Shown: one piece after another, positions 1 to 64,000 of the stretch
Layout of the letters: every line of letters begins with the position of its first letter
Numbering within the stretch: the stretch's first letter is position 1
Assembly (NCBI GenBank): GCA_035553315.1
Contig: DATNDE010000019.1
Location: 316-64,315 of the forward strand
Source: Steroidobacteraceae bacterium
GTDB taxonomy: Bacteria > Pseudomonadota > Gammaproteobacteria > Steroidobacterales > Steroidobacteraceae
DNA length: 64,000 bases
Direction of reading: 5' to 3'
Made by a program: the position numbers and the translations under genes
Notes under the pieces: generated by a model
Told to the model about the DNA's origin: nothing
The model's database searches: none
What the model saw: only the letters and a program-made list of their open reading frames with translations

Positions 1-137
1 CGACCTCTCAGGTCCACAGGGGGCCGAGAAGTATAGTCCCGGAGGACTGAACTGTCTCGACATTATGGTCAGTCGACAGCGGTTCCACCCTGCGAGCCAC
101 GAGGACCACGTAGGAGGATGCCGAGCCGAGGGCGCGC

Positions 138-165
138 ATTATAGGGCGCGACCGGCTGAAGTCAA
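138..165 (-). promoter_or_regulatory. Near-consensus sigma70 promoter firing leftwards, out of the window
   Basis: The reverse complement of 138-165 reads TTGACT-(16 nt)-TATAAT. The downstream 1-130 on the minus strand has no credible ORF. Confidence 0.5.
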
Positions 166-316
166 CGTTTCTTGCGAAGCGCTTCCCGAACTCTTAATTA
201 GCTGATTTTAAAGGCCTGCGCGCTGCAGCAACGCGCCGCTCGCAAGCAGCACGCGCTGGTGGCTCGCCCGCCGCATCCACCTCGCGCCTCCACTCGCGCC
301 ATCGCAATGCAGCCGC

Positions 317-745
317 TCAGATGAAGGGTCGACGCGAAGCCGCTACGGGACCGTAGTACGCATCGACCTGCGAGAGCCAATTCGCATCGACTGCAGCCGG
401 CCAGCGGTGCTTATCGAACCCTGGCGCGCTACGCAGCCGCTGCGCATCGATGTTGAGCACGAACCACTTGTTGTCCACATCGAGCGCCAGCGAGCGCCAC
501 GGCACCGCGAACAGCTTGTCGCCGAGGCCCAGATGACCGCCAAACGACAGTACCGCGTACGCAATCGTTCCATTGACGACGTCGAGCATGATGTGGCTGA
601 TGTGCCCCAGCCGCTCGCCCTGCTCGTTGACCACCTTCTCGCCGGTCAGCGTATCGGCGGTCATGAGGCGTGGGCCCGGACCTGACTCGCCGGCCGCGTG
701 ACCTGGCGTGCCGAGAATTCCCTGCTCGTCCGGTAGCTCTGGCAT
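317..745 (-). CDS. PRC-barrel domain protein
   Basis: 142 aa ORF. The central segment GEKVVNEQGERLGHISHIMLDVVNGTIAYAVLSFGG...FAVPW is typical of PRC-barrel proteins. Confidence 0.7.
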   Translation of the reverse strand: MPELPDEQGILGTPGHAAGESGPGPRLMTADTLTGEKVVNEQGERLGHISHIMLDVVNGTIAYAVLSFGGHLGLGDKLFAVPWRSLALDVDNKWFVLNIDAQRLRSAPGFDKHRWPAAVDANWLSQVDAYYGPVAASRRPFI

Positions 746-767
746 GCAAGCCCCCTACACGTGATTC

Positions 768-1748
768 CTAGAGATCGAGTTTGAACAGCTTGATCGCATT
801 CGTGCGGCCGATCTGCACCCGCTCCTGCTCGCAGATCGTGCCGGTCGTGTCATACCACTGCGCTGCGTCTTGCATGCTCTCGAACGGGTAGTCGGCCGAA
901 AAATAGACCCTGTCCTTGCCGAGTACCTCCAGCGAGCACCGGAACGCCGGATCGTTGAAGTTGCCGCTGGTGGTGATATGGAAGTGCTTGCGGAAGTAGT
1001 CGCCCAGCGGCCTCTTGCCGCGGTAGCCGCGTGGCGAAAAGCGCATCCGCGCGTCGAGTCGCCAAAGGCCGAAGGGAATGTTCTCGCCGAGGTGGCCGAT
1101 GCAAATCTTCAGCGTCGGGTAGTCATCGAACAGCCCGGAGCCGCACAGCCTCAAGCAGTGGATCGACGTCTCCACGGCGAACCCCCAGGGGGCACTCATG
1201 AGCCAGGGATGGCCCTCATAGTTTTTTGCCTGCGCGGGTATCTGCATGCGCGGGTGTAAATAGAAGGGTACGTCGAGGGCGGCAACTTGCGCCCAGAAGT
1301 CGCGATACTCAGGCAAGTCGTAATAAATTGCGGAGTCGGGGCGATCCTTCTGCGTGAACCCATTGACCATGGCTCCTTTGAAGCCCAATTGCTCCACGCA
1401 GCGGCGCAGCTCCTGCGCGGCCGCCTCCGGATCCTGCATCGGTAACGCCGCGAATGCCGCAAATCGGTCGGGATGTCGTGCAACGGCTTGCGCCATGTGA
1501 TCGTTGGCTTTCTTTGCGAGCTCTATGGCCTGGCGTGTATCGAGCACGGCCTGGATGCCCGGCGCGTTCAACGACAGGATCGCGAACTGGATACCGGTCT
1601 TGTCCATCGTCTCGAGCCGCTCATCTCCAATATCGAGAATCTGCCGGTTGAACTGGCTCAAGCCGGCCGAGTCGCCCGCGAAGGCGCGCGTCTGCTCCAG
1701 GGTCTCCTGGATGGCAATATGCTCCTCAAAGGCAATTTTTCCTTGCAT
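768..1748 (-). CDS. Amidohydrolase-2 family decarboxylase (gamma-resorcylate / 2,6-dihydroxybenzoate decarboxylase-like)
   Basis: 326 aa. It appears collinear over its full length with remembered gamma-resorcylate decarboxylase sequence: MQGKIAFEEH..., LSLNAPGIQA, FAALPMQDP, VPFYLHPR, HITTSGNF, IGRTNAIKLFKLD. Confidence 0.8.
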   Translation of the reverse strand: MQGKIAFEEHIAIQETLEQTRAFAGDSAGLSQFNRQILDIGDERLETMDKTGIQFAILSLNAPGIQAVLDTRQAIELAKKANDHMAQAVARHPDRFAAFAALPMQDPEAAAQELRRCVEQLGFKGAMVNGFTQKDRPDSAIYYDLPEYRDFWAQVAALDVPFYLHPRMQIPAQAKNYEGHPWLMSAPWGFAVETSIHCLRLCGSGLFDDYPTLKICIGHLGENIPFGLWRLDARMRFSPRGYRGKRPLGDYFRKHFHITTSGNFNDPAFRCSLEVLGKDRVYFSADYPFESMQDAAQWYDTTGTICEQERVQIGRTNAIKLFKLDL

Positions 1749-1759
1749 GACCTGCCCCC

Positions 1760-2995
1760 TTAGGCGCCCTCATCCGGCCGCAGCTGTCCCCGTGCGATTT
1801 GCACGCGCGCCGCGCGTCGCGATCCGAGCTGCAATAGATAAGCCTGCTCCGCCTGCAGCTGCAGCGATGCGTCCACGGCTTTCTCGCCGTTCACCTTCAC
1901 GGCTCCCTCGGCAATCTTGCGCCTTGCCTCCCCGCCGCTGGCCGCCAGCCCGCTGCCCACCAACGCGGCCACGATACCGACCCGCTCGCCGGCCAGCACG
2001 ATCACCGGCAGGTCCTTTGGCAGCGTCCCCTGCGAGAAGCGCGCGCGAAAATTAGCCAGGGCCTGATCGGCCGCCGCCTTATCGTGAAAGCGCGCCACGA
2101 TTTCCAGCGCCAGCTCGAACTTCACATCGCGCGGATTGCGCCCGGCAGCCACATCGCGCCGCAGAGTCTGAATGTCGCCGGTGTTGCGAAAGCTCAGCAG
2201 CTCGAAGTAGCGCCACATCAGCTCATCGGAGATCGACATGAGCTTGCCGAACATGTCATCGGGCGCGTCATTGATGGCAATGTAGTTGCCCAGTGACTTG
2301 GACATTTTATTGACGCCATCGAGCCCCTCGAGCAGTGGCATCGTCAGCACCACCTGCGGCTCTTGACCATAGTGCTCCTGCAGCGCCCGTCCCACGAGCA
2401 GGTTGAACTTCTGATCGGTGCCACCGAGCTCCACATCCGCCTGCAGCGCCACCGAGTCGTATCCCTGCACGAGCGGATAGAGGAACTCGTGCATGGCGAT
2501 GGGCTGGCCGGCCTTGAATCGCTTGCTGAATTCATCGCGCTCGAGCATGCGCGCCACCGTGTGGCGCGCCGCGATCTCAATCAGCCCGGCGGCGGACATC
2601 GGCCCGAACCAGCGCGAATTGAAATCCACGCGCGTGCGTGCCGGGTCCAGAATGCGAAAGATCTGCTTCTCATAAGTGCGCGCATTGGCCTGCACCTCCT
2701 CGGGCGTCAGGCGCGGGCGCGTGACATTGCGTCCGCTCGGATCGCCGATCAGGCCGGTGAAGTCGCCAATCAGAAAGATGACTTCGTGACCGAACTGCTG
2801 GAACTGACGCATCTTGTTGATGAGCACCGTGTGCCCCAGGTGCAGATCCGGTGCAGTCGGGTCAAATCCCGCCTTGACGCGCAGCGGCTTGCCGCGCGCG
2901 AGTTTTCGCTCGAGCTCGGCGGGCACCAGCAGATCCTGCGCGCCGCGCCCCAGCTCCACCATCTGCTCCGGCGGGGAGCCTCCCTCTGCATTCAT
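1760..2995 (-). CDS. tyrS: Tyrosine--tRNA ligase
   Basis: 411 aa with the class I motifs HLGH (PDLHLGHTV) and KMSKS, and a C-terminal S4-like domain. Confidence 0.95.
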
Positions 2996-3160
2996 GTCGA
3001 TCCGGTCCCAAGTTCAGCCACGACAGGACGGCACTCTATCAGGAGAGGCATCTGGCATCCCGCGGTCACGGTACGGCCTTCGGCTGCCTGGGTAGGCCGT
3101 GTGTCGAAGCTAAGGCCTGCGCCGTTGACCCGCGGCGCGGCACCCATGTAGGGTCGCTGC

Positions 3161-4282
3161 GTGGGTCTTTATATGGGATTGATGTCCGGAACGAGCATGG
3201 ACGGTATCGATGCCGCTCTGCTCGACATCGACGCCGATGGAATGCGCGTGCGCGCAGCCGCGGCGCGCGACTGGCCCGCCTCGCTGCAGACACGCCTGCG
3301 TCACGCCGCCGAACGCGCCGAGAGCACCGGGCTCTACGAGCTCGGAGAGCTGGACACCGCGGTGGGCGTACAACTGGCGTCGGCTGCCGCCGCGCTGCTT
3401 GAGTCCGCGGGTGTCAGCGCCGCCGCGGTGCGCGCCATTGGCAGCCACGGTCAAACCATCCTGCACCGGCCCTCGGGCCAGTGTCCGTTCACGCTGCAGA
3501 TCGGCGATCCCAACATCATTGCCGAGCGCCTGGGCATCGACGTGGTCGCTGACTTTCGCCGCCGCGACGTCGCAGCCGGAGGCGAGGGTGCGCCGCTGAT
3601 GCCGGCCTTCCACGCAGCGGTCTTCGCGGCGCGCGGGCAGCGGCGCGCCGTGGTGAACATCGGCGGCATGGCCAATGTCACGCTGCTCGGGGCCGACGGC
3701 GGCGTGCTCGGCTTCGATACCGGGCCGGGCAATTGCCTGCTCGACGCCTGGGCGCGCCGCCATCTGGGTCATGCCTACGATGCCGATGGCCGCTGGGCCG
3801 CCAGCGGGCGGGTGCAGCCGGCGCTGCTGGCGCGCCTGCTGGCCGATCCCTACTTTGCGCGCCCGGCGCCCAAGAGCACCGGCCGCGAGACCTTCAGCGA
3901 CGCCTGGCTCGAGCGCACCCTGGCGGGCGGATCCGGGCACCTCGATGCCGCCGACGTGCAGGCGACGCTGGCCGAGCTCACCGCCCGCAGCATCGTCGAT
4001 GCCCTGACGCAGGCCGCCGGCGGGGCCGCCCCCTCGCAGGCCTACGTCTGCGGCGGCGGCGCTTTCAATGTCGACCTGATGCAGCGGCTGGCGAGAGCAC
4101 TGCCCGTCACGCTCTGGCAGAGCACCGCGGCCTGCGGCATTGCCCCCGAGCACGTGGAGGCCGCGGGTTTCGCCTGGCTCGCGCATCGCTGCCTGGAAGG
4201 AACCGCCGGGAACCTGCCGAGCGTCACTGGCGCGCATCATCCCGTGCCGCTCGGTGCGTTGTATCGCGGCCGGCTCGCCTGA
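3161..4282 (+). CDS. anmK: Anhydro-N-acetylmuramic acid kinase
   Basis: The N-terminus GLMSGTSMDGIDAAL matches the AnmK signature. Start is GTG at 3161 or ATG at 3173. Divergent from tyrS. Confidence 0.9.
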   Translation: MGLYMGLMSGTSMDGIDAALLDIDADGMRVRAAAARDWPASLQTRLRHAAERAESTGLYELGELDTAVGVQLASAAAALLESAGVSAAAVRAIGSHGQTILHRPSGQCPFTLQIGDPNIIAERLGIDVVADFRRRDVAAGGEGAPLMPAFHAAVFAARGQRRAVVNIGGMANVTLLGADGGVLGFDTGPGNCLLDAWARRHLGHAYDADGRWAASGRVQPALLARLLADPYFARPAPKSTGRETFSDAWLERTLAGGSGHLDAADVQATLAELTARSIVDALTQAAGGAAPSQAYVCGGGAFNVDLMQRLARALPVTLWQSTAACGIAPEHVEAAGFAWLAHRCLEGTAGNLPSVTGAHHPVPLGALYRGRLA

Positions 4283-4302
4283 AGGACGCACGCGCACCCC
4301 TC

Positions 4303-6381
4303 ATGGATCAGCCCACATTTCGCGCGCCGCAGAATTTCATCAACCCCGAGCTCTCCGCGCTCGAGTTCAACCGGCGCGTGCTCGCGCAGAGTCTCGATCC
4401 GCGCGTGCCGCTGCTGGAGCGGCTGCGCTTCCTGTGCATCTGTTCGAGCAATCTGGATGAGTTCTTCGAGATCCGCGTCGCCGGACTCAAGCAGCTGCTC
4501 GAGCTGGGCAGCAGCCAGGTCGGCGCCGATGGCATGTCCATCGCCGAGCAGCTCGGCGCAATCTACCAGCACACCACAGAGCTGATGCACGATCAGTACG
4601 CCTGCCTCAACGACGTGCTGCTGCCGGGACTGGCCAGGACAGGCATTTGCGTGCTCGACGAGGAGGACTGGGACCAACCCACGCGCGCCTGGGTGGAGCA
4701 TCACTTTGCGACGGAGGTCGAGCCGGTCCTCAGTCCTCTCGGCCTGGATCCCGCCCGACCCTTCCCTCGCATTCAGAACAAGAGCCTCAACTTCATCGTC
4801 CAGCTCTCGGGCAAGGATGCATACGGCCGCGACAGCGAGCTCGCCATCGTGCAGGCGCCCCGTTCGTTGCCGCGCATCGTGGCGCTGCCCGACGGCCGTG
4901 GCACGCGTTTCGTCGCGCTCTCGACGATCGTCGAGGCGTTCGTCGATCATCTGTTCGACGGCGTGCAGATGCTGGGTGTCTACCAGTTTCGGGTGACGCG
5001 TAATAGCGATCTGTTCGTCGACGACGAGGAGGTCGACGATCTGCGCCGTGCGCTCGAAGGCGAGCTCGCGCACCGTCGCTACGGCGCGGCCGTGCGACTG
5101 GAGACCGCCGCCAACTGTCCCACTGAGGTGGTGGATTTCCTGCTGCACGAATTTGCGCTTGGTGCACAGGACGTCTATCACGTGCCCGGCCCGGTCAATC
5201 TCAATCGCTTCTCGGCGATCTACGACCTGGCACAGCGACCCGACCTCAAGTACTCGCCCTTCATGCCGGGTCTTCCCAAGCGCCTGGTCGGAGCGACCGA
5301 TCTGTTCGCGGTCATCCGCCAGCGTGATCTGCTGCTGCACCATCCCTATCGCAGTTTTGCTCCCGTCATGGATCTGCTGCGCCAGGCGGCCGCCGATCCG
5401 AGCGTGCTGGCGATCAAGCAGACGCTGTATCGCACGGGCGATCACTCGCCCATCGTGGAGGCATTGATCGCCGCGTCGCTCGCCGGCAAGGATGTCACCG
5501 TCATCATCGAGCTGCGCGCGCGCTTCGACGAGGAAGCCAACATCGAGCTGTCGAATTCGCTGCAGGAGGCCGGCGCGCACGTCATGTACGGCGTGGTCGG
5601 CTATAAAACGCACGCCAAAATGACGCTCATCGTGCGTCGCGAGCCCGACGGTATCCGCCGTTACTGCCATCTGGGCACCGGCAATTACCACCCGCGCACG
5701 GCGCGCACCTATACGGACTATGGCCTGTTCACCTGCGATGAGGACATCGGCAGCGATGTGCACGAGATTTTCCTGCAGCTCACCAGCCTGACGCGCATGC
5801 CCAAGCTGCAGCGGCTGCTGCAGTCGCCGTTCCATCTGCACGAGGCCATCCAGCGCCTGATCGAGCGCGAGGCCGAGCACGCGCGAGCCGGGCGGCCCGC
5901 GCGCATCGTGGCGAAGCTCAACGCCCTGGTCGACCCGCAGACCATCGAGAGCCTGTATCGCGCCTCACAGTCCGGCGTGCGCATCGAGCTCATCGTGCGC
6001 GGGGTCTGCGCACTGCGGCCCGGCGTGCCGGGGGTCTCGGAGAATATCCGCGTGCGCTCGATCGTCGGCCGTTTCCTCGAGCATTCGCGCGTCTACTGCT
6101 TCGAGAATGCCGGCGAGCGCGAGCTGTTCCTCGCCAGCGCGGACTGGATGGAGCGCAATTTCTTCCGCCGTGTGGAGATCGCCTTCCCGGTCCTGAAGCA
6201 GCAGCCGCGCGAGCGCATCCTCAAGGACCTCGAGATCTATCTCGCCGACAACATCAATGCCTGGGAGTTGCAGTCCGACGGCAGTTACCGGCGCTTGAGC
6301 GCTTCCGACCAGGTCAGCGCCTGCGACGCGCAGCAGCGCCTGCTGGAGCGCTACGCGGGGCTGCCGGCGCCGGAGATCTAA
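4303..6381 (+). CDS. ppk: Polyphosphate kinase 1
   Basis: The ORF is open from 3733, but PPK1 similarity begins at ATG 4303 (MDQPTF..FINPELSALEFNRRVL). YKTHAKM (phospho-His region) and two PLD-like C-terminal domains are present. Confidence 0.95.
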   Translation: MDQPTFRAPQNFINPELSALEFNRRVLAQSLDPRVPLLERLRFLCICSSNLDEFFEIRVAGLKQLLELGSSQVGADGMSIAEQLGAIYQHTTELMHDQYACLNDVLLPGLARTGICVLDEEDWDQPTRAWVEHHFATEVEPVLSPLGLDPARPFPRIQNKSLNFIVQLSGKDAYGRDSELAIVQAPRSLPRIVALPDGRGTRFVALSTIVEAFVDHLFDGVQMLGVYQFRVTRNSDLFVDDEEVDDLRRALEGELAHRRYGAAVRLETAANCPTEVVDFLLHEFALGAQDVYHVPGPVNLNRFSAIYDLAQRPDLKYSPFMPGLPKRLVGATDLFAVIRQRDLLLHHPYRSFAPVMDLLRQAAADPSVLAIKQTLYRTGDHSPIVEALIAASLAGKDVTVIIELRARFDEEANIELSNSLQEAGAHVMYGVVGYKTHAKMTLIVRREPDGIRRYCHLGTGNYHPRTARTYTDYGLFTCDEDIGSDVHEIFLQLTSLTRMPKLQRLLQSPFHLHEAIQRLIEREAEHARAGRPARIVAKLNALVDPQTIESLYRASQSGVRIELIVRGVCALRPGVPGVSENIRVRSIVGRFLEHSRVYCFENAGERELFLASADWMERNFFRRVEIAFPVLKQQPRERILKDLEIYLADNINAWELQSDGSYRRLSASDQVSACDAQQRLLERYAGLPAPEI

Positions 6382-6389
6382 GGTCCGCC

Positions 6390-7913
6390 TCAGCCGCGCG
6401 GGCGCTCGAATACCCGCAAGCGCAGCCCCTGCGGCCGCAGATAGTCGATCTCCTGCTGCAGATCGGCGGCGGTCAGCGGGTGCTCGCGCAGCCAGTGGTA
6501 TGGAAAGCGTATTTCCAGCGTGCGCGAACGCGCCGTCAGCTCGATCGGCTGCAGGGCCTCCTGGCTGCGGCCCCGATGCAGCAGCACCGACAGGCGCAGC
6601 AGCACGATCAGGTAGAGCGCCAGGCGATCCCAGGGCGGGATCAGATCCTCCAGATGCTCGAGCATCAGCTTGCGGCGATGATTGCCCACCAGGCGCGCGA
6701 TGAGGTGCTGTTCCTCGTGGCCAAAGCCGGGCATGTCCGCATTGTCGAGCAGGTAGGCGCCATGGCGGTGATAGCCATTGTGCGCAACGTCCAGCCCGAT
6801 CTCGTGCAGGCGCGCTGCCCAGCGCAGTGATTGCTCCGCCAGCGGATCGGACAGCGCCCAGGCACTGCGTACCTGTGAGAGAAATTGCATCGCGCTGGTC
6901 TCCACGCGCTCGGCCTGCTCGACGTCGACGTGATAGCGACGCTGCATCGAAGTCACGGTGCGATCGCGCGCGTCGGCGCGCGTCATACGGCCGACCATGT
7001 CGTAGAGCAGCCCATCGCGCAGCGCCCCTTCCACGAAGCGCATCTGCTGGATGCCCAGCGCCGCGACGATCTCGCTGAGGATCACCACTCCGCCGGGGAA
7101 CACTGGGCGCCGCTCCTCGGTGACGGCCTTCAGATCCAGGAAACGCACATTCTCAGCCTCGGCGAGCCGCTCGAGCAGCCGTGCGAGTCCCGCAGGTGTG
7201 ATCGCTGCACCAGCGGAAGGGTCGAGCTCGCGCACGCCCTCGGCGATGGAGCGCACGGTTCCGGAGCTGCCAACGGTGCGTTCCCAACCCTGGCGCAAAA
7301 ACACCGCCTGGATCGGCTCGAGTTCCAGCCGGGCTGCCAGCCGCGCCCGATCGATGCGCTTGGCCGACAGGCGTCCGTCGGGAAAGTAGCGCTGGCTCAT
7401 CGACACACAGCCCATCTGCAGGCTCTCCAGCTGCAAGGGCTCGTGACGCTCGCCGATGATGAGCTCAGTGCTGCCGCCGCCGATGTCGATGACCAGCCGA
7501 TGACCGGGCTCGGCCGGCAGAAGATGGGCAACCCCGGAATAGATCAGGCGCGCTTCCTCGATGCCCGAGACGATTTCGATGGGGAAGCCGAGCGCCTCGC
7601 GCGCGCGCTCGAGGAAGGCCTGCTTGCGCCTCGCAATACGCAGCGCGTTGGTGCCCACGACGCGCACGCTGCCGGCGTGCATATCACGCAAGCGCTGGCC
7701 GAAGCGTTGCAGGCAGGCCAGCGCGCGGGTTGCGGCGTCCTTGTCCAGCCGCCCATCCTCGCCGATGCCGGCTGCAAGCCGCACCATCTCGCGCAGCCTG
7801 TCGATGACCACCAGCTGGCCGTGCGAGTAGCGCGCGACCACCATGTGGAAGCTGTTGGAGCCCAGATCGACCGCCGCGATGACTTCGTTCATGGCGGCGC
7901 TGGGCGGACTCAT
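6390..7913 (-). CDS. ppx: Exopolyphosphatase (Ppx/GppA family)
   Basis: 507 aa with AAVDLGSNSFHMVVA and DIGGGSTELI ASKHA-fold motifs and a C-terminal HD-like domain. Convergent with ppk across an 8-nt gap. Confidence 0.9.
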   Translation of the reverse strand: MSPPSAAMNEVIAAVDLGSNSFHMVVARYSHGQLVVIDRLREMVRLAAGIGEDGRLDKDAATRALACLQRFGQRLRDMHAGSVRVVGTNALRIARRKQAFLERAREALGFPIEIVSGIEEARLIYSGVAHLLPAEPGHRLVIDIGGGSTELIIGERHEPLQLESLQMGCVSMSQRYFPDGRLSAKRIDRARLAARLELEPIQAVFLRQGWERTVGSSGTVRSIAEGVRELDPSAGAAITPAGLARLLERLAEAENVRFLDLKAVTEERRPVFPGGVVILSEIVAALGIQQMRFVEGALRDGLLYDMVGRMTRADARDRTVTSMQRRYHVDVEQAERVETSAMQFLSQVRSAWALSDPLAEQSLRWAARLHEIGLDVAHNGYHRHGAYLLDNADMPGFGHEEQHLIARLVGNHRRKLMLEHLEDLIPPWDRLALYLIVLLRLSVLLHRGRSQEALQPIELTARSRTLEIRFPYHWLREHPLTAADLQQEIDYLRPQGLRLRVFERPRG

Positions 7914-7952
7914 GCCAGCGGCTGATGCGGCAGCAGAAGCGGCCGAGCTAGG

Positions 7953-8351
7953 TCAGACGTTGAACGAGGAACCGCAGCCGCAGGATGTCTGCGCATTGGG
8001 ATTGCGGATCACGAACTGTGCCCCGTCGAGGCCCTCGCGGTAATCGATCTCCGCGCCCCCGAGGTACTGGAAACTCATCGGATCGATCAGCAGCTTCACG
8101 CCCTGGTTCTCGATGCAGGTATCCCCGTCCTGGATCTCCTCATCGAACTCGAAGCCGTACTGTAATCCCGAGCAACCCCCACCCTGCACGAACACGCGCA
8201 GCATCAGCTTGGGATTGCCCTCGCCGGCGATGAGGTCACTCACCTTGCGCGCAGCAGCATCCGTGAACAGCAGGGGCACTTCGGCCGCATTGGCAGCGGC
8301 TGCACCGGCAGGCTGATGGGTCTCGGGGGTCTGCGACACGGTCTGGCTCAT
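7953..8351 (-). CDS. erpA: Iron-sulfur cluster insertion protein ErpA (IscA/HesB family)
   Basis: The C-terminal ...CGCGSSFNV plus [11 protein letters not shown] are the A-type carrier signature. The start is taken at internal ATG 8351, because the upstream part of the ORF is non-homologous. Confidence 0.9.
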
Positions 8352-8412
8352 GGATGCAGTGTATGGGGGCGCCGCAGGGGCGTCAAAAGGGGGCTGGGGG
8401 AATCCTTGCGCG

Positions 8413-8832
8413 TCAAAGCCCTTCGGCCATGGGCAGTGAGCCCTCATCGGCCGCGGCCTCCGCGACACTGCCACCGGCCTGCCCATGTCCCAGGGGCACC
8501 AGCTTGCCATTGATTTCGGCGCCGAGTGCAATTTCGAACACGCCGTAGTGCACGTTTCCTCGCACCCTGGCCTTGCTGCCCAGCACCACCCGCTCGGTGG
8601 CGTAGATATCGCCGCAGACACGGCCGTTCACCACCACCTGGGACGCTGCGACCGAGCCGTCGATGACGCCGAATTCGCTCACCGAGAGCGAGCCGTCCGT
8701 CGCGGCGCGCACGCTGCCAGCGACGCGCCCGTCCACGTGCAAGCCCCCGGCGAACTCGATATCCCCCTGGATCGCGGCGTTTCTGCCGATCAAAGTATCG
8801 ATGCGGCCGCTGCGATCGCGCCGTCCGAACAT
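8413..8832 (-). CDS. Bactofilin (polymer-forming cytoskeletal protein)
   Basis: 139 aa. The repetitive beta-helical pattern ([21 protein letters not shown]...[10 protein letters not shown]...VRGNVHY) is typical of DUF583/bactofilin. Confidence 0.85.
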
Positions 8833-8867
8833 GGCTCCTCCCGCACGGCCTGCGGGGCCGGCATCTG

Positions 8868-9599
8868 TCAGGTGGGGTCGACCTCCCAGAGGAAGGTCTG
8901 GCGGTAGGGTGCCACGCCCTTGCGGGTCGGACGAACCTCGATCGTCACAGAATCGGGTTTGAATGCCACCGGCAGCGTGATCGGCTGCTCGATATTGGTG
9001 TAATAGCGGAAGTTGAAGGGCACTTGCGCCGGCCCGCCGGTGAGCGTATCCAGCGCCAGGGTACCGGCCGTCCCGGCCTGGGAGCCGGCCACGCTGATGG
9101 CCAGCGTGCCGGTCATCGGCCGATCGGGCTGGGAAGTGCGGTTCAACGTAAAGCGCAGCAGGTACTTTTGCCGCGCGGGCATCGCCACGATGTGAAACTC
9201 CTGCACGCGCACGCCCACATCGGCTTGCGTGTGCTGCTGCGGCGCGACCAGGCCCCGGTAGAACTCCAGATCCTTCTGCTGCCGCTCGACCTGCGCCTGC
9301 AGCTCCCCGATCGTGCGTGCGACCTCCGAGCGTTCACGCACGTCGGATATCTGGGCCTCCTGCGCGGCGGCGAGCTGCACCTGCAGGTGATGCTGCTGTG
9401 CGAGCAGCCGATCCATGCGCGCCTGCATATCAGCCCGCTGGGTGGCGGCGCGCACCGCGTCGAAGCCACCGCGATAGCGGCCGAACTCGAAGGCTGCATA
9501 CAGGGACACGAGGGCCAGCAGCAGCGCCAACGCCAGGGCGACGCGGCGTCGGGCCGGCGTGTGAGTGCGAATCACGAGGCGGGTGGGAATCTCGTCCAA
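8868..9599 (-). CDS. Membrane-anchored coiled-coil protein, likely bactofilin partner (possibly DUF6776-like); start uncertain
   Basis: One N-terminal TM helix (VALALALLLALVSLYAAF), a coiled-coil segment, then a beta-rich C-terminus. The ORF upstream of 9620 overlaps rppH, so the start must be a non-ATG codon (TTG 9599 or GTG 9575). Confidence 0.5.
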   Translation of the reverse strand: MDEIPTRLVIRTHTPARRRVALALALLLALVSLYAAFEFGRYRGGFDAVRAATQRADMQARMDRLLAQQHHLQVQLAAAQEAQISDVRERSEVARTIGELQAQVERQQKDLEFYRGLVAPQQHTQADVGVRVQEFHIVAMPARQKYLLRFTLNRTSQPDRPMTGTLAISVAGSQAGTAGTLALDTLTGGPAQVPFNFRYYTNIEQPITLPVAFKPDSVTIEVRPTRKGVAPYRQTFLWEVDPT

Positions 9600-9619
9600 G
9601 AGGGCCGCTCGCTGCGCCT

Positions 9620-10189
9620 TCAGCCGGGCTTGCCCGGGCCCGCAACCGGGGCCGGCGGGATCTGCGTGCGCCGCACACTCCCCCAGGGCGGACAGGGCGG
9701 GAGACCGCGTGGGAATACCGTCGGGCCGAACTCGTGCAGTACCCGGGTGTAGACGGCGCGCTTGAAGTACACCACTTCCCGGATCGGCTGCCAGTAGTCC
9801 ACCCAGCGCCAATGGTCGAATTCCGGCTCGGCCGTCGCATCGAAGCGAAAGCTCGCCGCCGCCTCGCGCAGCCGCAGCAGAAACCAGTGCTGCTTCTGGC
9901 CGATGCACAAAGGCCGGACGTCACGACGCAGGTAGCGCGACGGCAGTCGATAGCGCAGCCAGTGGCGGGTCCGAGCCACCACACGCACGTCCCCGGCAGC
10001 CAGCCCAATCTCCTCCTGCAGCTCGCGGAACAGCGATTCCTCGAGCGTCTCCCCGCGCCCCACGCCACCCTGCGGAAATTGCCAGCCCCGTCCCCGGGCC
10101 CGGCGGCCCAGGAACAGCCGCCCGTCATCGGCCGAAAGCACGATGCCGATATTGATGCGAAAGCCGTCCCGGTCGATGACGTCCTGCAT
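9620..10189 (-). CDS. rppH: RNA pyrophosphohydrolase (Nudix)
   Basis: Nudix box GGVGRGETLEESLFRELQEEIGL, and an N-terminus (GFRINIGIVL) typical of RppH/NudH. Confidence 0.9.
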   Translation of the reverse strand: MQDVIDRDGFRINIGIVLSADDGRLFLGRRARGRGWQFPQGGVGRGETLEESLFRELQEEIGLAAGDVRVVARTRHWLRYRLPSRYLRRDVRPLCIGQKQHWFLLRLREAAASFRFDATAEPEFDHWRWVDYWQPIREVVYFKRAVYTRVLHEFGPTVFPRGLPPCPPWGSVRRTQIPPAPVAGPGKPG

Positions 10190-10284
10190 CAGGGTGTTTT
10201 ACTACCGCAACGCTGAGGGCTCAAGCGAGCGGTTCGCCAGTCTCGAGCGGCAGTATCGAGCGTCAGCCCGGGAGCATCAGCCTC

Positions 10285-11397
10285 TCAAGCCCGCCTGGCC
10301 GCGGTATCGCGCCGGCCCTGGACATATTCGCGACCGGCGCGCATCAGCGCCTTGAAGCGCTCGGCATCCGCGCTCTGTACGGTCTGCTGCAGGCTGCGCA
10401 CGGCGCGCGACAGCGCCTCGAGCGACTCGTTGCCGTAGTCATTGAGCCGCTGAATCTCGTAATACAGCTCCGGGCTCTCCTCGGCCACCTTGCTGGCAAT
10501 GTCAAATTGCGCATCGAAGGTCGTGCTCGACAGCTGCAGCAGCCGCGGCGCGGCCGCGCCACTGTCGGCGAGGGCCGTGAAGAAGGCGATGTTCAGGGCA
10601 TGGGAGAGGCCGAGCACGTAGGCAATCAGCCGATCATGCTCGTCGATCTGCATGATGACCTGCTCGGCCATGGTCGGCGCAAACAGCGCGCGCGCCTGCG
10701 CCAGGGCGCCGGCGTGCCCGAGGTCGATGAAGATCACATGACGGCCCGAGAGCAGCTCCGTATCGGGCCCGAACATCGGATGCAGCGACGTGACCGCCAC
10801 CCCTGCCATCTGCAGCGCATGCAGACCGTGGCGCAGCGGCGACTTCAGCGAGCCCAGATCGAACACCACGCCGTTCGGGCGACGCTCGGCGAGCTGCTGC
10901 AGGATGCGGTCCGTCTCCCCGAGAGGCGCGGCCACGACGATGAAGTCGTGCCCGAGAGGGCTGTCGCGCCAGTCCGCCAGGCCCGCGATCCCGACCGACG
11001 CGGCGCGCGGATCGGCAATCTGCACCTCAAAGCCCTGCGAGCCGAGAAACTGCGCGAACCAGCCGCCCATCTTGCCGGCGCCACCAATCACCAGCGCACT
11101 GCGCCCGCTGCCCGAGCCATGTGCCACGACGCTGGCGCGCTCCTGCGTGGTCAGCGAGGAGCGGATCAACAGCCGCATGATGGATTCGGCAATCTCCGGA
11201 GACACCTCCAGCTGCGTGGCCTCCTCGCGGGCGCCGAGGATCACCTCACGCTCGCGGCCGTAATCGCGTGTCGGCCGGCCCGTGGAGCGCTTCACGCGCG
11301 CGATCTCGCGACTCGTGGCCTGCCGCTCCGCCACCAGCTGCAGCAGTTCGCGATCCAATTTGTCGAGCCGTCGGCGCAGCTCATCAAGCGTCGGCAT
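10285..11397 (-). CDS. tyrA: Bifunctional chorismate mutase / prephenate dehydrogenase (T-protein)
   Basis: N-terminal CM domain ([23 protein letters not shown]), then a Rossmann motif [12 protein letters not shown] and a PDH domain. Start is ATG 11397. Confidence 0.85.
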
Positions 11398-11483
11398 GCC
11401 TAACCCCGGTTTGCGGCCACGGGGCCAAGATTGCCACAGGCAAGCCCGCCGATGTTGCATGCGCGTGCTGCTACCATGCCTGC

Positions 11484-12173
11484 ATGACGTTGCACTCGGA
11501 GTTGCTGCCCGAAACGCTGCCCCCGCAACCGCTGCAGCTGCTGGCCGGCTGGCTGGCGGAAGCGACGCGCGCGCGCCTGCAGCCCAATCCGAACGCCATG
11601 GTGCTCGCCACGGCCGATGGCGACGGCGTGCCCTCGGCGCGGGTCGTGCTGTGCAAGGACCTGAACATCGAGCCCGGCTACGTGACCTTCTTCAGCAACT
11701 ACGAGTCCCGCAAGGGCCGCGAGCTCGAGGCCAATCCGCGCGCGGCTGCGGTCATGCATTGGGATGCGCTGCGCCGACAGGTGCGCCTCGAGGGTCGTAT
11801 CACGCGCGCAAGTGTCGCGGAAAGCGAGGCCTACTTCGCCTCGCGCGCCTGGCAGAGCCGCCTGTCTGCCTGGGCGAGCCGGCAGAGCGAGCCGATCGAA
11901 TCGCGTGTCGCGATGGAGCGGGCCATTGAGGCCGCAGCGCGCCGCTTCGGCGCCCCCTCGCCGCTGCAGCTGGATGCCGTCGCGTCGGACCCGGGCGCCG
12001 TGATCGCGCGTCCGCCGCATTGGGGCGGCTATCACCTGTGGATCGAGACGCTGGAGCTATGGGTGGAAGGGGCGGGACGTCTGCACGACCGGGCGCGCTG
12101 GCAGCGCGGGCTCAGGCCGAAGGACGGCGGCTTCGAGGGCGGCCCCTGGAGCGCAACGCGCCTGCAACCCTGA
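11484..12173 (+). CDS. pdxH: Pyridoxamine 5'-phosphate oxidase
   Basis: [36 protein letters not shown] and HWGGYHLW...LELW are PdxH signatures. Start is ATG 11484. Confidence 0.9.
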
Positions 12174-12184
12174 GCATTCCCGCT

Positions 12185-12952
12185 TCAGCCGCGCAGCGCA
12201 CGCAGCATGGGAGCGTGCAGTGCCGCGTTGCTCGCCAGCACGCTGGTGGTCGACAACGTCACAGGCGCGCCGTACAGATCCGTGAAGATGCCTCCGGCCT
12301 CGCGCACGATGACCGTGAGCGCGGCGATGTCCAGGATGTTGACGTCGGATTCGACCACGGTGTCGAGCGAGCCGCGCGCCAGCAGGTGGTAGTGCACGAA
12401 GTCGCCGTAGCCGCGCAACCGGTTGACGCGGCCCACCAGCGCCCCGAAACGCGCCCAATCGGCAGCCGACGCCGCCAGCGTCTTGAGATTGCCGGTGGAG
12501 AGAATGGCCTTGTCGATCTCGCCGATGCCGCTCACACGGATCAGCTCGCCATCCAGAAATGCACCCGCGCCGCGCTCGGCCCAGGCAATCTCGCCATAAG
12601 CGCTCGCACAGGAGACCCCCAGCACCAGCTCTCCTGCGCGCAGCAAGGCGATCTGCGTCGAAAAGAACGGGCTTTCGCGCACGAATGACTTGGTGCCATC
12701 GAGCGGATCGACGAGCCAGACACTCTCGGCATCCATCGCATGCCGCCCGCTCTCCTCGCCGTAAAAGCCGTAGCTCGGAAAGGCCGCGGACAGCACCTCG
12801 CGGATGGCCTGCTCCGCACGCAGGTCCGCCTCGGTGACGGGCGATTTGTCCGCCTTGAGCGTGACCGCCAGATTCGCGCGATACAACGACTGGATGATCT
12901 CGCCGGCGGTGCGCGCGGCGGTCAGCGCCGCCTGCAATTCCTTGGATGCCAT
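12185..12952 (-). CDS. Inositol monophosphatase family protein (possibly HisN-like phosphatase)
   Basis: The WLVDPLDGTKSF metal-binding motif and overall IMPase layout. Start is ATG 12952. Confidence 0.8.
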   Translation of the reverse strand: MASKELQAALTAARTAGEIIQSLYRANLAVTLKADKSPVTEADLRAEQAIREVLSAAFPSYGFYGEESGRHAMDAESVWLVDPLDGTKSFVRESPFFSTQIALLRAGELVLGVSCASAYGEIAWAERGAGAFLDGELIRVSGIGEIDKAILSTGNLKTLAASAADWARFGALVGRVNRLRGYGDFVHYHLLARGSLDTVVESDVNILDIAALTVIVREAGGIFTDLYGAPVTLSTTSVLASNAALHAPMLRALRG

Positions 12953-13029
12953 GGCGCAGCTATGCGGCATCGGCACGGCGCCGTCAAGACAGCGACGCGT
13001 TGACAACACACGGGGCGCACCCCTAGAGT

Positions 13030-13225
13030 CCGCGCGTTCCTTCAGGTGCTCGGGAAGCCGGTGAGCGCATCCGCGCAATGCCGGCGCTGCCCCCGCAACG
13101 GTAAGCGATACGAGACCGCATCACGGCCACTGCGCGCAGAGCGTGGGAAGGCGATGCGGTGCGGTCATGAGCGAGGCGTAGGCCTTACCTCATGACCCGT
13201 GCGCAAGCCCGGAGACCGGCCTGAG
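13030..13225 (+). promoter_or_regulatory. Cobalamin (B12) riboswitch
   Basis: Core elements in order: GGGAAGCCGGTGAG..ATCC, GCTGCCCCCGCAACGGTAAGC, GCCACTG...GGGAAGGC, and the B12 box AAGCCCGGAGACCGGCC (13205-13221). It lies immediately 5' of a TonB-dependent receptor. Confidence 0.8.
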
Positions 13226-13269
13226 GGCTATTGCAAACCCATGCGGGCGTGCATGGAAAGGCTGGTCTC

Positions 13270-15381
13270 ATGTGCCATCGGGTCGCATGCGCGGCGCAAT
13301 GCCTCGCGCGCACTTTTATTGTCCTCATCCCTGCGGTCATGACCGCACCCTGGGCCCAGGCTCAGGGACCCGCGCCGCCGCAGTCTGCCTCGGCATCGAC
13401 GGCAGTCGGCGCCGACGGCGGCGCCACGCTGGCGCCGGTCATCGTCACGGCCTCCAAGCTCGATGTGCCACAGAGCGAGCTGCCGCAGGCCTCGAGCATC
13501 GTGACGAGCGATACCATCCTGCAGCAGGGACAGACCAGCGTCAGTGACACGCTTCGCCAGCAGCCCGGCATCCAGTTCCAGGTCGGCGGCGGCCCCGGTC
13601 AGGCACTCAATACGCGTCTGCGCGGCTTCGCCGGCACCACGTTGTACGTGCTCGACGGCATCACGATCAACGAAGGCGGCACCGGCGACATCGGCTATCT
13701 GCTTGGCCAGCTCGATCCCACCATGTTCGATCGCATCGAGGTGCTGCGCGGGCCGCGCGCGACGCTCTACGGAGCCGACTCGACCTCGGGCGTTATTGCC
13801 TTCACGACGCTGACGGGCCAAACCGTGAGCAGCAGCGTCTCGGTGGAGGCCGGCTCGCTCGACTGGAAGAAACTACGCGCCGGCACGGCGGATCATCTGC
13901 CGCTCGGTGAGGGCACCTGGAGCTATTCGGTCAATGGCTCGTGGACCGACAGTGGCGGAGTCAATCGTTGGGAGTTCTATCGCAATGGCACGCTGGTGGC
14001 GAGTACCGCCTACACTCGCGGCAGCATCGCGGCCGGCGGCAGCATTTACGCTACGGACAATGAATTTCAGACTGCCGATCTGATCGAGTCCCTGAGTCCC
14101 GAAGCGATCGAGTCCATTCCCGGGGCCACGCTTGGGCATTATTTCGGCGTGCAGATACCGGACCCGAGCGACATCGATATTACTCGAGCGGGCGTGGTCA
14201 GTCTGTGGTTCGAGCAGCAGCTCGGCGCACATTGGTCGCAGAAGCTCACCGTCGGCGGGTCGGGTCAGGATTTCTCCATCGTCAACGGCGATACCGCCAA
14301 TGGCGGCCTGATCGGTTATTACGCGGCTCCCTACGATGGCTGGGCCGATCCGGGCAGCTACCAGACCTACGCCGCGGGTCAGAGCATACCGGTCTATCAG
14401 TACGCTTCGAGCTATCGCACGATCTCGCACAGCGACCAGGCCGATTACAATCTGCGTTATCGCAGCGACCGGCTGTCCACCGTGCTCGGGGCCACTTGGC
14501 TCGGTCAGAGCTATGACGAGAACAGCTACGCGGGTGGCAATGACGAGAGCCAGGACATCCGCTCTCTGTACGGCGATGCGGCCCTCGCGCTGGCCGCACA
14601 CCGGCTGCACCTGGAGGGCGGGCTTCGCCTGGACAGCTACTCCGCGTGGGCTGACAAGGCAACCTGGAGTCTCGGTGCCGTCTACGACCTGTACCGCGCC
14701 GCGCCGTTCGCGCTCAGCGTCTTCGCGAACACCGGCACGAGCTTTTCGCAGCCAACGCTCGATCAGCTCTATAACCCGACCTACGGCAATCATGCGCTCA
14801 CACCCGAAAACGCCACCACCGTGGAGGCCGGGCTGCGCGCCAGCCAGTTCAATGAGCGCCTCTCCGAGACGCTCACTCTCTGGCACTCCTACGTCGACAA
14901 CGTCATCAGCTACGACTACCTGATTGCCAATTCGCGCGTGCCCGGCGGTTTTGGCGAGTACGCCAACCTCGAGGCCGAGCGCTCACAGGGAGTGGAGCTC
15001 TCCGCGGCGGCGAAGCTGGCCGCACATTTGACGTTGACCGCGAACTACACGCGCACCGATGCCTACGTCAACGACGGCGCGGACGCCTGGAGCTTCATGG
15101 TCGAGAACGCGCGCAATATGGGCAACCTCGGCCTGGTCTACGACGCAGCCGCCTTCGACGTCGGCGCCAACCTGTTCCTGACCGATCACCGCCTGCGCTG
15201 GGCCGGCGATGTCTGGGCACCCGGCTACGCGCGCCTGGATCTGTATGGCCGCTACCACCTGGGCGCGCGCCTGACGGCTTATGCGCGCGTGCAGAATGCC
15301 CTGGATCATCCTATCGTTCAGATCCTCGGCTTCCGCGCCGTCGGGGTCTACGTGACCGGCGGTCTGCGCTACCAGTTTTGA
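13270..15381 (+). CDS. btuB: TonB-dependent receptor, BtuB-like vitamin B12 transporter
   Basis: Signal peptide, TonB box (TLAPVIVTASK), plug and barrel, and a terminal ...GGLRYQF. Riboswitch upstream. Start ATG 13270 is preferred (GGAAAGG SD) over TTG 13231. Confidence 0.85.
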   Translation: MCHRVACAAQCLARTFIVLIPAVMTAPWAQAQGPAPPQSASASTAVGADGGATLAPVIVTASKLDVPQSELPQASSIVTSDTILQQGQTSVSDTLRQQPGIQFQVGGGPGQALNTRLRGFAGTTLYVLDGITINEGGTGDIGYLLGQLDPTMFDRIEVLRGPRATLYGADSTSGVIAFTTLTGQTVSSSVSVEAGSLDWKKLRAGTADHLPLGEGTWSYSVNGSWTDSGGVNRWEFYRNGTLVASTAYTRGSIAAGGSIYATDNEFQTADLIESLSPEAIESIPGATLGHYFGVQIPDPSDIDITRAGVVSLWFEQQLGAHWSQKLTVGGSGQDFSIVNGDTANGGLIGYYAAPYDGWADPGSYQTYAAGQSIPVYQYASSYRTISHSDQADYNLRYRSDRLSTVLGATWLGQSYDENSYAGGNDESQDIRSLYGDAALALAAHRLHLEGGLRLDSYSAWADKATWSLGAVYDLYRAAPFALSVFANTGTSFSQPTLDQLYNPTYGNHALTPENATTVEAGLRASQFNERLSETLTLWHSYVDNVISYDYLIANSRVPGGFGEYANLEAERSQGVELSAAAKLAAHLTLTANYTRTDAYVNDGADAWSFMVENARNMGNLGLVYDAAAFDVGANLFLTDHRLRWAGDVWAPGYARLDLYGRYHLGARLTAYARVQNALDHPIVQILGFRAVGVYVTGGLRYQF

Positions 15382-15399
15382 CGCGGGGAGCATGCCGGA

Positions 15400-15978
15400 A
15401 TGGGTAATCGACTCTCCCGTATCGTGACTCGCACCGGCGACGACGGCACCACTGCGCTCGGAGACGGCACGCGCGTGCGTAAGGATTGCGCACGCATCGA
15501 GGCTATGGGCGAGGTCGACGAGCTCAACAGTCTGCTCGGCTTGCTGATTTCTACGCTCGCCGCTGCGGCGAGCAGCCCGGTCGGCGCGACGGCCTCAGCG
15601 CAGGACTGGTTGCTCGAGGTGCAGCACGATCTGTTCGATCTGGGCGCGGAGCTGTCGGTTCCGGGCCTGCTACGCCTGGACCAGTCGCGCATCGATGCGC
15701 TCGAGCAGCAGGTCCAAGCGCTCAATGCCTCTCTGCCGCCCCTGAAGGAGTTCGTGCTCCCGGGTGGCTCGACTGCCGCCGCGGTGTGTCATCTCGCGCG
15801 CACACTGTGCCGGCGGGCCGAGCGGCGTGGCTGGGCGCTGGCGGCTGCCGAGCCCGTCAACCCGCTCTCGCTGCGTTATCTCAACCGTCTGTCGGATCTG
15901 CTCTTCGTGCTGGCACGCACGCTCGCGCGCGAGGGGGGCGGGGAAATCCTGTGGCGGAATCGGCGCGCCGGGCCATAG
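15400..15978 (+). CDS. ATP:cob(I)alamin adenosyltransferase, PduO type
   Basis: The N-terminus RIVTRTGDDGTTALGDG...R is the PduO-type ATR signature. It sits 18 nt downstream of btuB. Confidence 0.85.
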   Translation: MGNRLSRIVTRTGDDGTTALGDGTRVRKDCARIEAMGEVDELNSLLGLLISTLAAAASSPVGATASAQDWLLEVQHDLFDLGAELSVPGLLRLDQSRIDALEQQVQALNASLPPLKEFVLPGGSTAAAVCHLARTLCRRAERRGWALAAAEPVNPLSLRYLNRLSDLLFVLARTLAREGGGEILWRNRRAGP

Positions 15979-16047
15979 CGAATACCTCGCACGACTCCAG
16001 CTCGCACGCCTGACGCACTGGGCCCGTTCGGGGACCGCCGGGACTGC

Positions 16048-17229
16048 TCAGCCCGCGGTAACGGTCAGCGAATAGCGCGAATCGGCGGCCAGGCACTGTG
16101 CCTCGGGCAGCCCCAGCTCCTTGCGCACGATGTTCGTGCCCAGCACCATTGCGACCATCTTGTAGACCGCGTGACGTCGGCTCATGCCCTCACGGCCCAT
16201 GCCGCAATCCGAGGAGATGATCAGGCGCTCGGGTGCAATGTGCTTGAGTGCGCGGCGGATCAGTGCCGCGATCTCCTCGGGGCGCTCGATCTGCAGGGTG
16301 TGATGGTCGATGACGCCGATCACGATCTTCTTGTTGGTGATGGCCTTGCCGATCGCCTCGAGGTCCCCCGGCCCGGATGAGCAGGTCTCGAAGGTGATGG
16401 CATCGGCGTCGACCTGGGCCAGCACATCGAGCGTCGGCTGGTAGCTCTGCGACTCGACGAACATGCGCTGCTGCGAGGGGTTGCCCCAGCAGGTGTGGCA
16501 CCACACCTCGGTCTTGGCGCGCAGCCCCTTGACCGTTTTGTTGAACAGATCGAGCAGCTCCGCGGTGCCGAGCTTGCCGAACTGCTTGCCGCGCGCCGGC
16601 ACCATGTGAATCTGCGGCTCTTCGAGCTGGATGACCGGGCAGCCGGCATCGGCCAGGGAGTTGAGCTCCTGGTTGATCGCCTGCGATAGCGCCATCGTGC
16701 GCTCGACCGGATCCTTGTAATAGCTGTCCTGCACGGTGGCGGCCAGCAGTTCCGGCAGGATCGTGCCGAACTTCACCGGGCGCGTGGTCAGGCGCTGCGC
16801 GGTCTTCCACATGGCCGCATATTGCAGGTTGCCGGGACCGACCGGACCGACGATGCGCGGCAGAACCCGTGCCTCCAGATAGTCGTGCAGGATGTGGCCG
16901 CGCGGCCAGGCCACCGCACCGACGTTGTATTTCGACGGCTCGGCGTGCGCCGAAAAGCCCGCCATGTGCGTCGTCGGGTAGCTCTGCCAGGACAGGCCAC
17001 CGACCTCATCGTCGTAGTGCGCGTCGCCATCGGTCACGATGTCGAGGCCCGCGGTCTCCTGGGAGCGCAGGTGTACGGACACCGCATCCTCGTACTGCTC
17101 GCGGTAGCGCAGGTTCACCATGGCTTCCAGGAAGCTTCTGTTGCCAAGCTGCACCGTGTACCAATTGGGACGCGGCAGGGAACCGATGATTGACGTCGGC
17201 AGGACGACGTTGGCGGACGCTTTGAACAC
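16048..17229 (-). CDS. Cobalamin-independent methionine synthase (MetE C-terminal domain)-like methyltransferase
   Basis: IIGSLPRPNWY, and Zn-ligand motifs HTCWGN and SSDCGMG as in the MetE catalytic domain. Start is proposed at GTG 17229, preceded by GGGGAG; ATG 17298 is possible. Confidence 0.7.
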   Translation of the reverse strand: MFKASANVVLPTSIIGSLPRPNWYTVQLGNRSFLEAMVNLRYREQYEDAVSVHLRSQETAGLDIVTDGDAHYDDEVGGLSWQSYPTTHMAGFSAHAEPSKYNVGAVAWPRGHILHDYLEARVLPRIVGPVGPGNLQYAAMWKTAQRLTTRPVKFGTILPELLAATVQDSYYKDPVERTMALSQAINQELNSLADAGCPVIQLEEPQIHMVPARGKQFGKLGTAELLDLFNKTVKGLRAKTEVWCHTCWGNPSQQRMFVESQSYQPTLDVLAQVDADAITFETCSSGPGDLEAIGKAITNKKIVIGVIDHHTLQIERPEEIAALIRRALKHIAPERLIISSDCGMGREGMSRRHAVYKMVAMVLGTNIVRKELGLPEAQCLAADSRYSLTVTAG

Positions 17230-17378
17230 AACAGTCTCCCCGGCAGTGCTGGAACCGCTGCCGGTCGCCGGCGACGAGCCGGCCGGAAGCGGCCACATGG
17301 AATCGCGGAACCTTACTGGGAAGGTCCCGGTTGCGTCAAGAATTGGCCCCGTCCGCCCTTGCCGCGGCAGATCACCCG

Positions 17379-17993
17379 TCAGGGCGCGCCGATGGCCTGC
17401 AGCAGCGAACGCAAGCGCGGCCAGTCGAAAGCCGGCCCGGGATCGCTCTTGCGGCCCGGGGCGATATCGCTGTGTCCCACCAGACGTTGCGCAGAGAGAC
17501 TCGGATAAACGCGGCACAACTCGCGGATCAGGTCTGCCAAGGTCGCGTACTGGAGCGGCTCGTACGGCAGCGCGTCCGTGCCCTCGAGCTCGATGCCGAC
17601 CGAGAAGTCGTTGCAGGCGCTGCGCCCCGCGTAGCTGGAAACACCGGCGTGCCAGGCGCGCAGCCCAAAAGGCACATATTGCGTCGGCGTGCCGTCGCGG
17701 CGTATGACGACGTGGGCCGAGACACGCAGCCCGGCCAGCGCCGCCAACTGCGGCGACGCGGCGCTCGGCAGATCACCAGCGAACAGCCGGTCGATCCACG
17801 GACCACCGAACTGCCCCGCCGGTACGCTGATGCCATGGATCACGATGAGCTCGGGCAGCACGCCGCCCGGCCTGGTGTCGCAGTGGGGAGAGATCACCTG
17901 CGGCACCGCCATGAGCATGCCGCTGCCGGCATCGATGCGCAGGCGCGGGGCGGCAGCGGCGGGCGCGACGAGGGCCTCGGAGCTGGGCTGCAT
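17379..17993 (-). CDS. ampD: 1,6-anhydro-N-acetylmuramyl-L-alanine amidase
   Basis: Collinear with E. coli AmpD: SPHCDTRP, VIHGISVPAGQFGGPWID, LRVSAHVVIRRDG, AWHAGVS, CNDFSVGIELEG, GHSDIAPGRKSDPGPAFDW. The rest of the 726-aa ORF is the antisense shadow of bioA. Confidence 0.9.
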   Translation of the reverse strand: MQPSSEALVAPAAAAPRLRIDAGSGMLMAVPQVISPHCDTRPGGVLPELIVIHGISVPAGQFGGPWIDRLFAGDLPSAASPQLAALAGLRVSAHVVIRRDGTPTQYVPFGLRAWHAGVSSYAGRSACNDFSVGIELEGTDALPYEPLQYATLADLIRELCRVYPSLSAQRLVGHSDIAPGRKSDPGPAFDWPRLRSLLQAIGAP

Positions 17994-18032
17994 CGGCGGC
18001 ATCTTCGGCATGGCGGCAGCCATGATGCCAAA

Positions 18033-19397
18033 ATGCCCCCCATGCCGACATCGACCAACGCGCAACTTGCGGCACGCGACCTGGCGCACCTCTGGCATCC
18101 CTGCACCCAGATGAAGGACCACGAGCAGCTGCCGCCGATTGCGGTACGACGCGCCGAGGGCTGCTGGCTGGAAGACTTCGATGGGCATCGCTACCTCGAT
18201 GCCATCAGCTCCTGGTGGGTCAATCTCTTCGGACACTGTCATCCGCGCATCAGTGCGGCTGTCGGCGCGCAGCTGCAGCAGCTCGAGCACGTACTGCTCG
18301 CGGGCATGACACACGAGCCGGCCATCGAGCTCGCCGAGCAGCTCACGCGCATCGCTCCCGCCGGTCTGTCGCGCTGCTTTCTGGCCGACAACGGTTCGGC
18401 GGCCGTGGAAGTGGCGCTGAAGATGAGCTTCCACTATTGGCAGAACCACGGACGTGGCGGCAAGCGCCGCTTCGTGACGCTGTCCAACAGCTATCACGGC
18501 GAGACACTCGGCGCGCTGGCCGTCGGCAACGTGGAGCTCTACAAACAGACCTATCAGGCGCTGCTCATGCCCGTGCTCACGGCGCCCTCGCCCGACTGCT
18601 ACGAGCGCGAGCCCGGGCAGAGCTGGCAGGAACACAGCCGCGCGCGCTTCGTCGCGATGCGCACGCTGCTCGAGCAGCATGCCGCCGAGATCGCCGCGGT
18701 CATCGTCGAGCCGCTCGTGCAGTGCGCGGGCGGTATGCGCATGTACGACCCGGTCTACCTGTCCCTGCTGCGCGAGGCGTGCGACCATTTCGAGGTGCAC
18801 CTGATCGCCGATGAGATCGCCGTCGGCTTCGGGCGTACCGGCACACTGTTCGCCTGCGAGCAGGCAGGCATCCGTCCGGACCTCATGTGTGTCTCCAAGG
18901 GGCTGACCGGCGGCTATCTGCCGCTGTCGGCGGTGCTCTGCGGCGAGCAGGTCTACCAGGCCTTTTACGGCGACTACGCGGCGCAGCGCGCGTTTCTGCA
19001 CTCGCACAGCTACACGGGTAATCCGCTGGCCTGCGCCGCTGCGAATGCGACGCTGCAGATCTTCGCCACCACGCCGGTGCTGCAGGACAACCGCGCCCTG
19101 GCCGCGCACCTGGCCGCCCGCCTGGCGCCGCTGGCCTCCCACCCGCACGTCGCCGAGGTTCGCCAGACGGGCATGATCGCAGCGGTGGAACTGGTGCGCG
19201 ATCGCGCCACGCGCGAGCCCTGGCCCTGGCAGGAGCGGCGCGGCTGGACGCTGCATCGCCATGCCCTGTCGCGCGGAGTGTTGCTGCGCCCGCTGGGGAA
19301 TGTGGTGTACTTCATGCCCCCCTATGTCATCACGCCCGCCGAGATCGATCTCATGGTGCAGGTCGCCAGTGAGGGCATCGAGCGCGCCTGCGCCTGA
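18033..19397 (+). CDS. bioA: Adenosylmethionine-8-amino-7-oxononanoate aminotransferase
   Basis: DLAHLWHPCTQMKDH, ISSWWVNLFGH, and the class-III aminotransferase PLP region (ADEIAVGFGRTG, CVSKGLTGGYLP). Confidence 0.9.
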   Translation: MPPMPTSTNAQLAARDLAHLWHPCTQMKDHEQLPPIAVRRAEGCWLEDFDGHRYLDAISSWWVNLFGHCHPRISAAVGAQLQQLEHVLLAGMTHEPAIELAEQLTRIAPAGLSRCFLADNGSAAVEVALKMSFHYWQNHGRGGKRRFVTLSNSYHGETLGALAVGNVELYKQTYQALLMPVLTAPSPDCYEREPGQSWQEHSRARFVAMRTLLEQHAAEIAAVIVEPLVQCAGGMRMYDPVYLSLLREACDHFEVHLIADEIAVGFGRTGTLFACEQAGIRPDLMCVSKGLTGGYLPLSAVLCGEQVYQAFYGDYAAQRAFLHSHSYTGNPLACAAANATLQIFATTPVLQDNRALAAHLAARLAPLASHPHVAEVRQTGMIAAVELVRDRATREPWPWQERRGWTLHRHALSRGVLLRPLGNVVYFMPPYVITPAEIDLMVQVASEGIERACA

Positions 19398-19437
19398 GCG
19401 CCTCGCCAACCCCGCCGCCATCCCGGACAGTTCGTTT

Positions 19438-20202
19438 GTGCGTTTGACCCGCTGCTTCGTGTCCGAGCCGCTCCGCGCGCAGAGCGTCGTGCGTCTGCCG
19501 CAAGCCGCGGCCGTACACATCCGCCGCGTGCTGCGCCTGCGCGCCGGCGCCGAGCTCATCTTATTTGATGGTCACGGCGGGGAGTACGCGGCCACCCTCA
19601 CGGAAGGTGAGCCGCCGCGCGCGCAACTCGGCGCCCACCGGCAGATCGAGCGCGAGGCGCCGCTGCCGGTCACGCTGCTGCAGGGCCTGGCGCGCGGCGA
19701 GCGCATGGATTGGATCGTGCAGAAGGCCACTGAGTTGGGCGCGGCGGCGATCGCACCGGTGGCCAGTCGCTACAGCGTGGTGCAGCTCGAGGCGGCCGCG
19801 GCCGCGCGCCGTCTGGCCCACTGGCAAGCGGTAGCGATCGGTGCCTGCGAACAGTGCGGCCGTAACCGGCTGCCGCTCGTCCACCCGCTGCGCGAGCTGC
19901 CCGCCGCCTGCGCCGAGGTCGACGCGACGCTGCGTCTGCTGCTCGCGCCGGACGCGGACAGCTCGCTGCCTGAGCGGCTCGCGGCGGCGCTGGTGCCCGG
20001 CGGCACTGCGCCGTCCATCGCGCTGCTGGTCGGACCCGAAGGGGGACTGGCCGATGAGGAGATCGAGCTCGCCCGTCGGGCTGGCTTCACTGCCTGCACG
20101 CTGGGGCCGCGTACGCTGCGCACCGAGACGGCGCCGCTTGCCGCGCTCGCTGCGATTCAAACAGTCGCGGGGGATTTTCGCCGGCCAATTGGTTTAAGGT
20201 AG
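19438..20202 (+). CDS. rsmE: 16S rRNA (uracil1498-N3)-methyltransferase
   Basis: The GTG start gives VRLTRCFV... as in RsmE. The C-terminal LLVGPEGGLADEEI...LGPRTLRTETA SPOUT motif is present. Confidence 0.8.
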   Translation: MRLTRCFVSEPLRAQSVVRLPQAAAVHIRRVLRLRAGAELILFDGHGGEYAATLTEGEPPRAQLGAHRQIEREAPLPVTLLQGLARGERMDWIVQKATELGAAAIAPVASRYSVVQLEAAAAARRLAHWQAVAIGACEQCGRNRLPLVHPLRELPAACAEVDATLRLLLAPDADSSLPERLAAALVPGGTAPSIALLVGPEGGLADEEIELARRAGFTACTLGPRTLRTETAPLAALAAIQTVAGDFRRPIGLR

Positions 20203-20227
20203 CGCGCATCTTACCGAGGACGAGCTC

Positions 20228-21352
20228 ATGGCCAATCCGCTGCAACAACTGGCCGCTCTCGGCCAGTCCGTCTGGCTCGACTACATCCATCGCGATCTGT
20301 TCAGCGATGGGCGGCTGCGCCGCCTGATCGACGAGGATGCCCTGACCGGCATGACCTCCAATCCCGCCATCTTCGAGAAGGCCATCGGCGCCGGCCACTC
20401 CTATGATCAGCAGGTGGACGAGCTGGCGCGGGCGGGAAGCAGCGCCAATGAGATCTACGAGGCGGTGTCGCAAAGCGATGTGCAGCATGCCGCCGACGAG
20501 TTGCGACGCGTTTACGATGCGACGCGCGGCGAGGATGGCTACGTCAGCCTGGAGGTCAGCCCGCACCTGGCGCGCGATCAGGCCGGTAGCATCGCGGAAG
20601 GCAGGCGCCTGTGGGCGGCGCTGCAGCGGCCGAACGCCTACATCAAGGTGCCGGCGACCAAGGAGGGACTCGGCGCCATCCGCACGCTGATCAGCGACGG
20701 CATCAACGTCAACGTCACGCTGCTGTTCTCCCTGCCGCGCTATCAGGAGGTGATGGACGCGTACCTCGCAGGTCTGGAGCAGCGCCTCGCCGCCGGCGGC
20801 TCGATCGACAAGGTCAGTTCCGTCGCGAGCTTTTTCATCAGCCGCATCGACGCCATGGTCGATCCGATACTCGAGGCGCGCCTGCGTGCCGGCAAGGATG
20901 CCGAGGCACAGGAGGCCTTCGGCGAGGTCGCCATCGCCTGCGGCAAGCTTGCCTACAACATCTATCAGCAGACCTTTGCCTCCGAGCGCTTTCAGCGCCT
21001 CGCCGCGCGCGGCGCGCGCGTGCAGCGGCTGCTGTGGGCAAGCACCAGCACCAAGAATCCCAAGTACAGCGATGTGAAGTACGTCGAGGCACTGCTCGGG
21101 CCGCGCACCATCGACACCATGCCGCTCGAGACACTCGAGGCTTATCGTGATCACGGCAAGCCGCAGGCGCGCCTGGGCGAGGGGCTGACGCAGGCGCGAG
21201 ATATTTTCGAGAGTCTGCCTGCCCTCGGCGTGGACATCGATGCCGTCTGCCGCAAGCTCGAGGAGGAAGGCATCGACAAGTTCAACCAGCCCTTCGATAA
21301 GCTGCTGCAGAAAATCCAGGCGCAGATGGCGCGCGCCACGCGCAGCGGCTGA
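20228..21352 (+). CDS. tal: Transaldolase (long form)
   Basis: GQSVWLDYI, MTSNPAIFEKAI and YIKVPATKEGL (active-site Lys region). Confidence 0.9.
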   Translation: MANPLQQLAALGQSVWLDYIHRDLFSDGRLRRLIDEDALTGMTSNPAIFEKAIGAGHSYDQQVDELARAGSSANEIYEAVSQSDVQHAADELRRVYDATRGEDGYVSLEVSPHLARDQAGSIAEGRRLWAALQRPNAYIKVPATKEGLGAIRTLISDGINVNVTLLFSLPRYQEVMDAYLAGLEQRLAAGGSIDKVSSVASFFISRIDAMVDPILEARLRAGKDAEAQEAFGEVAIACGKLAYNIYQQTFASERFQRLAARGARVQRLLWASTSTKNPKYSDVKYVEALLGPRTIDTMPLETLEAYRDHGKPQARLGEGLTQARDIFESLPALGVDIDAVCRKLEEEGIDKFNQPFDKLLQKIQAQMARATRSG

Positions 21353-21362
21353 GGCGCCGGGC

Positions 21363-23336
21363 GTGCGCGTGCGGCAGGGCGCGGCAGGCTTGTTGCTGAC
21401 GGGGCTCGCCGCGCTGGCTGCAAGCACCTGGCCACTGCCGGCGCAGGCTCGCAACCTGCTCATCTTCGTGGCCGACGGCCTGCGGGCCGATTCGGTCAAT
21501 CCCGTGGATGCGCCCACCCTCAGCGCACTGGCGGCACGCGGCGTGCGCTTTGCCGACAGCCATGCGGTATTTCCGACCTTCACGACGCCGAACGCCGCAA
21601 CGATCGCAACCGGAGAATATCCGGGGCAGACCGGCGATTTCTCCAACTCGCTGTATGCAGGCTATCGCCTGTTCAACGCCGGCAACTACGCGCAGCGCAC
21701 TGCCAGCGCCACGCCCTTTCTGGAAAGCGATCTGGTACTCGGCGACCTCGACGATCACTACGCCGGCAATTTCCTTGGCGCCACGAGCCTGCTCGCGGCG
21801 GCGCGCGCGGCGGGCTACAGCACCGCTGCGATCGGCAAGCTCGGCCCGGTGGCGATTCAGGACGTCTCGCAGCTCGCCCCGCGGGGCGGGGATTTCCCTG
21901 TGCCGCAGACCATCTTCATTGACGATGCCACCGGCAGCGAGGCGGGCATCCCGTTGTCCCCTGAAGTGCGCGCGGCACTGGCTGGCGCGCAACTGCCGCC
22001 GCGGGCGCCGCCGCGGCTGCAACCGGCCGGCAATGCGCGCGTGCGCGGCACGGTGAATGCCAACTACGCACAGCAGATCTACTTCATCGAGGCGGCAACC
22101 CGCGCCGTGCTGCCGCTGCTGCGCCAGCGCGGCCGTCCCTTCGTGCTGCTGTACTGGTCGCGCGATCCGGATGGCACGCAGCACAACCAGGGCGACAGCC
22201 TCAATCGGCTGGTACCCGGCATCAACGGACCCACCTCCCATGAGGCGGTGCGCGACGCCGATGAGGACTTGCGTCAGCTGCTCGACGCTCTGGCGGCCGA
22301 TCCACGCATGGCGGCCGATACGGATGTGTTCGTCACCTCCGATCATGGCTTTGCGACGATCAGTAAACAGTCCATCGATGCCGGCGGCACGCCGACGCGC
22401 AGTCCCGCGGCGCTCGCGCACTACGCCGACGTGCCGGCGGGCTTCCTGCCGCCCGGCTTTCTGGCACTGGATCTCGCGGCCGCGCTCGATGCGCCGCTCT
22501 ATGACCCGGGCGATGCGGTCAAGGATGCGCACGGCAATCCGGCCTGGCGCCGCGTGGGCGCCGGTCAGCATCCACGCCAGGGCAACGGGCTCATCGGCGG
22601 CAGCGGCGCGGCGCTCGAGCGCACCGATGCGCAGCTGCTGGTGGCCGCCAACGGCGGCTCGGATCTCATTTATCTGCCGCGTCCCGATGCCTTGCTGGCG
22701 CGGCGCCTGGTGCAGATCCTGAGCGGCCTGGATTACGTCGGGGCGCTGTTCACGAACGATGTGCTCGGCCCGATCGAGGGGGCGCTGCCCTTCAGCAGCA
22801 TCGGCCTCACGGGCAGTGCGCGCCTGCCCGCCCCGGCCATCGTCGTCGCCTTCCGTCATTTCGCGCTGCCCGCCGCCGCCACCGGCATCCGTGATCCGCT
22901 ACTCGATGGTGTGCAGATCTCCGACACTGCCCTGCAGCAGGGACAGGGCAATCACGGCAGCTTCGGCCGCGACAATACCTTCAATTTCATGGCCGCGGCC
23001 GGCCCGGATTTTCGCACGCAATGGCGCGATGAGGCGCCGGCCGGCAATGCCGATATTGCCCCGACGTTGCTCGCGCTGCTCGGCCTACCCTGGCAACCGC
23101 AGGGCGCGCTGCACGGCCGGGTGCTCGCGGAGGCGCTCATCGGAGCGCACGCATCGGCCGTTCCCGGTGCCGAGTACTGTCTGGCGATGTCGGCGCCGTT
23201 GGCCAACGGGCGGCGCACGCTGCTCTCCTACGAGCGCGTCGCGGACAGTCTCTACCTCGACACCGCCGATTTCCGCGCGGCGCAGGCGCGCGAGCGGACG
23301 GGCTGCCAAGCCGGCAAGCGCGGCCGTTCGCACTGA
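21363..23336 (+). CDS. Secreted alkaline-phosphatase superfamily enzyme (nucleotide pyrophosphatase/phosphodiesterase-like)
   Basis: Signal peptide, FVADGLRAD, a Thr-nucleophile motif PTFTTPNAATIATG, VTSDHGF and GNHGS. GTG start at 21363 or 21369. Confidence 0.7.
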   Translation: MRVRQGAAGLLLTGLAALAASTWPLPAQARNLLIFVADGLRADSVNPVDAPTLSALAARGVRFADSHAVFPTFTTPNAATIATGEYPGQTGDFSNSLYAGYRLFNAGNYAQRTASATPFLESDLVLGDLDDHYAGNFLGATSLLAAARAAGYSTAAIGKLGPVAIQDVSQLAPRGGDFPVPQTIFIDDATGSEAGIPLSPEVRAALAGAQLPPRAPPRLQPAGNARVRGTVNANYAQQIYFIEAATRAVLPLLRQRGRPFVLLYWSRDPDGTQHNQGDSLNRLVPGINGPTSHEAVRDADEDLRQLLDALAADPRMAADTDVFVTSDHGFATISKQSIDAGGTPTRSPAALAHYADVPAGFLPPGFLALDLAAALDAPLYDPGDAVKDAHGNPAWRRVGAGQHPRQGNGLIGGSGAALERTDAQLLVAANGGSDLIYLPRPDALLARRLVQILSGLDYVGALFTNDVLGPIEGALPFSSIGLTGSARLPAPAIVVAFRHFALPAAATGIRDPLLDGVQISDTALQQGQGNHGSFGRDNTFNFMAAAGPDFRTQWRDEAPAGNADIAPTLLALLGLPWQPQGALHGRVLAEALIGAHASAVPGAEYCLAMSAPLANGRRTLLSYERVADSLYLDTADFRAAQARERTGCQAGKRGRSH

Positions 23337-23384
23337 GTGTGAGTCACCAGGCCGCACGCCGGGGCTCGAGCGCAGCGCTACGCG

Positions 23385-23873
23385 CTACAACAGCTCCCGC
23401 TCGCTGGTCACGCTCGTCTCCTCGGCGACCATGATCTCCAGTCGCTCCAGATCCGGCACCCAGGGGGTCTCATTGAGCAAACGCACCTGGCAGATCACCG
23501 GCGTGCGCTCGGGAAAGCTGCGCGAGTTATCCGGGCGAACGACATCGCTACCGACGCGCACCAGCTGCGGAAAGCCCTGCGATACGATCGCGACGTAACC
23601 GGCTTCCAGCCGCCCGAGTAGCGCATGAAACACCACGATGCGCGAGCGGCTGCTCGGCGCGGGCGTTGCCATGCCGCAGACCCCCTCGAAGGAGACCAGC
23701 GGCAGGGAACGGGCGTTCCAATTGACGATGCCCAGATACCAGGGCGGCGTGCCTTCGACGGGCGTGGGGGCCTGATAGCCGATGACCTCTCCCACGCAGG
23801 CGCGCGGCACCAGCACGCGCGCATCGGCGAGCGGGATCAGCAGGCTGTACACCTCGGCGACGCGCTCGGCCAT
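23385..23873 (-). CDS. chpC: CheW-like coupling protein (ChpC-like)
   Basis: 162 aa CheW fold (LLIPLADARVLVP...WYLGIVNWNARSLPLVSFE). It lies 6 nt downstream of chpA. Confidence 0.75.
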   Translation of the reverse strand: MAERVAEVYSLLIPLADARVLVPRACVGEVIGYQAPTPVEGTPPWYLGIVNWNARSLPLVSFEGVCGMATPAPSSRSRIVVFHALLGRLEAGYVAIVSQGFPQLVRVGSDVVRPDNSRSFPERTPVICQVRLLNETPWVPDLERLEIMVAEETSVTSERELL

Positions 23874-23879
23874 GATCGA

Positions 23880-26800
23880 TCAGCCGGACGAGGCGCGCTG
23901 CGTCTGGGCGCGGCGCGCCACCAGCGGCGCAATCGCATCGATCAGCTGGCTCTCCTGGTAGGGTTTGCCCAGGTAGTCATCTACGCCGAGTTCGATCGCG
24001 CGAGCGCGATGCTTCTCGCCCACGCGCGATGTAATCATGATGATCGGTATATCCGCGAGGCGTGGATCGGCTCGCACATGCGCCGCCACCTCGTAGCCGT
24101 CCATGCGTGGCATCTCGATGTCCAGCAGGATGATATCCGGGATGTGCTCGGCCAGCATCGCCACGGCATCCATGCCGTCGCGCGCAGTCATGACGCGCAT
24201 GCCGTTGCGCTCGAGCAGTCGCTGCGTGACGCGCCTGACCGTGATCGAATCATCCACCACCAGCGCGAAGGTGCGCCGGTCGACCTTGTCGCGCGGCACG
24301 GTGGGCGCGGCACGGCCGCGCCACTCGGCGCGTACCAGGGCACCGATGTCCAGGATGATCACGATGCGCCCATCCCCGAGGATGGTCGCGCCCGAGATGC
24401 CGCGAATGCCGGAGATCTGCGGCCCCACGGGCTTCACGACGATCTCGCGGCTGCCGATCAGCTCGTCGGCCACCAGGCCCGTGGAGTGCTCGCCGGCGCG
24501 CACCAGCACCACCGGGATCGTCACGTCCTGCTCAGGCAGCGGCGAGGACTCCATGCCCACGTAGTTCGCCAGCGGCTGCAGTCGGTACTTGTGCGTGCCG
24601 TAGCTGAAGCTCGCGCTGTCGGCGCGCAGGTGTGCGGCCACCTCGTCGCGCGTCAGGCGCACGACGCCCTCCACCGTGGGCAGCGGCAGTGCGTAGTACT
24701 CATCGCCGGTGCGCACCACCAGTGCGTGGCTGATCGCGAGCGTGAAGGGCAGTCGGATCGTGAAGCGCGTGCCCGCACCCGGCGTGCTCTCCATGTGCAG
24801 CGCCCCGCCGAGCTTTTTAATCTCCACGGCCACGACGTCCATGCCCACGCCGCGGCCGGCCTGTTGCGTCAGTGTGCTGGCCGTGGAAAAGCCGGGCTCG
24901 AGCACCAGCTGCATCACATCCTCGTCCGAGAGCGCCTGCTCCGCGCGGATCAGTCCGAGCGAGAGCCCCTTGGCGCGAATGGCCGCCAGATCCATACCGG
25001 CGCCGTCATCGGCGAGCTCGACGATAAATTCCGCGCCTTCGCGCTTGAGTGACAGCGTGATGCGCCCGGTCTCGTCCTTGCCGGCGGCGCGCCGCCGCTC
25101 CGGTGTCTCGATGCCATGGACCACGGCATTGCGCAGCATGTGCTCGAAGGGCGGCAGCATACGCTCGAGCACCTGCCGATCGAATTCACCGGCGGCACCC
25201 TCGACGATGAGCTCGGCGCGCTTGTCCGTATCGGCGGCCGCCTGACGCACGATGCGCCCGAGCCGCTGCACGTGGCGCTGGAAGGACACCATGCGGGTGC
25301 GCATCAGCCCGTTCTGCAGCTCAGTCACGGTGCGCGACTGCTGCTGCAGCAGGTTCTGCGCCTCGCCGATGAGATTCTCGAGCAGCCCCTGGATGCTCGC
25401 GACGTCGCTGGCCGATTCGGCCAGGGCGCGCGAGAACTGCTGAATCGATGAGTAGCGATCGAGCTCCAGTGGATCGAACTGCGCGCGATGACCGGGCTCG
25501 GAATCGTGCCGGTGCAGGATCTGCGCCTCGGTCTCGATCTCGAGCTTGCGCAGCTGCTCCTTCAGGCGCGTCACCGTGCGCGACAGCTCGCCAAGGTTGA
25601 ACTCGATCGAGCCGAGCTGCTGCTCGAGCCGCGCTCTGGCGATGCTGACTTCCCCGGCGCTGTTCAGCAGCGTATCCAGCAGCTCGGCGCTGACGCGTGC
25701 CATCTCGACACGGTCGGCGGCAACCATCGGCTCGCGGCCCGGTGGCAGGGGCGGAATTGTCGGCGTCGCGCCAGCCGCAGCCCGCTCCGGCACCGGCGGG
25801 GTGACTGCCGGAGTCGCTGGCGCCGATGGTGCAGGCGCACCTGCGGGCGACGCCGCGGGAGCAGATGCCGCTGCGGATGCGGATACGCGTGCAGGTGCGG
25901 GTGCAGATGGCGCGGCGGCGGTAACGACCCGCGGCGCCGAGGGGGCTTTGATAGGCGCCGCCGCGCTTGGGATCAGCGCAGGTTTGGGCGTCGCTTGGAC
26001 CGGCACCGGTTGCGCCGCGGGACGTGGGCCGGCGCCACTCATGGCGCGCAGCCGCGCGATCAGCTCGGGAGCCTCCGGTGTGGGACGGCCGCCGGCGATG
26101 GCTTCGCGCATGCGTGCCAGCTCATCGATGGCCTCCTGCGCCACCTCGCGCGCCTGCTCATCGGCGCTGCTGATACCGCTCTCGATGCGCGACACCAGGC
26201 TTTCCAGCTCGTGTGCGAGCTCGCCCATGGCGGACAGTCCCGCCATACGCGCACCGCCCTTCAGCGTATGCAGCGCGCGGCGCAGCGCGCCGACATGCTC
26301 GGTGTCCTGCGGCGCGGCGTTCCAGGCGGCGAGAGCCGATTCGGCGCTTTCCAGCAGCTCCACCGCCTCCTCGCCGAAGATCGCCGCGATCTCCGGATCG
26401 AGCTCGGCGCGCTCTCGGGCGCCCGGCTGGGCTGGTTCCTCGAGGGATACCTGCAGTGGCGGGGCCATGAGGCTCACGCTGCTGCGCGCCGTGAGCTCGG
26501 CATTCTCGGAAATGCGCCGCTCCAGGGCCTGGTCGGCGCGCGCGATGCGCGCTCGCAGCGTGTCGTGCACCACGAAAAAGCCCGTGGCTTCATCCAGGTG
26601 CGCCGCCACGCTCTGCATGGCGGTCATGCAGTCGCCCAACAGCTGCAGATCCGAATCGTCCAGTCCCACTCCACTGTCGAAGGACTTGCGCAGCCAGCGA
26701 TTGAGCGCCTCGGCCAGCCGCACTCCGTGACGTGCCTCGGCCATCGTCGAGCTGCCGACCAGCGTGTGACAGGCGCGGAACACGGGCTCGGGCAGCACGT

Positions 26801-29420
26801 GCGGCGCCGGCATGAGGCTCTCACGCTCGATCCAGGCGCGCACCGTGGCCACATGCCCGGCAGTCTCGCGCGCATAGATGTCGCGCAGGGCCTGATCGCC
26901 TTCGAGCGCGTGGCTGCCCGTCGGCGCCTCGGAGGAAATCTGCGCATCCGCGGCCTCGGGCAGCGGTCGCGCCACTGGCGCGGCCGGCGGCGCAGATGCG
27001 GATGTTGCCGCCGCGGGGCCTGCCGTGGCGGCACCGACCGAGCCGGTTGCGGGCGCTGCCGTCGAGGTGGCAGTGGGCTGCTCGCGTCCGCTGGCATAGG
27101 CATGCGCGCGCGCCACGAGCTGTGAGACGTCGGTGCCGCCCGGCGCGCCGGCGGCAAGCTCGGCCACCAGCTGCGGCATCAGGCCCACCGCGGTGCGCAG
27201 CACCTCCAGAATCGGCGGCGAGCGTTGCAGCGTGCCGTCGATGAGCCGGTTGAGCAGATTCTCCACCGCCCAGGCAAATTCGCTGATATGGCGCGCATTG
27301 ACCATGCGGCCACTGCCCTTGAGCGTGTGGAAGGAGCGGCGCACCGAGAGCAGCGCCTCGCTCTCGAGCGGATTCAGATCCCACACGGGGAAGCGCTGCT
27401 GAATCTTGGCCACCTCCTCGCTCGCCTCTTCGATGAACAGGCGCGTGAGCTCGGGATCCGGCAGCGTCGCCTCGTGCGTCGAGCTGGCCGCGGCGGCGGC
27501 GAGCACCGGCGGCTCGATCACCTCGGCCGGGCGGGCGATGCGTGCGGTCTGCCCCGCGGCATCCGCCGGCTCGGCTGCTCCCGAGGGCGGGCTCGCCGCG
27601 ACGCCCATATCCTGCAGCGCGTGCCGCGAGAGCGGCCCGGCCGTATCCTCGGCGCCCGGCGTCAGCAGCACCGTGCGTGTGTGCGTGCGCGCCGACAGCG
27701 GCACGACCGTCGGCACCACACGCTCGGGCGCGCGTGCCAGCGCATCCAGGCATGCGCGCGCATTATCGAGCATGTACCAGGGATCGCTGCGGCCGCTCTG
27801 CAGCGTCTCGATGTAATACTCGAGACTGACGATCGCATCGGCGAGTCGATCCAGGCTCTCGGGCGGCAGCGCCGTGCCACCCGGCTGCATCACGCGCTTC
27901 AGGTGCTGCGTGATGCCCTCGATGATCTCCACGGCGCGTGTCTTGCCGAGCATCAGCAGCCCGGCCTTGATGCCACGCATGAGCTCCGGCCAGTTATCGA
28001 AGCCCGCCGTATCCAGCGTCCCGCTGACGTTCTGCGCCACGTACTCCTTGACGCGTGCCAGATTCACGACGCATTCGCGCAGTACCGCCCCCTGCACCTG
28101 CTGGAAATCGTGGTCCTGCTCCTCGGTCTCCTCGGGGGCCTTCTTGCGCGGCAGAATCAGCCCGACGAGTTGATCATCCAGCCGATCCTCGACCTGGATG
28201 AGTCCCGCGGCGACCTGCACCAGCTCGGCCTCGCCGCTCGGCTCGCGGCCGGCGACCATGGCCTCCAGTCTCTGCGTCGCCTCCTGCACGCCGGCGCGCA
28301 GTTCGCCCAGCCCGAGTACCCCGAGCGTATCGCCGATCTTGCGCAGCAGGGCGACCTGGGGCGCAAGCTCCTCGGCGGCCTCCCCGCCCCGGCGCACGTA
28401 GATGTCCAGCACGTCCTTGACCTTGGAGAGGTCCTCGCGGATCGCCGCGGCCACCGTGTGCATCAGCTTGATCGAGGGCGCCGATAGGTTCTCGCGCTCC
28501 TGCTCCACCGATTCGTCCACCGGCAGCAGCTCGTTGAGGCGGAACGAGGCGCGCACGGCGGCCACGCGCGGACCGGAACTGCTCGAGCGCGCGATGTAAT
28601 AGAGCACGTTGTTCAGCAGCTCCACCGGCGGGTGCTGCGCGTAACGCGTCTCACCCTGCTCGTAGAGTCGCTTCAATTCCCGGTCAGCCAGTCCCAGCAG
28701 GCGCTTGACCGAGATGCTGCTCTCCACGCCGTTCTCGCGCAGCGCCTCGAGCAGTGCGCCGACGACCCACCAGAGCTGGAACACCGGCTGCGCGCTGGCC
28801 GCCTGCTCGAGCTTGCCGGCCACCGACGACAACGTCTCGAGGTGCTGCTCCGCGCGCTCGCCGCGGATCCAACCAATGAGCCCGGTCTGATAGCGCGAGC
28901 GCAGTCGCCGTGCCCACTGCGCGACACTCAGCGGCGCCTCGCCGGGAGCCGCCGGCAGCGGGGCCGGCTGTGCCTGCCGGTCGGATTTGAGATTCAGCAG
29001 CAGCAGCGTGCCTTCGGACAGCAGCGCACTGCCGCGCACCGCCCGCAGGTCATTGAGCAGCGGCAGCAGCACCAGCGCCAAGTCGCGACCGCCGGCGAGC
29101 ACGCGCTCCAGGTAGCCGGGCAGCTGCACCATGGCGCGCATCAGTGCATCGAGCGCCTCAGCCTGATTCTTGCGCTCGCTGCCCAGGGCAACGAGGTACT
29201 GCGCGACCTGCTCCATCTCCTCGGCCAGCAGCGCCGCTCCATAGATCTCCATCATGCGCAACACGCCCTGCACCTGATGCAGCTCGTCGCGGCAGCGCTC
29301 CAGCAGCGTCATGTTCTGCGGCTGCTCGACGTGCGTCTCGAGGGCAGTGCGCCCGTCGGCAAGCGCGGCGCTGATCTCGCGCGCCACCGTGTGCAGCGTT
29401 TGCGTGGCCAGATCGGTCAT
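23880..29420 (-). CDS. chpA: ChpA/PilL-type hybrid CheA histidine kinase (multiple Hpt domains, HATPase, CheW domain, C-terminal receiver)
   Basis: 1846 aa. Three clear Hpt motifs (FHTLKGSGRM, CHTLVGSSTM, LHTLKGGARM) plus degenerate N-terminal Hpt-like repeats. Also an Ala/Pro linker, a CheA dimerisation/ATPase region (HMLRNAVVHGIE, DDGAGMD, GRGVGMDVV), a CheW-like domain and a CheY-like receiver (VVDDS...DIEMPRMDG...K). Confidence 0.9.
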   Translation of the reverse strand: MTDLATQTLHTVAREISAALADGRTALETHVEQPQNMTLLERCRDELHQVQGVLRMMEIYGAALLAEEMEQVAQYLVALGSERKNQAEALDALMRAMVQLPGYLERVLAGGRDLALVLLPLLNDLRAVRGSALLSEGTLLLLNLKSDRQAQPAPLPAAPGEAPLSVAQWARRLRSRYQTGLIGWIRGERAEQHLETLSSVAGKLEQAASAQPVFQLWWVVGALLEALRENGVESSISVKRLLGLADRELKRLYEQGETRYAQHPPVELLNNVLYYIARSSSSGPRVAAVRASFRLNELLPVDESVEQERENLSAPSIKLMHTVAAAIREDLSKVKDVLDIYVRRGGEAAEELAPQVALLRKIGDTLGVLGLGELRAGVQEATQRLEAMVAGREPSGEAELVQVAAGLIQVEDRLDDQLVGLILPRKKAPEETEEQDHDFQQVQGAVLRECVVNLARVKEYVAQNVSGTLDTAGFDNWPELMRGIKAGLLMLGKTRAVEIIEGITQHLKRVMQPGGTALPPESLDRLADAIVSLEYYIETLQSGRSDPWYMLDNARACLDALARAPERVVPTVVPLSARTHTRTVLLTPGAEDTAGPLSRHALQDMGVAASPPSGAAEPADAAGQTARIARPAEVIEPPVLAAAAASSTHEATLPDPELTRLFIEEASEEVAKIQQRFPVWDLNPLESEALLSVRRSFHTLKGSGRMVNARHISEFAWAVENLLNRLIDGTLQRSPPILEVLRTAVGLMPQLVAELAAGAPGGTDVSQLVARAHAYASGREQPTATSTAAPATGSVGAATAGPAAATSASAPPAAPVARPLPEAADAQISSEAPTGSHALEGDQALRDIYARETAGHVATVRAWIERESLMPAPHVLPEPVFRACHTLVGSSTMAEARHGVRLAEALNRWLRKSFDSGVGLDDSDLQLLGDCMTAMQSVAAHLDEATGFFVVHDTLRARIARADQALERRISENAELTARSSVSLMAPPLQVSLEEPAQPGARERAELDPEIAAIFGEEAVELLESAESALAAWNAAPQDTEHVGALRRALHTLKGGARMAGLSAMGELAHELESLVSRIESGISSADEQAREVAQEAIDELARMREAIAGGRPTPEAPELIARLRAMSGAGPRPAAQPVPVQATPKPALIPSAAAPIKAPSAPRVVTAAAPSAPAPARVSASAAASAPAASPAGAPAPSAPATPAVTPPVPERAAAGATPTIPPLPPGREPMVAADRVEMARVSAELLDTLLNSAGEVSIARARLEQQLGSIEFNLGELSRTVTRLKEQLRKLEIETEAQILHRHDSEPGHRAQFDPLELDRYSSIQQFSRALAESASDVASIQGLLENLIGEAQNLLQQQSRTVTELQNGLMRTRMVSFQRHVQRLGRIVRQAAADTDKRAELIVEGAAGEFDRQVLERMLPPFEHMLRNAVVHGIETPERRRAAGKDETGRITLSLKREGAEFIVELADDGAGMDLAAIRAKGLSLGLIRAEQALSDEDVMQLVLEPGFSTASTLTQQAGRGVGMDVVAVEIKKLGGALHMESTPGAGTRFTIRLPFTLAISHALVVRTGDEYYALPLPTVEGVVRLTRDEVAAHLRADSASFSYGTHKYRLQPLANYVGMESSPLPEQDVTIPVVLVRAGEHSTGLVADELIGSREIVVKPVGPQISGIRGISGATILGDGRIVIILDIGALVRAEWRGRAAPTVPRDKVDRRTFALVVDDSITVRRVTQRLLERNGMRVMTARDGMDAVAMLAEHIPDIILLDIEMPRMDGYEVAAHVRADPRLADIPIIMITSRVGEKHRARAIELGVDDYLGKPYQESQLIDAIAPLVARRAQTQRASSG

Positions 29421-29465
29421 GGCGTGGCGCTTGAAAGTATCTGCAGGGTTCCCCGGTGCTCCACG

Positions 29466-30941
29466 TCAGGAGCCGCCGAGCACCTTGACTTTGGGGTTGG
29501 AATAGCCGCCGCCCGGCCCCGAGGCACCGGGCGGTCCGTTGCCCGGCGGTTGCGTGCCAACGCGCGTGCCCGCATGCGCAGCAGCGGCGGCCGCTGCCCC
29601 GCCCAGCACCAGCGTCGCGGAGGAAGCGCCTGCCGGCGAGGACTGCGTGGCGCCGGCTGCCCCGGACAGCTCGCGCGAGGCGCTCTGCGAGAGCGTGCGG
29701 TGCATGCCGGAGGTGTCGGTTCCGCCGGGCAAGCGAAAGCCGGCGATGGACTTGCGCAGCGCCGCGGCCAGATCCGCCAGCTTGATGATCGATTGCGAGG
29801 TGGCGCTGGTGGAGTCGGCCGATTGCGTGCTGATCTCGCGCAGTACCTGCATGTTGCGCGCGAGTGCCTGCGCCGCGGATGCCTGTCCGCGCGCACTGGC
29901 GGAGATGTTCTGCACCAGGCTCGCGATCTGGTTGGACACCTGATCGATCTCCAGCAGCGCCGCGCCGGCGTTCTCGGCCAGCAGCGCCCCACCCACCACA
30001 TCGGTGGTACTGCGCTCCATCGACACCACCGCCTCGTTGGTGTCGGTTTGAATGGTCCGCACCAGCACCTCGATCTGCTTGGTGGCATTGGCTGCGCGCT
30101 CGGCGAGCCGCTGCACCTCGTCGGCCACGACCGCAAACCCGCGACCGGCCTCCCCGGCCATGGACGCCTGGATCGAGGCGTTGAGCGCCAGGATGTTGGT
30201 CTGCTCGGCGATGTCGCTGATCAGCTCGACGATGTTGCCGATCTCCTGCGAGCTCTCGCCCAACCGCTTGATGCGCTTGCTGGTCTCCTGAATCGTCTCG
30301 CGGATCGCGTTCATGCCATCGATGGTGCGGCGAACGGCGTCGCCACCCTTATGGGCGACGTCCACCGAGTGGCGCGCGACATCGGCAGCGCGCTCGGCAT
30401 TGCCCGACACCTCTTCGATGGAAGCAGCCATCGCGCCGATCGACTCGCTCGCCGAGCCGATCTGCTTGGACTGCGCACTGGTCGCGCGCGTCAGGTGCGA
30501 GGCCAGCGCCTGCGTCTGCCGCGCCGCGGCGTCCAGCTGAATGGCCGACTGGGCGATCGTCGCCACCAGCTTGCGCAGAGCCTCGACCGCGTAATTGACC
30601 GAGTCCGCGATCGCCCCGGTGATGTCCTCCGTGACCGTCGCCTGCACCGTGAGATCACCCTCGGCGAGACTCGACATCTCATCGAGCAGCCGCATGATCG
30701 CCTGCTGATTGCGATCGGTATCCAGGCGCTGCGTCTCGGCCGCCTTGCGCGCATTCTCGGCCACCTGCTCCGCGTGCCGCAGGTAGGCGAGCAGCATCCA
30801 CAGCGGCGCGAGCGCCAGCAGCGCGGGCAACGCCGCCCAGAAAGCCGCCACGTGCGCCACCGAAAGCCCGATGGCAACCAGCGCGGCCAGCCCCGCTAGC
30901 GCGAGCGCCGCGAGCGCCAGTGTCTGCGGTCCGCGCCTCAC
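29466..30941 (-). CDS. pilJ: PilJ-type methyl-accepting chemotaxis protein lacking a periplasmic domain
   Basis: PilJ-specific linker ([43 protein letters not shown]) and a conserved MCP signalling hairpin ([39 protein letters not shown]). Only a TM hairpin precedes it. GTG 30941 overlaps the pilI stop (GTGA); ATG 31001 is possible. Confidence 0.85.
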
Positions 30942-31504
30942 GCGCTCGCCTCCAGGAATGAGACATCCTCCACCAGCGAGCGCAGCCCGAGCACCGGCCA
31001 CTGCTCATTGGTGCGCTTGAAGGAGCCGGCGATGTAGCGCGCAGAGTTTACGATGGTCGGGGGCACGTCCGCGGAAAACTCCGCATCGGCGAAGCGACGG
31101 AATCCGAGCACCTCGTCGACCACGAGTCCGGCGGGAATGTCGCGATGGTTGACAACGATGATGCGCGCAGTGCGCGCGGCCGGGGTCTCGCCACCCCCCA
31201 GGTAGGCACGCAGATCGATGATCGGCAGCAGCGCCCCGCGCACGTTGGCCAGCCCGAGGATCCAGCTTTTCGCGCCGGGCACCCGTGTAAGGGGTGAAGG
31301 CACGCCGAGCACCTCGCGTGCCTCTTCGCGTGCCACCAAGTAGAGCTCTCCTGCCATCTTCAATGCCACGCCGACCCATTCCCCGGCGGCTGCCGCCTCG
31401 GTGCCCGCGCTGGCGGTGACCGCCCGGCCACGACGCTCGAGCTCGGCCAGCAGCTCGAAGGGCCGATCCCGCAGCGCTCTGAGCGTCGAGGTGCTCTCCT
31501 GCAT
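30938..31504 (-). CDS. pilI: CheW-like coupling protein PilI
   Basis: CheW fold ([15 protein letters not shown]...[17 protein letters not shown]...[11 protein letters not shown]). ATG 31504 lies just after the pilH stop. Confidence 0.8.
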
Positions 31505-31505
31505 G

Positions 31506-31871
31506 TCAGGCTGCGAGCGTCGCCTGAGCCTTCTCGACCAACTGGTCCGGCGACACCGGCTTGACCAGGTAATCGATCGCACCCTGGCGCAGTCCCCAGA
31601 CCCGGTCGGCCGCCTGTCCCTTCGAAGTCACCATGACGATCGGAATCGAGCTCGTGTCCGGATCGTTCACCAGCGCACGGGTGGCCTGATAGCCATTCAC
31701 GCCGGGCATGACGATGTCCATGAAAATCAGGTCCGGATGCATCTGGCGCGCGAGCCGCACACCCTCGGCGCCGTCGGTTGCGGTGGCCGTGCGGTAGCCG
31801 TGACGCTCGAGGGCCTTCTGCATCACGTGCACCTCGGTCGGCGAATCGTCCACGATGAGGATCAGCGCCAT
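31506..31871 (-). CDS. pilH: CheY-like response regulator PilH
   Basis: 121 aa single receiver (ILIVDDS, DLIFMDIVMPG, VTSK). Confidence 0.85.
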   Translation of the reverse strand: MALILIVDDSPTEVHVMQKALERHGYRTATATDGAEGVRLARQMHPDLIFMDIVMPGVNGYQATRALVNDPDTSSIPIVMVTSKGQAADRVWGLRQGAIDYLVKPVSPDQLVEKAQATLAA

Positions 31872-31903
31872 GGCGTCATCTCCGCGTCACTTCCGCGTCA
31901 TCT

Positions 31904-32377
31904 TCATCGCCCGATGTGCGACTCGATCGCACTGAGCAGCTCGTCCTTCGTGAAGGGCTTGGTCAGATAGTGCTCCGAGCCCACGATGCGTCCGCGCGCA
32001 CGATCGAACAGCCCGTCCTTGGAGGACAGCATGATGACCGGAATCGAGCGGAATACTTTGTTGTGTTTGATGAGCGCGCAGGTCTGATAACCGTCCAGAC
32101 GCGGCATCATGATATCGACAAATACGATGTCCGGCTGATGATCCGCGATCTTGGCGAGCGCATCGAAGCCATCCACTGCCGTGAAGACCTCGCAGCCCTC
32201 CTTGGTGAGCAGCGTCTCGGCCGTGCGGCGAATCGTCTTGCTGTCGTCGATGACCAGCACCTTCAGGCCGCGAAGCGATGACGCCGGCGGCCGGGGCGCC
32301 GTGGCCGCCATATGGGTGGTGCCGCCGGCACCCCCACCATCGGCTGCTGCGCCACGCTCGTCCATCGTCGATTCCAT
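31904..32377 (-). CDS. pilG: CheY-like response regulator PilG
   Basis: Receiver domain (VLVIDDSKTIR, DIVFVDIMMPRLDG, MLSSKDG...YLTKPF) with a Gly/Ala-rich N-terminal extension. ATG 32377 is preceded by GGAGGG; GTG 32386 is the ORF limit. Confidence 0.85.
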   Translation of the reverse strand: MESTMDERGAAADGGGAGGTTHMAATAPRPPASSLRGLKVLVIDDSKTIRRTAETLLTKEGCEVFTAVDGFDALAKIADHQPDIVFVDIMMPRLDGYQTCALIKHNKVFRSIPVIMLSSKDGLFDRARGRIVGSEHYLTKPFTKDELLSAIESHIGR

Positions 32378-32495
32378 GCTCCACACCCTCCGGCCCGGTC
32401 CGGCGGCCGCCCTGTGTCCCTAAGCTTGACTCGCTCCCGGCGGCGATACCCTATACAGACGAGGCTCTCCTTGGCGCGGTGCCAAGTCCCGCCTT

Positions 32496-32540
32496 CTCGA
32501 ATCGGTCTGCCTCGAAACGGTTTGCCTCGAGCAAGTCCCG
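32496..32540. repeat. Three 15-bp-periodic direct repeats (CTCGAAWCGGTYTGC x2, plus a degenerate third) in the pilG/gshB divergent intergenic region
   Basis: CTCGA occurs at 32496, 32511 and 32526. Units 1 and 2 read ctcgaatcggtctgc and ctcgaaacggtttgc. CAAGTCCCG also flanks the array at 32483 and 32532. Confidence 0.6.
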
Positions 32541-32755
32541 TCGGCACAATCGCGGCCGGCAGCGAGTTCGCGCCGCGTGCCGCGCGTTTTAACATATCGG
32601 CACACCCCCCGCTATGCCGCCCCCGTCACGGTTTTTGAAGGCCACGACGCCTCTTCGCGACCCCTGGCGGCGATGTGGAACATAATCCCACCGGCGCGTC
32701 CTGCGAGGCTGCGCTCGGGCCGCTGCGCAGCCCGAAGTTGGAGGAGCGAGAGAGA

Positions 32756-33754
32756 ATGGCTACATCCGTGCGATCGGCCCCCGTCCGACTGGCCGTGGTC
32801 ATGGACCCGATCGGGCTGATCAAATACGCCAAGGACACGACGCTCGCCCTGCTGCTGGCGGCGCAGTCGCGCGGCTGGTCGCTGCACTACCTGGAACAGA
32901 AGGACCTGCGTCTGCGCGACGGCGTGGCGGAGGGCCGAGTGCGTGATCTGAGCGTGCGCGCCGACCCGCAGCAGTGGTTCACGCTCGGTGAGCCGGCCAC
33001 GCAAGCCCTGGGCGACTTCGACGTCATCCTCATGCGCAAGGATCCGCCGTTCGACACCGAATACATCTATACGACCTATATCCTCGAGCGCGCCGAGGCC
33101 GCCGGTGCCCTCGTGGTCAACCGACCGCGCGGTCTGCGTGATATGAATGAGAAAGTGTTCACCGCGTGGTTCCCGCAGTGCTGCGCCCCGACGCTGGTGA
33201 CGCGCGACATGGCCGAGATGGCCGCCTTCGCCGCCGAACACGGCAAGGTGGTGGTCAAACCCCTGCACGGCATGGGCGGCCATTCCATCTTCGTGCTCGA
33301 CCGTGCCGACAAGAACGCCCGGGTCGTGTTCGAGACCCTGACCGATGAGGGTCGTCGCTTTGCCATCGTGCAGAAATATCTTCCCGACATCGTCACCGGC
33401 GGCGATTCGCGCGTGCTGATGGTCAACGGCGAACCGGTGCCCTATGCGCTGGCGCGCATTCCCAATGCCGAGGACAACCGCGGCAATCTCGCCGCTGGCG
33501 CCAAGGGCGTGGGGCGCCCCTTGACCGAGCGCGACCACTGGCTCGCGGGACAGATCGGTCCGGCGCTGCGCGAGGCCGGCATGCTGTTCGTCGGCCTGGA
33601 TGTCATCGGCGGCTATGTCACCGAGATCAACGTGACCAGCCCCACGGGGCTACGCGAGCTGGAAAAGCAGTTCGGCATCGACATCGGCGCACTGTTCATG
33701 GATGCCGTCGAGCAGCGTCTGCAGCGCCACACCGCACGCGTCGCATCAGCATGA
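32756..33754 (+). CDS. gshB: Glutathione synthetase
   Basis: VVMDPI..IKYAKDTTLALLLAAQSRGW, VILMRKDPPFD and an ATP-grasp C-terminus (EINVTSPTG). ATG 32756 follows GGAGGAG. Confidence 0.9.
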   Translation: MATSVRSAPVRLAVVMDPIGLIKYAKDTTLALLLAAQSRGWSLHYLEQKDLRLRDGVAEGRVRDLSVRADPQQWFTLGEPATQALGDFDVILMRKDPPFDTEYIYTTYILERAEAAGALVVNRPRGLRDMNEKVFTAWFPQCCAPTLVTRDMAEMAAFAAEHGKVVVKPLHGMGGHSIFVLDRADKNARVVFETLTDEGRRFAIVQKYLPDIVTGGDSRVLMVNGEPVPYALARIPNAEDNRGNLAAGAKGVGRPLTERDHWLAGQIGPALREAGMLFVGLDVIGGYVTEINVTSPTGLRELEKQFGIDIGALFMDAVEQRLQRHTARVASA

Positions 33755-33800
33755 CACTCGCCCGCCATGAGCCTTTGCCCGCCATGAGCCACTGCCCGCC

Positions 33801-34778
33801 GTGAGTGCCGCTTCCTCCATCGCACGCGGCAACGCGAACCCGCGCCTGCGCGAGGGGCGCGCCCCAGTGCGTGAGCGGCTCATGGTCATGCTGTTCCTCA
33901 TGGCGTTGCTGCACGCCATCATCATTCTGGGCGTCGGCTTCTCCAGCGGCGCGCGCAGCAGCAGCGGCGAAGTCCCGCAGCTCGACGTCATGCTGGTGAC
34001 CAACGATGTGCCCGAGGCGCGCAGCAACCGCACCGCCGCCTACCTCTCGCAGCGCACGCAGATCGGCGCCGGCGACACCGATTCGCAGCAGCCGGGCAGC
34101 CCCGCGAGCCGCGGCGCACAGGCAAGCGCCGCCGAGCCGCTGCAGGGCGATGATCCGAGCGCCCATACCGGGGCCGGCCACACTGCCGAGCAGCGCCTGC
34201 TCACGAGCACCGGCGCCAGCCCCGACATCCGCTACTTCGGCGAGATCGAGACCTCCTCCGCGCAGGCGCTGCCGGAGATGCTCGGCGAATTGCCGGGTGC
34301 GCCGCGCAGCGGCCGCGGCGATGCGGTGCAGCTGCTGCTTCGCGGCAAATCAACCGCCCAGCACTGGGTCAGCCCGGACACCCAGGCCTCCGTACTGGCC
34401 CCCTACCTTGCCGAATGGAAGCGCAAGGTCGAACGCGTCGGCACCTTGAATTTTCCCAGCGCCGCGCGTCGCTCCGGCCTCTCCGGCAGTCCCGTCGTCG
34501 AAGTGGAAATCGCTGCCAATGGCCGCCTGCGGGAAGTGAAGGTGCGTCGCAGCAGCGGTTACGGCGCCCTGGATCAGGCCGCCCTCACCATTTTGCGCCT
34601 GGCCAGCCCCTTCAACCCCTTCCCCGCCGATCTCGCCGCCGAGTACTCGCGCCTGCGCTTCGCCTATCAATGGGACTTCGAGGCCGGCAACCTGACCTCC
34701 GCCACCGTACCGGCCATCGCCGGCGCGGCCCCCGCGGTCAACAGCGCCCCCGCGGTCGGCACCGCCCCTGGGCCCTGA
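33801..34778 (+). CDS. TonB-family energy transducer (TonB3-like)
   Basis: GTG start, one N-terminal TM helix, a long low-complexity linker, and a TonB_C domain (GSPVVEVEIAANGRLREVKVRRSSGYGALDQAAL). It occupies the same position next to gshB as tonB3 does in P. aeruginosa. Confidence 0.75.
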   Translation: MSAASSIARGNANPRLREGRAPVRERLMVMLFLMALLHAIIILGVGFSSGARSSSGEVPQLDVMLVTNDVPEARSNRTAAYLSQRTQIGAGDTDSQQPGSPASRGAQASAAEPLQGDDPSAHTGAGHTAEQRLLTSTGASPDIRYFGEIETSSAQALPEMLGELPGAPRSGRGDAVQLLLRGKSTAQHWVSPDTQASVLAPYLAEWKRKVERVGTLNFPSAARRSGLSGSPVVEVEIAANGRLREVKVRRSSGYGALDQAALTILRLASPFNPFPADLAAEYSRLRFAYQWDFEAGNLTSATVPAIAGAAPAVNSAPAVGTAPGP

Positions 34779-34841
34779 GCGAGACAGTGGCGCTCCGGGG
34801 CGAGACGGTTGTGATCGGGGTGTCAGATACGCCCCGGCGCC

Positions 34842-34870
34842 CTTGAGGCAGTGCCCCCCTGACCCCATAC
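34842..34870 (+). promoter_or_regulatory. Candidate sigma32-like promoter (CTTGAGG-14 nt-CCCCATAC), 7 nt before the algH ATG
   Basis: The -10 octamer is identical to that of the htpG promoter in this window, and the spacing is the same (14 nt). There is no Shine-Dalgarno before ATG 34878. Confidence 0.3.
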
Positions 34871-34877
34871 TCCCTCC

Positions 34878-35504
34878 ATGGGCACTTCTACCTCCCGGTC
34901 GAGTCCCGTGAGCTTGGGCACCGATTTGCGTGCTGATGCTCCTGGAACCCTGAGCTCCCTGGCCAACCATCTGCTCATTGCGATGCCTTCCCTCACCGAG
35001 GGCCTGTTCGCGCAGACCGTCGTCCTGATCTGCGAGCACAGCGAGCAGGCGGTGCTGGGCATCGTGCTGAACAAGCCGCTGGGCATGAAGCTCGGCGATG
35101 TCATGTCGCAGATGAAGCTGGAGCCCACGGACATCCGCATCGGCGAGCAGCCGGTGCTGCAGGGCGGCCCGATGAATCGGGACCGTGGCTTCGTGCTGCA
35201 CCGTCCCGGTGGCAACTGGGACTCCACGCATCGGGTGTCCGACAATGTGCAGGTCACCACCTCGCGCGACGTGCTGGCGGCGATCGCCCGCGGCGAGGGG
35301 CCCCAGGACGCGTTCGTGGCGCTGGGCTATGCCGGCTGGGAGGGCGGACAGCTCGAGCGCGAGATGCTCGACAATGCCTGGCTGACCGTGCCGATGAACG
35401 AGCACATCGTGTTCGACCTGCCTTTCGAGGATCGCTGGCAGGCCGCCTGGCAGCTGCTGGGTATCGACAGCTCGCGCGTGAGCCTCACGGCGGGCCATGC
35501 CTGA
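34878..35504 (+). CDS. algH: YqgE/AlgH family protein
   Basis: HLLIAMPSLTEGLFAQTVVLICEHSEQAVLGIVLNKP is the family signature. It carries a ~25 aa N-terminal extension relative to E. coli YqgE. Confidence 0.85.
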   Translation: MGTSTSRSSPVSLGTDLRADAPGTLSSLANHLLIAMPSLTEGLFAQTVVLICEHSEQAVLGIVLNKPLGMKLGDVMSQMKLEPTDIRIGEQPVLQGGPMNRDRGFVLHRPGGNWDSTHRVSDNVQVTTSRDVLAAIARGEGPQDAFVALGYAGWEGGQLEREMLDNAWLTVPMNEHIVFDLPFEDRWQAAWQLLGIDSSRVSLTAGHA

Positions 35505-35961
35505 AGAGCGCGGCCGCATCGCGCTCGGCTTCGACTTCGGCCTCAAACGCATCGGCATCGCTTCCGGCGACACCATCAGCAGGGCGGCGGCGCCCTGTGC
35601 AGCCGTACGCATGGGTCCAGCGGGACCTGACTGGCCGGCGATCGATCAGCTCCTCCGCCGCTTCCGACCCGACATCCTCATCGTCGGCGCGCCCTGCCAC
35701 GCCGACGGCAGCGCGAGCAGCCTGAGCGCGGCCGCCGACCGTTTCGCCGCTGATCTCGCCTCCCGCTGTGGGCTCGCCGTGCTACGCGCCGATGAATTCG
35801 CTTCCTCGATCGAGGCGGCAGCAGCGCTACGCGACCTGCGGGCCAGCGGCGCGCGCCGCCGGCGCGTGCAACATGCCGACATCGATGCCGCGGCTGCCGC
35901 TATCATCCTCGGCCGCTGGCTGGCAGCGCAGACCAAGGGCGGGATGGACGGACCGACATGA
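35497..35961 (+). CDS. ruvX: Holliday junction resolvase-like RuvX (YqgF)
   Basis: The GFDFGLKRIGIASGD N-terminus. It overlaps algH by 8 nt and pyrB by 4 nt. Confidence 0.85.
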   Translation: MPEERGRIALGFDFGLKRIGIASGDTISRAAAPCAAVRMGPAGPDWPAIDQLLRRFRPDILIVGAPCHADGSASSLSAAADRFAADLASRCGLAVLRADEFASSIEAAAALRDLRASGARRRRVQHADIDAAAAAIILGRWLAAQTKGGMDGPT

Positions 35962-36911
35962 TCGAGCAGCGACGCGCGGACGGCTCTTTGCGCCACCTGA
36001 TCAGTCTGCAGGGGCTGCATCGCCACGAGGTCGAGGCGCTGCTGCGGCGTGCGAGTCACTTCACGCGCGTCCCGGATGAACGCCCGCTGCGTAGCGAGGC
36101 GCTCGCCGGCGTCCAGATCGCCAACCTGTTCACCGAGCCCTCGACGCGTACGCGCGTGTCCTTCGAGCTCGCCGGGCGCCGTCTGGGCGCCGACGTGGTC
36201 AACCTGGAAGTGCAGCTCTCCTCACGCGTCAAGGGCGAGAGCATGCTCGATACGATCTATACACTGCAGGCACTGCACTTCGATGTCTTCGTCATCCGCG
36301 ACGCCGAGCCCGGTGTGCTCGAGCATGTGGCCTCGCACGTGGACCCCGAAGTGAGCGTCGTCTCCGCAGGAGAGGCGCATCTCTCGCACCCCACCCAGGG
36401 ACTGCTCGATGCACTCACGGTGCTGCAGTTCAAGGGTGCGATCGAGCCACTGAGCATTGCGATCGTCGGGGACATCCGCCACTCGCGTGTCGCGCGCTCG
36501 GCCTATCACGTGTTCCGCGCGCTGCAGGCGCGCGAAGTGCGCCTGATCGCACCTCCCGCTCTCATGCCGGCATCGGAGGAATTCGCCGGCTGTGCGCGCT
36601 CGCACAGCCTCGATGAGGGTCTGAGCGGCATCGACGTGGTCATGATGCTGCGCATTCAGAAGGAGCGCTTCGTCGAGGCGTCCATGCCCGACGGGGCCGA
36701 GTATTTTGCGCGCTATGGTCTGACCGCAGAGCGGCTCGCCCGCGCGCAGCCGGATGCGATCGTCATGCACCCGCAGCCGATGAACCGTGGCATCGAGATC
36801 GCCTCCGAGGTCGCCGACGGACCGCAGTCGGTAATCCGCGCTCAGGTCAGCAATGGCGTGGCCGTGCGCATGGCGGTGCTCGAGACCATCGCAGGCCGGC
36901 ACGCGGCATGA
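35958..36911 (+). CDS. pyrB: Aspartate carbamoyltransferase catalytic subunit
   Basis: FTEPSTRTRVSFE, SHPTQGLLD and the HPQPMNRG motif. Confidence 0.95.
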   Translation: MIEQRRADGSLRHLISLQGLHRHEVEALLRRASHFTRVPDERPLRSEALAGVQIANLFTEPSTRTRVSFELAGRRLGADVVNLEVQLSSRVKGESMLDTIYTLQALHFDVFVIRDAEPGVLEHVASHVDPEVSVVSAGEAHLSHPTQGLLDALTVLQFKGAIEPLSIAIVGDIRHSRVARSAYHVFRALQAREVRLIAPPALMPASEEFAGCARSHSLDEGLSGIDVVMMLRIQKERFVEASMPDGAEYFARYGLTAERLARAQPDAIVMHPQPMNRGIEIASEVADGPQSVIRAQVSNGVAVRMAVLETIAGRHAA

Positions 36912-37825
36912 GCTTGCCCTCCATGGCGCAGCCCGCCGCCGCACCGATCGCCCGCGCGCATCGCGGCACTATCTTTGTCGAGCAGGCCACGGTGCTCGCG
37001 CACACGCATTTCGCCGGCGAGCAGCACGTGCTGCGCGTCGCGGCCCCGCGCTGCGCGTCGCGCGCCGAGCCCGGCAGCTTTGCACACGTGCAGTGCTCGA
37101 TGGATCTGCCCATGCGCCGGCCCATGTCCATCATGCGCGCGAGCGTGCGTGATGGTTGGATCGAGCTGCTCTACAAAGTGGTCGGAGCCGGCTCGCGTGC
37201 CTTGGCCCGTGTGCAGCCGGGCGAGTCGCTGAGCCTGCTGGGTCCCATCGGCCGCGGGTTCACGCCTCACGCGCAGCGCCCGCGCGTGCTCGCCCTCGGC
37301 GGCGGAGTGGGTATCCCGCCGATGGTGTTCCTCGCCGAGCGGCTGGTGGAAGCCGGCGCGCCGTGGAAGCCGCTGGTCCTCATGGGCTCGGAGCTGCCCT
37401 TCCCGTTTCGCAGCCGCCCCTCCACCATCCTGACCCCCGGCATGCCCGATGAGGCCATCGGCTGCATGCCGCTGCTGGATGAATGGGGCGTGCCTTCACG
37501 CCTCGCGAGCCTGGCCGGCTTCGCCGGTTGTTTCGAGGGCTATGTCACCGAGCTCGCGCGCCGCTGGCTTGGCTCGCTGAATGCCGCCGCCCGCGCCGAA
37601 GTGGAGATGTTCGCCTGCGGTCCAACGCCGATGCTAGCCGCCTGTGCGCGCCTCGCCGCCGAATTCGACCTGCCCTGCCAGGTGTCGCTCGAGGAGTTCA
37701 TGGCCTGCGCCGTGGGCGGCTGTGCTGGCTGCGCCGTCCCGGTCCGCACCCCGGACGGCAGCACCTCGATGAAGCGCGTGTGTGTCGACGGGCCGGTATT
37801 TGAGGCCAGCCATATCTTTGGCTGA
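36908..37825 (+). CDS. PyrK-like FAD/[2Fe-2S] electron-transfer subunit (dihydroorotate dehydrogenase B-type partner family)
   Basis: PGSFAHVQC..MRRPMSIM, LGPIGRGF, ALGGGVGIPPM and FACGPTPM, with the C-terminal cluster motif CAVGGCAGCAV...RVCVDGPVF. Its ATG overlaps the pyrB stop (ATGA). Confidence 0.75.
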   Translation: MSLPSMAQPAAAPIARAHRGTIFVEQATVLAHTHFAGEQHVLRVAAPRCASRAEPGSFAHVQCSMDLPMRRPMSIMRASVRDGWIELLYKVVGAGSRALARVQPGESLSLLGPIGRGFTPHAQRPRVLALGGGVGIPPMVFLAERLVEAGAPWKPLVLMGSELPFPFRSRPSTILTPGMPDEAIGCMPLLDEWGVPSRLASLAGFAGCFEGYVTELARRWLGSLNAAARAEVEMFACGPTPMLAACARLAAEFDLPCQVSLEEFMACAVGGCAGCAVPVRTPDGSTSMKRVCVDGPVFEASHIFG

Positions 37826-38165
37826 TGGCACCGACTCGTTGCCGGCGGGGACGGCGTAACCCCGGTCCCAGAAGTAATAGTCCATGGCGCCGAGGGCAAC
37901 AACCGTCACCAGCAGCGCCGCCAGCGCCTGCTTGAGATCCGAAGACACGAGGCTGACTCCCGAAGGTGACCCGGCGCGTCCCGCGCTCCGCGCTGCAAAC
38001 TCCGTACCGCCGCCCGAGAGAGCCTCGGCTGCCGCTCGACGCTCCCGCGTCGGGATTCGGCGCCGATTGCAGGCATTCCTTACAAACAAACAGGCAGTTT
38101 TGAATGTTCCCATCATCGCTGGCAGCGTGCACATTCACGCATATCTTCCGACGCCCGAGGACCGG

Positions 38166-38783
38166 ATGATGGAAGCGGAGCAAGTCAGAGAACTGCTGCT
38201 GCAGTCGCTCGAGCACGAACGCGGCAGCGTCGATGTCTATCAGATCGCGATCAAATGCGCGCGGCGCGATGATTTGAAGGATGAATGGGAGCGGCGCATT
38301 TTCGATACGCGCGAGCGTGAGCTGCTGCTGACCGAAGTGTGCCGCAAGCTAGGCATCAACCCGGAGCATATGACCTGTGGCCGTGAGGTCAGCAAACATC
38401 TTGGTGCGGCGCTGAGCTCCGCAATGGAGCTGGCGCATGAATCGGGCCAGCTGAAGACCGCACAACTCATCGCCGCCGAGTGCGTCACACTCGCCGAGAC
38501 CACCACCCACTCCAATTGGCAGCTGCTCGCGCAATGTGCGCGCCACAGCGCCGAGGATGAAAAGGACGTGCTCGCTGCGGCGGTGGGTGCAGTCGAGGAT
38601 GAAGTGCATAAGCACTACTACCGCGCGCACGGCTGGCAGCGCGAGCTGCACCTGCAAGCCCTCGGCATCCAGGCCATCCTGCCCCCGCCGGAGGAGCGCG
38701 AGGAGGTCATGACCCCGCTCAGCGCCGCGCACGTTGAGCAGGGCCGTCAAAGCGACAGCCTGGGATCTCAGCGCAGCAGTTGA
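38166..38783 (+). CDS. Hypothetical helical protein, possibly ferritin-like / four-helix bundle
   Basis: 205 aa, all-helical in character, with E-x-x-H-like motifs (LEHERG, EDEVHKH). Preceded by the most AT-rich patch of this region. The ORF upstream of 38166 looks non-coding. Confidence 0.4.
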   Translation: MMEAEQVRELLLQSLEHERGSVDVYQIAIKCARRDDLKDEWERRIFDTRERELLLTEVCRKLGINPEHMTCGREVSKHLGAALSSAMELAHESGQLKTAQLIAAECVTLAETTTHSNWQLLAQCARHSAEDEKDVLAAAVGAVEDEVHKHYYRAHGWQRELHLQALGIQAILPPPEEREEVMTPLSAAHVEQGRQSDSLGSQRSS

Positions 38784-38786
38784 TCG

Positions 38787-40091
38787 CTAGCGAAGGGTGT
38801 ACAGATAGGCGGTGATATCCCGCGCCTGATCGTCGGACAGCCCGCTGTCGGGCATGGCATTACCGGGCAGAACACTCTGCGGACTGCGCAGCCACTCAAT
38901 CATGTTCTCAGGGGTGTTGCGCAGCAGGCCCGCGATGTAGATCCGTCTCGCCATCTGCGTCAAGGGCGGTCCGACGAGCCCGCTCGCATCATTGATACCG
39001 GGCACCACGTGACAGGCCCCGCAGCCCGCGGCGCGGATGAGATCCGCTCCGCGTTGTGGGTTGCCGATATCCGAGGCGGCCACCGGATCATTCGCCGCGT
39101 TTGCTGCAGCCTGGCTCGAGCCGCAGCCGGACAAGCTCAACAGCAACAGGCCACAGCCACAGATCAGCAACGCCATGGAAGCGGCCCGCCCGGCGATCGG
39201 CTTCGCAGGCGATGTACGGCCGTGCGCTGTGGTGGCGATGGTTGCGGCCATGGTCGCCCGCCGTGTGGCACGCGCGTGCCGTGCGGGGTGACGGCTTTCG
39301 TCGAATTGCAGCCAGCGCACAATGGCACCACCCGCGGCAATCAGATACACGATTCCGCCCGGCAGCCACATCAGCAGCCCCGCCAGCTGCTGATCCTCCA
39401 GCAGTGACCAGCCCCAGCGCGCCGTGCTGCTCGCGTAGTCCGGATACAGCGGGGTTGCCGCCAGTGTGATCACTGCGCCCGGCAGCGAGCTCACCACCGC
39501 CGTTGCGAGCACGAACAGCAGCGTCGCACCGTAACTGAGCCGACGCCGGCCGGACGGCTCGATGACGATGGTCCAAAACATTAGCGCGCTGGCCAGGAAA
39601 GTCACATGCTCGAATGTGTGGACGGTCTCGTCGTGCAACGCCCACTGGTAGGGACCGGGCAGGTGCCAGCCGATGAAGACACCGCAGAACAGTCCCCACA
39701 CCACGATCGGATGCATGAGCCCGTTGACGCCAGCGGTGATTCCCAGCGCGCGCCACGCGCAGCCGAGACGCTTGCGGCCCACGGGGCCAAAGGCCCACAG
39801 GAACGCGACCGCGGGCCGGCCCCATACCAGCAGCGGGGCCGCGACCATCAGCAGCAGCATGTGCTCGAACATGTGCGCCGAGAACAGCTGGTCTGCCAGC
39901 TCATCCAGCGGGGACAACAGCGCCAGCACCAGCGTCAGCTCGCCACCGAGATAGCACAGCAGCTGGCGCGGCCCATACAGCGGTGCAAGAGCGGGCAACT
40001 GCCGCAGTCGGGCAAACCCGATGAGGTACCACAGCGTGCTGACCGCAATCGGCACCAACACCGCGGGCTCGGCGCTCCAGTGCAAAGCCAT
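38787..40091 (-). CDS. Caa3-type cytochrome oxidase assembly factor CtaG fused to a C-terminal mono-haem cytochrome c domain
   Basis: Polytopic N-terminal part with FSAHMFEHMLLLMVAAPLLV (Caa3_CtaG signature). This is followed by a basic linker, a lipobox-like LLLLSLSGC, then CGACH...GNAMP. ATG 40091 overlaps the upstream stop (ATGA). Confidence 0.7.
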   Translation of the reverse strand: MALHWSAEPAVLVPIAVSTLWYLIGFARLRQLPALAPLYGPRQLLCYLGGELTLVLALLSPLDELADQLFSAHMFEHMLLLMVAAPLLVWGRPAVAFLWAFGPVGRKRLGCAWRALGITAGVNGLMHPIVVWGLFCGVFIGWHLPGPYQWALHDETVHTFEHVTFLASALMFWTIVIEPSGRRRLSYGATLLFVLATAVVSSLPGAVITLAATPLYPDYASSTARWGWSLLEDQQLAGLLMWLPGGIVYLIAAGGAIVRWLQFDESRHPARHARATRRATMAATIATTAHGRTSPAKPIAGRAASMALLICGCGLLLLSLSGCGSSQAAANAANDPVAASDIGNPQRGADLIRAAGCGACHVVPGINDASGLVGPPLTQMARRIYIAGLLRNTPENMIEWLRSPQSVLPGNAMPDSGLSDDQARDITAYLYTLR

Positions 40092-40540
40092 CAGTACACG
40101 CACAGGCGCACCAGCCCCATGGCGATAGTCTCGGTAGAGCAGATCAGAAAGAACATCGCACCGAAGGCCATGCCGATGATGCCCAGGAAGCGAGTGCGGC
40201 CTTCGCCCTTCTCCATGAGCTGATGGGCATGCCCTTCCTCGGGGCCGGTCAAGCGCCACATCCGATATGAGAGCAACGACGCGCTGATGCTCAGAACGAT
40301 TCCCGCCAGATGGATCGCGAGCACCCCGGCCCAGACCCAGCCGAAGCCCGCCATCGGCGAAGCCAGCGGCTCCATGCCGGGATAGCAGGCATGCCCCACC
40401 AGGGAATAATCGGTCATCAGGTCCAGCCCGGCGGCGATCGGCGCGCCGAACACACTCGTCAACCAAAGCGCGGTGCTGATCCGATGGCGGTACGGCGCCG
40501 GATGATGTGCCAGGCTATAGGCAACGAATTCCTCCGCCAT
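40091..40540 (-). CDS. Unknown integral membrane protein of the oxidase operon
   Basis: 149 aa with about 4 predicted TM segments and a His-rich N-terminus (SLAHHPAPYRH). Both ends are ATGA-coupled to neighbouring genes. Confidence 0.55.
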   Translation of the reverse strand: MAEEFVAYSLAHHPAPYRHRISTALWLTSVFGAPIAAGLDLMTDYSLVGHACYPGMEPLASPMAGFGWVWAGVLAIHLAGIVLSISASLLSYRMWRLTGPEEGHAHQLMEKGEGRTRFLGIIGMAFGAMFFLICSTETIAMGLVRLCVY

Positions 40541-41166
40541 CAGTGCACCTGGTAGGGTTTCCAGCCGAAATAGGGGGTGACATCGAGCGTGAAGAGCACG
40601 ATCAGCCAGACGATCGTGACGAAATACCAATAGATCTTCGCCACCTTCACCGGCGTGTGCCGCACCGGGCCGAAGTAACCGAGCCCCGACCACAGCAGCA
40701 CCACGGCAAACATGATGACGCCCACCACGACGTGCGCGAGGTGAAAGCCGGTGATGAGGTAATAGAAGGAGCTGTAGGGGTCGGTCGCAAAGCCGGTCGG
40801 CTGGTGGTACCAGTCCAGGCCCTGCAGGGCGACGAATCCAAGCGAGAGCAGCAGGCTTACCGCCAAGCCCGACAGCAGCCCGGCGCGATCGCCGCGCGCG
40901 ACCGCGCGGTTGGCCCACCACACGCTCAGGCTACCGGCGAAGGCGACCGCCGTCTCCCAGCCCGGATAGAACCAGCTCGGAGGGCCGTCCGGCGGCCAGG
41001 GCCCGTAGTGCGGCTGGCTAGAGAAGTAGAAATACCCAAAGGCCAGGTAGGCGAAGATCATCGATTCCGAGATGACCAAAAACACCACGCCCCAAGTGCC
41101 TGACGCCATGCGTCCAATGCTGCCCATGGGCAGCGGCGGCTGAACCGGAAAGGCTTCAGAGGACAT
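40540..41166 (-). CDS. Cytochrome c oxidase subunit III
   Basis: YYLITGFHLAHVVVGVIMF and WYFVTIVWLIVLF are COX3 motifs. Start is ATG 41166 (11-nt overlap with subunit I) or ATG 41127. Confidence 0.8.
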   Translation of the reverse strand: MSSEAFPVQPPLPMGSIGRMASGTWGVVFLVISESMIFAYLAFGYFYFSSQPHYGPWPPDGPPSWFYPGWETAVAFAGSLSVWWANRAVARGDRAGLLSGLAVSLLLSLGFVALQGLDWYHQPTGFATDPYSSFYYLITGFHLAHVVVGVIMFAVVLLWSGLGYFGPVRHTPVKVAKIYWYFVTIVWLIVLFTLDVTPYFGWKPYQVH

Positions 41167-43105
41167 CGGCCGGCACCTCGCGTTGGCCAGCCTCGGCGAG
41201 TGGCCAGAGCCAGACGACCGAGAGGATGACGGTGAGCAGCGCCCCGGCACCGGCGCACCACCACGATCGGCTCACCAATCCCGCAAACAGCACCGACAGC
41301 GCGCAGGTGGTGAGCAGCGGCATGTACGATTCGCTCGGCATCTTCAGAATGACTTCGGGCTCGCCATCCATCGCCGTGACGCCGAAGGTCTCATGATGGT
41401 GATCCAGCACCGCACCTCTCTCGAGCACGCTCTCGCCATCGCCTTCCTTCAGCCGTTTCTCCCACAGCGGATGACGGCTTGCCACGGAAGGAATGACCGG
41501 AAAGTTGTAGGGCGGAGGCGGTGAGGTCGTGGCCCACTCGAGTGAGTGTGCATCCCAGGGATTGCGCCCGGCACGCACGCCGTAGCGCTTGCTGTAGAAG
41601 ACGTTGATGAAGAACAGCAGGATGCCGACCGTCAGCACGAAGGCGCCGACCGTACTGATCAGGTTGGGGATGTGCCAGCCGATGCCCGCCGGGTAGGTAT
41701 AGACCCGCCTCGGCATCCCGGCGAGACCCGTGATGTGCATGGTGAAGAAGGCCACATTGAAGCCGATGAACATCGTCCAGAAGTTCCACTTGCCGAGCTT
41801 CTCGTTGAGCATTCGACCCGTCATCTTGGGGAACCAGTAGTACATACCGGCCATGACCGCGAACAGGTTCCAGCCGATGAGCACGTAGTGAATGTGCGCC
41901 ACGACCCAGTAGGTGTCGGTGAGCTGCCAATCCACCGGCGCAGCGCCGCTCATGAAGCCGGACACACCCCCGATGACGAATACGAACATGTAGCCGGCGA
42001 GGAAATGAAAGGCGGTGGTGAAAACTGGCCGGCCCGTGTAGATGGTGGCCAGCCAGCAGAACAGCTGCACCCCGCTCGGCAACGTGATCAGGATGGAAGT
42101 CGCGGCGAAGAAGGCCATGCCGAGCGAGGGCAGTCCGGTGGCAAACATGTGGTGCAGCCAAACACCGAAGCCGATCATCATGGTGAGAATGGTCGACAGC
42201 ACGACCGCCGTGTAGCCCACCAGCGGCCGCCGGCAGAAGGTCGGCAGCAGGTCCGAGACGATGCCCATCGCCGGCAGCACGATCATGTAGACCCAGGGAT
42301 GTGCAAACATCCAGAACAGGTGTTGCCACAGCAACGGCTGCCCGCCATTGCTCGCGTTGAAGAAATGCGCGCCAAAGTTGCGGTCGAGCCAGAGCATGAT
42401 GCAGGCGACGCTGACCACCGGCACGGCAAACAGCCCCGCGGCATTCGCGCTGAGCGTGCCCCAGATGAGCACCGGAAAGCGATTGACCGACATGCCGGGA
42501 CAGCGCGTGCGCAGCGTCGTGACCAGGAAGTTGACGCCGCCCGCGGTCAGCGACAGCCCGAAGAACACCAGCGAGAGCGTATAGAAGTCGATGTTGGGTC
42601 CCGGATTGAACTGCCGCGAGGCCAGCGGCGTGTAGTTGAACCAGCCGTCGTTCGGGGGCGCCCCCACCAGCCAACTGCTGTACAGGAACAGTCCCGAGGC
42701 GAGGAACAGCCAGTAGGAAAAGGCGTTGAGGCGCGGGAACGCCATGTCGCGCGAGCCGAGCAGCAGCGGCCAGAGATAGTTGCCGAAGCCGGACAGGATC
42801 GGAAAGGCATACCAGAAGATCATGGTATTGCCGTGCATGCTGAAGATCTCGTTGTACTGCTGCGCCGTCAGCAGATGCCCATTGGGACCGGCGAGCTGCA
42901 GCCGCATGAACAGCGCCTCGATCCCGCCGAGCACCAGGAAACCGAAGGCGGTCACCAGGTACATGACCCCGATCTCTTTGTGATCCACCGTGGTGAGCCA
43001 GCGCCGGATGCCGGGCTTGGATTTCCACATCTGCTCGAGCTTGTGCTCGAGCTGCGGGTTCGGTGACTGGATCTCCGGAATGCGTTCGAATGGGGTGGCA
43101 CTCAT
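41156..43105 (-). CDS. Haem-copper oxidase subunit I (atypical)
   Basis: 649 aa with all six metal-ligand His contexts recognisable: FSMHGNTMIFW, FAHPWVY, WLHHMF, AHIHYVL. Confidence 0.9.
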   Translation of the reverse strand: MSATPFERIPEIQSPNPQLEHKLEQMWKSKPGIRRWLTTVDHKEIGVMYLVTAFGFLVLGGIEALFMRLQLAGPNGHLLTAQQYNEIFSMHGNTMIFWYAFPILSGFGNYLWPLLLGSRDMAFPRLNAFSYWLFLASGLFLYSSWLVGAPPNDGWFNYTPLASRQFNPGPNIDFYTLSLVFFGLSLTAGGVNFLVTTLRTRCPGMSVNRFPVLIWGTLSANAAGLFAVPVVSVACIMLWLDRNFGAHFFNASNGGQPLLWQHLFWMFAHPWVYMIVLPAMGIVSDLLPTFCRRPLVGYTAVVLSTILTMMIGFGVWLHHMFATGLPSLGMAFFAATSILITLPSGVQLFCWLATIYTGRPVFTTAFHFLAGYMFVFVIGGVSGFMSGAAPVDWQLTDTYWVVAHIHYVLIGWNLFAVMAGMYYWFPKMTGRMLNEKLGKWNFWTMFIGFNVAFFTMHITGLAGMPRRVYTYPAGIGWHIPNLISTVGAFVLTVGILLFFINVFYSKRYGVRAGRNPWDAHSLEWATTSPPPPYNFPVIPSVASRHPLWEKRLKEGDGESVLERGAVLDHHHETFGVTAMDGEPEVILKMPSESYMPLLTTCALSVLFAGLVSRSWWCAGAGALLTVILSVVWLWPLAEAGQREVPADVL

Positions 43106-43114
43106 GGCGGGTGG

Positions 43115-44101
43115 CTACTCCAGGGTTTCCAGATAGCTCCGGATATCGGTGAGCTGGCTCCCGGAAAGAGCGACCGCCGGCATCAGATTGCCCGGTTTGA
43201 TGTGCTGCGGGTCGGCGATCCATCCGGACAGGTCCCCGGGCGTATTCGGCAGCGTGTCGGCGCCGATCGATGCGCGGCTCATCAGATGGGTGAGATCAGG
43301 ACCCAGTATCCCGTCGGCCGTAGTGCCGCGAACCCGGTGGCAGATGCCACAATGCACCTGGAAATCCTGCTGGCCCTGAGCGGCCAGCGCCGAGTCTGGC
43401 GGCGCCGCTGGCTGCAGCTGCTGTGCCTTCCAGGCGGCAAACTGCGCGGGTTCCTGCGCCACTACGGCAAAGGCCATGTGCGCGTGTTGCAGGCCGCAGT
43501 ACTCACCGCACTGTCCGCGATAGGTTCCGGGCCGGTCGGCCTCCAGCCAGGTGACGTTCTCGTAACCCGGAATCACGTCGGTCTTGCCGGTGAGCTGTGG
43601 CACCCAGAAGGAATGGATGACGTCGTCGCTGTGCAGCTTGAAATACACCCGCACACCGGTGGGTATGTGAATCTCATTGGCCGTGACGAACTGCTGCGCC
43701 GGGGAGCTGCTCTCGTAGCGCACCTCCCACCACCATTGATGAGCAATGATGTCGATCGTCATCGGGGGTGCAGGCTGCTGCGGACGGATGCTCACCGCAT
43801 CGAGCGTAAAAAATGTCCAGATCGCGGTTGCTAGCAGCAGCGCCGCGGAGATACCGGTGCCGATGTAGACCAGGCTGAGGCCCCGGCCGCCGCGCTCGAG
43901 CGGCACAAGGTTGATGGCGTCGGAGCGCAGATGCGCGTCGGTGGCGTCTCGGCGTTCACGTAACCGTCGCAGTATGCCGGCCAGCGTCAACACCGTGATC
44001 GCGGCGACGACGATGAGCGAGAGGATGATCAGTGCCCAGAGCAGATGGACGACGGGATAGCCCTTGGTGCCAAACGCGACGGTGTAGTTCAGCGGTCCCA
44101 T
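43115..44101 (-). CDS. Cytochrome c oxidase subunit II with fused C-terminal cytochrome c (caa3 architecture)
   Basis: Two N-terminal TM helices, a CuA site (HSFWVP...CGEYCGLQHAHM), and a C-terminal CGICH...NLMP haem c domain. Confidence 0.9.
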   Translation of the reverse strand: MGPLNYTVAFGTKGYPVVHLLWALIILSLIVVAAITVLTLAGILRRLRERRDATDAHLRSDAINLVPLERGGRGLSLVYIGTGISAALLLATAIWTFFTLDAVSIRPQQPAPPMTIDIIAHQWWWEVRYESSSPAQQFVTANEIHIPTGVRVYFKLHSDDVIHSFWVPQLTGKTDVIPGYENVTWLEADRPGTYRGQCGEYCGLQHAHMAFAVVAQEPAQFAAWKAQQLQPAAPPDSALAAQGQQDFQVHCGICHRVRGTTADGILGPDLTHLMSRASIGADTLPNTPGDLSGWIADPQHIKPGNLMPAVALSGSQLTDIRSYLETLE

Positions 44102-44104
44102 GCG

Positions 44105-44890
44105 CTATTTGGCCTGCTTTACGGCGGCCTCCGGCTTTTGACCGAAACTGAAGGGCTCCGTGTAGGCCCACGGGTTCGACGTCGTCTCGAATTCCGCCGG
44201 CACCTGCTCGCGCGTCATGGTTTTCAGAGAGATGGTCTGACCCCATTCGCTCTGTGGAGCGCGGCTGATCTGGCGCACGTAGGCCACGAGGTCCCACACG
44301 ACCGAATCCGGCAGCAGACCGCCCCACGCCGGCATGCCCTCCGGGCGGCCCTGCACGATCGTCAGATAGATGTTCGCCGGATCATCGCCATACTTGAAGA
44401 AGCGGTCACTCAGGGACGGCCCCATGCCACCGCCGCCATTGGAGGCGTGGCAGCCGACGCAATTGAAGGCATTGAAATAGCGCATGCCGCGCTCGGGCGC
44501 GGCCGGATCGTTGCCAACGGGGTTCGCGATCGGCGGGCGAGTCGGAATGCCTCCCGGGAAGAGGTTCGGCACCGGGGTTCGCAGCAGCGCCTCCGTGCCT
44601 CCGTACTGCTCGATCGGCAGGCGGCCCACTTCATCGGGGAGGCTGTGTACCGGAGGGCCCGGAATTTCCTCCTGCGCAAGCGCCGCGGGATTCGAAGTGG
44701 CGCCCGGGGCGTAGGGGTTGGCAAGTTGCGGCTTTCTGGGGACCGTGTTTTCCCCGGCCGGAGTTTGCGGCGCAGGGGTCGTCGGCTGAGGTCCGGGCTC
44801 CTGCGCGGCAGAGCTCCCGGCAACCAACAGCGTCACGAGGGCGGCCGCGAGGCCTGCCCGTCGTGTTGGACGATCAATCATTCGCGCCAT
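44105..44890 (-). CDS. Secreted mono-haem c-type cytochrome with a Pro-rich linker
   Basis: Signal peptide, a PQPTTPAPQTP linker, then CVGCH...GMPAW. AGGAGGA lies upstream. Start is ATG 44890 or GTG 44893. Confidence 0.8.
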   Translation of the reverse strand: MARMIDRPTRRAGLAAALVTLLVAGSSAAQEPGPQPTTPAPQTPAGENTVPRKPQLANPYAPGATSNPAALAQEEIPGPPVHSLPDEVGRLPIEQYGGTEALLRTPVPNLFPGGIPTRPPIANPVGNDPAAPERGMRYFNAFNCVGCHASNGGGGMGPSLSDRFFKYGDDPANIYLTIVQGRPEGMPAWGGLLPDSVVWDLVAYVRQISRAPQSEWGQTISLKTMTREQVPAEFETTSNPWAYTEPFSFGQKPEAAVKQAK

Positions 44891-44907
44891 CACTCCTCCT
44901 GCGGCGG

Positions 44908-45876
44908 TTAGGCGCCGGGGCGGCGCCTTCCACCGCCGACGATGCCGACCCCCGAGTGCGCCAGGTTCTCGCCGTTGAAGCTCACCGGATTGATCAGGGG
45001 CACCCCGAAGCGCTCCAGCACGCGCTCGATCTCGGGGCGGTTCTGCTCGATGACGGCGCTGAGTGCGCGTCGCAGCGCATCGTCCCCGTGTCGCACGCCC
45101 ATCGAGATCTGGAACTGCATGCTCTGCAGGCCGAAGTGATCCTTTCGTGTGCTGAAGGCATCACCGTCCGTGATGAGCGCGACGCGCAGCGGCACCGGTG
45201 ACTGCTGCGCCAGACGCCCCACGGCCGGTCCCCACACCGCCGCCACGTCGATCTGGCCGCGCGCCAACGCCTGAACGATCGCCGCTCTGGGGTTCTGTTG
45301 CGAACCTGTGCCGTTGGGCGCCGTGCCCGGCGCGCCGATATCAAAGGGAATGAGATGATCGGCGAGACCCGCTTCCATCAGCACGTGTGCCGGTGGCGTA
45401 AAAAGGCCGCGTCTGCCGATGGCCTCGACGCCGATGCGCAGCTTTTTCAGATGCGGATCCTTCAGCGAATCCATCTGCAGATGGCGATCCGCGCGCGTCA
45501 GCAGCACATAGCTCGACCAATAGTAGGGCACGGTCGTGTCCATGCCTGGTGTGGGCTTCGGCTCGGCGATCACCGCATCGCAGGCGCTCAGCGCGGGCTG
45601 CAGCGCGGCCAGATCGACATCGGGTCGCAGCCAGACGTATTGCAGCTGTCGTCCCAAGCGGCGCGCCACCAGCGCCGCGATCTGGTTCTCGAACCCCTCG
45701 CCACGGCGATCGGAGAACGGCATGTTGTTGCTCTCCGCGCACATCCGCAGCGGCGGCGCTGCCGCAGACCACCCCAGTGTAGGGACCCCCAGCGCAAGCG
45801 CCAGCCCGGCCAATAGCAAACTCCGGACCCGTCCTGATGGTGCATCGGCTGTTGCGAACTCGGACTTTCGCTGCAT
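44908..45876 (-). CDS. MoxJ/XoxJ-like quinoprotein-dehydrogenase-associated periplasmic binding protein
   Basis: Signal peptide, then LRMCAESNNMPFSDRRGEGFENQIA... typical of the MoxJ-type SBP-like family. It lies directly downstream of a PQQ dehydrogenase. Confidence 0.75.
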   Translation of the reverse strand: MQRKSEFATADAPSGRVRSLLLAGLALALGVPTLGWSAAAPPLRMCAESNNMPFSDRRGEGFENQIAALVARRLGRQLQYVWLRPDVDLAALQPALSACDAVIAEPKPTPGMDTTVPYYWSSYVLLTRADRHLQMDSLKDPHLKKLRIGVEAIGRRGLFTPPAHVLMEAGLADHLIPFDIGAPGTAPNGTGSQQNPRAAIVQALARGQIDVAAVWGPAVGRLAQQSPVPLRVALITDGDAFSTRKDHFGLQSMQFQISMGVRHGDDALRRALSAVIEQNRPEIERVLERFGVPLINPVSFNGENLAHSGVGIVGGGRRRPGA

Positions 45877-45930
45877 GGCCCTCTCCCCATGACGCCGGCA
45901 CCACGCACCACACGCGCCGCCGCGTCTTTC

Positions 45931-45954
45931 ATCTATCTATCTATCTACCTACGT
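45931..45954. repeat. Tetranucleotide microsatellite (ATCT)4 plus ACCT ACGT
   Basis: atctatctatctatctacctacgt. On the coding (minus) strand this reads TAGG(TAGA)4, and it contains the TAG stop of the PQQ dehydrogenase. Confidence 0.9.
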
Positions 45955-47921
45955 ACCCCTCGTGCCGCATTGCGCACCCCCGCTCCGTGCGCCTGCGCAG
46001 CGCTCTGCAGGGCCAGCGCTTTTTCACGAGCATGTGGCAGCGCACTCGCCGCTGAGCCCGTCGTCGCCCGCGGCAGCGCGAATACCATCAATGTGCTGCC
46101 ACCGGCCGTATAGGCAGGAAGGTCCTGCATCGCTCCCGTGAAGCCGAGTGCGCCGTTGCGCACGCGCGGATCGATTTCTGCATTCGCCACGGCGCCCGGC
46201 CAGCCGCCCACGCCGCATAGAATGGCGACGTACTGCCGGCCGTCACTTCCCTGATAGCTCACCGGTTGACCGATGATTCCCGACGGCGTCTGTATCTGCC
46301 AGAGAATGTGCCCGGTGCGCGCATCCACGGCCTTGAACCAGCGGTCCATCGTGCCGTAGAAGGCCACGTCGCCGCCCGTGACGAGCGCCCCGCTCCACAC
46401 GGGAAAGTTCTCGTGAATTGCCCACACCTTCTTGTGGTGCTCGACATCCCAGGCCATGAATTCGCCGCGATACCCACCGGGGGCGGCATACATGTCGACC
46501 GTCGCGCCAACGTAGGGCGTCCCCGCGATGTACGCCACCTCGGAGGTCTTCCAGTTCATGCACAGATGCTGGTGCGGGACATAGAGCAGATGCGTACGGG
46601 GCGAATACGCCGAGGGCTGCCAGTCCTTGGCTCCGTCCGCGTTTGGACAGATGTCGGTCACCGTCTTGCCGGGCAGCGGCGTCTTGGCGGGGTTCCTGAT
46701 CGGTCGCCCGGTTTTCAGATCGATGCCGAACGTTGCGTTGATGGTGTCGTAGCCTGTCGCGGAGAAGACCTCGCCGGTGCGTGGATCGAGCTGATAGATA
46801 TAGCCGTTGCGGCCTACGTGCACGAGTCTTTCCTCAGGCCGCCCGTTGACCGGCACATCGATCAACAGGCTCTCATTGATCTCGTCGTAATCGAACACGT
46901 CATGCGGTGTGTATTGATACGCCCACGTCGCCTGGCCGGTGTCCGGATCACGCGCGAATTCCGTGGTGGTCCACAAGTTGTCGCCGGGACGCTGGTTGTT
47001 GTTCCAGGGCGATGGGTTGGCGGTGCCGTAATAGATGAGGTTGAGGCTCGGCTCATACTGAATCCAACCCCACATCGTCGCCCCGCCGATCTTCCACATG
47101 CCCGGCGGCCAGGTGCTGACGCCGAGGTCCTTGCCGATCAGATCCTTGTAGTAGGGTTTGAAGTTCGGCCCGATCAACACGTCCTTGTCCGGGCCGGTGC
47201 CGTAGGCACGCCAGGCGATCTTGCCGCTGTTCTCATCCACGGCCGTGACCCAGCCGCGCACGCCCAGCTCCGAGCCGCTGTTTCCCACCAGCACCTTGCC
47301 CTTGACCACCAGCGGCGCCATGGTGACCGTCATGCCGGTATTGAAATCGCCGAGCAGGGTATGCCAGAGCTCCTGGCCCGTCTGCGCATCGATGGCGACC
47401 AGGTAATCATCCAGCGTTGCGAGGAATACCTTGCCGTGATCGTAGGCCAGCCCACGCGTGACCACATCGCAGCAGGCCTCTCCCTCTGCGGCCGGGTTCG
47501 GCTTGGGGGCATAGGACCACTTCAGCGCGCCGGTGGTCGCATCGAGCGCGAACACCTGATTCGGATGCACGCCGAAGTATGGCCCTACCACGTACATCGT
47601 GTTGTTGATGATCAGCGGCGCCGCTTCCTGGCCGCGGTTCGCGCCTACGGAAAAGCTCCACGCAAGAGTGAGCTTGGAAGCGTTGGCGGTATTGACCTGA
47701 TCGAGGGGGCTATAACGGGTGTTGGCGTAATTGCGCGGTGCCATCGGCCACTGTCTAGGATCCTTCGCGAGCGTCTCGAGATCCTCGGAACTGTCGGCCG
47801 TGTCGGCCGGCGGGGCCTTCGCCTGCGCATGCGGACGCTGTGCCGCAAACGCCGGGGCCAACATGCATGCAGAGGCTATCAGGGCCGCCCCCAGGACGGC
47901 TAGGCGCGGCGCTGCGCTCAT
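45945..47921 (-). CDS. PQQ-dependent dehydrogenase, methanol/ethanol family (XoxF/ExaF-like)
   Basis: Signal peptide, vicinal Cys pair (GEACCDVVTRGLAY), propeller W-motifs, and TPHDVFDYDEIN (D-Y-D). ATG 47921 overlaps the upstream stop (ATGA). Confidence 0.9.
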   Translation of the reverse strand: MSAAPRLAVLGAALIASACMLAPAFAAQRPHAQAKAPPADTADSSEDLETLAKDPRQWPMAPRNYANTRYSPLDQVNTANASKLTLAWSFSVGANRGQEAAPLIINNTMYVVGPYFGVHPNQVFALDATTGALKWSYAPKPNPAAEGEACCDVVTRGLAYDHGKVFLATLDDYLVAIDAQTGQELWHTLLGDFNTGMTVTMAPLVVKGKVLVGNSGSELGVRGWVTAVDENSGKIAWRAYGTGPDKDVLIGPNFKPYYKDLIGKDLGVSTWPPGMWKIGGATMWGWIQYEPSLNLIYYGTANPSPWNNNQRPGDNLWTTTEFARDPDTGQATWAYQYTPHDVFDYDEINESLLIDVPVNGRPEERLVHVGRNGYIYQLDPRTGEVFSATGYDTINATFGIDLKTGRPIRNPAKTPLPGKTVTDICPNADGAKDWQPSAYSPRTHLLYVPHQHLCMNWKTSEVAYIAGTPYVGATVDMYAAPGGYRGEFMAWDVEHHKKVWAIHENFPVWSGALVTGGDVAFYGTMDRWFKAVDARTGHILWQIQTPSGIIGQPVSYQGSDGRQYVAILCGVGGWPGAVANAEIDPRVRNGALGFTGAMQDLPAYTAGGSTLMVFALPRATTGSAASALPHAREKALALQSAAQAHGAGVRNAARGVRR

Positions 47922-48754
47922 TGCTGCACCGCCTTGTTCCACTCGGGAACGTAGCCGGAATGGATCTGCTCGGCGATCTCGGTCTCGCGTCCACCGCACT
48001 GTGGATGGCCCCATCCGGACACGCTGACTCTGGAAGGCAGCATGTCGTAGATGATGGCGTCGTCATGACCTGGACTGACGCCGTTTGGAACATGACCCAT
48101 GCTTAGGGCATCTCTCACGCGCCACGCAACGTTATGGTCCGCGCACGACGTGTCGCCGCTGACTCCAAGCGCGCCAACGAGGTTGCCGTCCTGATACAGC
48201 GCCAGCCCGCCACCGAATACCACTACGCCGCCAATATGCTGGCCGAGCATGGGATCCTTGTCCGTGCCGTAGGTGCTCGGCGCTCCTGCGTAGAGCAGCG
48301 AGGAAACCGGCGGGTTGGTCGTGATCACCCCATACATGGATCCTCCGGAGGCGGACGCTGCGTAAAGGTTCGCAGTGGAGATGGCCATCTGTTTGAGGCT
48401 TACGGCGTTGGCCGTAGTGGCCTTCTCCGCGGCGATGGCGCGGCTGGCGAGCCACTGATCCGTCGCGGCTTTGCCACTCATCGTCACCGCGCAGACCGTG
48501 CCGTCGCGATTGACGACGACCGCCCATTCGTTGTTGTCAAAGCCGCCGTTGCTCGGTCCGCCACTCGCCTTGACGCTGCGCTTGAGCGCCTGCGTGAGAT
48601 TCGCGTGTGTTACAGGACAGTTCTGCGCGAGCGCGCTCGGGAGGCTGAACAGACTTGCGCCCAGTCCGGCCAGCAGCAGAGCGGTCACCCTGCATAGTCT
48701 GCAATGGCCTTGAACGCCCGGCGGGATGCGGCGATGTCGAAGCAGCATGGGCAT
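47918..48754 (-). CDS. Secreted GlcG/HbpS (DUF336)-like protein with a C-terminal extension
   Basis: Signal peptide (..PSALAQ), then DUF336-like WAVVVNRDGTVCAV...SRAIAAEKATTA...GGGLALYQDGNLVGALGVSGD. First gene of the operon. Confidence 0.65.
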   Translation of the reverse strand: MPMLLRHRRIPPGVQGHCRLCRVTALLLAGLGASLFSLPSALAQNCPVTHANLTQALKRSVKASGGPSNGGFDNNEWAVVVNRDGTVCAVTMSGKAATDQWLASRAIAAEKATTANAVSLKQMAISTANLYAASASGGSMYGVITTNPPVSSLLYAGAPSTYGTDKDPMLGQHIGGVVVFGGGLALYQDGNLVGALGVSGDTSCADHNVAWRVRDALSMGHVPNGVSPGHDDAIIYDMLPSRVSVSGWGHPQCGGRETEIAEQIHSGYVPEWNKAVQQ

Positions 48755-48859
48755 AGCTCATCCTTACGGCGCACCGGCGCCATCCAGTCCTCACCCTGCC
48801 CGGAAAATCCTGCGGTCTTGAAACCGTCCGCACGTTAGCGAGCGCTGTCGCGGATTTCA

Positions 48860-49366
48860 CCCAGCCTGATTCCCATCCGCAGTACGACTTCGCCGACAAA
48901 TGCAATCCGGTGCAATGGCTGGCGGATTCACAGCACTCCGTGCATTACTTGGCGACCCAAAGCGCGCCGGCGCTACGGTGAAGAACTTCGCGCAGCGGAT
49001 GACCCACGACCACACGCTCGCCATCGACCAACTGCAGGCCGTCGCTTCCAGCCATGGCCTGCAAATCCCGGCCGGCATGCCGACCAGGGACCAGAAGTCA
49101 TTCGATGAGCCGAAAGGCCGGAATGGTGTCGGACCGGACACGCACTACAGCGACGACCAGGTAAAGGTTCACAAACGGGCCGTCGCCCAGTTCAATAGCG
49201 CGCCGCGAAGCAATCCAATCTGCTGCCGGCGGTGCGCGAATACGCCCGCAAGACGGTCCCCTCGCTCCAGGAGCATCTGGCGCAGCAGCTGGTGGCTACG
49301 GAATCGGGGCAATCATTCGGCCGGTTGAACACTACCGCGCCAGGCGTTCGCCAAGCGAGCCGCTAG
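48860..49366 (+). pseudogene. Decayed DUF4142-family gene (frameshifted, N-terminus missing)
   Basis: Family-like segments lie in different frames. VKNFAQRMTHDH...VKVHKRAVAQF is in one frame. LLPAVREYARKTVPSLQEHLAQQL is in the +2 frame after about 49199, where a TAG at 49196 blocks that frame upstream. DFADK... upstream is in yet another frame. Confidence 0.55.
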
Positions 49367-49371
49367 CCACC

Positions 49372-50478
49372 TCAGCCGAAGTTGATCTTCGCCTCGAGAT
49401 TGGTACGCGAGTCCGCGTACATCAGCGCTTCCTCGAGCGTAATGCGTCCCTGCTTGAACAGCTTGTGCAGGCTCGAATCGAAGCTGCGCACGTCCTTGTC
49501 GCCGCTCTGCATGATCGATTCCTTGATGCTCATGACGTCGCCGCGCTTCACGAGCTCGGCGATGTGCGGCGTGTTCATCATGACTTCGATGGCCGCGACG
49601 CGCTTGTTGTCCACGCCCATGACCAGGCGCTGCGCAAGGATCGCGCGCAGATACTGCGACAGGTCCAGCGTGACCTGCTTGAACTGGTCCAGCGGGAACA
49701 TATTGATGATGCGGTCCAGGCTCTCGGCGCAATTGTTGGCATGCAGAGTCGCGAGCACCAGGTGACCCGTGCCGGCCAGATTGATGGCCGCCTGCATGCT
49801 CTCGCGATCGCGGATCTCACCGATCAGAATCACATCGGGTGCCGCACGCACTACCGCACGCAGCGCTGCGGCATAGGTGCGCGTATCCAGTCCGACCTCG
49901 CGCTGATTGATGATCGAGCGCTTGTTGGCGTGCAGGAATTCGATCGGATCCTCGATCGTAACGATATGATCCGAGGCGCTCTCGTTGCGATGATTGATCA
50001 TCGCCGCCAGCGTCGTGGACTTGCCCGAACCGGTGGCACCGACGACCAGGATCAGGCCGCGCTTGAGCATCGCGAGGTCCGCGCAAACCTCCGGCAGGCC
50101 AAGTCCGTCCACGCGCGGCATGTCCGCGCTGATATAGCGCAGCACCATCGCAGGGTAGCCGCGCTGATAAAAAATATTGACGCGGAAGCGCCCGAGCCCC
50201 GACTCGCTGATCGCAAAGTCGATCTCCAGGTCGCGCTGGAACTGCTCGAGCTGCTCGGGATTCATGAGCCCGAAGCAGATCGAGCGCACGGCCGAGGGCG
50301 ACAGCACCTGCTTGTTGATCGGGAAAATCTGCCCTTCGATCTTGATCTTGATCGGCGCGTTCGAGGTGAAGAACAGATCCGATGCCTTGCGGTCCACCAT
50401 CAGCTGGAACAGCGGCTTGGTGTTCAGCGTGGTCTGGGTTTCGCTGACCGGCAAGTCGATTGGGTCGGTGACAGCCAT
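49372..50478 (-). CDS. Second PilU-like type IV pilus retraction ATPase paralogue
   Basis: 368 aa with Walker A GATGSGKSTT, Asp box, Walker B DVILIGEIRD and His box GHLVLATLHAN. It lacks the PilT AIRNLIRE motif. It lies 4 nt downstream of pilU. Confidence 0.85.
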   Translation of the reverse strand: MAVTDPIDLPVSETQTTLNTKPLFQLMVDRKASDLFFTSNAPIKIKIEGQIFPINKQVLSPSAVRSICFGLMNPEQLEQFQRDLEIDFAISESGLGRFRVNIFYQRGYPAMVLRYISADMPRVDGLGLPEVCADLAMLKRGLILVVGATGSGKSTTLAAMINHRNESASDHIVTIEDPIEFLHANKRSIINQREVGLDTRTYAAALRAVVRAAPDVILIGEIRDRESMQAAINLAGTGHLVLATLHANNCAESLDRIINMFPLDQFKQVTLDLSQYLRAILAQRLVMGVDNKRVAAIEVMMNTPHIAELVKRGDVMSIKESIMQSGDKDVRSFDSSLHKLFKQGRITLEEALMYADSRTNLEAKINFG

Positions 50479-50482
50479 GGCG

Positions 50483-51637
50483 TCAGAAACTCTTTCCCTG
50501 TACTTCCTCGACGATGGTCAGATCCCCGTCCGCCTCGATCGGCTTGTTCTCGCGCTTGCTGTCGAGCTTGATGCGCAGACGCAGCTCGTTCTTGGAGTCG
50601 GAGTTGCGCAGCGCATCCTCGTACGAGATATAGCCCTGCTCGTACAGTTCGAATAGCGCCTGATCGAAGGTCTTCATGCCGATGCGGTTGGAGCGCGCCA
50701 TGATCTCCTTGATCTTGGCGACGTCGCCACGGAAGATCAGGTCCTGGATAAGCGGCGAGTTGAGCATGATTTCCATCGCCGCGATGCGCCCATGACCCGA
50801 CTCGCGCGGAATCAGCCGCTGCGAGATCAGTGCGCGCACGTTCAGCGACATGTCCATGAGCAGCTGCTCGCGCCGCTCTTCGGGGAAGAAGTTGATGATG
50901 CGATCGAGCGCCTGGTTGGAGCTGTTCGCGTGCAATGTGGCGAGCACCAGGTGTCCGGTCTCGGCGAACTGAATGCCGTACTCCATCGTCTCGCGGTCGC
51001 GGATCTCGCCGATCAGGATCACGTCCGGCGCCTGGCGCAGCGTATTGCGCAATGCCGTGTGCCACGATTCGGTATCGACGCCCACTTCTCGGTGCGTGAT
51101 GACGCAGCCGCGGTGCTGGTGCACGAATTCCACCGGGTCCTCGATGGTCACGATGTGTCCGCGGGTCTTGTCGTTGCGATAGCCGACCATCGAGGCGAGC
51201 GTCGTGGACTTGCCCGAACCGGTGCCGCCCACGACGATCACGAAGCCGCGCTTGGAGAGCACGACTTCCTTGAGGATCGGCGGCAGATCGAGCTCCTCGA
51301 AGGTCGGAATCTTGGCGTTGATCAGGCGGATGACGCAGCCGACGTGGCTCTGCTGCACGAAGGCGCTGACGCGAAAGCGGCCGATGCCGGGCGGCGCGAT
51401 CGCGAAGTTGCACTCCTTGGTGGCGTCGAACTCGCGCGTCTGCCGGTCGTTCATGATGGCGCGCACCAGCAGCGCCGATTGGTCGGCCGACAGCGCGCGT
51501 TCCATCTGCGGGCGCACTTCGCCATCGACCTTGATTGCCGGCGGGAAGCCCGCCGTGATGAACAGATCGGAGGCCTGCCGCTCCACGACCCGCTTCAGCA
51601 GCTCCTGCATCAGCTTGATGGCTTGATCACGATCCAT
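50483..51637 (-). CDS. pilU: Type IV pilus ATPase PilU
   Basis: 384 aa with GGTGSGKSTT, DVILIGEIRD, GHLVLATLHAN and a PilU-type C-terminal tail. Confidence 0.9.
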   Translation of the reverse strand: MDRDQAIKLMQELLKRVVERQASDLFITAGFPPAIKVDGEVRPQMERALSADQSALLVRAIMNDRQTREFDATKECNFAIAPPGIGRFRVSAFVQQSHVGCVIRLINAKIPTFEELDLPPILKEVVLSKRGFVIVVGGTGSGKSTTLASMVGYRNDKTRGHIVTIEDPVEFVHQHRGCVITHREVGVDTESWHTALRNTLRQAPDVILIGEIRDRETMEYGIQFAETGHLVLATLHANSSNQALDRIINFFPEERREQLLMDMSLNVRALISQRLIPRESGHGRIAAMEIMLNSPLIQDLIFRGDVAKIKEIMARSNRIGMKTFDQALFELYEQGYISYEDALRNSDSKNELRLRIKLDSKRENKPIEADGDLTIVEEVQGKSF

Positions 51638-51698
51638 ACCGCTCCCGATCTAATGCGAGACCGTGCCGCTTCGCGTGCCGTTCGCCGTCAGCACGGGC

Positions 51699-52739
51699 TT
51701 ACAGCGCGTCCTTGTTCTGCGCCTTGTAACGGGCCTCTTCCTTGCTCACGACGCCCTTTTGCAGCAGATCGGCGAGGCACTGATCCAAGGTTTGCATGCC
51801 GGCCGACTGACCGGTCTGGATGCTCGAATACATCTGCGCAATCTTGCCCTCGCGGATAAGGTTACGGATGGCCGGTGTGCCGATCATGATCTCGTGCGCG
51901 GCCACCCGGCCGCCGCCGATGCGCTTGAGCAAGGTCTGGGAGATCACCGCGCGCAGCGACTCCGAGAGCATCGAGCGCACCATGTCCTTTTCTTCGCCGG
52001 GGAATACGTCGACCACGCGGTCGATGGTCTTGGCGGCGGAGCTGGTATGCAGCGTGCCGAACACGAGGTGGCCGGTCTCGGCTGCGGTCAGCGCCAGCCG
52101 GATGGTCTCCAGGTCGCGCAATTCACCGACCAGCACCAGATCGGGATCCTCGCGCAGCGCCGAGCGCAACGCTTCGCTGAAGCCGAGGGTGTCGCGCTTG
52201 ACCTCGCGCTGATTGATCAGGCAGCGCTTGCACTCGTGCACGAACTCGATCGGGTCCTCGATCGTGATGATGTGATCCGGACGATTGTCGTTGCAGTAGT
52301 CGATCATCCCCGCCAGCGTGGTGGATTTGCCCGAGCCTGTCGGGCCGGTCACCAGCACCAGCCCGCGAGGCAGCATGCACAGATCGCGGAAGATCTTCGG
52401 CGAGCCGAGCTCATCGAGGCTCAAAATGTTGGACGGGATGTTACGGAATACCGCGCCGGCGCCGCGATTCTGATTGAACGCGTTGACACGAAAGCGCGCG
52501 AGCTTGGGGATCTCGAAGGAAAAATCCGTCTCGAAGAATTCCTCATAGGCCTTGCGCTGCTTGTCGTTCATGATGTCGTACACCATGCCGTGCACTTCCT
52601 TGTGGGTCAGTGCAGGCATGTTGATACGCTTCATGTCGCCGTCGACGCGGATCATCGGCGGCACACCGGCCGACAGGTGTAGATCGGACGCGTTATTCTT
52701 GACGGAGAACGCGAGCAGTTGCGCGATATCGACGGCCAT
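51699..52739 (-). CDS. pilT: Twitching motility ATPase PilT
   Basis: MAVDIAQLLAFSVKNNASDLHLSAG, GPTGSGKSTT, GHLVFGTLHT and the PilT-specific AIRNLIREGK. Start is ATG 52739. Confidence 0.95.
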   Translation of the reverse strand: MAVDIAQLLAFSVKNNASDLHLSAGVPPMIRVDGDMKRINMPALTHKEVHGMVYDIMNDKQRKAYEEFFETDFSFEIPKLARFRVNAFNQNRGAGAVFRNIPSNILSLDELGSPKIFRDLCMLPRGLVLVTGPTGSGKSTTLAGMIDYCNDNRPDHIITIEDPIEFVHECKRCLINQREVKRDTLGFSEALRSALREDPDLVLVGELRDLETIRLALTAAETGHLVFGTLHTSSAAKTIDRVVDVFPGEEKDMVRSMLSESLRAVISQTLLKRIGGGRVAAHEIMIGTPAIRNLIREGKIAQMYSSIQTGQSAGMQTLDQCLADLLQKGVVSKEEARYKAQNKDAL

Positions 52740-52782
52740 CGGGTCCTCGTGCCGCGCACGGCGCGGCGAAACGGAACGCAGT

Positions 52783-53571
52783 ATGACGGACGGCGTTTTG
52801 ACCAATATGTTAATCGGTCCGCAGATTTCACCTGCCGATACCGCGCTGGCCGCACGGCTGGCGGCGCTGCGGGCCGCGATCGGCAGTGCCGCGAGCCGCG
52901 CCGGCAGGACTGAGGAATCGATCACGCTCATCGCCGTCAGCAAAGGGCATGCCGCCGGGCAGGTACGGCAGGCTTTCTCTCTGGGCATCCGTCACGTCGG
53001 TGAGAGCTACCTGCAGGAGGCTCTGGGCAAGCGCGCCGTACTCGCCGACCTGCCGCTGGTCTGGCACTTCATCGGACGGCTGCAGACGAACAAGACACGG
53101 CCGATCGCCGAGCAGTTCGATTGGGTGCACGGCGTGGATCGCCTGCACATCGCCGAGCGCCTCTCGGCACAGCGTCCCGCAACGCTGCCGGCGCTCAACG
53201 TGTGCGTGCAGGTGAGCGTCGCAGGGGAGGCCGGTAAGGGGGGCGTCGCGCCCGCGTCGCTGGCGCCGCTGGCTGCGGCGATCGGCTGCTTGCCGCGCCT
53301 GAGGCTGCGCGGGCTGATGTGCATCCTGCCGGCGAATCTTGCGCCCGACGCCAATCGCGCCTTGTTCGCAGTGCTGCGTCAGTGCCTGGCGCGCCTCAAC
53401 GCCTCATACAGTGATTCGCCGACCGCCGCACGCCTGGATACGCTCTCGATGGGCATGAGCGAGGATTTCGCCGAGGCGATTGCCGAGGGCGCAACCTGCA
53501 TCCGTATCGGCACTGCGCTGTTCGGCCCGCGGCGCGCTCCCACTCCCCCATCTACGGCGGGGCTTGGATAG
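52783..53571 (+). CDS. yggS: YggS-family pyridoxal-phosphate homeostasis protein
   Basis: LIAVSKGH (PLP Lys), WHFIGRLQTNK and SMGMSEDFAEAI. Divergent from pilT. Confidence 0.85.
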   Translation: MTDGVLTNMLIGPQISPADTALAARLAALRAAIGSAASRAGRTEESITLIAVSKGHAAGQVRQAFSLGIRHVGESYLQEALGKRAVLADLPLVWHFIGRLQTNKTRPIAEQFDWVHGVDRLHIAERLSAQRPATLPALNVCVQVSVAGEAGKGGVAPASLAPLAAAIGCLPRLRLRGLMCILPANLAPDANRALFAVLRQCLARLNASYSDSPTAARLDTLSMGMSEDFAEAIAEGATCIRIGTALFGPRRAPTPPSTAGLG

Positions 53572-53572
53572 A

Positions 53573-54454
53573 ATGGCGCAGATGGATGCCTGGCAAGGCG
53601 ATGAAATCGCATTTCTCGGGGGCGGCAACATGGCGCGGGCGCTCATCGCCGGTCTGCTGCGCCAGGGAATGCCTGCAGTCCGCATTCGTGTCGGCGAGCC
53701 ACAGGAGGCGCTGCGACGCGCCCTGGCAGCCGACTTCGGCGTGCACACTGCTGCCGACAACGCACCGATGCTCGCCGGCGCCACGCTGATCGTGCTGGCC
53801 GTCAAGCCCCAGAATGCGCTCCCTGCGCTGCAATCGCTGCACACACTGCCGCCGGCAGATGGCGCCGTGCCCACGCTGCTGTCGATTGCCGCTGGTGTGA
53901 GCGTCGAGTCGCTGCGCCAGGCGAGTCCGCCTGCAGTGGCCATCGTGCGCGCCATGCCGAATCGACCGGCGCTGGTCGGTGCGGGCATCACCGGACTGTA
54001 TGCGCCCGAGACGACGCCTGCGCCGGCGCGCGCCGCTGCGGAGCGCGTGGCGCGAGCCGCCGGTCAGGCCGTCTGGCTGCGTCATGAAGCGGAGCTGGAC
54101 CTCGTGACGGCCCTCTCCGGCAGCGGCCCCGCTTACTTCTTTCTGCTGGCCGAACAGCTCGCCGCGGCCGCCACTGCTCTCGGCCTGGCCGCCGAAACCG
54201 CGAATCTGCTCGCGGCGCAGACCCTGTACGGCTCCGGCCTGCTCGCCCACCGTGCCCTGCTCGGCGAGTCGCCGAGCACGTTGAGCGCGGAGCGCAGCGC
54301 GGTCACCTCGCGCGGTGGCACCACGGAGGCGGCGCTGCGGGTGCTGGCCGAAGGCGGTTTTGATGCACTCGTGCAGCGAGCGCTGCAGGCCGCCGCGAGC
54401 CGCAGCGCCGAGCTCGCCGAGCTCGCCGCGCCTGGCGCAAACACGAGGCGCTGA
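53573..54454 (+). CDS. proC: Pyrroline-5-carboxylate reductase
   Basis: IAFLGGGNMARALIAGL, VLAVKPQ and VTSRGGTTEAAL. Confidence 0.9.
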   Translation: MAQMDAWQGDEIAFLGGGNMARALIAGLLRQGMPAVRIRVGEPQEALRRALAADFGVHTAADNAPMLAGATLIVLAVKPQNALPALQSLHTLPPADGAVPTLLSIAAGVSVESLRQASPPAVAIVRAMPNRPALVGAGITGLYAPETTPAPARAAAERVARAAGQAVWLRHEAELDLVTALSGSGPAYFFLLAEQLAAAATALGLAAETANLLAAQTLYGSGLLAHRALLGESPSTLSAERSAVTSRGGTTEAALRVLAEGGFDALVQRALQAAASRSAELAELAAPGANTRR

Positions 54455-54456
54455 GC

Positions 54457-54999
54457 ATGTCACCCTCGGCCATGGCTGCCATCAGCTACATCATCGAGAC
54501 GCTGCTGACGCTGTGTCTGGTCGCAGTGCTGCTGCGACTGCTGCTGCAATGGTCGCGCGCGGATTTCCGCAATCCGCTCGCGCGCTCGATTGTGCAACTG
54601 ACCAACCCGGTGATCGTGCCGCTGCGACGACTGCTGCCCTCGATCGGGCGGCTGGACACGGCCACCTGTGTCGCCGCGGCCGTCGCAGCCCTGCTGGAGG
54701 CTGCGGTGCACTCCCTGCTGGCTGGCCTGGGACCACCCGCGGCGCTGCCATGGCTGCGCGGCGCACTCATCGAAATCCTGCGCACCACGCTGCAGATTTA
54801 CTTCTTCGGCATCTTCGTCTATGCGCTGCTGTCGATGGTCGGTCCGCCGGGCTACACGCCCGCCCAAGGCCTGCTGGCCGCGCTGTGCGAGCCGGTGCTG
54901 CGGCCGATTCGCCGGGTGATCCCGCCGCTGGGCGGACTGGATTTCTCACCGCTGTGGGCGGGCATCGCCCTCTGGGCGCTGCTGATCGTCATTCACTAA
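54457..54999 (+). CDS. yggT: YggT-family membrane protein
   Basis: 180 aa, polytopic, with repeated NP....P..R..P..GG.D.SP motifs. It follows proC as in many proteobacteria. Confidence 0.8.
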   Translation: MSPSAMAAISYIIETLLTLCLVAVLLRLLLQWSRADFRNPLARSIVQLTNPVIVPLRRLLPSIGRLDTATCVAAAVAALLEAAVHSLLAGLGPPAALPWLRGALIEILRTTLQIYFFGIFVYALLSMVGPPGYTPAQGLLAALCEPVLRPIRRVIPPLGGLDFSPLWAGIALWALLIVIH

Positions 55000-55217
55000 G
55001 CTGGTGCGCGGCGGGCACTTGCGCTCGCTTGAGTGCACCACACCTGCACGTGACTCTACGCGCGCGAGCCTATAAAAGCAGGCATTTTCGCGTTGAGCGA
55101 TGCTCGAAAATCATTTGCGTTGGCGCGGCGGTATGTTATGTTGCGCGCCGTTTCGTAGCGCTTTTACGCTGCGGACAAAGAAAGACAGGCGTCGCTCAAA
55201 TCGCAGGAGATTCGGCA

Positions 55218-55529
55218 ATGGCAAAGAAAGGTGGGGCTCCGACCAAGTCGGAGATTCTGGCCCAGGTATCCAAGGACACGGAACTTTCCCGCAAGCAGGT
55301 CAGCGAAGTATTCGAGTCGCTTAATGGCGTCATCAAGAAGAGTCTGCGCGGCAACGGTCTGTTCACCCTGCCCGGCCTGTTGAAGCTCAAGGTCGTGAAG
55401 CGTCCTGCGACCAAGGCTCGCGAGGGCGTCAACCCCTTCACCGGCGAGAAGATGACCTTCAAGGCCAAGCCGGCCAGCAAGAAGGTCCGCGCCCTGCCTC
55501 TGAAGAACCTCAAGTCCTTCGTCAACTGA
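55218..55529 (+). CDS. HU-family DNA-binding protein (Lys-rich variant)
   Basis: 103 aa. SEILAQVSKDTELSRKQVSEVFESL...REGVNPFTGEKMTFKAKP matches the HU/IHF fold, including the beta-arm RNP-like segment. Confidence 0.8.
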   Translation: MAKKGGAPTKSEILAQVSKDTELSRKQVSEVFESLNGVIKKSLRGNGLFTLPGLLKLKVVKRPATKAREGVNPFTGEKMTFKAKPASKKVRALPLKNLKSFVN

Positions 55530-55547
55530 GCGACGTTGCGGCCCTGT

Positions 55548-55584
55548 CCCGGGAGCGTGCCTGATTCGAGTGCGCGCTCCCGGG
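55548..55584. terminator. Strong hairpin between convergent genes (possible bidirectional terminator)
   Basis: CCCGGGAGCG-(17 nt)-CGCTCCCGGG, a perfect 10-bp stem. There is no clear U-tract. Confidence 0.4.
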
Positions 55585-55592
55585 CTAGTCGC

Positions 55593-56237
55593 CTACAGCG
55601 TCTGCGCTTTCACGAAGTCGAGCACCGTCGCCTGCAATTCACGCAGGCGTCCGTGAAAGAAATGGTCAACCCCCGGCAGCACCCGCAGTGTCGGGGCGGG
55701 CGAGGAACGCGCCGCGAACGCGGCGACCTGCCGATGATCGACGATCTCATCGGCATCCCCCTGAATGATCAGCCACGGACAGCTCGGCGGCTGCACCGCT
55801 GAGGCTTCTGGCCGTGCCACCGGTGGAGCGACGCATACCAGGCGGGTTGCCGGTACGCGCTGCGCAGCGCGCATGGCCACGAGCGCACCGAAGGAAAAGC
55901 CGGCCAGCGACACCGCCGCACCCGGCCACTGACGCGCTCCCCACTCGATGACCGCGAGCGCATCGTCCGTCTCACCGCGCCCATGGTCGTAGGCGCCGGC
56001 GCTCGTGCCTACGCCGCGATAGTTGAAACGCAGCGTCGGCAGGCCGAGCGCCTGGAAGGAGCGCGCGAGCGTGTGGACAACTTTGTTGTGCAGTGTGCCG
56101 CCGTGCAGCGGATGCGGGTGGCAGATCACCGCGTATTCGGGCGCCGCGGCCTCCTCAGGCACCTCCAGCAGCGTCTCCAAGCCGCCCGCCGGACCCGCGA
56201 TCACCAGCGGCTGCGGCCGGGGCAGCACCGTGGTCAA
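55593..56237 (-). CDS. Alpha/beta hydrolase fold protein
   Basis: [14 protein letters not shown], nucleophile elbow GFSFGA, and C-terminal D...H (GDADEIV, VDHFFH). TTG start overlaps the msrB stop; GTG 56228 is an alternative. Confidence 0.7.
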
Positions 56238-56635
56238 GGCAGCTTGCCGCCCTCGAAGTCGAGCGCGGCCGAATTGATGCAGTAACGCAGGCCCGAGGGC
56301 TGCGGGCCATCCTCAAAGACATGCCCGAGGTGTGCGCCGCAGCGCGCGCAGGTCACCTCCGTGCGCGCCATGCCGTGCGAGCTATCGGTATGCGTGCGCA
56401 CGCGCTCTGCCGCGAGCGGCAGCCAGAAGCTCGGCCAACCGGATCCCGATTCGTACTTGGTGTCCGAGCTGAACAGCTCCTGCCCGCAGCACACGCAGGC
56501 ATAAGTGCCCTTGTCCTTGTTGTGAATGTACTTGCCGGTGAACGGCGGCTCGGTGGCCTTCTGCTGCGTCACCGAGTACTGCAGCGGCGCCAGGCGTGCG
56601 CGCAGTTCCGCATCGTGGGGAGGTTGCGTTGTCAT
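56234..56635 (-). CDS. msrB: Peptide-methionine (R)-S-oxide reductase
   Basis: The [11 protein letters not shown] and [16 protein letters not shown] zinc CxxC pairs, and catalytic RYCINS. Confidence 0.95.
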
Positions 56636-56672
56636 CGCAGGGGTTCCTTCAGGGCGGGAAGCACAGCTTAGC

Positions 56673-58595
56673 TCAACCGGCAGCCGTCGGCTGCACGTCG
56701 CCCGACGGCCCGGCCGGGCTCACCAGGCGCACCAGCAGCGCGTTCAGGCGCCGGCTGAAATCAGCCGGGTTGGCGATCTGTCCTCCCTCCACGAGGCTCG
56801 CCTCGTCGAACAACAGCAGCGCCAACTCCTCGAATCCTGCGCCCTGCTGCGCTTGGAGATGTCGCACCAGCGGATGACTCACGTTCAGCTCCAGTACCGG
56901 TGCCGTCGCCGGCACGCTCTGCCCGCTGGCTTCCAGCAAGCGGCGCATGGGCGCGGACAACTCACCTTCACCGCGCACCAGGCAGGCCGGGGACTCGCGC
57001 AGCCGCTCGCTGACGCGCACCTCCAGCACCCGATCGGCCAGGGCGTCCTTGACGCGCTTGAGCAGGGACTTGCTCTCCTTGCGCTCGCTCTCGACACGCG
57101 CCTTCTCCGCCTCGCCGGCCAGTCCCGCAAGCTCCAGATCACCGCGCGCCGCATCCTTGAAGCGCTTGCCCTCGAACTCCTCGACCTGCCCCATGACCCA
57201 TTCATCGACCCGGTCGGCCATGAGCAGCACTTCGATGTCCTTCTGGCGCAGCAGCTCCAGTTGAGGGCTGGCGCGCGCGGCCTCCAGGCTGTCGGCGATC
57301 AGGTAGTAAATGCGCTGCTGGCCCGGCTTCATCCGGCCGATATATTCCGCCAGGCTCACGCTCTCCTCACTGCCACTGGTGGCCGTACTGGCAAAGCGCA
57401 GCAGCGGCAGCAGCCGCTCGCGGTTCTGCGGATCCTCCGCGAGCCCCTCTTTGAGCACGCGGCCGAACTCGCGCCACAGCTGCTGGTACTTGTCGGGCTC
57501 TTCCTTGGCGAGGCGCGTCAGCAGCTCCAGCGCCCGGCGGGTCAGCGCGCCCCGCATGGCCTCGACCTCACTGTCCTGCTGCAGCAACTCGCGCGAGACG
57601 TTCAGCGGCAGATCGCTGGAATCCACCACGCCCTTGATGAAACGCAGATACAGCGGCAGGAATTGCTCGGCGTTGTCCATGATGAACACGCGTCGCACAT
57701 AAAGCTTCAGGCCGCGCGCGGCCTCGCGCTGCCACAGATCGAAGGGTGCGCGCGAGGGCACGTACAGCAGGCTCGTGTATTCGCGCTTGCCCTCCACACG
57801 GTTATGCGCCCAGGCGAGCGGATCGGCGCCATCGTGGGCAATGTGGCGGTAGAAGTCGCGGTATTCCTCGTCCTTGATTTCCGCGCGCGGCCGCGTCCAG
57901 AGCGCCTGTGCCTGATTGACCGCCTCGTAGTCGAGCGACGCCGTGCCCTCCTTCCTCATGTACACCGGGAAGGCGATGTGATCGGAGTAGCGTCGCACCA
58001 GCGAGCGCAGGCGGAACGCATCGAGAAACTCGCGTGCATCGGCCTTCAGATGCAGCACCGCACTGGTACCGCGCTCGCGCCGCTCGATGGTCTCGACGGT
58101 GAACTGCCCATCGGCGCTCGAGTCCCAGCGCACGCCCTCCGCGGGCGCGGCATCGGCCCGCCGGGTCTGCACCTCCACCCGCTCGGCGACGATGAACGCT
58201 GAGTAAAAGCCGACACCGAACTGGCCGATGAGCTGCGCATCCTTCTGCTGATCGCCCGTCAGGCGGCGGAAGAACTCGGCCGTCCCGGATTTGGCGATGA
58301 CGCCCAGGTGCGAGATGGCCTCCTCACGGCTCATGCCGATGCCGTTATCGCGGATCGTCAGCGTGCCGGCGGAGGCATCGGCCTCGATCCAGATGGCAAG
58401 CTCCGCCTCCCCGCCCAGCAGCGTCGGCTCTGAGAGGGCAAGGAATCGCAGCTTGTCGTTGGCGTCGGAAGCATTGGAAATCAGCTCGCGCAGGAAGATT
58501 TCCCTGTGGCTGTACAGGGAATGGATCATGAGCTGCAGGAGCTCTCGGACCTGCGCCTGGAACTCGAGCGTTTCGCGCGTCTTGGGGGTGGACAT
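56673..58595 (-). CDS. htpG: Molecular chaperone HtpG (Hsp90)
   Basis: [45 protein letters not shown], about 640 aa. Confidence 0.95.
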
Positions 58596-58630
58596 GGGCC
58601 CTGGCCGCCTCCTCTATCGGGATAGCGGCG

Positions 58631-58659
58631 GTATGGGGCCCGCAGGACGTAGTTTCAAG
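58631..58659 (-). promoter_or_regulatory. Sigma32 (RpoH) heat-shock promoter of htpG
   Basis: The minus strand reads CTTGAAA-(14 nt)-CCCCATAC, about 35 nt upstream of the htpG ATG, with a GGAGG SD in between. Confidence 0.75.
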
Positions 58660-58939
58660 CCGGCTAAGGCAGCCGGCGCAGCAGGAAATGCCGACAGGCG
58701 CCGAGCCAGTCGTCCATCTCGTCCCACAGCAGCAGGAATACTTCCAAGGTCAGACCACGCCGTCGATGATTTGCCCATGCTAGGGCAGCTCGCAGCCAGA
58801 CGCCGTGCGTTGCCTCACAGCGTCGTTGCCCCTGGCGGGCCGGCAAGCGCCAACGTCACCGAATGTAGCCCCGCTTGCGGGGAGACCCGCCGATGCGTAC
58901 GCTGCGCGCGGGCATTATGTTCCAGCGACAGGGAAGGAC

Positions 58940-59710
58940 ATGCAGCGCATCGTCGTGCTGAACCCCAAGGGCGGTTCGGGCAAGACGACCATCGCGATCA
59001 ATCTCGCCAGCCATTTCGCCCTGCGGGGCGAGGGCGCCGTCCTCATCGATCACGATCCGCAGGCCTCCGCGGCCCGCTGGGTCAGGCAGCGCCAGCAGAC
59101 CCAGGCGCCGATTCATCTGATCGCTGCATTCGAGCGCGAGGTGCGCATGACGCGCACTTTTCAGTTGCGCATTCCGGAGGGCACCGGCCGCGTCATCGTC
59201 GATACGCCGGCCGCCATCAGCGCGCACGAGATGCCCGAGCTTACGCGCCTCGCCGACAAGATCCTCGTGCCGGTGCTGCCGTCGGACATCGATATCCATG
59301 CCTGCTCGCGCTGTATCCAGAATCTGCTGCTGGTGGCCAAGGTGCGCCGCGAGGACAACCGCCTGGGCATCATCGCCAATCGCGTGCGTCGCAACACCCT
59401 GATCTACCAGTCGCTGGAACGCTTCCTGTCGACGCTCAATATCCCCATCGTCGCGACGCTGCGCGATTCGCAGGCTTACGTGCGCGGCGCGGCCGCGAGC
59501 CTCGGGCTGGCGGAGATGAAACCCTATCAGGTCGCCGAAGACCTCGCGCAGTGGCAACCGCTGCTCGAATGGCTGGAGCTGCCGCCGCGGCGGCTGATCG
59601 CTGCGGGCGCGAGCGGTACCCCTCACAGCACCCTGCGCGGTACGCTCGGCTCGGCGGATTCAGACGATGACGGCTTCGATGGGCTCACGCCCCAGATGTC
59701 GCTGGCCTAG
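58940..59710 (+). CDS. Orphan ParA/MinD-family ATPase
   Basis: Deviant Walker A NPKGGSGKTT, DHDPQASAARW and VIVDTPA, with an acidic C-terminal tail (SADSDDDGFDG). There is no ParB-like gene on the same strand. Confidence 0.75.
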   Translation: MQRIVVLNPKGGSGKTTIAINLASHFALRGEGAVLIDHDPQASAARWVRQRQQTQAPIHLIAAFEREVRMTRTFQLRIPEGTGRVIVDTPAAISAHEMPELTRLADKILVPVLPSDIDIHACSRCIQNLLLVAKVRREDNRLGIIANRVRRNTLIYQSLERFLSTLNIPIVATLRDSQAYVRGAAASLGLAEMKPYQVAEDLAQWQPLLEWLELPPRRLIAAGASGTPHSTLRGTLGSADSDDDGFDGLTPQMSLA

Positions 59711-59711
59711 C

Positions 59712-59924
59712 TCAGCTCTCGGAATCCTCGGTCTGCCAGTCGTGCCGCATCTTCTCAGCCCAGCTTTTGTAATTGGACCAGCTATAGAGATTGCGAGTGA
59801 TGGCGGCGTGGCGCGTACGCGTGCGCTGCATGTGCTCGAGCCAGCGCGCATAAGCTTCCGCTCCGCTCGCCTTGGGTGGCGCCTCGTCGGTGGTGGGTAT
59901 CTTCGGCTGGTCGAGTTTGCTCAT
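59712..59924 (-). CDS. Small hypothetical protein (70 aa), convergent with the ParA-like gene
   Basis: ATG 59924 is preceded by AGGGAG. Codon usage looks native. Trp/Arg-rich, with no recognisable family. Confidence 0.35.
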   Translation of the reverse strand: MSKLDQPKIPTTDEAPPKASGAEAYARWLEHMQRTRTRHAAITRNLYSWSNYKSWAEKMRHDWQTEDSES

Positions 59925-60163
59925 TATGTGCGCTCCCTGCGCACAAAGCCTAGGCGTCGGGCGCATGAGCCGACAGGAATTCCATCACACCGGTTCGTCG
60001 GCGCACGCGTCGTGGCTCCCATATTCCTGCCACTGCGCGCGTGGCGGCCCCTATGCTGCGAAAAAATCTGCGTTTGGCTGTGAAATTGCGCATGCTCGCT
60101 GAGCCCGTGCTGACATATTATTCCGTGTGGGGAGGGCGCTTTGCCCGCAAGAACCTGGGCTTC

Positions 60164-62458
60164 ATGAAGCAGTTGTTTCGCTCCATCGCACTGGTGTGCC
60201 TGGCCGCCATTCCCGTCGCTGCGACCGCAGCTCCCACGGAGGCAACACCTACAGACGCAGCACCCGATGTAGCAGCTACAGCCCCCGCAACCGCGGACAC
60301 GATCCTGCCGCGCCCGGCTGCGCTCGAGCCGGCGGTGCAATTCTGGATCCGCGTCTACACCGAAATTACGACCGACGCCGGTTTCATCCACGATCAGCAG
60401 AATCTGTCCATCGTGTACGAGACGCTGCATTTCGACGCGCACAGCAGCTCACGCGAGCGCGAGCGCCAGGTGGATGCAGAAAAGGCGCGCTTTCACGACA
60501 TGCTGGTGCGCCTCGGCCACGCGGTGCCGCCGGCCAATGACGAGGAGAAGCGGGTGCTCGCGCTCTGGGGAGCCGCCGGCACGCCCACGCGTCTGGCGGT
60601 CGCGGCCGACGACGTCCGATTCCAGCTGGGCCAGGCGGACCGATTTCGCGCCGGCCTGATTCGTGCCGGAGTCTGGCAGCAGGACATCGCCCAAGTGCTC
60701 GCGCGGGAGGGCCTGCCGCCCCAATTGGCAGCGCTGCCGCACGTGGAATCCTCCTTCGACCCGGCGGCCTATTCCAAGGTCGGCGCAGCCGGCCTGTGGC
60801 AGTTCATGCGCTCCACGGGGCGGCGCTTCCTGCACATCAACAGTGCGGTGGACGAGCGGCTCGATCCCTTCCGCGAGACAGAGGCCGCCGCGCAGCTGCT
60901 GGCCTACAACTATCAGTTGCTCGGCAGTTGGCCGCTCGCCATCACCGCGTATAACCATGGCGCTGCCGGGATGCTGCGCGCGCGCGAGGAGCTCGGCACC
61001 GACGACATCGTGCGCATCATTCGTGACTACCACAGCCCGAGCTTCGGCTTCGCATCGCGAAATTTCTACGTCTCCTTCCTTGCCGCGCTGAGCGTCTCAC
61101 AACACCCGCAGCGTTACTTCGGCAACCTGCCCCATCGCTCCGAGCAGCAATTCTCCGAGCTGCGCATGCCCTCGGCGGCAAGCGTCGCGGCCATCTCGGC
61201 CGCGGTCGGGGTCGACCGCGGCACCTTGCAGCAGCTCAATCCGGCGCTGCGTCCGGCCGTCTGGCGCGGTCGGCGCACGGTTCCCGCGGGCTACTACCTG
61301 CGGCTGCCAGCCACCAGCGACGAGATCACCGCGAGCCTGCTCGCGCAGCGCCTCGGGCATGGCCATGCGGTGCTGGTGGCGGCCACCGATACTCACGGTC
61401 CGCTCGCCGCTTCCGGTTTGGCGGCGCAGGCCCCCGGCAGCGCAGACAGCGCCGAGAGCGCAAGCGCCGACACTGCAGCGGCCGGACGCCACCAAGCGCG
61501 GCCGCTGGGGCTGGCGGGTACGCCAGCGAGCCCCGCGACGACCAACGTGATGGCCTCGGCCGCAACCAGCGTTGCCTCTCCCCTGATGGAGGGACGGATC
61601 GGTGCGCTGCCGGCGCCCGATCGCATGCCGGCGAGGCTGTCCTCGCAGGCCGGTGCAGCGGCCAGTCTCACTGCCCCGCGGATCGCGCAGTACTACTCGG
61701 TGCAGCCGGGCGATTCGGTGACTTCGATCGCCATGCAGGCCGGCGTATCGGCCATGCAGCTGATGGCGCTGAATTCCCTGCCCGACCAGGACTTCCTGTA
61801 TGAGGGTGAGCGCCTGCGCCTGACCGCATCGGTCCCCGAGCCGGGCATGGCGAGCTCGCAGGCGGCGATGGAGCTGACCCAGCAGGCCGTGCAGGACAGC
61901 CGCGAGGAGCAACAGGAAGTGGCCCTCGTCGCCCACCAGGCCGCTGGCGAACAGCCGGTTTCCGCTGCGCAGGAACAGGCACAAGGCCCACAGCTCGGAC
62001 CCGACACCGTCGCAGGCCCGCAATCGGCCGATCCGGTCGACTACTCGGTCGCCAGCGACGGCAGTATCCGCGTGGTCGCTGCCGAGACGCTCGGGCACTA
62101 CGCTGATTGGCTCGGCGTGCCGGCCACGCGCCTGCGTCAGCTCAATCATCTGCGCGGCCGCCGTCCCGTCGTAATTGGACATCGCATCCAGCTCGACTTC
62201 CGTCAGGTCACTCCGGCGCAGTTCGAACAGCGCCGGCGCGATTACCATGAGCAGCTCGAAGCGACGTACTTTGCGATGCACCGCATCGTGGGAACGACAG
62301 TTTATGTCGCCCATCGCGGCGATTCGCTCTGGACGATCAATCAGCGCAACGTGCGTGTGCCCGTCTGGCTGCTGCAGCAGTACAACCCCGAGCTCAACTT
62401 CACGGATCTGAAGCCCGGCACCCACGTCTCACTGCCTCGGGTCGAAGAGACCCCGTGA
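60164..62458 (+). CDS. MltD-like lytic transglycosylase with multiple LysM domains
   Basis: Signal peptide, an SLT catalytic motif (LPHVESSFDPAAYSKVGAAGLWQFM), and three LysM-like repeats (YYSVQPGDSVTSIA..., IRVVAAETLGHYADWLG..., VYVAHRGDSLWTIN...). Confidence 0.85.
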   Translation: MKQLFRSIALVCLAAIPVAATAAPTEATPTDAAPDVAATAPATADTILPRPAALEPAVQFWIRVYTEITTDAGFIHDQQNLSIVYETLHFDAHSSSRERERQVDAEKARFHDMLVRLGHAVPPANDEEKRVLALWGAAGTPTRLAVAADDVRFQLGQADRFRAGLIRAGVWQQDIAQVLAREGLPPQLAALPHVESSFDPAAYSKVGAAGLWQFMRSTGRRFLHINSAVDERLDPFRETEAAAQLLAYNYQLLGSWPLAITAYNHGAAGMLRAREELGTDDIVRIIRDYHSPSFGFASRNFYVSFLAALSVSQHPQRYFGNLPHRSEQQFSELRMPSAASVAAISAAVGVDRGTLQQLNPALRPAVWRGRRTVPAGYYLRLPATSDEITASLLAQRLGHGHAVLVAATDTHGPLAASGLAAQAPGSADSAESASADTAAAGRHQARPLGLAGTPASPATTNVMASAATSVASPLMEGRIGALPAPDRMPARLSSQAGAAASLTAPRIAQYYSVQPGDSVTSIAMQAGVSAMQLMALNSLPDQDFLYEGERLRLTASVPEPGMASSQAAMELTQQAVQDSREEQQEVALVAHQAAGEQPVSAAQEQAQGPQLGPDTVAGPQSADPVDYSVASDGSIRVVAAETLGHYADWLGVPATRLRQLNHLRGRRPVVIGHRIQLDFRQVTPAQFEQRRRDYHEQLEATYFAMHRIVGTTVYVAHRGDSLWTINQRNVRVPVWLLQQYNPELNFTDLKPGTHVSLPRVEETP

Positions 62459-62516
62459 AACGGGGTGAGAGACCTGTGCACGCATCGCGACCGACGGCGT
62501 TGCCTATAATGGCGCT

Positions 62517-63203
62517 ATGCAGGGCATGAGTGTAAGGACCCCGGCCGCAGGGCCGAGCCCCGGCAGGCACGGATTGCGCCGCCCCTTGGCGGTTGCGTTC
62601 CTGGCCACCCTGGGCTTCCTGGCGTTGCCGGCACTGCAGTGCCGCGCCGTAGCTGGCGACGGCACGGAGGCAGCGCGCGTCGCCCCGACGGTGGTGTCAC
62701 CCGACGTGGGCAGCAACTCCTTGACCGGCGGTGGCACTCACGCGGTCTCCGGTCTCACCATTCCCATCGTCTCGATGCCGCAGGCCGATGAGGTCATCGT
62801 TCACAAGAGCGAGCGGCGTCTGTACCTGATGAAGAACGGCAAAGTGCTGCGTAGCTATCGCATCGCGCTCGGGCTCGACCCCCAGGGCCCCAAGCAGCGC
62901 GAGGGCGACTTCCGCACCCCCGAGGGCCATTACTTCCTGACGCGTCGAAACCCGCGCAGCGACTACTTTTTGTCGATCCAGGTCTCCTATCCAAACGAGG
63001 CGGACCTGCAGCGCGCGCATCGCGAGCACGTCGACCCGGGCGGCTCGATCATGGTCCATGGGCTGCCCAATGCGCTGAGCCATAGCCCCTCGTACTACGC
63101 CAAATCGGACTGGACAGACGGCTGCATCGCCCTGTCCGATTCCGATATGGTAGAGGTGTGGCTGATGACGCGCGACAACACCCCCATCGAAATCGTGCCT
63201 TGA
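62517..63203 (+). CDS. YkuD-family L,D-transpeptidase domain protein (YafK-like)
   Basis: VIVHKSERRLYLMKNGKVLRSYRIALG...TPEGHYF...IMVHG...DGCIALS (catalytic His/Cys). Confidence 0.8.
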   Translation: MQGMSVRTPAAGPSPGRHGLRRPLAVAFLATLGFLALPALQCRAVAGDGTEAARVAPTVVSPDVGSNSLTGGGTHAVSGLTIPIVSMPQADEVIVHKSERRLYLMKNGKVLRSYRIALGLDPQGPKQREGDFRTPEGHYFLTRRNPRSDYFLSIQVSYPNEADLQRAHREHVDPGGSIMVHGLPNALSHSPSYYAKSDWTDGCIALSDSDMVEVWLMTRDNTPIEIVP

Positions 63204-63301
63204 AGGGCGAGGCTGCCAGTCCCACCGACGCGCCCTCCCTCGACCACAGCCGCGCGGCAGGCACGCGCGTCGTCGTTCCCGACACGCTGGCCACCGACGC
63301 C

Positions 63302-64000
63302 GTGGATGCACGGGTGGCCCCACGCGGCAGCCTCGAGAACCTCTCGCAGGCGGAGATCGACAAGCTGCTGGACACGAGCCATACCGGGCTCTATTCGCTG
63401 TTCCGCAACTGCGCGCTGGCAGTCCTGAACTCCGGCAGCGACAGCGACAACGCCAAGGAAATCTTCGAGCGCTACGCCAGCTTCGACGTGCAGATCTTGC
63501 GTCACGCCTGGGGCATCAAGCTCGAGATCAGCAACGCACCGGCCGCGGCCTTTGTCGATGGACAGATGATCCGCGGCATCAAGGAGCACCTGTTCGCCGT
63601 CCTGCGCGACATCATCTATACCGCCAATGAGATCATCGGTGCCGGCCAGCTCGATGAGCGCGATGGCGCCTCGATCACCAACGCCGTGTTCAACGTGCTG
63701 CGCAATGCGCGGCTGCTGGACTTCAAGGGCCGCCCGAACCTGGTGGTCTGCTGGGGCGGGCACTCGATCGATGACGGGGAATATCACTACGCCAAGCGCG
63801 TCGGGTACGAGCTCGGCCTGCGCGGCCTGGACGTCTGCACCGGCTGCGGCCCCGGCGCCATGAAGGCCCCCATGAAGGGCGCCGGAGTCGGTCACGCCAA
63901 ACAGCGCATCGCGCACGCGCGCTTCATCGGCATCACCGAGCCCGGCATCATTGCCGCAGAGCCGCCCAACGCCATCGTCGATCAGCTGGTCATCATGCCG
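63302..64000 (+). CDS. ppnN: Nucleotide 5'-monophosphate nucleosidase PpnN (LOG family), 5' part only
   Basis: Collinear with E. coli PpnN/YgdH: LYSLFRNCALAVLNSGS, LFAVLRDI, VVCWGGHSI, CTGCGPGAMKAPMKGA, ITEPGIIAAEPPN. Start is GTG 63302 or TTG 63200. It runs off the window end. Confidence 0.85.
   Translation, partial: MDARVAPRGSLENLSQAEIDKLLDTSHTGLYSLFRNCALAVLNSGSDSDNAKEIFERYASFDVQILRHAWGIKLEISNAPAAAFVDGQMIRGIKEHLFAVLRDIIYTANEIIGAGQLDERDGASITNAVFNVLRNARLLDFKGRPNLVVCWGGHSIDDGEYHYAKRVGYELGLRGLDVCTGCGPGAMKAPMKGAGVGHAKQRIAHARFIGITEPGIIAAEPPNAIVDQLVIMP

Follow-up and report, generated by a model that had tools for sequence, protein, structure and literature searches.

RESULTS

A pilJ gene without a periplasmic domain lies in a Pil-Chp cluster

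The DNA analyzed here (the window) is a 64,000-nucleotide stretch of contig C19 from a 3.27-Mb genome in 44 contigs that is 89% complete. The host is a soil bacterium, represented by a Steroidobacteraceae MAG, and the closest relatives of the genome are all Steroidobacteraceae MAGs. On the minus strand, the window carries six genes in the order pilG-pilH-pilI-pilJ-chpA-cheW. These are pilG (31904 to 32386; PF00072 at residues 43 to 155 of the response regulator, for which the exact start is uncertain), pilH (31506 to 31871; a single-domain response regulator, PF00072), pilI (30938 to 31504; a CheW protein, PF01584, E = 1.5e-25), the pilJ orthologue (29466 to 30941), chpA (23880 to 29420), and a second, chpC-like cheW (23385 to 23873; PF01584). 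The 1,846-residue ChpA has several Hpt domains, a dimerization domain and an HATPase domain (the kinase core), a CheW domain, and a receiver domain according to Pfam. Lying between pilI and chpA, the pilJ orthologue is where a pilJ gene is expected.

Divergent from pilG are gshB (32675 to 33754, plus strand; PF02955 and PF02951), a TonB-like gene, algH, ruvX, and pyrB, the arrangement that flanks pilG in Pseudomonas. The window also has three tandem minus-strand genes (49372 to 50478, 50483 to 51637, and 51699 to 52988) for retraction ATPases of the PilT/PilU family (TIGR01420, E = 1e-122 to 1e-149), whereas P. aeruginosa has only pilT and pilU. PilM is encoded elsewhere in the genome. Judged by its genes, the cluster is a Pil-Chp cluster, and the genome also encodes type IVa pilus machinery.

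The list of open reading frames and their translations gives a pilJ product of 491 amino acids from a GTG at 30941. A first-pass annotation of the window had placed the start there and had pointed out that the pilI stop at 30938 leaves no room for a periplasmic module. This assignment held up. The GTG overlaps the pilI TGA (30940 to 30938) as GTGA, a 4-nucleotide overlap. Direct reading of the sequence finds a GGAGG Shine-Dalgarno sequence 7 nucleotides before it (30949 to 30953, minus strand), and the equivalent start codon is used in NCBI- and JGI-annotated homologues. The sole longer in-frame start, a GTG at 31001, would add 20 amino acids inside pilI and still no domain. Relatives that JGI labels "twitching motility protein PilJ" are 73 to 96% identical to the window protein.

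The protein is a membrane hairpin joined to the PilJ linker and signaling domain

Residues 5 to 54 form one continuous hydrophobic stretch in hydropathy analysis. An AlphaFold2 model has a helix at residues 4 to 28, a turn at residues 29 to 32 (A-H-V-A), a helix at residues 33 to 94, a break at a GDLT connector, a helix at residues 99 to 400, and no structure in residues 401 to 491. The model is poor overall (mean pLDDT, 56.5), with N-terminal blocks at a pLDDT of 58 to 79. We assigned TM1 to residues 7 to 28 (30858 to 30923, minus strand, as are all the parts of pilJ given below) from hydropathy and the first AlphaFold2 helix. TM2 was assigned to residues 33 to 54 (30780 to 30845) from alignments and the second helix; it has an ALxPL motif in common with TM2 of full-length PilJ proteins (long forms). 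Between them, at the AlphaFold2 break, the turn A29-H30-V31-A32 (30846 to 30857) is the whole of the remaining periplasmic part. Two TM helices a few residues apart, with no extracytoplasmic domain, make up the topology of a hairpin methyl-accepting chemotaxis protein (MCP), and we refer to this form of PilJ as headless.

The post-TM2 segment and the PilJ-specific HAMP-like linker occupy residues 55 to 135 (30537 to 30779) and are 88% identical within the window's clade. The conserved linker sequence, in blocks of 14 and 23 residues, starts at residue 76, and the motif that opens with NQQAI[ML]RLLDE covers residues 76 to 117. Two motifs, RNQQAIMR and VQATVTED, pulled out 531 relatives. Solved MCPs align from residue 82 on, HAMP regions included (residues 82 to 140). 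MCPsignal (PF00015) is the only Pfam domain in the protein (residues 186 to 368; E = 3.1e-40; 138 bits against a cutoff of 34.6). The whole signaling coiled coil, with matches to PDB entries 6s18, 2ch7, and 1qu7, can be placed at residues 136 to 405 (29727 to 30536), where it ends at GFRLP. From linker to GFRLP there are about 270 residues, which as a simple length comparison is compatible with 40 heptads (280 amino acids). The sequence contains no strict methylation motif. In the protein, Pfam detected neither the PilJ N-terminal domain (PF13675) nor a PAS, GAF, or similar cytoplasmic sensor of the kind that Aer has; 6 residues precede TM1.

The protein ends in a tail predicted to be disordered (residues 406 to 491; 29469 to 29726) in which 71% of residues are G, A, S, T, or P and for which AlphaFold2 gives a pLDDT below 40 and no secondary structure. 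Hydropathy, AlphaFold2, and Pfam thus agree with the initial description of two back-to-back TM helices followed by the PilJ linker and signaling domain, and the Gly/Ala/Ser/Pro-rich tail, first put at about 90 amino acids, is 86 amino acids long.

Headless PilJ is common in the Steroidobacteraceae and occurs in other lineages

Hundreds of proteins of 430 to 520 amino acids, 73 to 96% identical and encoded on independent contigs, have the same hairpin. For a comparison within the family, we used 80 species-representative loci and the window (81 loci). Open-frame length proved an unreliable measure of protein length in this high-GC family and was replaced by the spacing between the pilI stop and the conserved core, by which the classes are defined. 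The hairpin class (31 loci) has 68 to 99 amino acids before the core and two adjacent TM helices. Three loci are intermediate, with about 190 amino acids before the core and a shortened periplasmic domain. The long class (about 41 loci) has 312 to 335 amino acids before the core and a periplasmic domain of 230 to 255 amino acids. Nearly all reduced forms keep two TM helices.

Some loci deserve separate mention. In L023 (JBGAIL010000111.1, about 3998 to 4136), only 45 codons separate the core from the pilI stop and just one TM helix remains, a still more reduced anchor. Periplasmic domains of about half size (about 110 to 170 amino acids) are found in L041, L047, and L070 and also in L111 and L127 to L130. 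L034 and L059 were considered as "split" PilJ proteins or intermediates and rejected, being long forms with a frameshift that may be a sequencing error. The frameshift is inside or just after the part that encodes the sensor domain, and both are MFD-series MAGs.

Of 151 family genomes sampled evenly, 142 have the PilJ core. The sensor domain was present in 81 of these, always directly upstream of the core and in the same frame, and missing in 61 (43%). None of the seven genomes of the window's genus has it, including a single-contig (closed) genome that is 99% complete. Class-wide, PilJ (linker plus signaling region, E ≤ 1e-70) was found in 188 of 400 genomes, with nearly all frames at 675 to 760 amino acids. 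Hairpin PilJ proteins outside the family were found in Methylophaga sp. OBS1 and OBS3 (421 and 420 amino acids; WP_323135152.1 and WP_323135062.1), in Spectribacter/Salinisphaera isolates of the Salinisphaeraceae (429 amino acids; WP_311651942.1), and in one further lineage. The Methylophaga and Spectribacter/Salinisphaera carriers are cultured isolates.

The sensor domain was lost repeatedly, and the rest of the protein is under purifying selection

A maximum-likelihood gene tree was made by quick search from a 335-amino-acid core of 112 rows. Nine rows that were truncated, frameshifted, ambiguous in their start, or a duplicate of the window were left out (L010, L023, L034, L058, L059, L076, L091, L125, and L126). 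The window PilJ is inside a 12-member clade in which all members are hairpins (SH-aLRT, 95). Across the tree, the hairpin state changes nine times by parsimony, and at least five changes are forced by well-supported branches. Whether headless forms define a clade had been raised as a check in the first-pass annotation. They do not; the gene tree has at least five independent losses.

Clean in-frame deletions are visible between close relatives. One tight clade mixes long forms (L031, L038, and L062) with forms from which the central 125 or so amino acids are cleanly gone (L041, L047, and L070), and it also includes L067 and L078, in which essentially the whole periplasmic part is deleted. N-terminal alignment shows that TM1 and TM2 are kept in every one of these proteins. 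TM2, ALxPL included, can be aligned between the window's clade and the nearest long forms.

The dN/dS ratio of the core is 0.09 in the hairpin clade versus 0.075 in a long-form clade. At about 0.09, the codon comparison shows headless PilJ to be under purifying selection, with its cytoplasmic part strongly constrained. The sensor domain, where there is one, evolves fast, at a pairwise identity of 39% versus 88 to 94% for the cytoplasmic modules. The cluster is kept at both kinds of locus (chpA in 79, pilG in 76, and pilH in 76 of the 81 family loci). Repeated independent loss together with strong selection suggests that the core job of the receptor probably does not need the sensor domain.

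What the remaining hairpin does can be read in two ways. It might itself be the sensor, reading a membrane-embedded partner from the side, as HtrII does with sensory rhodopsin II, or responding to membrane tension or curvature. Candidate partners would be the prepilin pool and alignment/platform proteins such as PilN, PilO, or PilC. The retention of two helices in nearly all reduced forms, with the protein not made soluble, is consistent with such a role, and the ALxPL motif common to long and short forms leaves room for some membrane-level signaling. A PilA-PilJ interaction reported in P. aeruginosa, as cited in 10.1101/2023.05.02.539127, also fits, but the mechanosensing model built on it is disputed (10.1101/2023.05.02.539127). 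However, pairwise identity within the window's clade is 35% for TM1, 24% for the turn, and 48% for TM2, compared to 88% for the cytoplasmic part, and conservation of the hairpin residues does not exceed that of the TM helices in long forms. Furthermore, L023 has one TM helix only, and Pfam analysis of the genes from pilG to cheW in the window found no extra membrane-protein gene. Because of this weak conservation, the single helix of L023, and the lack of an additional membrane protein in the cluster, we favor the hairpin as an anchor and consider a sensing hairpin unlikely.

No PilJ-type sensor domain is encoded elsewhere in the genome

PF13675 had no match anywhere in the window's genome. 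This profile is too insensitive here, with weak matches on 2 of about 80 long-form PilJ proteins of the family, and its four above-cutoff matches are at other loci. We replaced it with a profile built from 42 sensor domains of family PilJ proteins. As a positive control, the new profile found 25 PilJ proteins of other gammaproteobacterial families at E values of 3e-23 to 8e-8. Against the six-frame translation of the window's genome, its best match had an E value of only 0.13, and two single sensor-domain protein queries found nothing at E ≤ 1. The genome encodes two MCPs only, headless PilJ and a 731-amino-acid protein on contig C38. The profile, the queries, and this census together revealed neither a second full-length pilJ in the assembly nor any PilJ-type sensor domain. 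Therefore, a full-length PilJ encoded elsewhere and paired with this cluster, the first of two findings named in advance as fatal to the headless reading, did not materialize. With a MAG that is 89% complete, a missing contig is possible for this genome alone, and the closed congener argues against it.

The MCP on C38 would be the obvious source of periplasmic input if sensing took place in trans, by its joining the ChpA array, and it does have a periplasmic domain of about 300 amino acids. However, it is 33% identical to headless PilJ, lacks the PilJ-specific linker motifs, and belongs to a complete separate cluster with its own CheA, CheR, CheB, CheD, and CheZ, which makes its participation very improbable. 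That chemosensory cluster (C38, about 63.8 to 74.6 kb, outside the window) consists of a cheZ-like gene, cheA (721 amino acids), cheR, cheD, cheB, the MCP gene, and an HDOD gene. It contains the sole CheR and CheB of the genome.

Adaptation enzymes, cAMP output, and the C-terminal tail

The window's cluster has neither pilK nor chpB, and pilK (CheR) is beside pilJ in none of the 81 family loci, the window included. In other families, pilK is beside pilJ at 15 loci. There, the sensor domain is reduced in 9 of 21 clusters without pilK versus 0 of 15 with it (raw Fisher P = 0.0046). Phylogenetic control leaves two informative independent pairs (sign test P = 0.5), which makes a tie between a reduced sensor domain and the absence of pilK a hint only.

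The 151 family genomes sampled yielded no MASE2 (CyaB-type) domain. Therefore, the cAMP output of P. aeruginosa, on which a suggested deletion phenotype for this pilJ was based, may not apply here. A link between loss of the sensor domain and loss of a CyaB-type cyclase was considered and rejected, because MASE2 is absent whatever the form of PilJ and there is no contrast to exploit. A single class III cyclase domain is encoded in the window's genome, on contig C37.

We also rejected the Gly/Ala/Ser/Pro tail as a mark of headlessness, since it is a family-wide trait and is present on long forms too. Its last 12 residues (480 to 491; 29469 to 29504) are a conserved terminal motif. The motif, which is [KR]x[KRQ][IV]xxLGG[ST]-like, is family-wide on both long and short PilJ proteins and resembles the pentapeptide tethered at the C terminus of E. 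coli receptors. In the C termini of family PilJ proteins (the window and L005 to L084), a variable disordered linker is followed by this basic-hydrophobic motif. Among loci of other gammaproteobacterial families (L093 to L130), 13 of 13 PilJ proteins that end one residue past GFKLP have pilK immediately downstream. All 12 long-form PilJ proteins without pilK in other families carry a C-terminal extension, of 13 to 89 amino acids. From these sequence patterns, the tail may replace something that is supplied by PilK.

The loss of the whole domain, the absence of pilK and chpB, and the lack of a strict methylation motif could all be signs of a defunct Pil-Chp system of which pilJ is a decaying leftover. 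Decay is hard to reconcile, however, with a core dN/dS as low as that of long forms, an intact reading frame with a start translationally coupled to pilI, a cluster kept in nearly all family loci, and a headless form that persists across whole genera, and we give this explanation very little credence. An artifact, in the form of an assembly deletion at about 30800 to 30950, as the first-pass annotation had allowed, or a missed sensor domain encoded upstream, would suit a contig that comes from a MAG but is scarcely believable, because pilI adjoins the pilJ start with its 4-nucleotide overlap and hundreds of independent contigs share the short architecture, as do 31 of the 81 species-level loci, the closed congeneric genome, and cultured isolates in RefSeq.

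DISCUSSION

The window encodes a PilJ orthologue; the sequence data establish its identity and architecture, the lack of the sensor domain in the genome, the recurrence of this loss, and purifying selection. We consider it likely that this is the true PilJ of a Pil-Chp system controlling type IV pili and that the sensor was deleted in frame, leaving a hairpin anchor and a receptor with cytoplasmic input. The deletion would have removed the entire periplasmic ligand-binding domain and left TM1 and TM2 joined by a 4-residue turn. The hairpin would then most likely be a membrane anchor only. The intact HAMP-like linker and signaling domain would still assemble with PilI, the ChpC-like CheW, and ChpA, and the assembled receptor complex would control PilG and PilH. 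Modulators would act on the cytoplasmic part of headless PilJ, and the retraction motor PilT is one candidate. Alternatively, headless PilJ may merely set the basal activity of ChpA. On the predicted topology, sensing of a periplasmic ligand by this protein would be impossible, and because there is no periplasmic domain, any input must be exerted on the cytoplasmic part. To that extent, the anatomy leads to the first-pass claim of input through the membrane or cytoplasm. The route itself, like the anchor-only role, is what we infer from it.

A TM hairpin without a periplasmic domain is, by analogy, an already known class of MCP. E. coli Aer and haloarchaeal HtrII have a TM hairpin with a very short outer loop, a HAMP-like linker, and a signaling domain. 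At its N terminus, Aer has a cytoplasmic PAS sensor; HtrII is docked to a rhodopsin. Unlike these, headless PilJ has no N-terminal domain before TM1 and no evident partner gene. Myxococcus xanthus FrzCD is an MCP without a periplasmic sensor that controls pilus and gliding motility reversals. It is a soluble protein of another chemosensory class and lacks TM helices. Its likeness to headless PilJ is the shared lack of a periplasmic sensor, and any implied homology is confined to the MCP domain.

The closest comparison is with P. aeruginosa PilJ (PA0411). Like it, the window pilJ is in a gshB/pilGHIJ-chpA cluster, is encoded alongside the partners PilI, ChpA, PilG, and PilH, and specifies the PilJ-specific linker motifs and signaling domain. 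Unlike it, the window PilJ has no periplasmic sensor domain of about 260 amino acids, which in P. aeruginosa has a helical bimodular fold (PDB 8WDF, cited in PMC12632253). The window protein also differs in its 86-residue disordered tail with the terminal motif, and its cluster differs in having no pilK or chpB. An engineered P. aeruginosa PilJ that lacks residues 39 to 303/309 has almost the same architecture, with TM1 nearly directly joined to TM2 (PMC12632253). In contrast to that construct, the window form is natural, is fixed in whole genera, is under purifying selection, and has arisen repeatedly.

Results from P. aeruginosa fit an anchored PilJ with cytoplasmic input. With the engineered deletion, the bacterium twitches but cannot chemotax toward phenol-soluble modulins (PMC12632253). 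An earlier study, as cited in 10.1101/2023.05.02.539127, found that loss of the sensor domain weakens but does not abolish surface induction of cAMP. Binding of PilT to PilJ is a two-hybrid observation from one distant species in which the binding region is unmapped (10.1101/2023.05.02.539127). The first-pass annotation had described the periplasmic module as the proposed sensor of pilin or pilus state. That idea is contested in recent literature (bioRxiv 10.1101/2023.05.02.539127).

Full-text literature searches found no description of a sensorless or hairpin PilJ in nature. Databases label the headless proteins simply PilJ or MCP, and the present analysis corrects these labels, in which the PilJ names carry no mention of the missing module. 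Natural headless PilJ is of interest because it bears on the disputed route of Pil-Chp input and because cultured carriers exist. Competing models of surface sensing let the signal enter PilJ through pilin bound to the periplasmic domain or, from the cytoplasm, through the retraction motor. At least five natural losses of the sensor, with the receptor and kinase cluster kept, amount to a natural experiment in which the core function probably does without the domain. Methylophaga and Spectribacter are cultured nonpathogens in which the question of signal input is directly testable.

More broadly, and tentatively, the ancestral and conserved input to Pil-Chp could be independent of the sensor domain, mechanical or motor derived, and cytoplasmic. 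The domain would then be an optional chemical add-on that became dispensable once PilK and ChpB were gone. We regard this as possible, at somewhat less than an even chance. If it is true, the headless lineages, cultured ones among them, would be ready-made minimal systems for learning how pilus activity is sensed.

Follow-up and report, generated by a model that had tools for sequence, protein, structure and literature searches.

A nine-gene cluster on the minus strand of a DNA stretch from a Steroidobacteraceae-labelled MAG (64,000 nucleotides of contig DATNDE010000019.1, hereafter the window) is probably a horizontally acquired respiratory cassette, in which an XoxF3-type dehydrogenase comes with its own caa3-like A-family oxidase, matching COX operon type a-II. 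The data are best read as a self-contained path that would lead from a periplasmic PQQ dehydrogenase over c-type haems to an oxidase reserved for it, with the assembly factor of that oxidase included, and this reading is strengthened by the two-way linkage of the genes in other genomes, their constant strand, their carriage on plasmids and their acquisition as one block within an island. All nine open reading frames between 48754 and 38787 are present, and an independent gene caller, run on the source contig, gave the identical nine genes, in agreement with the block proposed in an earlier sequence-only reading (Table 1). Each gene identity given in that reading is likewise supported by Pfam and NCBIfam, with the 149-aa frame belonging to no family. 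Three CxxCH motifs are found across the block: CVGCH at residue 144 of the secreted cytochrome c, CGICH at residue 251 of CoxII and CGACH at residue 357 of the CtaG fusion.

Table 1. Features of the cluster and of the segment that contains it (positions in the window)
Feature	Position	Strand	Remarks
Window-specific segment holding the whole cluster	37826..49371		11,546 bp
Convergent hypothetical gene inside the island, 205 aa	38169..38783	+	called on source contig
Caa3_CtaG-type membrane copper-insertion factor with C-terminal periplasmic cytochrome c fusion	38787..40091	-	PF09678, E = 4.8e-58, and PF00034; 434 aa
Conserved 149-aa three-helix membrane protein, between CoxIII and CtaG	40091..40540	-	
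CoxIII, short, five-helix	40540..41166	-	208 aa; PF00510, E = 4e-21; helices by hydropathy
CoxI, A-family haem-copper oxidase	41156..43105	-	649 aa; PF00115, 501 bits
CoxII with fused C-terminal cytochrome c (caa3 architecture)	43115..44101	-	COX2 and Cytochrom_C
Secreted mono-haem cytochrome c	44105..44890	-	261 aa; PF13442/PF00034
MoxJ/XoxJ-like periplasmic binding protein	44908..45876	-	322 aa, signal peptide
xoxF-xoxJ gap	45877..45944	-	only sizeable intergenic gap of the block
XoxF-type lanthanide/PQQ-dependent methanol-family dehydrogenase	45945..47921	-	658 aa, signal peptide
Secreted DUF336/GlcG/HbpS-like protein	47918..48754	-	PF03928, E = 1.8e-11; 278 aa
Decayed remnant of a divergent DUF4142 gene, upstream island edge	48900..49371	+	PF13628, E = 3.7e-14, partial ORF

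The genes overlap or nearly touch, as the sequence-only reading had described, but the junctions at 40540 and 40091 are 1-nt overlaps within TGATG and not 4-nt ATGA overlaps. An ATGA overlap of 4 nt does join the DUF336 gene to xoxF (47918-47921), and CoxI and CoxIII overlap by 11 nt (41156-41166). Spacings of 3 nt separate the cytochrome c gene from CoxII and 9 nt CoxII from CoxI, while the distance from xoxJ to the cytochrome c gene is 17 nt if the latter begins at its ATG, or 14 nt from the GTG start chosen in the earlier reading. The remaining junction is the 68-nt gap between xoxF and xoxJ. Here a (TAGA)4 run, which shares bases with the stop codon of xoxF, is followed by a G+C-rich hairpin that has no T-run (RNA fold -27.2 kcal/mol) and then by the xoxJ ribosome-binding site, GGAGAGGG. 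No terminator-like site was found on the minus strand within this gap. A scan of 38000-49600 gave no promoter-like sites, and terminator-like sites in the same interval are not commoner than in shuffled sequence; those on the coding strand all lie inside genes and none in an intergenic gap. The nine genes are presumably co-transcribed, and the hairpin-bearing gap after xoxF could mean two transcripts, or an altered transcript ratio.

The whole cluster lies on a genomic island and was acquired as one block. The island is bounded by the stop codons of a convergent pyrK-like gene (ending at 37825) and of pilU (ending at 49372). In blastn comparisons with two related Steroidobacteraceae contigs (L144 and L145) the flanks are 88-90% identical, homology ends at 37825 and restarts at 49372, and where the window has the island the relatives have 187 nt. 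No integrase was found in the island, nor does it contain haem A synthesis genes or a regulator. A search of its edges for target-site duplications, terminal repeats and ancestral intergenic remnants gave only short matches at chance level. The closest related island is that of a third locus (L146), where the cluster sits in a different genomic context. The 205-aa gene is 62% identical to a neighbour of the cluster in L146 and absent from all other loci compared; its product has a weak DUF892 match (E = 0.035). The DUF4142 remnant at the upstream edge, which was not called by the gene caller, is N-terminally truncated and frameshifted, with its C-terminus in another frame when compared with the intact 202-aa gene of L146.

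The association of dehydrogenase and oxidase is also found far outside the window. Near XoxF relatives, CoxI is found on the same strand in 44 of 52 genome loci, and near CoxI relatives, XoxF is found on the same strand in 55 of 80 metagenome loci, so that the linkage noticed at this one locus is conserved in both directions. Loci lacking a partner are nearly all on truncated contigs, and only three (L023, L047 and L120) carry a single half although the sequence extends far enough in both directions. With about 100 independent loci having this gene set, the arrangement is far beyond chance. Gene order varies and the strand stays the same: cox lies upstream of xoxF in many loci, including most of those from soil metagenomes, whereas in the window xoxF precedes cox. 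The linkage thus needs no single fixed operon. The changing order, the three one-sided loci and the hairpin-bearing gap 3' of xoxF would all suit a different explanation, namely that two independent units travel together, an xoxFJG operon and a general caa3 oxidase that serves the whole cytochrome c pool. The distances between the proteins speak both ways. XoxF and CoxI distances correlate with r = 0.64 in the set whose CoxI has Trp in place of the channel Glu (see below), in line with a dedicated pairing, but overall with only r = 0.29, because Bradyrhizobium couples a close XoxF (~70% identity) with a distant, Glu-type CoxI (~47% identity). The same case can be turned around, since in Bradyrhizobium the pairing was rebuilt with another oxidase, which argues for selection on the pairing itself. 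Independent units are also hard to square with a same-strand linkage that is nearly universal both ways and across phyla, and with a block that was gained whole; we consider this explanation unlikely and prefer a dehydrogenase with a dedicated oxidase.

The dehydrogenase scores 624 bits against TIGR03075 (PQQ_enz_alc_DH; cut-off 480). In the PDB its best match is the XoxF2 structure 4MAE with 608 bits; XoxF and MxaF structures score 464-608 bits against 289-345 bits for the ethanol dehydrogenases PedH and ExaA. As these scores clearly favour the methanol dehydrogenase family, an exa/ped-type ethanol dehydrogenase is ruled out. XoxF enzymes are told apart from MxaF by an additional Asp that coordinates the lanthanide and lies two positions beyond the catalytic Asp, where MxaF has Ala. 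The window protein has this Asp-x-Asp motif in FDYDEINE (residues 343-350), the aligned MxaF reference reads DYA where XoxF has DYD, and the motif is kept in all 96 cox-linked XoxF homologues, as is a vicinal Cys-Cys pair (ACCD). The Glu, Asn and Arg that bind metal and PQQ align with those of 4MAE; we take them to be Glu172, Asn256 and Arg326 in SolV numbering. By these residues the enzyme is predicted to be XoxF-type, with a complete set of lanthanide/PQQ catalytic residues.

In a neighbour-joining tree whose PDB references cover XoxF1, XoxF2, XoxF5 and MxaF, all cox-linked XoxFs group together with 100/100 bootstrap support, apart from these four types and sister to XoxF1 plus XoxF2 (97/100). 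The window protein is 45-52% identical to solved XoxF and MxaF structures, and its closest relatives come from Stellaceae and other Alphaproteobacteria. XoxF5 is ruled out by an identity of 46-47% to solved XoxF5 structures and to an annotated XoxF5, and by its separate clade in the tree. The cox-linked clade is taken to be XoxF3, a label given by exclusion and gene context and not by labelled reference sequences. Trp300, a residue between the two Asp that has been reported for the Methylobacteriaceae XoxF3 group (PMC8561711), is Tyr in the window and Tyr, His, Phe or Thr, never Trp, in the 96 homologues; as it was reported for one subgroup only, it may not define the whole XoxF3 clade. According to Voutsinos 2024 (PMC10875860), no XoxF3 enzyme has been biochemically characterised.

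The other genes of the dehydrogenase half are less clear-cut in their database matches. The MoxJ-like protein reaches 199.9 bits with TIGR03871, just below the cut-off of 212, and 142 bits with TIGR03870 (MoxJ). The secreted cytochrome c has a Pro-rich linker of ~100 residues and sits in the XoxG position; its MoxG match is weak (26.7 bits). For the first gene the start is uncertain, with the NCBI product being 256 aa long from a GTG at 48688. The N-terminus resembles a signal peptide, and weak PDB matches were obtained to the PduO C-terminal domain (4.5e-5) and EfgA (0.0078). Homologues annotated as 'heme-binding protein' adjoin xoxF in Stellaceae, Bradyrhizobium and Mesorhizobium loci, and many XoxF-cox clusters have the DUF336 gene as a conserved accessory.

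In the oxidase half, CoxII has its best PDB match in subunit II of the Thermus caa3 oxidase (2YEV_B), spanning both domains. Its CuA site is complete, with the ligand motif H...CGEYCGLQHAHM in the query line of that alignment. CoxI carries a C-terminal extension with two extra hydrophobic helices at 593-640; judged by hydropathy, this is the COX1-COX4 fusion of Degli Esposti (PMC4013037). Residues of CoxI were assigned by alignment to B. subtilis QoxB, with column counts over 112 relatives. The six His ligands of the two haems and CuB and the cross-linked Tyr of helix VI (H91, H269, Y273, H318, H319, H404, H406) are present in 112/112, and both haem-propionate Arg residues are conserved. Asp120 and Asn127 of the D-channel entrance are found in all 112 and Asn109 in 100, which suggests that protons may still enter from the cytoplasmic side. 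In the Pereira classification, A1 is defined by a Glu in the helix VI motif HPEVY and A2 by a Tyr-Ser pair one turn earlier. The CoxI proteins compared have neither: the window reads FAHPWVY, with Trp271 at the place of the D-channel Glu. All 112 relatives show this replacement, and FG, FA or WG stands where A2 enzymes have their Tyr-Ser pair. The K-channel Lys of helix VIII (K362, R. sphaeroides numbering) is Gln347 in the window and occurs in none of the 112, where the position is filled by Ala (62), Gln (20), Ser (14), Gly (12) or Thr (3). In 108/112 the Mg-site His is Thr as well. A literature search that included the motif string HPWVY found no description of the Trp substitution.

With the canonical channel Glu and Lys missing, normal oxidase function is not to be assumed. 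It is conceivable that the XoxF3-linked oxidase is an unrecognised third A-family subtype, with a full redox centre and D-channel entrance, an invariant Trp and neither YS nor K-channel Lys, and we offer this tentatively. In such an enzyme protons would reach the active site in another way, for example via the family-specific Tyr99 of helix II, or the oxidase would not pump. If so, the cassette would in either case carry methanol-to-oxygen respiration with energetics unlike those of textbook methylotrophy. The invariant Trp, the lost YS, Lys and Mg-site His, and the parallel with the rus-operon oxidase, which is also dedicated to a periplasmic donor and likewise lacks the K-channel Lys, could also be taken to mean that this haem-copper enzyme is not a conventional pumping O2 reductase at all. 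It might be a non-pumping electron sink, taking electrons (and oxygen) away for a periplasmic detoxifying dehydrogenase, or it might reduce something else, such as nitric oxide. Such a departure seems improbable in view of the conserved six His ligands, cross-link Tyr and haem-propionate Arg residues, the retained D-channel entrance, and an entry domain with CuA and haem c as in true caa3 oxidases.

The small protein encoded between CoxIII and CtaG has 50 homologues, all annotated 'hypothetical'; its Cys52 and Cys147 are invariant, and it carries two motifs, HACYPG and GEGRxR. No family was found in Pfam, even at E = 1, or in NCBIfam. Its AlphaFold model (pLDDT 82) has three helices, and a Foldseek search of the PDB gave E = 0.15 at best, with TM below 0.4. 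Since it has no family and no Foldseek match, its assignment to the CtaF/CoxIV-type subunits known from solved oxidases finds no support. Voutsinos 2024 (PMC10875860) likewise records this small hypothetical gene, lying between CoxIII and CtaG. In L146 and Mesorhizobium, CtaG and the cytochrome c are separate genes.

The sequence-only reading did not recognise the arrangement as a described system, yet such clusters have been in print since 2014 (PMC4013037; PMC10875860), known from genomes and not from experiment. Degli Esposti 2014 (PMC4013037) defined "COX operon type a-II", and cox and ctaG in xoxF3 operons are credited to Keltjens 2014 in Voutsinos 2024 (PMC10875860), who report xoxF3-cox-ctaG in 12/12 XoxF-bearing Acidobacteria genomes. 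The window shares with type a-II a COX1 with COX4-like extension, a five-helix COX3, Caa3_CtaG and a CoxII-cytochrome c fusion, and that type often adjoins an MxaF-related PQQ dehydrogenase. The published xoxF3 clusters with cox and ctaG belong for the most part to Acidobacteria, Gemmatimonadetes and Verrucomicrobia, from which the window differs in its Steroidobacteraceae label, in the attached secreted DUF336 gene and in the fusion of CtaG to cytochrome c. Type a-II has been renamed A1 subtype a (PMC6431628) and is thus filed under A1, whereas the window CoxI and its 111 relatives lack the A1 Glu as well as the A2 YS and K-channel Lys. What looks new is the presence of the cluster on an acquired 11.5-kb island, and an oxidase without the usual proton-channel residues. 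In the canonical xoxFGJ (XoxF5, XoxF1, XoxF2, XoxF4) and mxaFJGI clusters a homologous dehydrogenase is accompanied by a MoxJ/XoxJ protein and a cytochrome c of its own, but these clusters stop at the cytochrome, have neither cox nor ctaG genes and feed general oxidases. The Acidithiobacillus rus operon, which serves iron oxidation, follows the same logic as the window: it combines the genes for a periplasmic donor with those for its own c-type cytochromes and its own A-family oxidase. There the donor is Fe2+ through Cyc2 and rusticyanin, with no PQQ enzyme, and the aa3-type oxidase is described as A2 with the D channel retained, whereas the window CoxI lacks the A2 motif.

As a dedicated cassette the locus would work as follows. 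In the periplasm, XoxF would oxidise methanol or a similar small alcohol or aldehyde and hand the electrons to the secreted cytochrome c, from which they would reach the fused cytochrome c domain of CoxII. CuA and the low-spin haem would then relay them to the haem-CuB centre, the site in CoxI at which O2 would be reduced. Maturation of the copper centre would fall to Caa3_CtaG with its fused cytochrome c domain, the third of the cluster, and the 149-aa protein may be a conserved subunit or assembly factor. Route, substrate and acceptor (O2) are all inferred. Counting against the reading is the finding that XoxF3 is barely expressed in Methylocella silvestris (PMC9291206).

In several metagenomes from soil and rock, XoxF3 is reported to outnumber every other type of methanol dehydrogenase (PMC10875860, PMC7646524). 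Cultured carriers include Methylocystis iwaonis SD4, Mesorhizobium sp. B1-1-8, Methylocella tundrae T4 and several Bradyrhizobium species, and in the first three the same cluster is annotated on plasmids. Together with the island of the window, these plasmid copies show that transfer of this kind takes place. The lack of proton-channel residues in the linked oxidase raises the question of how much energy is conserved by an XoxF-linked branch of this kind. If the cassette works as read here, many soil bacteria could gain a complete methanol-to-oxygen branch by a single transfer, and the acquired branch would be independent of the host's own oxidases.

The nine minus-strand open reading frames that the sequence-only reading had placed between 48754 and 38787 were recovered on the window, and an independent gene caller run on the contig as publicly deposited returned the same nine. 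Profile searches against Pfam and NCBIfam back the label given to each of them, with the 149-aa protein belonging to no family, and the expected signal peptides, three CxxCH motifs and membrane helices are present. The junctions are, in order, -4, +68, +17 (+14 if a GTG start is used), +3, +9, -11, -1 and -1 nt. These agree with the spacing and overlaps described before, with one correction: at 40540 and 40091 the genes share a single base (TGATG) and not ATGA. At 45877-45947 a (TAGA)4 microsatellite runs over the stop codon of xoxF, and a G+C-rich hairpin without a T-run comes next (-27 kcal/mol over an 88-nt stretch); this region might alter the relative mRNA stability of xoxF and the downstream segments. 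The NCBI protein records for this region are HWG76583 to HWG76592. In HWG76586 and HWG76587 (41156-44101), CoxI is called "cbb3-type cytochrome c oxidase subunit I" and CoxII "c-type cytochrome", and these names are misleading, since the profiles give an A-family CoxI and a CuA-containing CoxII.

Genes of the cluster and the two further genes found beside it
Feature	Coordinates	Strand	Remarks
Secreted HbpS/DUF336-like protein	47918-48754	-	profile search
PQQ dehydrogenase, methanol/ethanol family		-	TIGR03075, 624 bits (cut-off 480)
MoxJ-type binding protein		-	profile search
Mono-haem cytochrome c		-	profile search
CoxII with fused cytochrome c domain	within 41156-44101 (together with CoxI)	-	profile search
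CoxI, 649 aa	41156-43105	-	profile search
Short CoxIII		-	profile search
149-aa protein, no family	40091-40540	-	profile search
Caa3_CtaG with fused cytochrome c domain, 434 aa	38787-40091	-	profile search
Decayed DUF4142 gene	48900-49371	+	N-terminal part missing; C-terminus runs on in another frame
205-aa hypothetical gene, convergent with ctaG	38169-38783	+	counterpart at 19165-19770 in L146

When XoxF and CoxI were used as queries in neighbourhood scans, their linkage proved to be conserved both ways. At a threshold of at least 50% identity, the XoxF scan of genomes gave 52 loci, 44 of which have a CoxI gene on the same strand (32 downstream, 12 upstream); cox genes are missing despite more than 9.5 kb of sequence on either side in only two, L023 and L047. 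The CoxI scan of metagenomes returned 80 loci, with XoxF nearby in 55 (on the same strand in 54), and L120 is the only locus that lacks XoxF although both of its flanks are long enough. An annotated copy of the cluster is also found on plasmids of three cultured bacteria, Methylocystis iwaonis, Mesorhizobium sp. B1-1-8 and Methylocella tundrae. The correlation between XoxF and CoxI distances is r = 0.64 for the main oxidase type; over all loci r is only 0.29, because Bradyrhizobium pairs closely related XoxF proteins with a distant, upstream oxidase. It follows that the pairing was rebuilt one or more times, and it seems to have arisen more than once. In the loci concerned (L013-L018, L020, L046 and L055 from Bradyrhizobium, L062 from Mesorhizobium) the XoxF belongs to the same clade, but its partner is another CoxI, of the Glu type and 45-48% identical; in Bradyrhizobium this oxidase lies upstream of xoxF, and its Asp120 is often replaced by Asn.

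The claim that the arrangement matches no described system fails, as it was described by Degli Esposti et al. 2014 (PMC4013037) and Voutsinos et al. 2024 (PMC10875860). The former defined the "COX operon type a-II", which explains the 649-aa CoxI with its two extra C-terminal helices. The latter credit Keltjens et al. 2014 with an earlier observation of cox and ctaG in operons of xoxF3, and state that none of the XoxF3 systems has been studied experimentally. Given these prior descriptions, the functional reading of a self-contained path from dehydrogenase to oxygen is reasonable, but the assertion that it is new is not.

Compared with solved structures, the dehydrogenase is closest to XoxF2 of Methylacidiphilum (608 bits), followed by XoxF5, MxaF and XoxF1 (522-536 bits); ethanol dehydrogenases score far below the methanol dehydrogenases (289-345 bits). 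The lanthanide motif Asp-Tyr-Asp and the Cys-Cys pair are present, and Glu, Asn and Arg align with the SolV active site. In a neighbour-joining tree all cox-adjoining XoxFs form one clade (100/100 bootstrap), which is sister to XoxF1 plus XoxF2 and apart from XoxF5 and MxaF. The references in this tree are sequences from PDB alignments, none labelled XoxF3, and the clade is taken here to be the XoxF3 of the literature by exclusion and gene context. In Methylobacterium XoxF3 a Trp has been reported between two Asp residues (PMC8561711); the window XoxF does not have it. XoxF3 is hardly expressed in Methylocella silvestris (PMC9291206). In Methylosinus trichosporium OB3b, cerium induces a protein named XoxF3.

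Two accessory proteins deserve mention. Relatives of the 149-aa protein are annotated as hypothetical only. Cys52 and Cys147 do not vary within the family, which also shares the motifs HACYPG and GEGRxR and conserved His residues. A model of the protein has three membrane helices (pLDDT 82), and a structure search against the PDB gave no match. Judging from hydropathy and charge, both Cys residues would face the periplasm, and, with the conserved His, they point to either a disulfide or a copper site. For the DUF336 protein the matches are a PduO C-terminal domain and EfgA, the Methylorubrum formaldehyde sensor, the latter match being very weak (E = 0.0078). This is a lead and not a finding, although periplasmic formaldehyde binding would make sense beside a methanol dehydrogenase.

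In two related Steroidobacteraceae contigs that do not have the cluster (L144 and L145), gene order in the flanks agrees with the window at a DNA identity of 88-90%, and the stop codons of pilU and a pyrK-like gene are just 187 nt apart (L144 11108-11294). This spacer between convergent genes contains a long inverted repeat. In the window the corresponding stretch is 11,546 bp long (37826-49371) and carries, besides the nine genes, the decayed remains of a DUF4142 gene and the convergent gene for a hypothetical 205-aa protein. Locus L146 has the nearest relative of this cluster, with an XoxF 84% identical and the same block in a different genomic context. Its DUF4142 gene is intact (202 aa) at the equivalent position, and its counterpart of the 205-aa protein, which has a weak DUF892 (ferritin-like) match, is 62% identical, this protein being conserved only there among the loci compared. 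The nearest XoxF relatives are from Alphaproteobacteria, e.g. Stellaceae. An integrase and boundary repeats were sought at 37826-49371 and none were found. The simplest explanation of these comparisons is that the cassette was transferred horizontally as a whole. CtaG and its cytochrome c are two adjacent genes in L146 (17775-19087) and in the Mesorhizobium locus L062 (17093-18365). The single 434-aa protein of the window reflects either a recent fusion of the two genes or an error in the sequence where they meet.

CoxI keeps the six His ligands, the cross-link Tyr and both haem-propionate Arg residues, and the D-channel entrance (Asp120, Asn127, Asn109) is intact. Its helix VI motif is HPWVY as against HPEVY, and the D-channel Glu position is Trp (W271) in 112 of 112 sequences of this type, window included; the Tyr-Ser pair of the A2 type was looked for in the same alignment and is absent. 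The K-channel Lys position is Gln (Q347) in the window and Ala, Gln, Ser, Gly or Thr across the 112 relatives, with Lys in none. In Bradyrhizobium and Mesorhizobium the oxidases have the Glu but likewise miss the Lys, a loss already described for the rus-operon oxidase, which resembles the window CoxI in this respect. Conserved residues specific to the Trp-type CoxI include Tyr99 (helix II), Cys291, Ser185 and Asn192, as well as Thr396 at the Mg-site His position. From its place in the helix, we suggest that Tyr99 may take over the role of the Glu. A literature search, limited in coverage, did not turn up any description of Trp at this position in CoxI. The cassette is real and strongly conserved, and it is a further instance of a known, experimentally uncharacterised kind. 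What is new in this analysis is the apparently acquired island and the odd oxidase, and it is the proton-channel anatomy of this linked oxidase that is the point of greatest interest.

What the first reader, a model, noticed from the sequence alone, without database searches (positions are those of the whole stretch)
41156..43105. Oxidase subunit I lacks both canonical proton-pathway residues: HPWVY instead of HPEVY, and GVQLF instead of GVKVF
The CuB/Tyr-crosslink motif reads FWMFAHPWVY. Trp271 (codon 42293-42295) sits where A1-type oxidases carry the D-channel glutamate of GHPEVY. The A2-type YSHP alternative is absent as well (the residues here are F-A-H-P).

In the helix VIII region the sequence is ITLPSGVQLFCWLATIY. 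Gln347 (codon 42065-42067) replaces the K-channel lysine of the conserved PTGVKVFSW motif.

All haem and CuB histidines appear to be present (FSMHG, HP..Y, LHHMF, AHIHYV). Subunit II nevertheless has the CuA plus fused cytochrome c architecture of caa3 (A-family) enzymes. That combination of A-family architecture with B-like or novel channel chemistry is unusual. It suggests an uncharacterised haem-copper oxidase lineage or altered proton pumping.
Basis: partly seen in the sequence, partly recalled or inferred. Interest (0 to 1): 0.62.

Follow-up and report, generated by a model that had tools for sequence, protein, structure and literature searches.

The report
Methanol-linked oxidase lacking proton-channel residues
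This soil bacterium's cytochrome c oxidase belongs to a widespread branch of the mitochondrial-type family that sits next to a lanthanide-type methanol dehydrogenase. It has replaced the glutamate and the lysine thought indispensable for proton delivery, so it probably handles protons differently.

Summary
Unbiased alignments put Trp271 (42293-42295) at the D-channel glutamate (E286) site and Gln347 (42065-42067) at the K-channel lysine (K362) site. The six metal histidines and the cross-link tyrosine are intact. Subunit II carries CuA plus a fused cytochrome c.

This is a clade trait. Trp is present in 120/120 database homologues and 80/80 species genomes. In those genomes the lysine site is Ala, Gly, Gln, Thr or Ser. 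Subunit II has no conserved K-entrance glutamate. The lower D channel (D120, N109, N127, S130) is kept in 79-80 of 80.

On neighbour-joining trees the Trp clade is monophyletic inside a larger lysine-less group that mostly keeps the glutamate.

The oxidase lies in a tightly spaced gene row: xoxF, xoxJ, xoxG, coxII-c, coxI, coxIII, orf4, ctaG-c. A XoxF-type dehydrogenase lies within 8 kb in 69/80 Trp-clade loci and in 0/132 glutamate-type relatives.

The gene order is published ("COX operon type a-II"; XoxF3-cox clusters), where it is filed as "A1". I found no report of the channel substitutions.

My best reading is a dedicated O2-reducing sink for XoxF with non-canonical proton delivery and probably no canonical pumping. 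That part is inferred.

The parts
47918..48754 (-). HbpS/GlcG-like gene, first gene of the tightly spaced row. Its stop overlaps the likely xoxF start.
   Evidence: Pfam PF03928, 1.8e-11. Present upstream of xoxF only in the closest relatives, 7/80 loci.
45945..47921 (-). xoxF-type PQQ methanol/ethanol-family dehydrogenase. The ORF runs to 48014; the likely start is the Met before the signal peptide at 47921.
   Evidence: TIGR03075, 624 bits. Best PDB match is M. fumariolicum XoxF 4mae, 2e-181, with 'dydeine' aligned to 'dydgvne', i.e. the extra lanthanide-binding Asp.
44908..45876 (-). xoxJ/moxJ-like periplasmic binding protein
   Evidence: TIGR03871, 4.5e-59, and TIGR03870 MoxJ, 1.7e-41. Present in 50/80 related loci.
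44105..44893 (-). xoxG-like monohaem cytochrome c, the presumed electron acceptor of XoxF
   Evidence: PF13442 and PF00034. Weak match to TIGR03872 MoxG. Present in 41/80 loci.
43115..44101 (-). Oxidase subunit II with a CuA domain and a fused C-terminal cytochrome c
   Evidence: PF00116 plus PF00034. Best PDB match 2yev_B, 3.3e-43. CuA ligands and CxxCH are conserved in 78-79/80. There is no conserved Glu at the E. coli CyoA E89 position.
41156..43105 (-). Oxidase subunit I: 12 core helices plus 2 extra C-terminal helices
   Evidence: PF00115, 3e-150. TIGR02891 scores 670.1 against a cut-off of 670.75. AF2 model pTM 0.81. Foldseek best match is 2yev_A, TM 0.81 over 617 columns.
42293..42295 (-). 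Trp271 codon (TGG) at the position of the D-channel glutamate E286
   Evidence: Trp in 80/80 genomes and 120/120 proteins.
42065..42067 (-). Gln347 codon at the position of the K-channel lysine K362
   Evidence: The clade shows Ala 62, Gly 12, Gln 4, Thr 1, Ser 1 of 80.
40540..41166 (-). Five-helix subunit III. The likely ATG is 5 nt after the coxI stop.
   Evidence: PF00510, 2.7e-21, matching profile positions 77-252 of 258, so the first two helices are missing. Present in 80/80 loci.
40091..40540 (-). orf4, a conserved 149-aa membrane protein of unknown function. Its start overlaps the coxIII stop by 1 nt (TGATG).
   Evidence: No Pfam or NCBIfam hit. Present in 56/80 loci. Conserved motifs HPxPhR and GeGRTRF, plus two Cys. 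It matches the 'about 110-130 aa hypothetical between CoxIII and CtaG' of PMC10875860.
38787..40091 (-). Caa3-type CtaG copper-insertion factor fused to a C-terminal cytochrome c domain
   Evidence: PF09678, 2.7e-58, plus PF00034.

Best explanation
The gene encodes the catalytic subunit of a caa3-like, A-family haem-copper O2 reductase. This oxidase is the built-in terminal oxidase of a XoxF (lanthanide-type) methanol-dehydrogenase module.

**Proposed electron path (inferred from domain content and gene order).** XoxF/PQQ passes electrons to XoxG cytochrome c, then to the cytochrome c domain fused to subunit II, then to CuA, the low-spin haem, and finally the haem-CuB-Tyr centre.

**What the sequences show.**
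- The enzyme belongs to a monophyletic clade in which the D-channel glutamate is invariably Trp.
- The K-channel lysine is a small or neutral residue.
- Subunit II has no conserved K-entrance glutamate.
- The entrance and middle of the D channel, the metal ligands and the cross-link Tyr are all retained.

**What I infer.**
- The canonical K pathway is gone.
- Substrate protons still come from the cytoplasm, through the retained lower D channel and/or a lysine-free remodelled K-type path. Candidates for that path are the clade-invariant D/E285, S284, T308 and S344.
- Without a protonatable valve residue at position 286, the enzyme does not pump protons by the canonical mechanism. It would conserve energy only through charge separation. 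In effect it would be a fast electron sink for periplasmic methanol oxidation, little restrained by the membrane potential.
For: **Identity and active site.** The protein scores 1e-146 to 1e-102 against A-family structures and about 1e-15 against ba3. The metal ligands and Tyr were mapped.

**Substitutions as clade traits.**

**K pathway.** Position 347 is unconstrained: A62, G12, Q4, T1, S1 of 80. E. coli CyoA E89 aligns to a variable R/S/G/A column.

**D channel.** The lower part is conserved: D120 80/80, N127 80/80, N109 79/80, S130 79/80, and S185/T187 in all or nearly all correctly framed sequences. By contrast, the glutamate-keeping sister clade has lost N109, N127 and S130.

**Clade-specific invariant polar residues.** These are absent from canonical enzymes: Y99, S105, Y142, N413, D/E285 and T308.

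**Functional gene.** The ORF is intact, gene junctions overlap or are short, and 22/25 strain variants are at third codon positions.

**Link to XoxF.** A XoxF-type gene lies within 8 kb in 69/80 Trp-clade loci, against 0/80 sister-clade loci and 0/52 further Glu/Asp/Leu-type loci.

**Evolutionary order.** Neighbour-joining trees place a single Trp clade inside a lysine-less group.

**Established knowledge (not tested here).** E286Q/A and K362M/Q mutants of R. sphaeroides aa3 and E. coli bo3 are nearly inactive. E286 is the accepted branch point for pumped and chemical protons.
Against: - No biochemical data exist for any member that I could find.
- I had no model coordinates. The positions of Y99, Y142, S105, T308, D285 and N413 relative to the channels are therefore guesses from helix register.
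- A2-type oxidases show that the glutamate can be functionally replaced (Tyr-Ser) with pumping retained. A clade-invariant Tyr (Y99 or Y142) could do the same here.
- B-family enzymes pump with a single lysine-free channel.
- Strict conservation of the lower D channel could be read as evidence for a still fully working, pumping D pathway.
- Eleven of 28 Trp-type loci in the second scan (Burkholderia, Paraburkholderia, Nitrosospira and others) have no XoxF nearby. The oxidase is therefore not exclusively a XoxF partner.
- XoxF3 was barely expressed in M. silvestris (PMC9291206).
Confidence: 0.5

Rival explanations
1. A fully coupled, B-family-like solution. All protons, pumped and chemical, travel through one remodelled lysine-free K-type channel: D/E285, then S284, then water in the space left by Ala/Gly/Gln347, helped by T308, then S344 and Y273. 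Alternatively they travel through the D channel, ending on a substitute Tyr (Y99 or Y142) as in A2 enzymes. Either way the enzyme still pumps, perhaps at about 0.5 H+/e-.
For: - An acidic residue at 285 in 80/80 (D77, E3), against Thr in 80/80 of the sister clade.
- T308 in 80/80, against Ile in 45/46 canonical enzymes.
- S344 and S284 are conserved.
- Y99 in 79/80 and Y142 in 80/80 are clade-specific.
- Precedents from established knowledge: ba3 uses a Lys-free K analogue, and A2 enzymes replace Glu with Tyr-Ser.
Against: - No carboxylate or other obvious valve residue was identified near position 286.
- The spatial positions of the candidate residues are untested.
- Position 347 tolerates Ala, Gly, Gln, Thr and Ser, which is unusual for a key relay site, although it is compatible with a water-filled gap.
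Confidence: 0.22
2. A non-electrogenic oxidase. Substrate protons are taken from the periplasm, as in cNOR. The enzyme would conserve no energy and would serve purely to burn electrons from periplasmic methanol oxidation, for detoxification, redox balancing, or supply of formaldehyde/formate.
For: Both canonical cytoplasmic relay residues and the subunit II entrance Glu are missing. A bulky Trp would fill the cavity that normally links the D channel to the active site (inference). The electron donor and its released protons are periplasmic.
Against: D120, N109, N127 and S130 are conserved in 79-80 of 80 and S185/T187 in nearly all. That is hard to explain if no protons enter from the cytoplasm. 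I identified no conserved periplasm-side acidic path. The sister clade's E239 is Trp here.
Confidence: 0.12
3. Not an O2 reductase. It would be an A-family derivative that reduces NO or another substrate, as happened repeatedly in B- and C-related lineages (eNOR, sNOR, gNOR, cNOR).
For: Loss of conserved proton channels is typical of cNOR/qNOR (PMC11214002). Some Trp-type loci occur in a nitrifier, Nitrosospira multiformis.
Against: - The cross-link Tyr and all three CuB histidines are invariant, whereas the NOR families lack the Tyr (PMC11214002).
- The conserved partner is an aerobic periplasmic dehydrogenase.
Confidence: 0.05
4. An alignment artefact, sequencing error or decaying pseudogene.
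For: None was found beyond the unusual residues themselves.
Against: Three independent alignments agree. Trp is present in 80/80 genomes and 120/120 proteins. The ORF is intact with GC3 of 0.86. An independent assembly covers it at about 20x, and variants fall mostly on third codon positions.
Confidence: 0.01

Closest known systems
A1-type aa3/caa3 cytochrome c oxidases (R. sphaeroides, P. denitrificans, mitochondria; also E. coli bo3 and B. subtilis aa3-600)
   Same: Same fold and family: E 1e-146 to 1e-102, Foldseek TM 0.7-0.8. Same six His ligands, same HPxVY Tyr and same CuA subunit II. Same lower D channel (Asp, two Asn, Ser).
   Different: E286 is Trp and K362 is Gln/Ala/Gly. There is no conserved K-entrance Glu in subunit II. 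The Mg-site His (R. sphaeroides H411) is Thr/Asn. Subunit III is split into 2 + 5 helices.
A2-type caa3 oxidase of Thermus thermophilus (PDB 2YEV) and Rhodothermus marinus
   Same: It is the best structural match (2yev_A, TM 0.81 over 617 columns) and the best subunit II match (2yev_B, 3.3e-43). It shares the cytochrome c fused to subunit II and the fusion of subunit I with subunit III helices. It also lacks Glu at position 286.
   Different: A2 enzymes compensate with the Tyr-Ser pair (YSHP) and keep the K-channel Lys. Here the pair is F-A/F-G/W-G and the Lys is absent.
'COX operon type a-II' (Degli Esposti et al. 2014, PMC4013037), renamed 'A1 oxidases, subtype a' (2019, PMC6431628)
   Same: COX1 of about 650 aa with a C-terminal two-helix extension, a five-helix COX3, a Caa3_CtaG factor, and PQQ dehydrogenases related to MxaF in the cluster. 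Found in Alpha- and Betaproteobacteria.
   Different: Those papers classify by gene order and do not discuss proton channels. The 2014 text contains no occurrence of 'proton', 'channel' or 'glutamate'. The label 'A1' does not fit the Trp clade. A similarly organised Rhizobium phaseoli plasmid cluster instead encodes a Glu+Gln form. I read the extension as helices 1-2 of subunit III rather than as COX4.
XoxF3 gene clusters with CoxI/II/III, CtaG, CytC and a small hypothetical (Voutsinos et al. 2024, PMC10875860, which also cites the Keltjens 2014 mini-review)
   Same: Same gene content and order, including the small hypothetical between coxIII and ctaG. Found in soil Acidobacteria, Gemmatimonadetes and Proteobacteria.
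   Different: Those reports describe co-location only. The unusual residues of the oxidase are not mentioned. I did not place this XoxF in clade 3 by phylogeny.
K-channel-less A-family oxidases of acidophilic iron oxidisers (Degli Esposti et al. 2020 preprint, 10.1101/2020.03.01.968255; PMC8239418)
   Same: Natural A-family enzymes with K362 replaced by a non-protonatable residue and the subunit II entrance Glu lost.
   Different: Those are A2-type enzymes with a conserved D channel and its Tyr-Ser terminus. Here the D-channel terminus is lost as well.
B-family ba3 oxidase (T. thermophilus)
   Same: No Glu at the 286 position (Ile) and no Lys. A single Ser/Thr/Tyr-lined K-analogue channel is a possible functional model.
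   Different: Only distant sequence similarity (E about 1e-15, C-terminal half only). ba3 lacks the D-channel Asp/Asn entrance that is conserved here.

Membership tests
Haem-copper oxidoreductase superfamily, O2-reducing type | Two His ligands for the low-spin haem, one for the high-spin haem, three for CuB | tested here: met
   H91, H406, H404, H269, H318 and H319 map to E. coli H106, H421, H419, H284, H333 and H334. H269 is 80/80 and all six are invariant in the 53-sequence alignment.
Haem-copper oxidoreductase superfamily, O2-reducing type | Cross-linked active-site Tyr (helix VI, HPxVY in the A family) | tested here: met
   Y273 aligns to Y288 and is present in 80/80. The covalent cross-link itself is not testable from sequence.
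A family (versus B, C, NOR) | Sequence and fold closest to A-family subunit I | tested here: met
   E 1e-146 to 1e-102 against A-family PDB chains, versus about 1e-15 for ba3. TIGR02891 CtaD scores 670.1, which is 0.65 bits under its cut-off. Foldseek TM is 0.7-0.8.
A1 subtype | Glu in the motif xGHPEVY (end of the D channel) | tested here: not met
   Trp271. Trp in 80/80 and 120/120.
A1 and A2 subtypes | K-channel Lys in helix VIII (PTGVK), and an entrance Glu in subunit II | tested here: not met
   Gln347 here; the clade shows A62, G12, Q4, T1, S1. The CyoA E89 column is variable R/S/G/A.
A1 and A2 subtypes | D-channel entrance Asp and Asn residues (D132, N121, N139 in R. sphaeroides numbering) | tested here: met
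   D120 80/80, N109 79/80, N127 80/80, S130 79/80.
A2 subtype | Tyr-Ser pair in YSHPxVY substituting for the Glu | tested here: not met
   F267-A268 here. FG, WG or FA in all 120 homologues, with one YA.
caa3 architecture | Subunit II with CuA plus a fused cytochrome c. Subunit I fused, wholly or partly, to subunit III. | tested here: met
   PF00116 plus PF00034, with CuA ligands and CxxCH conserved. Two extra C-terminal helices at 595-633. The separate CoxIII matches COX3 profile positions 77-252 only. B. multivorans carries the full 2+5 fusion. The haem types (a, b or o) are not testable here.
COX operon type a-II (Degli Esposti 2014) | Extended COX1, five-helix COX3, Caa3_CtaG, often a PQQ dehydrogenase in the cluster | tested here: met
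   Whether the published a-II examples are Trp-type was not checked directly. A similarly organised Rhizobium phaseoli plasmid cluster encodes a Glu+Gln form.
XoxF3 methanol-dehydrogenase system | XoxF with the lanthanide-binding Asp, with xoxJ, xoxG and cox genes adjacent; clade 3 on the XoxF tree | tested here: inconclusive
   The DYD motif, XoxJ-like and XoxG-like genes and the cox genes are present. Clade assignment by phylogeny with reference XoxF1-5 sequences was not done.
B family | Overall B-type sequence; a K-analogue channel only; no D-channel entrance | tested here: not met
   Only weak similarity, confined to the C-terminal half. The D-channel entrance is conserved.
HCO nitric oxide reductases (cNOR, qNOR, eNOR, sNOR, gNOR, nNOR) | Loss of the cross-link Tyr, altered active-site ligands (Glu/FeB, or Asp for His) | tested here: not met
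   Tyr and all three CuB His are invariant. The family criteria are taken from PMC11214002.

The most novel reading that the evidence does not exclude
The Trp clade is a naturally evolved A-family oxidase that works without any protonatable relay at the top of the D channel and without the K-channel lysine. One possibility is that it still pumps protons by a route and valve not foreseen by Glu286-centred models, for example a helix II or III tyrosine, or a lysine-free K-type channel starting at D285. The other is that it is the first A-family O2 reductase selected to be non-pumping, or even non-electrogenic. In that case lanthanide-dependent methanol oxidation in soils would have a lower and different energy yield than assumed.
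Probability: 0.2. Interest if true: 0.85.

Novelty: new variant of a known kind. Interest (0 to 1): 0.66.

Why it matters
Glu286 and Lys362 are the two most intensively studied residues in the proton-pumping mechanism of mitochondrial-type oxidases. Laboratory mutants at either site are nearly dead. Here is a large, strongly conserved natural clade that has replaced both while keeping the oxygen-reducing centre and the lower D channel.

That makes it a ready-made natural experiment on three questions:
- what is truly required for proton delivery and gating;
- whether an A-family enzyme can be a non-pumping oxidase;
- how a lysine-free K-type path can work.

The stepwise history (Lys lost first, then Glu replaced by Trp, then Gln replaced by Ala) supplies natural intermediates for comparison.

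It also matters ecologically. The clade is the built-in electron sink of XoxF-type (reported as XoxF3) methanol dehydrogenases. These are reported to be the most abundant methanol dehydrogenases in the soil and weathered-rock metagenomes of PMC10875860. The H+/e- ratio of this oxidase therefore sets the energy yield of a widespread lanthanide-dependent metabolism.

Finally, current annotation calls it plain 'ctaD, cytochrome c oxidase subunit I', and the operon literature calls it 'A1'. Both labels hide the difference.

Tried and rejected
**sNOR/eNOR/gNOR-type nitric oxide reductase.** Rejected. Those families are B-related and lack the Tyr. This protein is A-family with an invariant Tyr.

**Shifted hand alignment.** Rejected on three independent alignments.

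**Literature.**
- A full-text search for 'HPWVY' found nothing.
- Searches combining D-channel, K-channel and A-family terms found only the K-less iron-oxidiser work and general reviews.
- The Keltjens 2014 mini-review is not in the library.

**Structure-based search for alternative proton-pathway residues.**
- An AF2 model was made (pLDDT 75.5, pTM 0.81), but the tools return no coordinates.
- No distances could therefore be measured. Candidate residues come only from clade-specific conservation and helix register.

**Transcription evidence.** No RNA runs contain the gene. Only soil DNA metagenomes do.

**A flawed first pass.** My first ORF-picking script chose wrong frames for about 5 of 80 high-GC loci, giving spurious residues. 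I redid the counts from tblastn alignments.

**Idea that Gln347 is a conserved functional substitute for Lys.** Rejected, because the clade mostly has Ala or Gly there.

**Idea that the oxidase is exclusive to XoxF operons.** Rejected. Burkholderia, Paraburkholderia and Nitrosospira carry it without a nearby XoxF.


Full report
**1. The observation**

The ORF 41156-43105 on the minus strand encodes a 649-aa subunit I. Direct translation gives MFAHPWVYMI, with TGG at 42295-42293, and TLPSGVQLFCWL, with the Gln codon at 42067-42065.

- phmmer against all PDB sequences aligns 'fahpwvy' to 'wghpevy' and 'lpsgvqlf' to 'iptgvkif' of B. subtilis aa3-600. It aligns them to the equivalent motifs of M. 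smegmatis aa3.
- A MAFFT alignment with E. coli CyoB, fetched from the K-12 genome, maps W271 to E286 and Q347 to K362.
- The same alignment maps H91/H406/H404 to the haem ligands, H269/H318/H319 to the CuB ligands and Y273 to the cross-link Tyr.
- The A2 'YS' pair is absent (F267-A268).

Subunit II (43115-44101) has all CuA ligands and a C-terminal CxxCH domain. It is most like T. thermophilus caa3 subunit II.

An independent soil-metagenome assembly covers the gene at about 20x with no variant at either codon. Of the 25 listed strain variants inside coxI, 22 lie on third codon positions. The gene is therefore real and under purifying selection.

**2. A clade trait, not a one-off**

The 120 best database homologues (62-88% identity) all read HPWVY. 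In the 80 closest species-representative genomes, counted from tblastn alignments, the residues are:

| Position | Count (of 80) |
|---|---|
| W271 | 80 |
| H269 | 80 |
| Y273 | 80 |
| Position 347 (K362 site) | Ala 62, Gly 12, Gln 4, Thr 1, Ser 1 |
| D120 | 80 |
| N127 | 80 |
| N109 | 79 |
| S130 | 79 |

S185 and T187 are also conserved in nearly all correctly framed sequences.

In subunit II, the column aligned with the K-entrance Glu (E. coli CyoA E89) is a variable R/S/G/A. The CuA and haem c ligands are kept in 78-79 of 80.

In summary, the K pathway has lost its lysine and its entrance Glu. The D pathway has lost only its terminal Glu.

Residues that are invariant in this clade but different in canonical enzymes include T94, Y99, S105 (helix II), Y142 (helix III), W239, D/E285, T308 and N413.

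**3. Where the clade sits**

An exhaustive profile-free search of 1.84 billion representatives and two neighbour-joining trees agree on the following.
- The Trp forms make one clade.
- A Gemmatimonadales sequence (L195: Trp+Gln, N109F, D120E) is its deepest branch.
- The clade lies inside a larger group in which K362 is already Gln but E286 is mostly kept as Glu or Asp.

That larger group includes Actinomycetota forms of about 50% identity with an intact lower D channel. It also includes a Pseudomonas / Halomonas / Legionella / Azotobacter subunit I+III-fusion clade and a similar Glu+Gln form on a Rhizobium plasmid. The Pseudomonas-type clade has two extra invariant glutamates (positions 105 and 239 in window numbering) and has lost N109, N127 and S130. 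Canonical Glu+Lys enzymes lie outside.

The inferred order is Lys to Gln first, then Glu to Trp, then Gln to Ala/Gly. These are distance trees without support values, so the order is a hypothesis.

**4. Genomic context**

The oxidase sits in a tightly spaced minus-strand gene row: an HbpS/GlcG-like gene, a XoxF-type PQQ dehydrogenase, a XoxJ/MoxJ-like binding protein, a XoxG-like cytochrome c, coxII-cyt c, coxI, a five-helix coxIII, a conserved 149-aa membrane protein (orf4), and a Caa3-type CtaG fused to a cytochrome c.

Evidence for the XoxF assignment: TIGR03075 scores 624 bits. The best PDB match is the lanthanide enzyme of M. fumariolicum, 2e-181, with the extra Asp of the DYD motif aligned.

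Several junctions are 1- to 4-nt overlaps, or gaps of 3-9 nt. This I read from the ORF coordinates.

A XoxF-type gene lies within 8 kb on the same strand in 69 of the 80 Trp-clade loci. Several of the 11 exceptions are truncated contigs. It lies there in 0 of 80 sister-clade loci and in 0 of 52 further Glu/Asp/Leu-type loci.

The link is not absolute. Burkholderia multivorans and cenocepacia chromids, Paraburkholderia, Caballeronia, Trinickia, Roseovarius and Nitrosospira multiformis carry Trp-type oxidases, followed by a large cytochrome c and with no XoxF nearby.

A cultured methanotroph, Methylocella tundrae T4, carries the complete xoxF-cox cluster on a plasmid. RefSeq annotates the gene simply as ctaD. 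The window itself comes from a soil metagenome.

**5. Structure**

An AlphaFold2 model built on 53 clade sequences (pLDDT 75.5, pTM 0.81) best matches T. thermophilus caa3 subunit I+III (TM 0.81 over 617 columns).

Three observations bear on the two extra C-terminal helices (595-633):
- The separate CoxIII matches only Pfam COX3 profile positions 77-252.
- The B. multivorans protein is a continuous 2+5-helix fusion.
- The Foldseek alignment extends over 617 columns of the fused T. thermophilus chain.

I therefore read these helices as helices 1-2 of a split subunit III. This is an inference. Degli Esposti et al. read them as a fused COX4.

No coordinates were available to me, so I could not measure which clade-specific residues line which channel.

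**6. What is already known**

- Degli Esposti et al. 2014 defined 'COX operon type a-II': extended COX1, five-helix COX3, often with PQQ dehydrogenases related to MxaF. They found it in about 40 Alphaproteobacteria and several Betaproteobacteria (PMC4013037).
- That paper contains no occurrence of 'proton', 'channel' or 'glutamate'.
- In 2019 the type was renamed 'A1 oxidases, subtype a' (PMC6431628).
- Voutsinos et al. 2024 reported CoxI/II/III, CtaG, CytC and a small hypothetical next to xoxF3 in Acidobacteria and Gemmatimonadetes. They cite a 2014 mini-review for cox and ctaG genes in xoxF3 operons (PMC10875860).
- A-family oxidases without the K-channel Lys and without the subunit II Glu are described for acidophilic iron oxidisers, but those keep an A2-type D channel (10.1101/2020.03.01.968255).
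- XoxF3 is strongly cerium-induced in M. trichosporium OB3b (PMC12482762) and barely expressed in M. silvestris BL2 (PMC9291206).

I found no paper that mentions Trp at the Glu286 position, or the combined loss. The search covers only the held library.

**7. How it most likely works**

Shown by the analyses:
- It is an A-family enzyme with an intact O2-reducing centre and a cytochrome c / CuA entry.
- It is genomically coupled to a XoxF-type periplasmic dehydrogenase.
- It lacks every canonical K-pathway relay and the D-pathway Glu.
- It keeps the D-pathway entrance and middle.

Inferred:
- Electrons flow from XoxF to XoxG, then to the fused cytochrome c, CuA, the haems and O2.
- Substrate protons still enter from the cytoplasm. 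They could use the retained lower D channel. They could also use a lysine-free K-type route built from the clade-invariant acidic residue 285, S284, T308 and S344, with water in the space left by Ala/Gly347.
- Trp cannot carry a proton, and Glu286 is the accepted valve between pumped and chemical protons. Canonical pumping is therefore probably lost.
- That would leave an electrogenic but non-pumping sink (confidence about 0.5).

Rivals:
- A still-pumping enzyme that uses a substitute Tyr (Y99 or Y142, by analogy with A2) or a B-like single channel (0.22).
- Periplasmic proton uptake with no energy conservation (0.12). The conserved D-channel entrance argues against this.
- A non-O2 substrate (0.05). 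The invariant Tyr and CuB ligands argue against this.
- An artefact or pseudogene (0.01).

**8. Verdict**

The finding is real and sharper than first stated. The gene cluster is a known kind and is published as a gene order. The loss of both hallmark proton-pathway residues across a large, XoxF-linked clade appears to be undescribed, and the clade is mislabelled 'A1'.

I rate it a new variant of a known kind. It is of clear interest to bioenergetics and to the ecology of lanthanide-dependent methanol oxidation. Cultured carriers exist, so it is directly testable.

Noticed in passing
window 40091-40540 (-): orf4 is a 149-aa membrane protein with no Pfam or NCBIfam match. It is conserved between coxIII and ctaG in 56/80 related loci. 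It has motifs HPxPhR and GeGRTRF and two conserved Cys. It could be a fourth subunit or a copper-handling factor.
   Followed up: partly
window 38787-40091 (-): The Caa3-type CtaG assembly factor is fused to a C-terminal cytochrome c domain. In Methylocella tundrae the two parts are separate genes.
   Followed up: no
window 47918-48754 (-): An HbpS/GlcG-like (PF03928) gene overlaps the probable xoxF start by 4 nt. It is found upstream of xoxF only in the closest relatives (7/80 loci).
   Followed up: no
L082-L161 (e.g. L082 8001-10529); L243 8007-9920: This is the sister clade of subunit I+III-fusion oxidases in Pseudomonas mendocina/stutzeri, Halomonas/Vreelandella, Legionella, Azotobacter chroococcum and M. 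buryatense 5G; a Rhizobium phaseoli plasmid (L243) carries a similar Glu+Gln form. In the 80 loci E286 is kept (E78, D2), K362 is Gln in 80/80, and there are two extra invariant Glu (window positions 105 and 239). The D-channel Asn/Ser residues are lost. No PQQ dehydrogenase lies nearby. It looks like another uncharacterised proton-pathway variant.
   Followed up: partly
L244 7971-10601; L174 8929-10965; L214 8959-10974: Trp-type oxidases without a XoxF neighbour occur in Burkholderia multivorans (cystic-fibrosis isolates; an 876-aa full I+III fusion), Paraburkholderia phytofirmans and Nitrosospira multiformis Nl7. They are followed by a large multi-haem-like cytochrome c instead of CtaG-c. 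In the Burkholderia and Paraburkholderia loci they are flanked by SDR and TPP-enzyme genes.
   Followed up: partly
L195 9001-10857: This is the deepest-branching Trp-type sequence (Gemmatimonadales, 49% identity). It has Trp+Gln, but N109 is Phe and D120 is Glu, and it still has an adjacent XoxF. It may mark the transition state of the clade.
   Followed up: no
window 41156-41370 (CoxI residues ~579-649) and 40540-41166: The two C-terminal helices of CoxI plus the five-helix CoxIII add up to a seven-helix subunit III split after helix 2. The literature interprets the extension as a COX4 fusion.
   Followed up: partly
window 42548-42550 (CoxI residue 186): The window has Leu186 where most of the clade has Thr, the equivalent of E. 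coli T201 in the mid D channel (66 of the ~75 correctly framed sequences). This is a local deviation of this organism and its closest relatives.
   Followed up: no
window 41749-41855 and 42712-42818: Depth spikes of 5-10x appear in the soil-metagenome contigs laid on coxI. They probably come from very conserved segments that recruit contigs of other oxidases in the community.
   Followed up: no
window 49372-52988 (-): Three consecutive T2SSE-family (PilT/PilB-like) ATPase genes lie here. The rest of the surveyed flanks is housekeeping: pyrB, gshB, a TonB-domain protein, proC, htpG, and an SLT/LysM transglycosylase.
   Followed up: no
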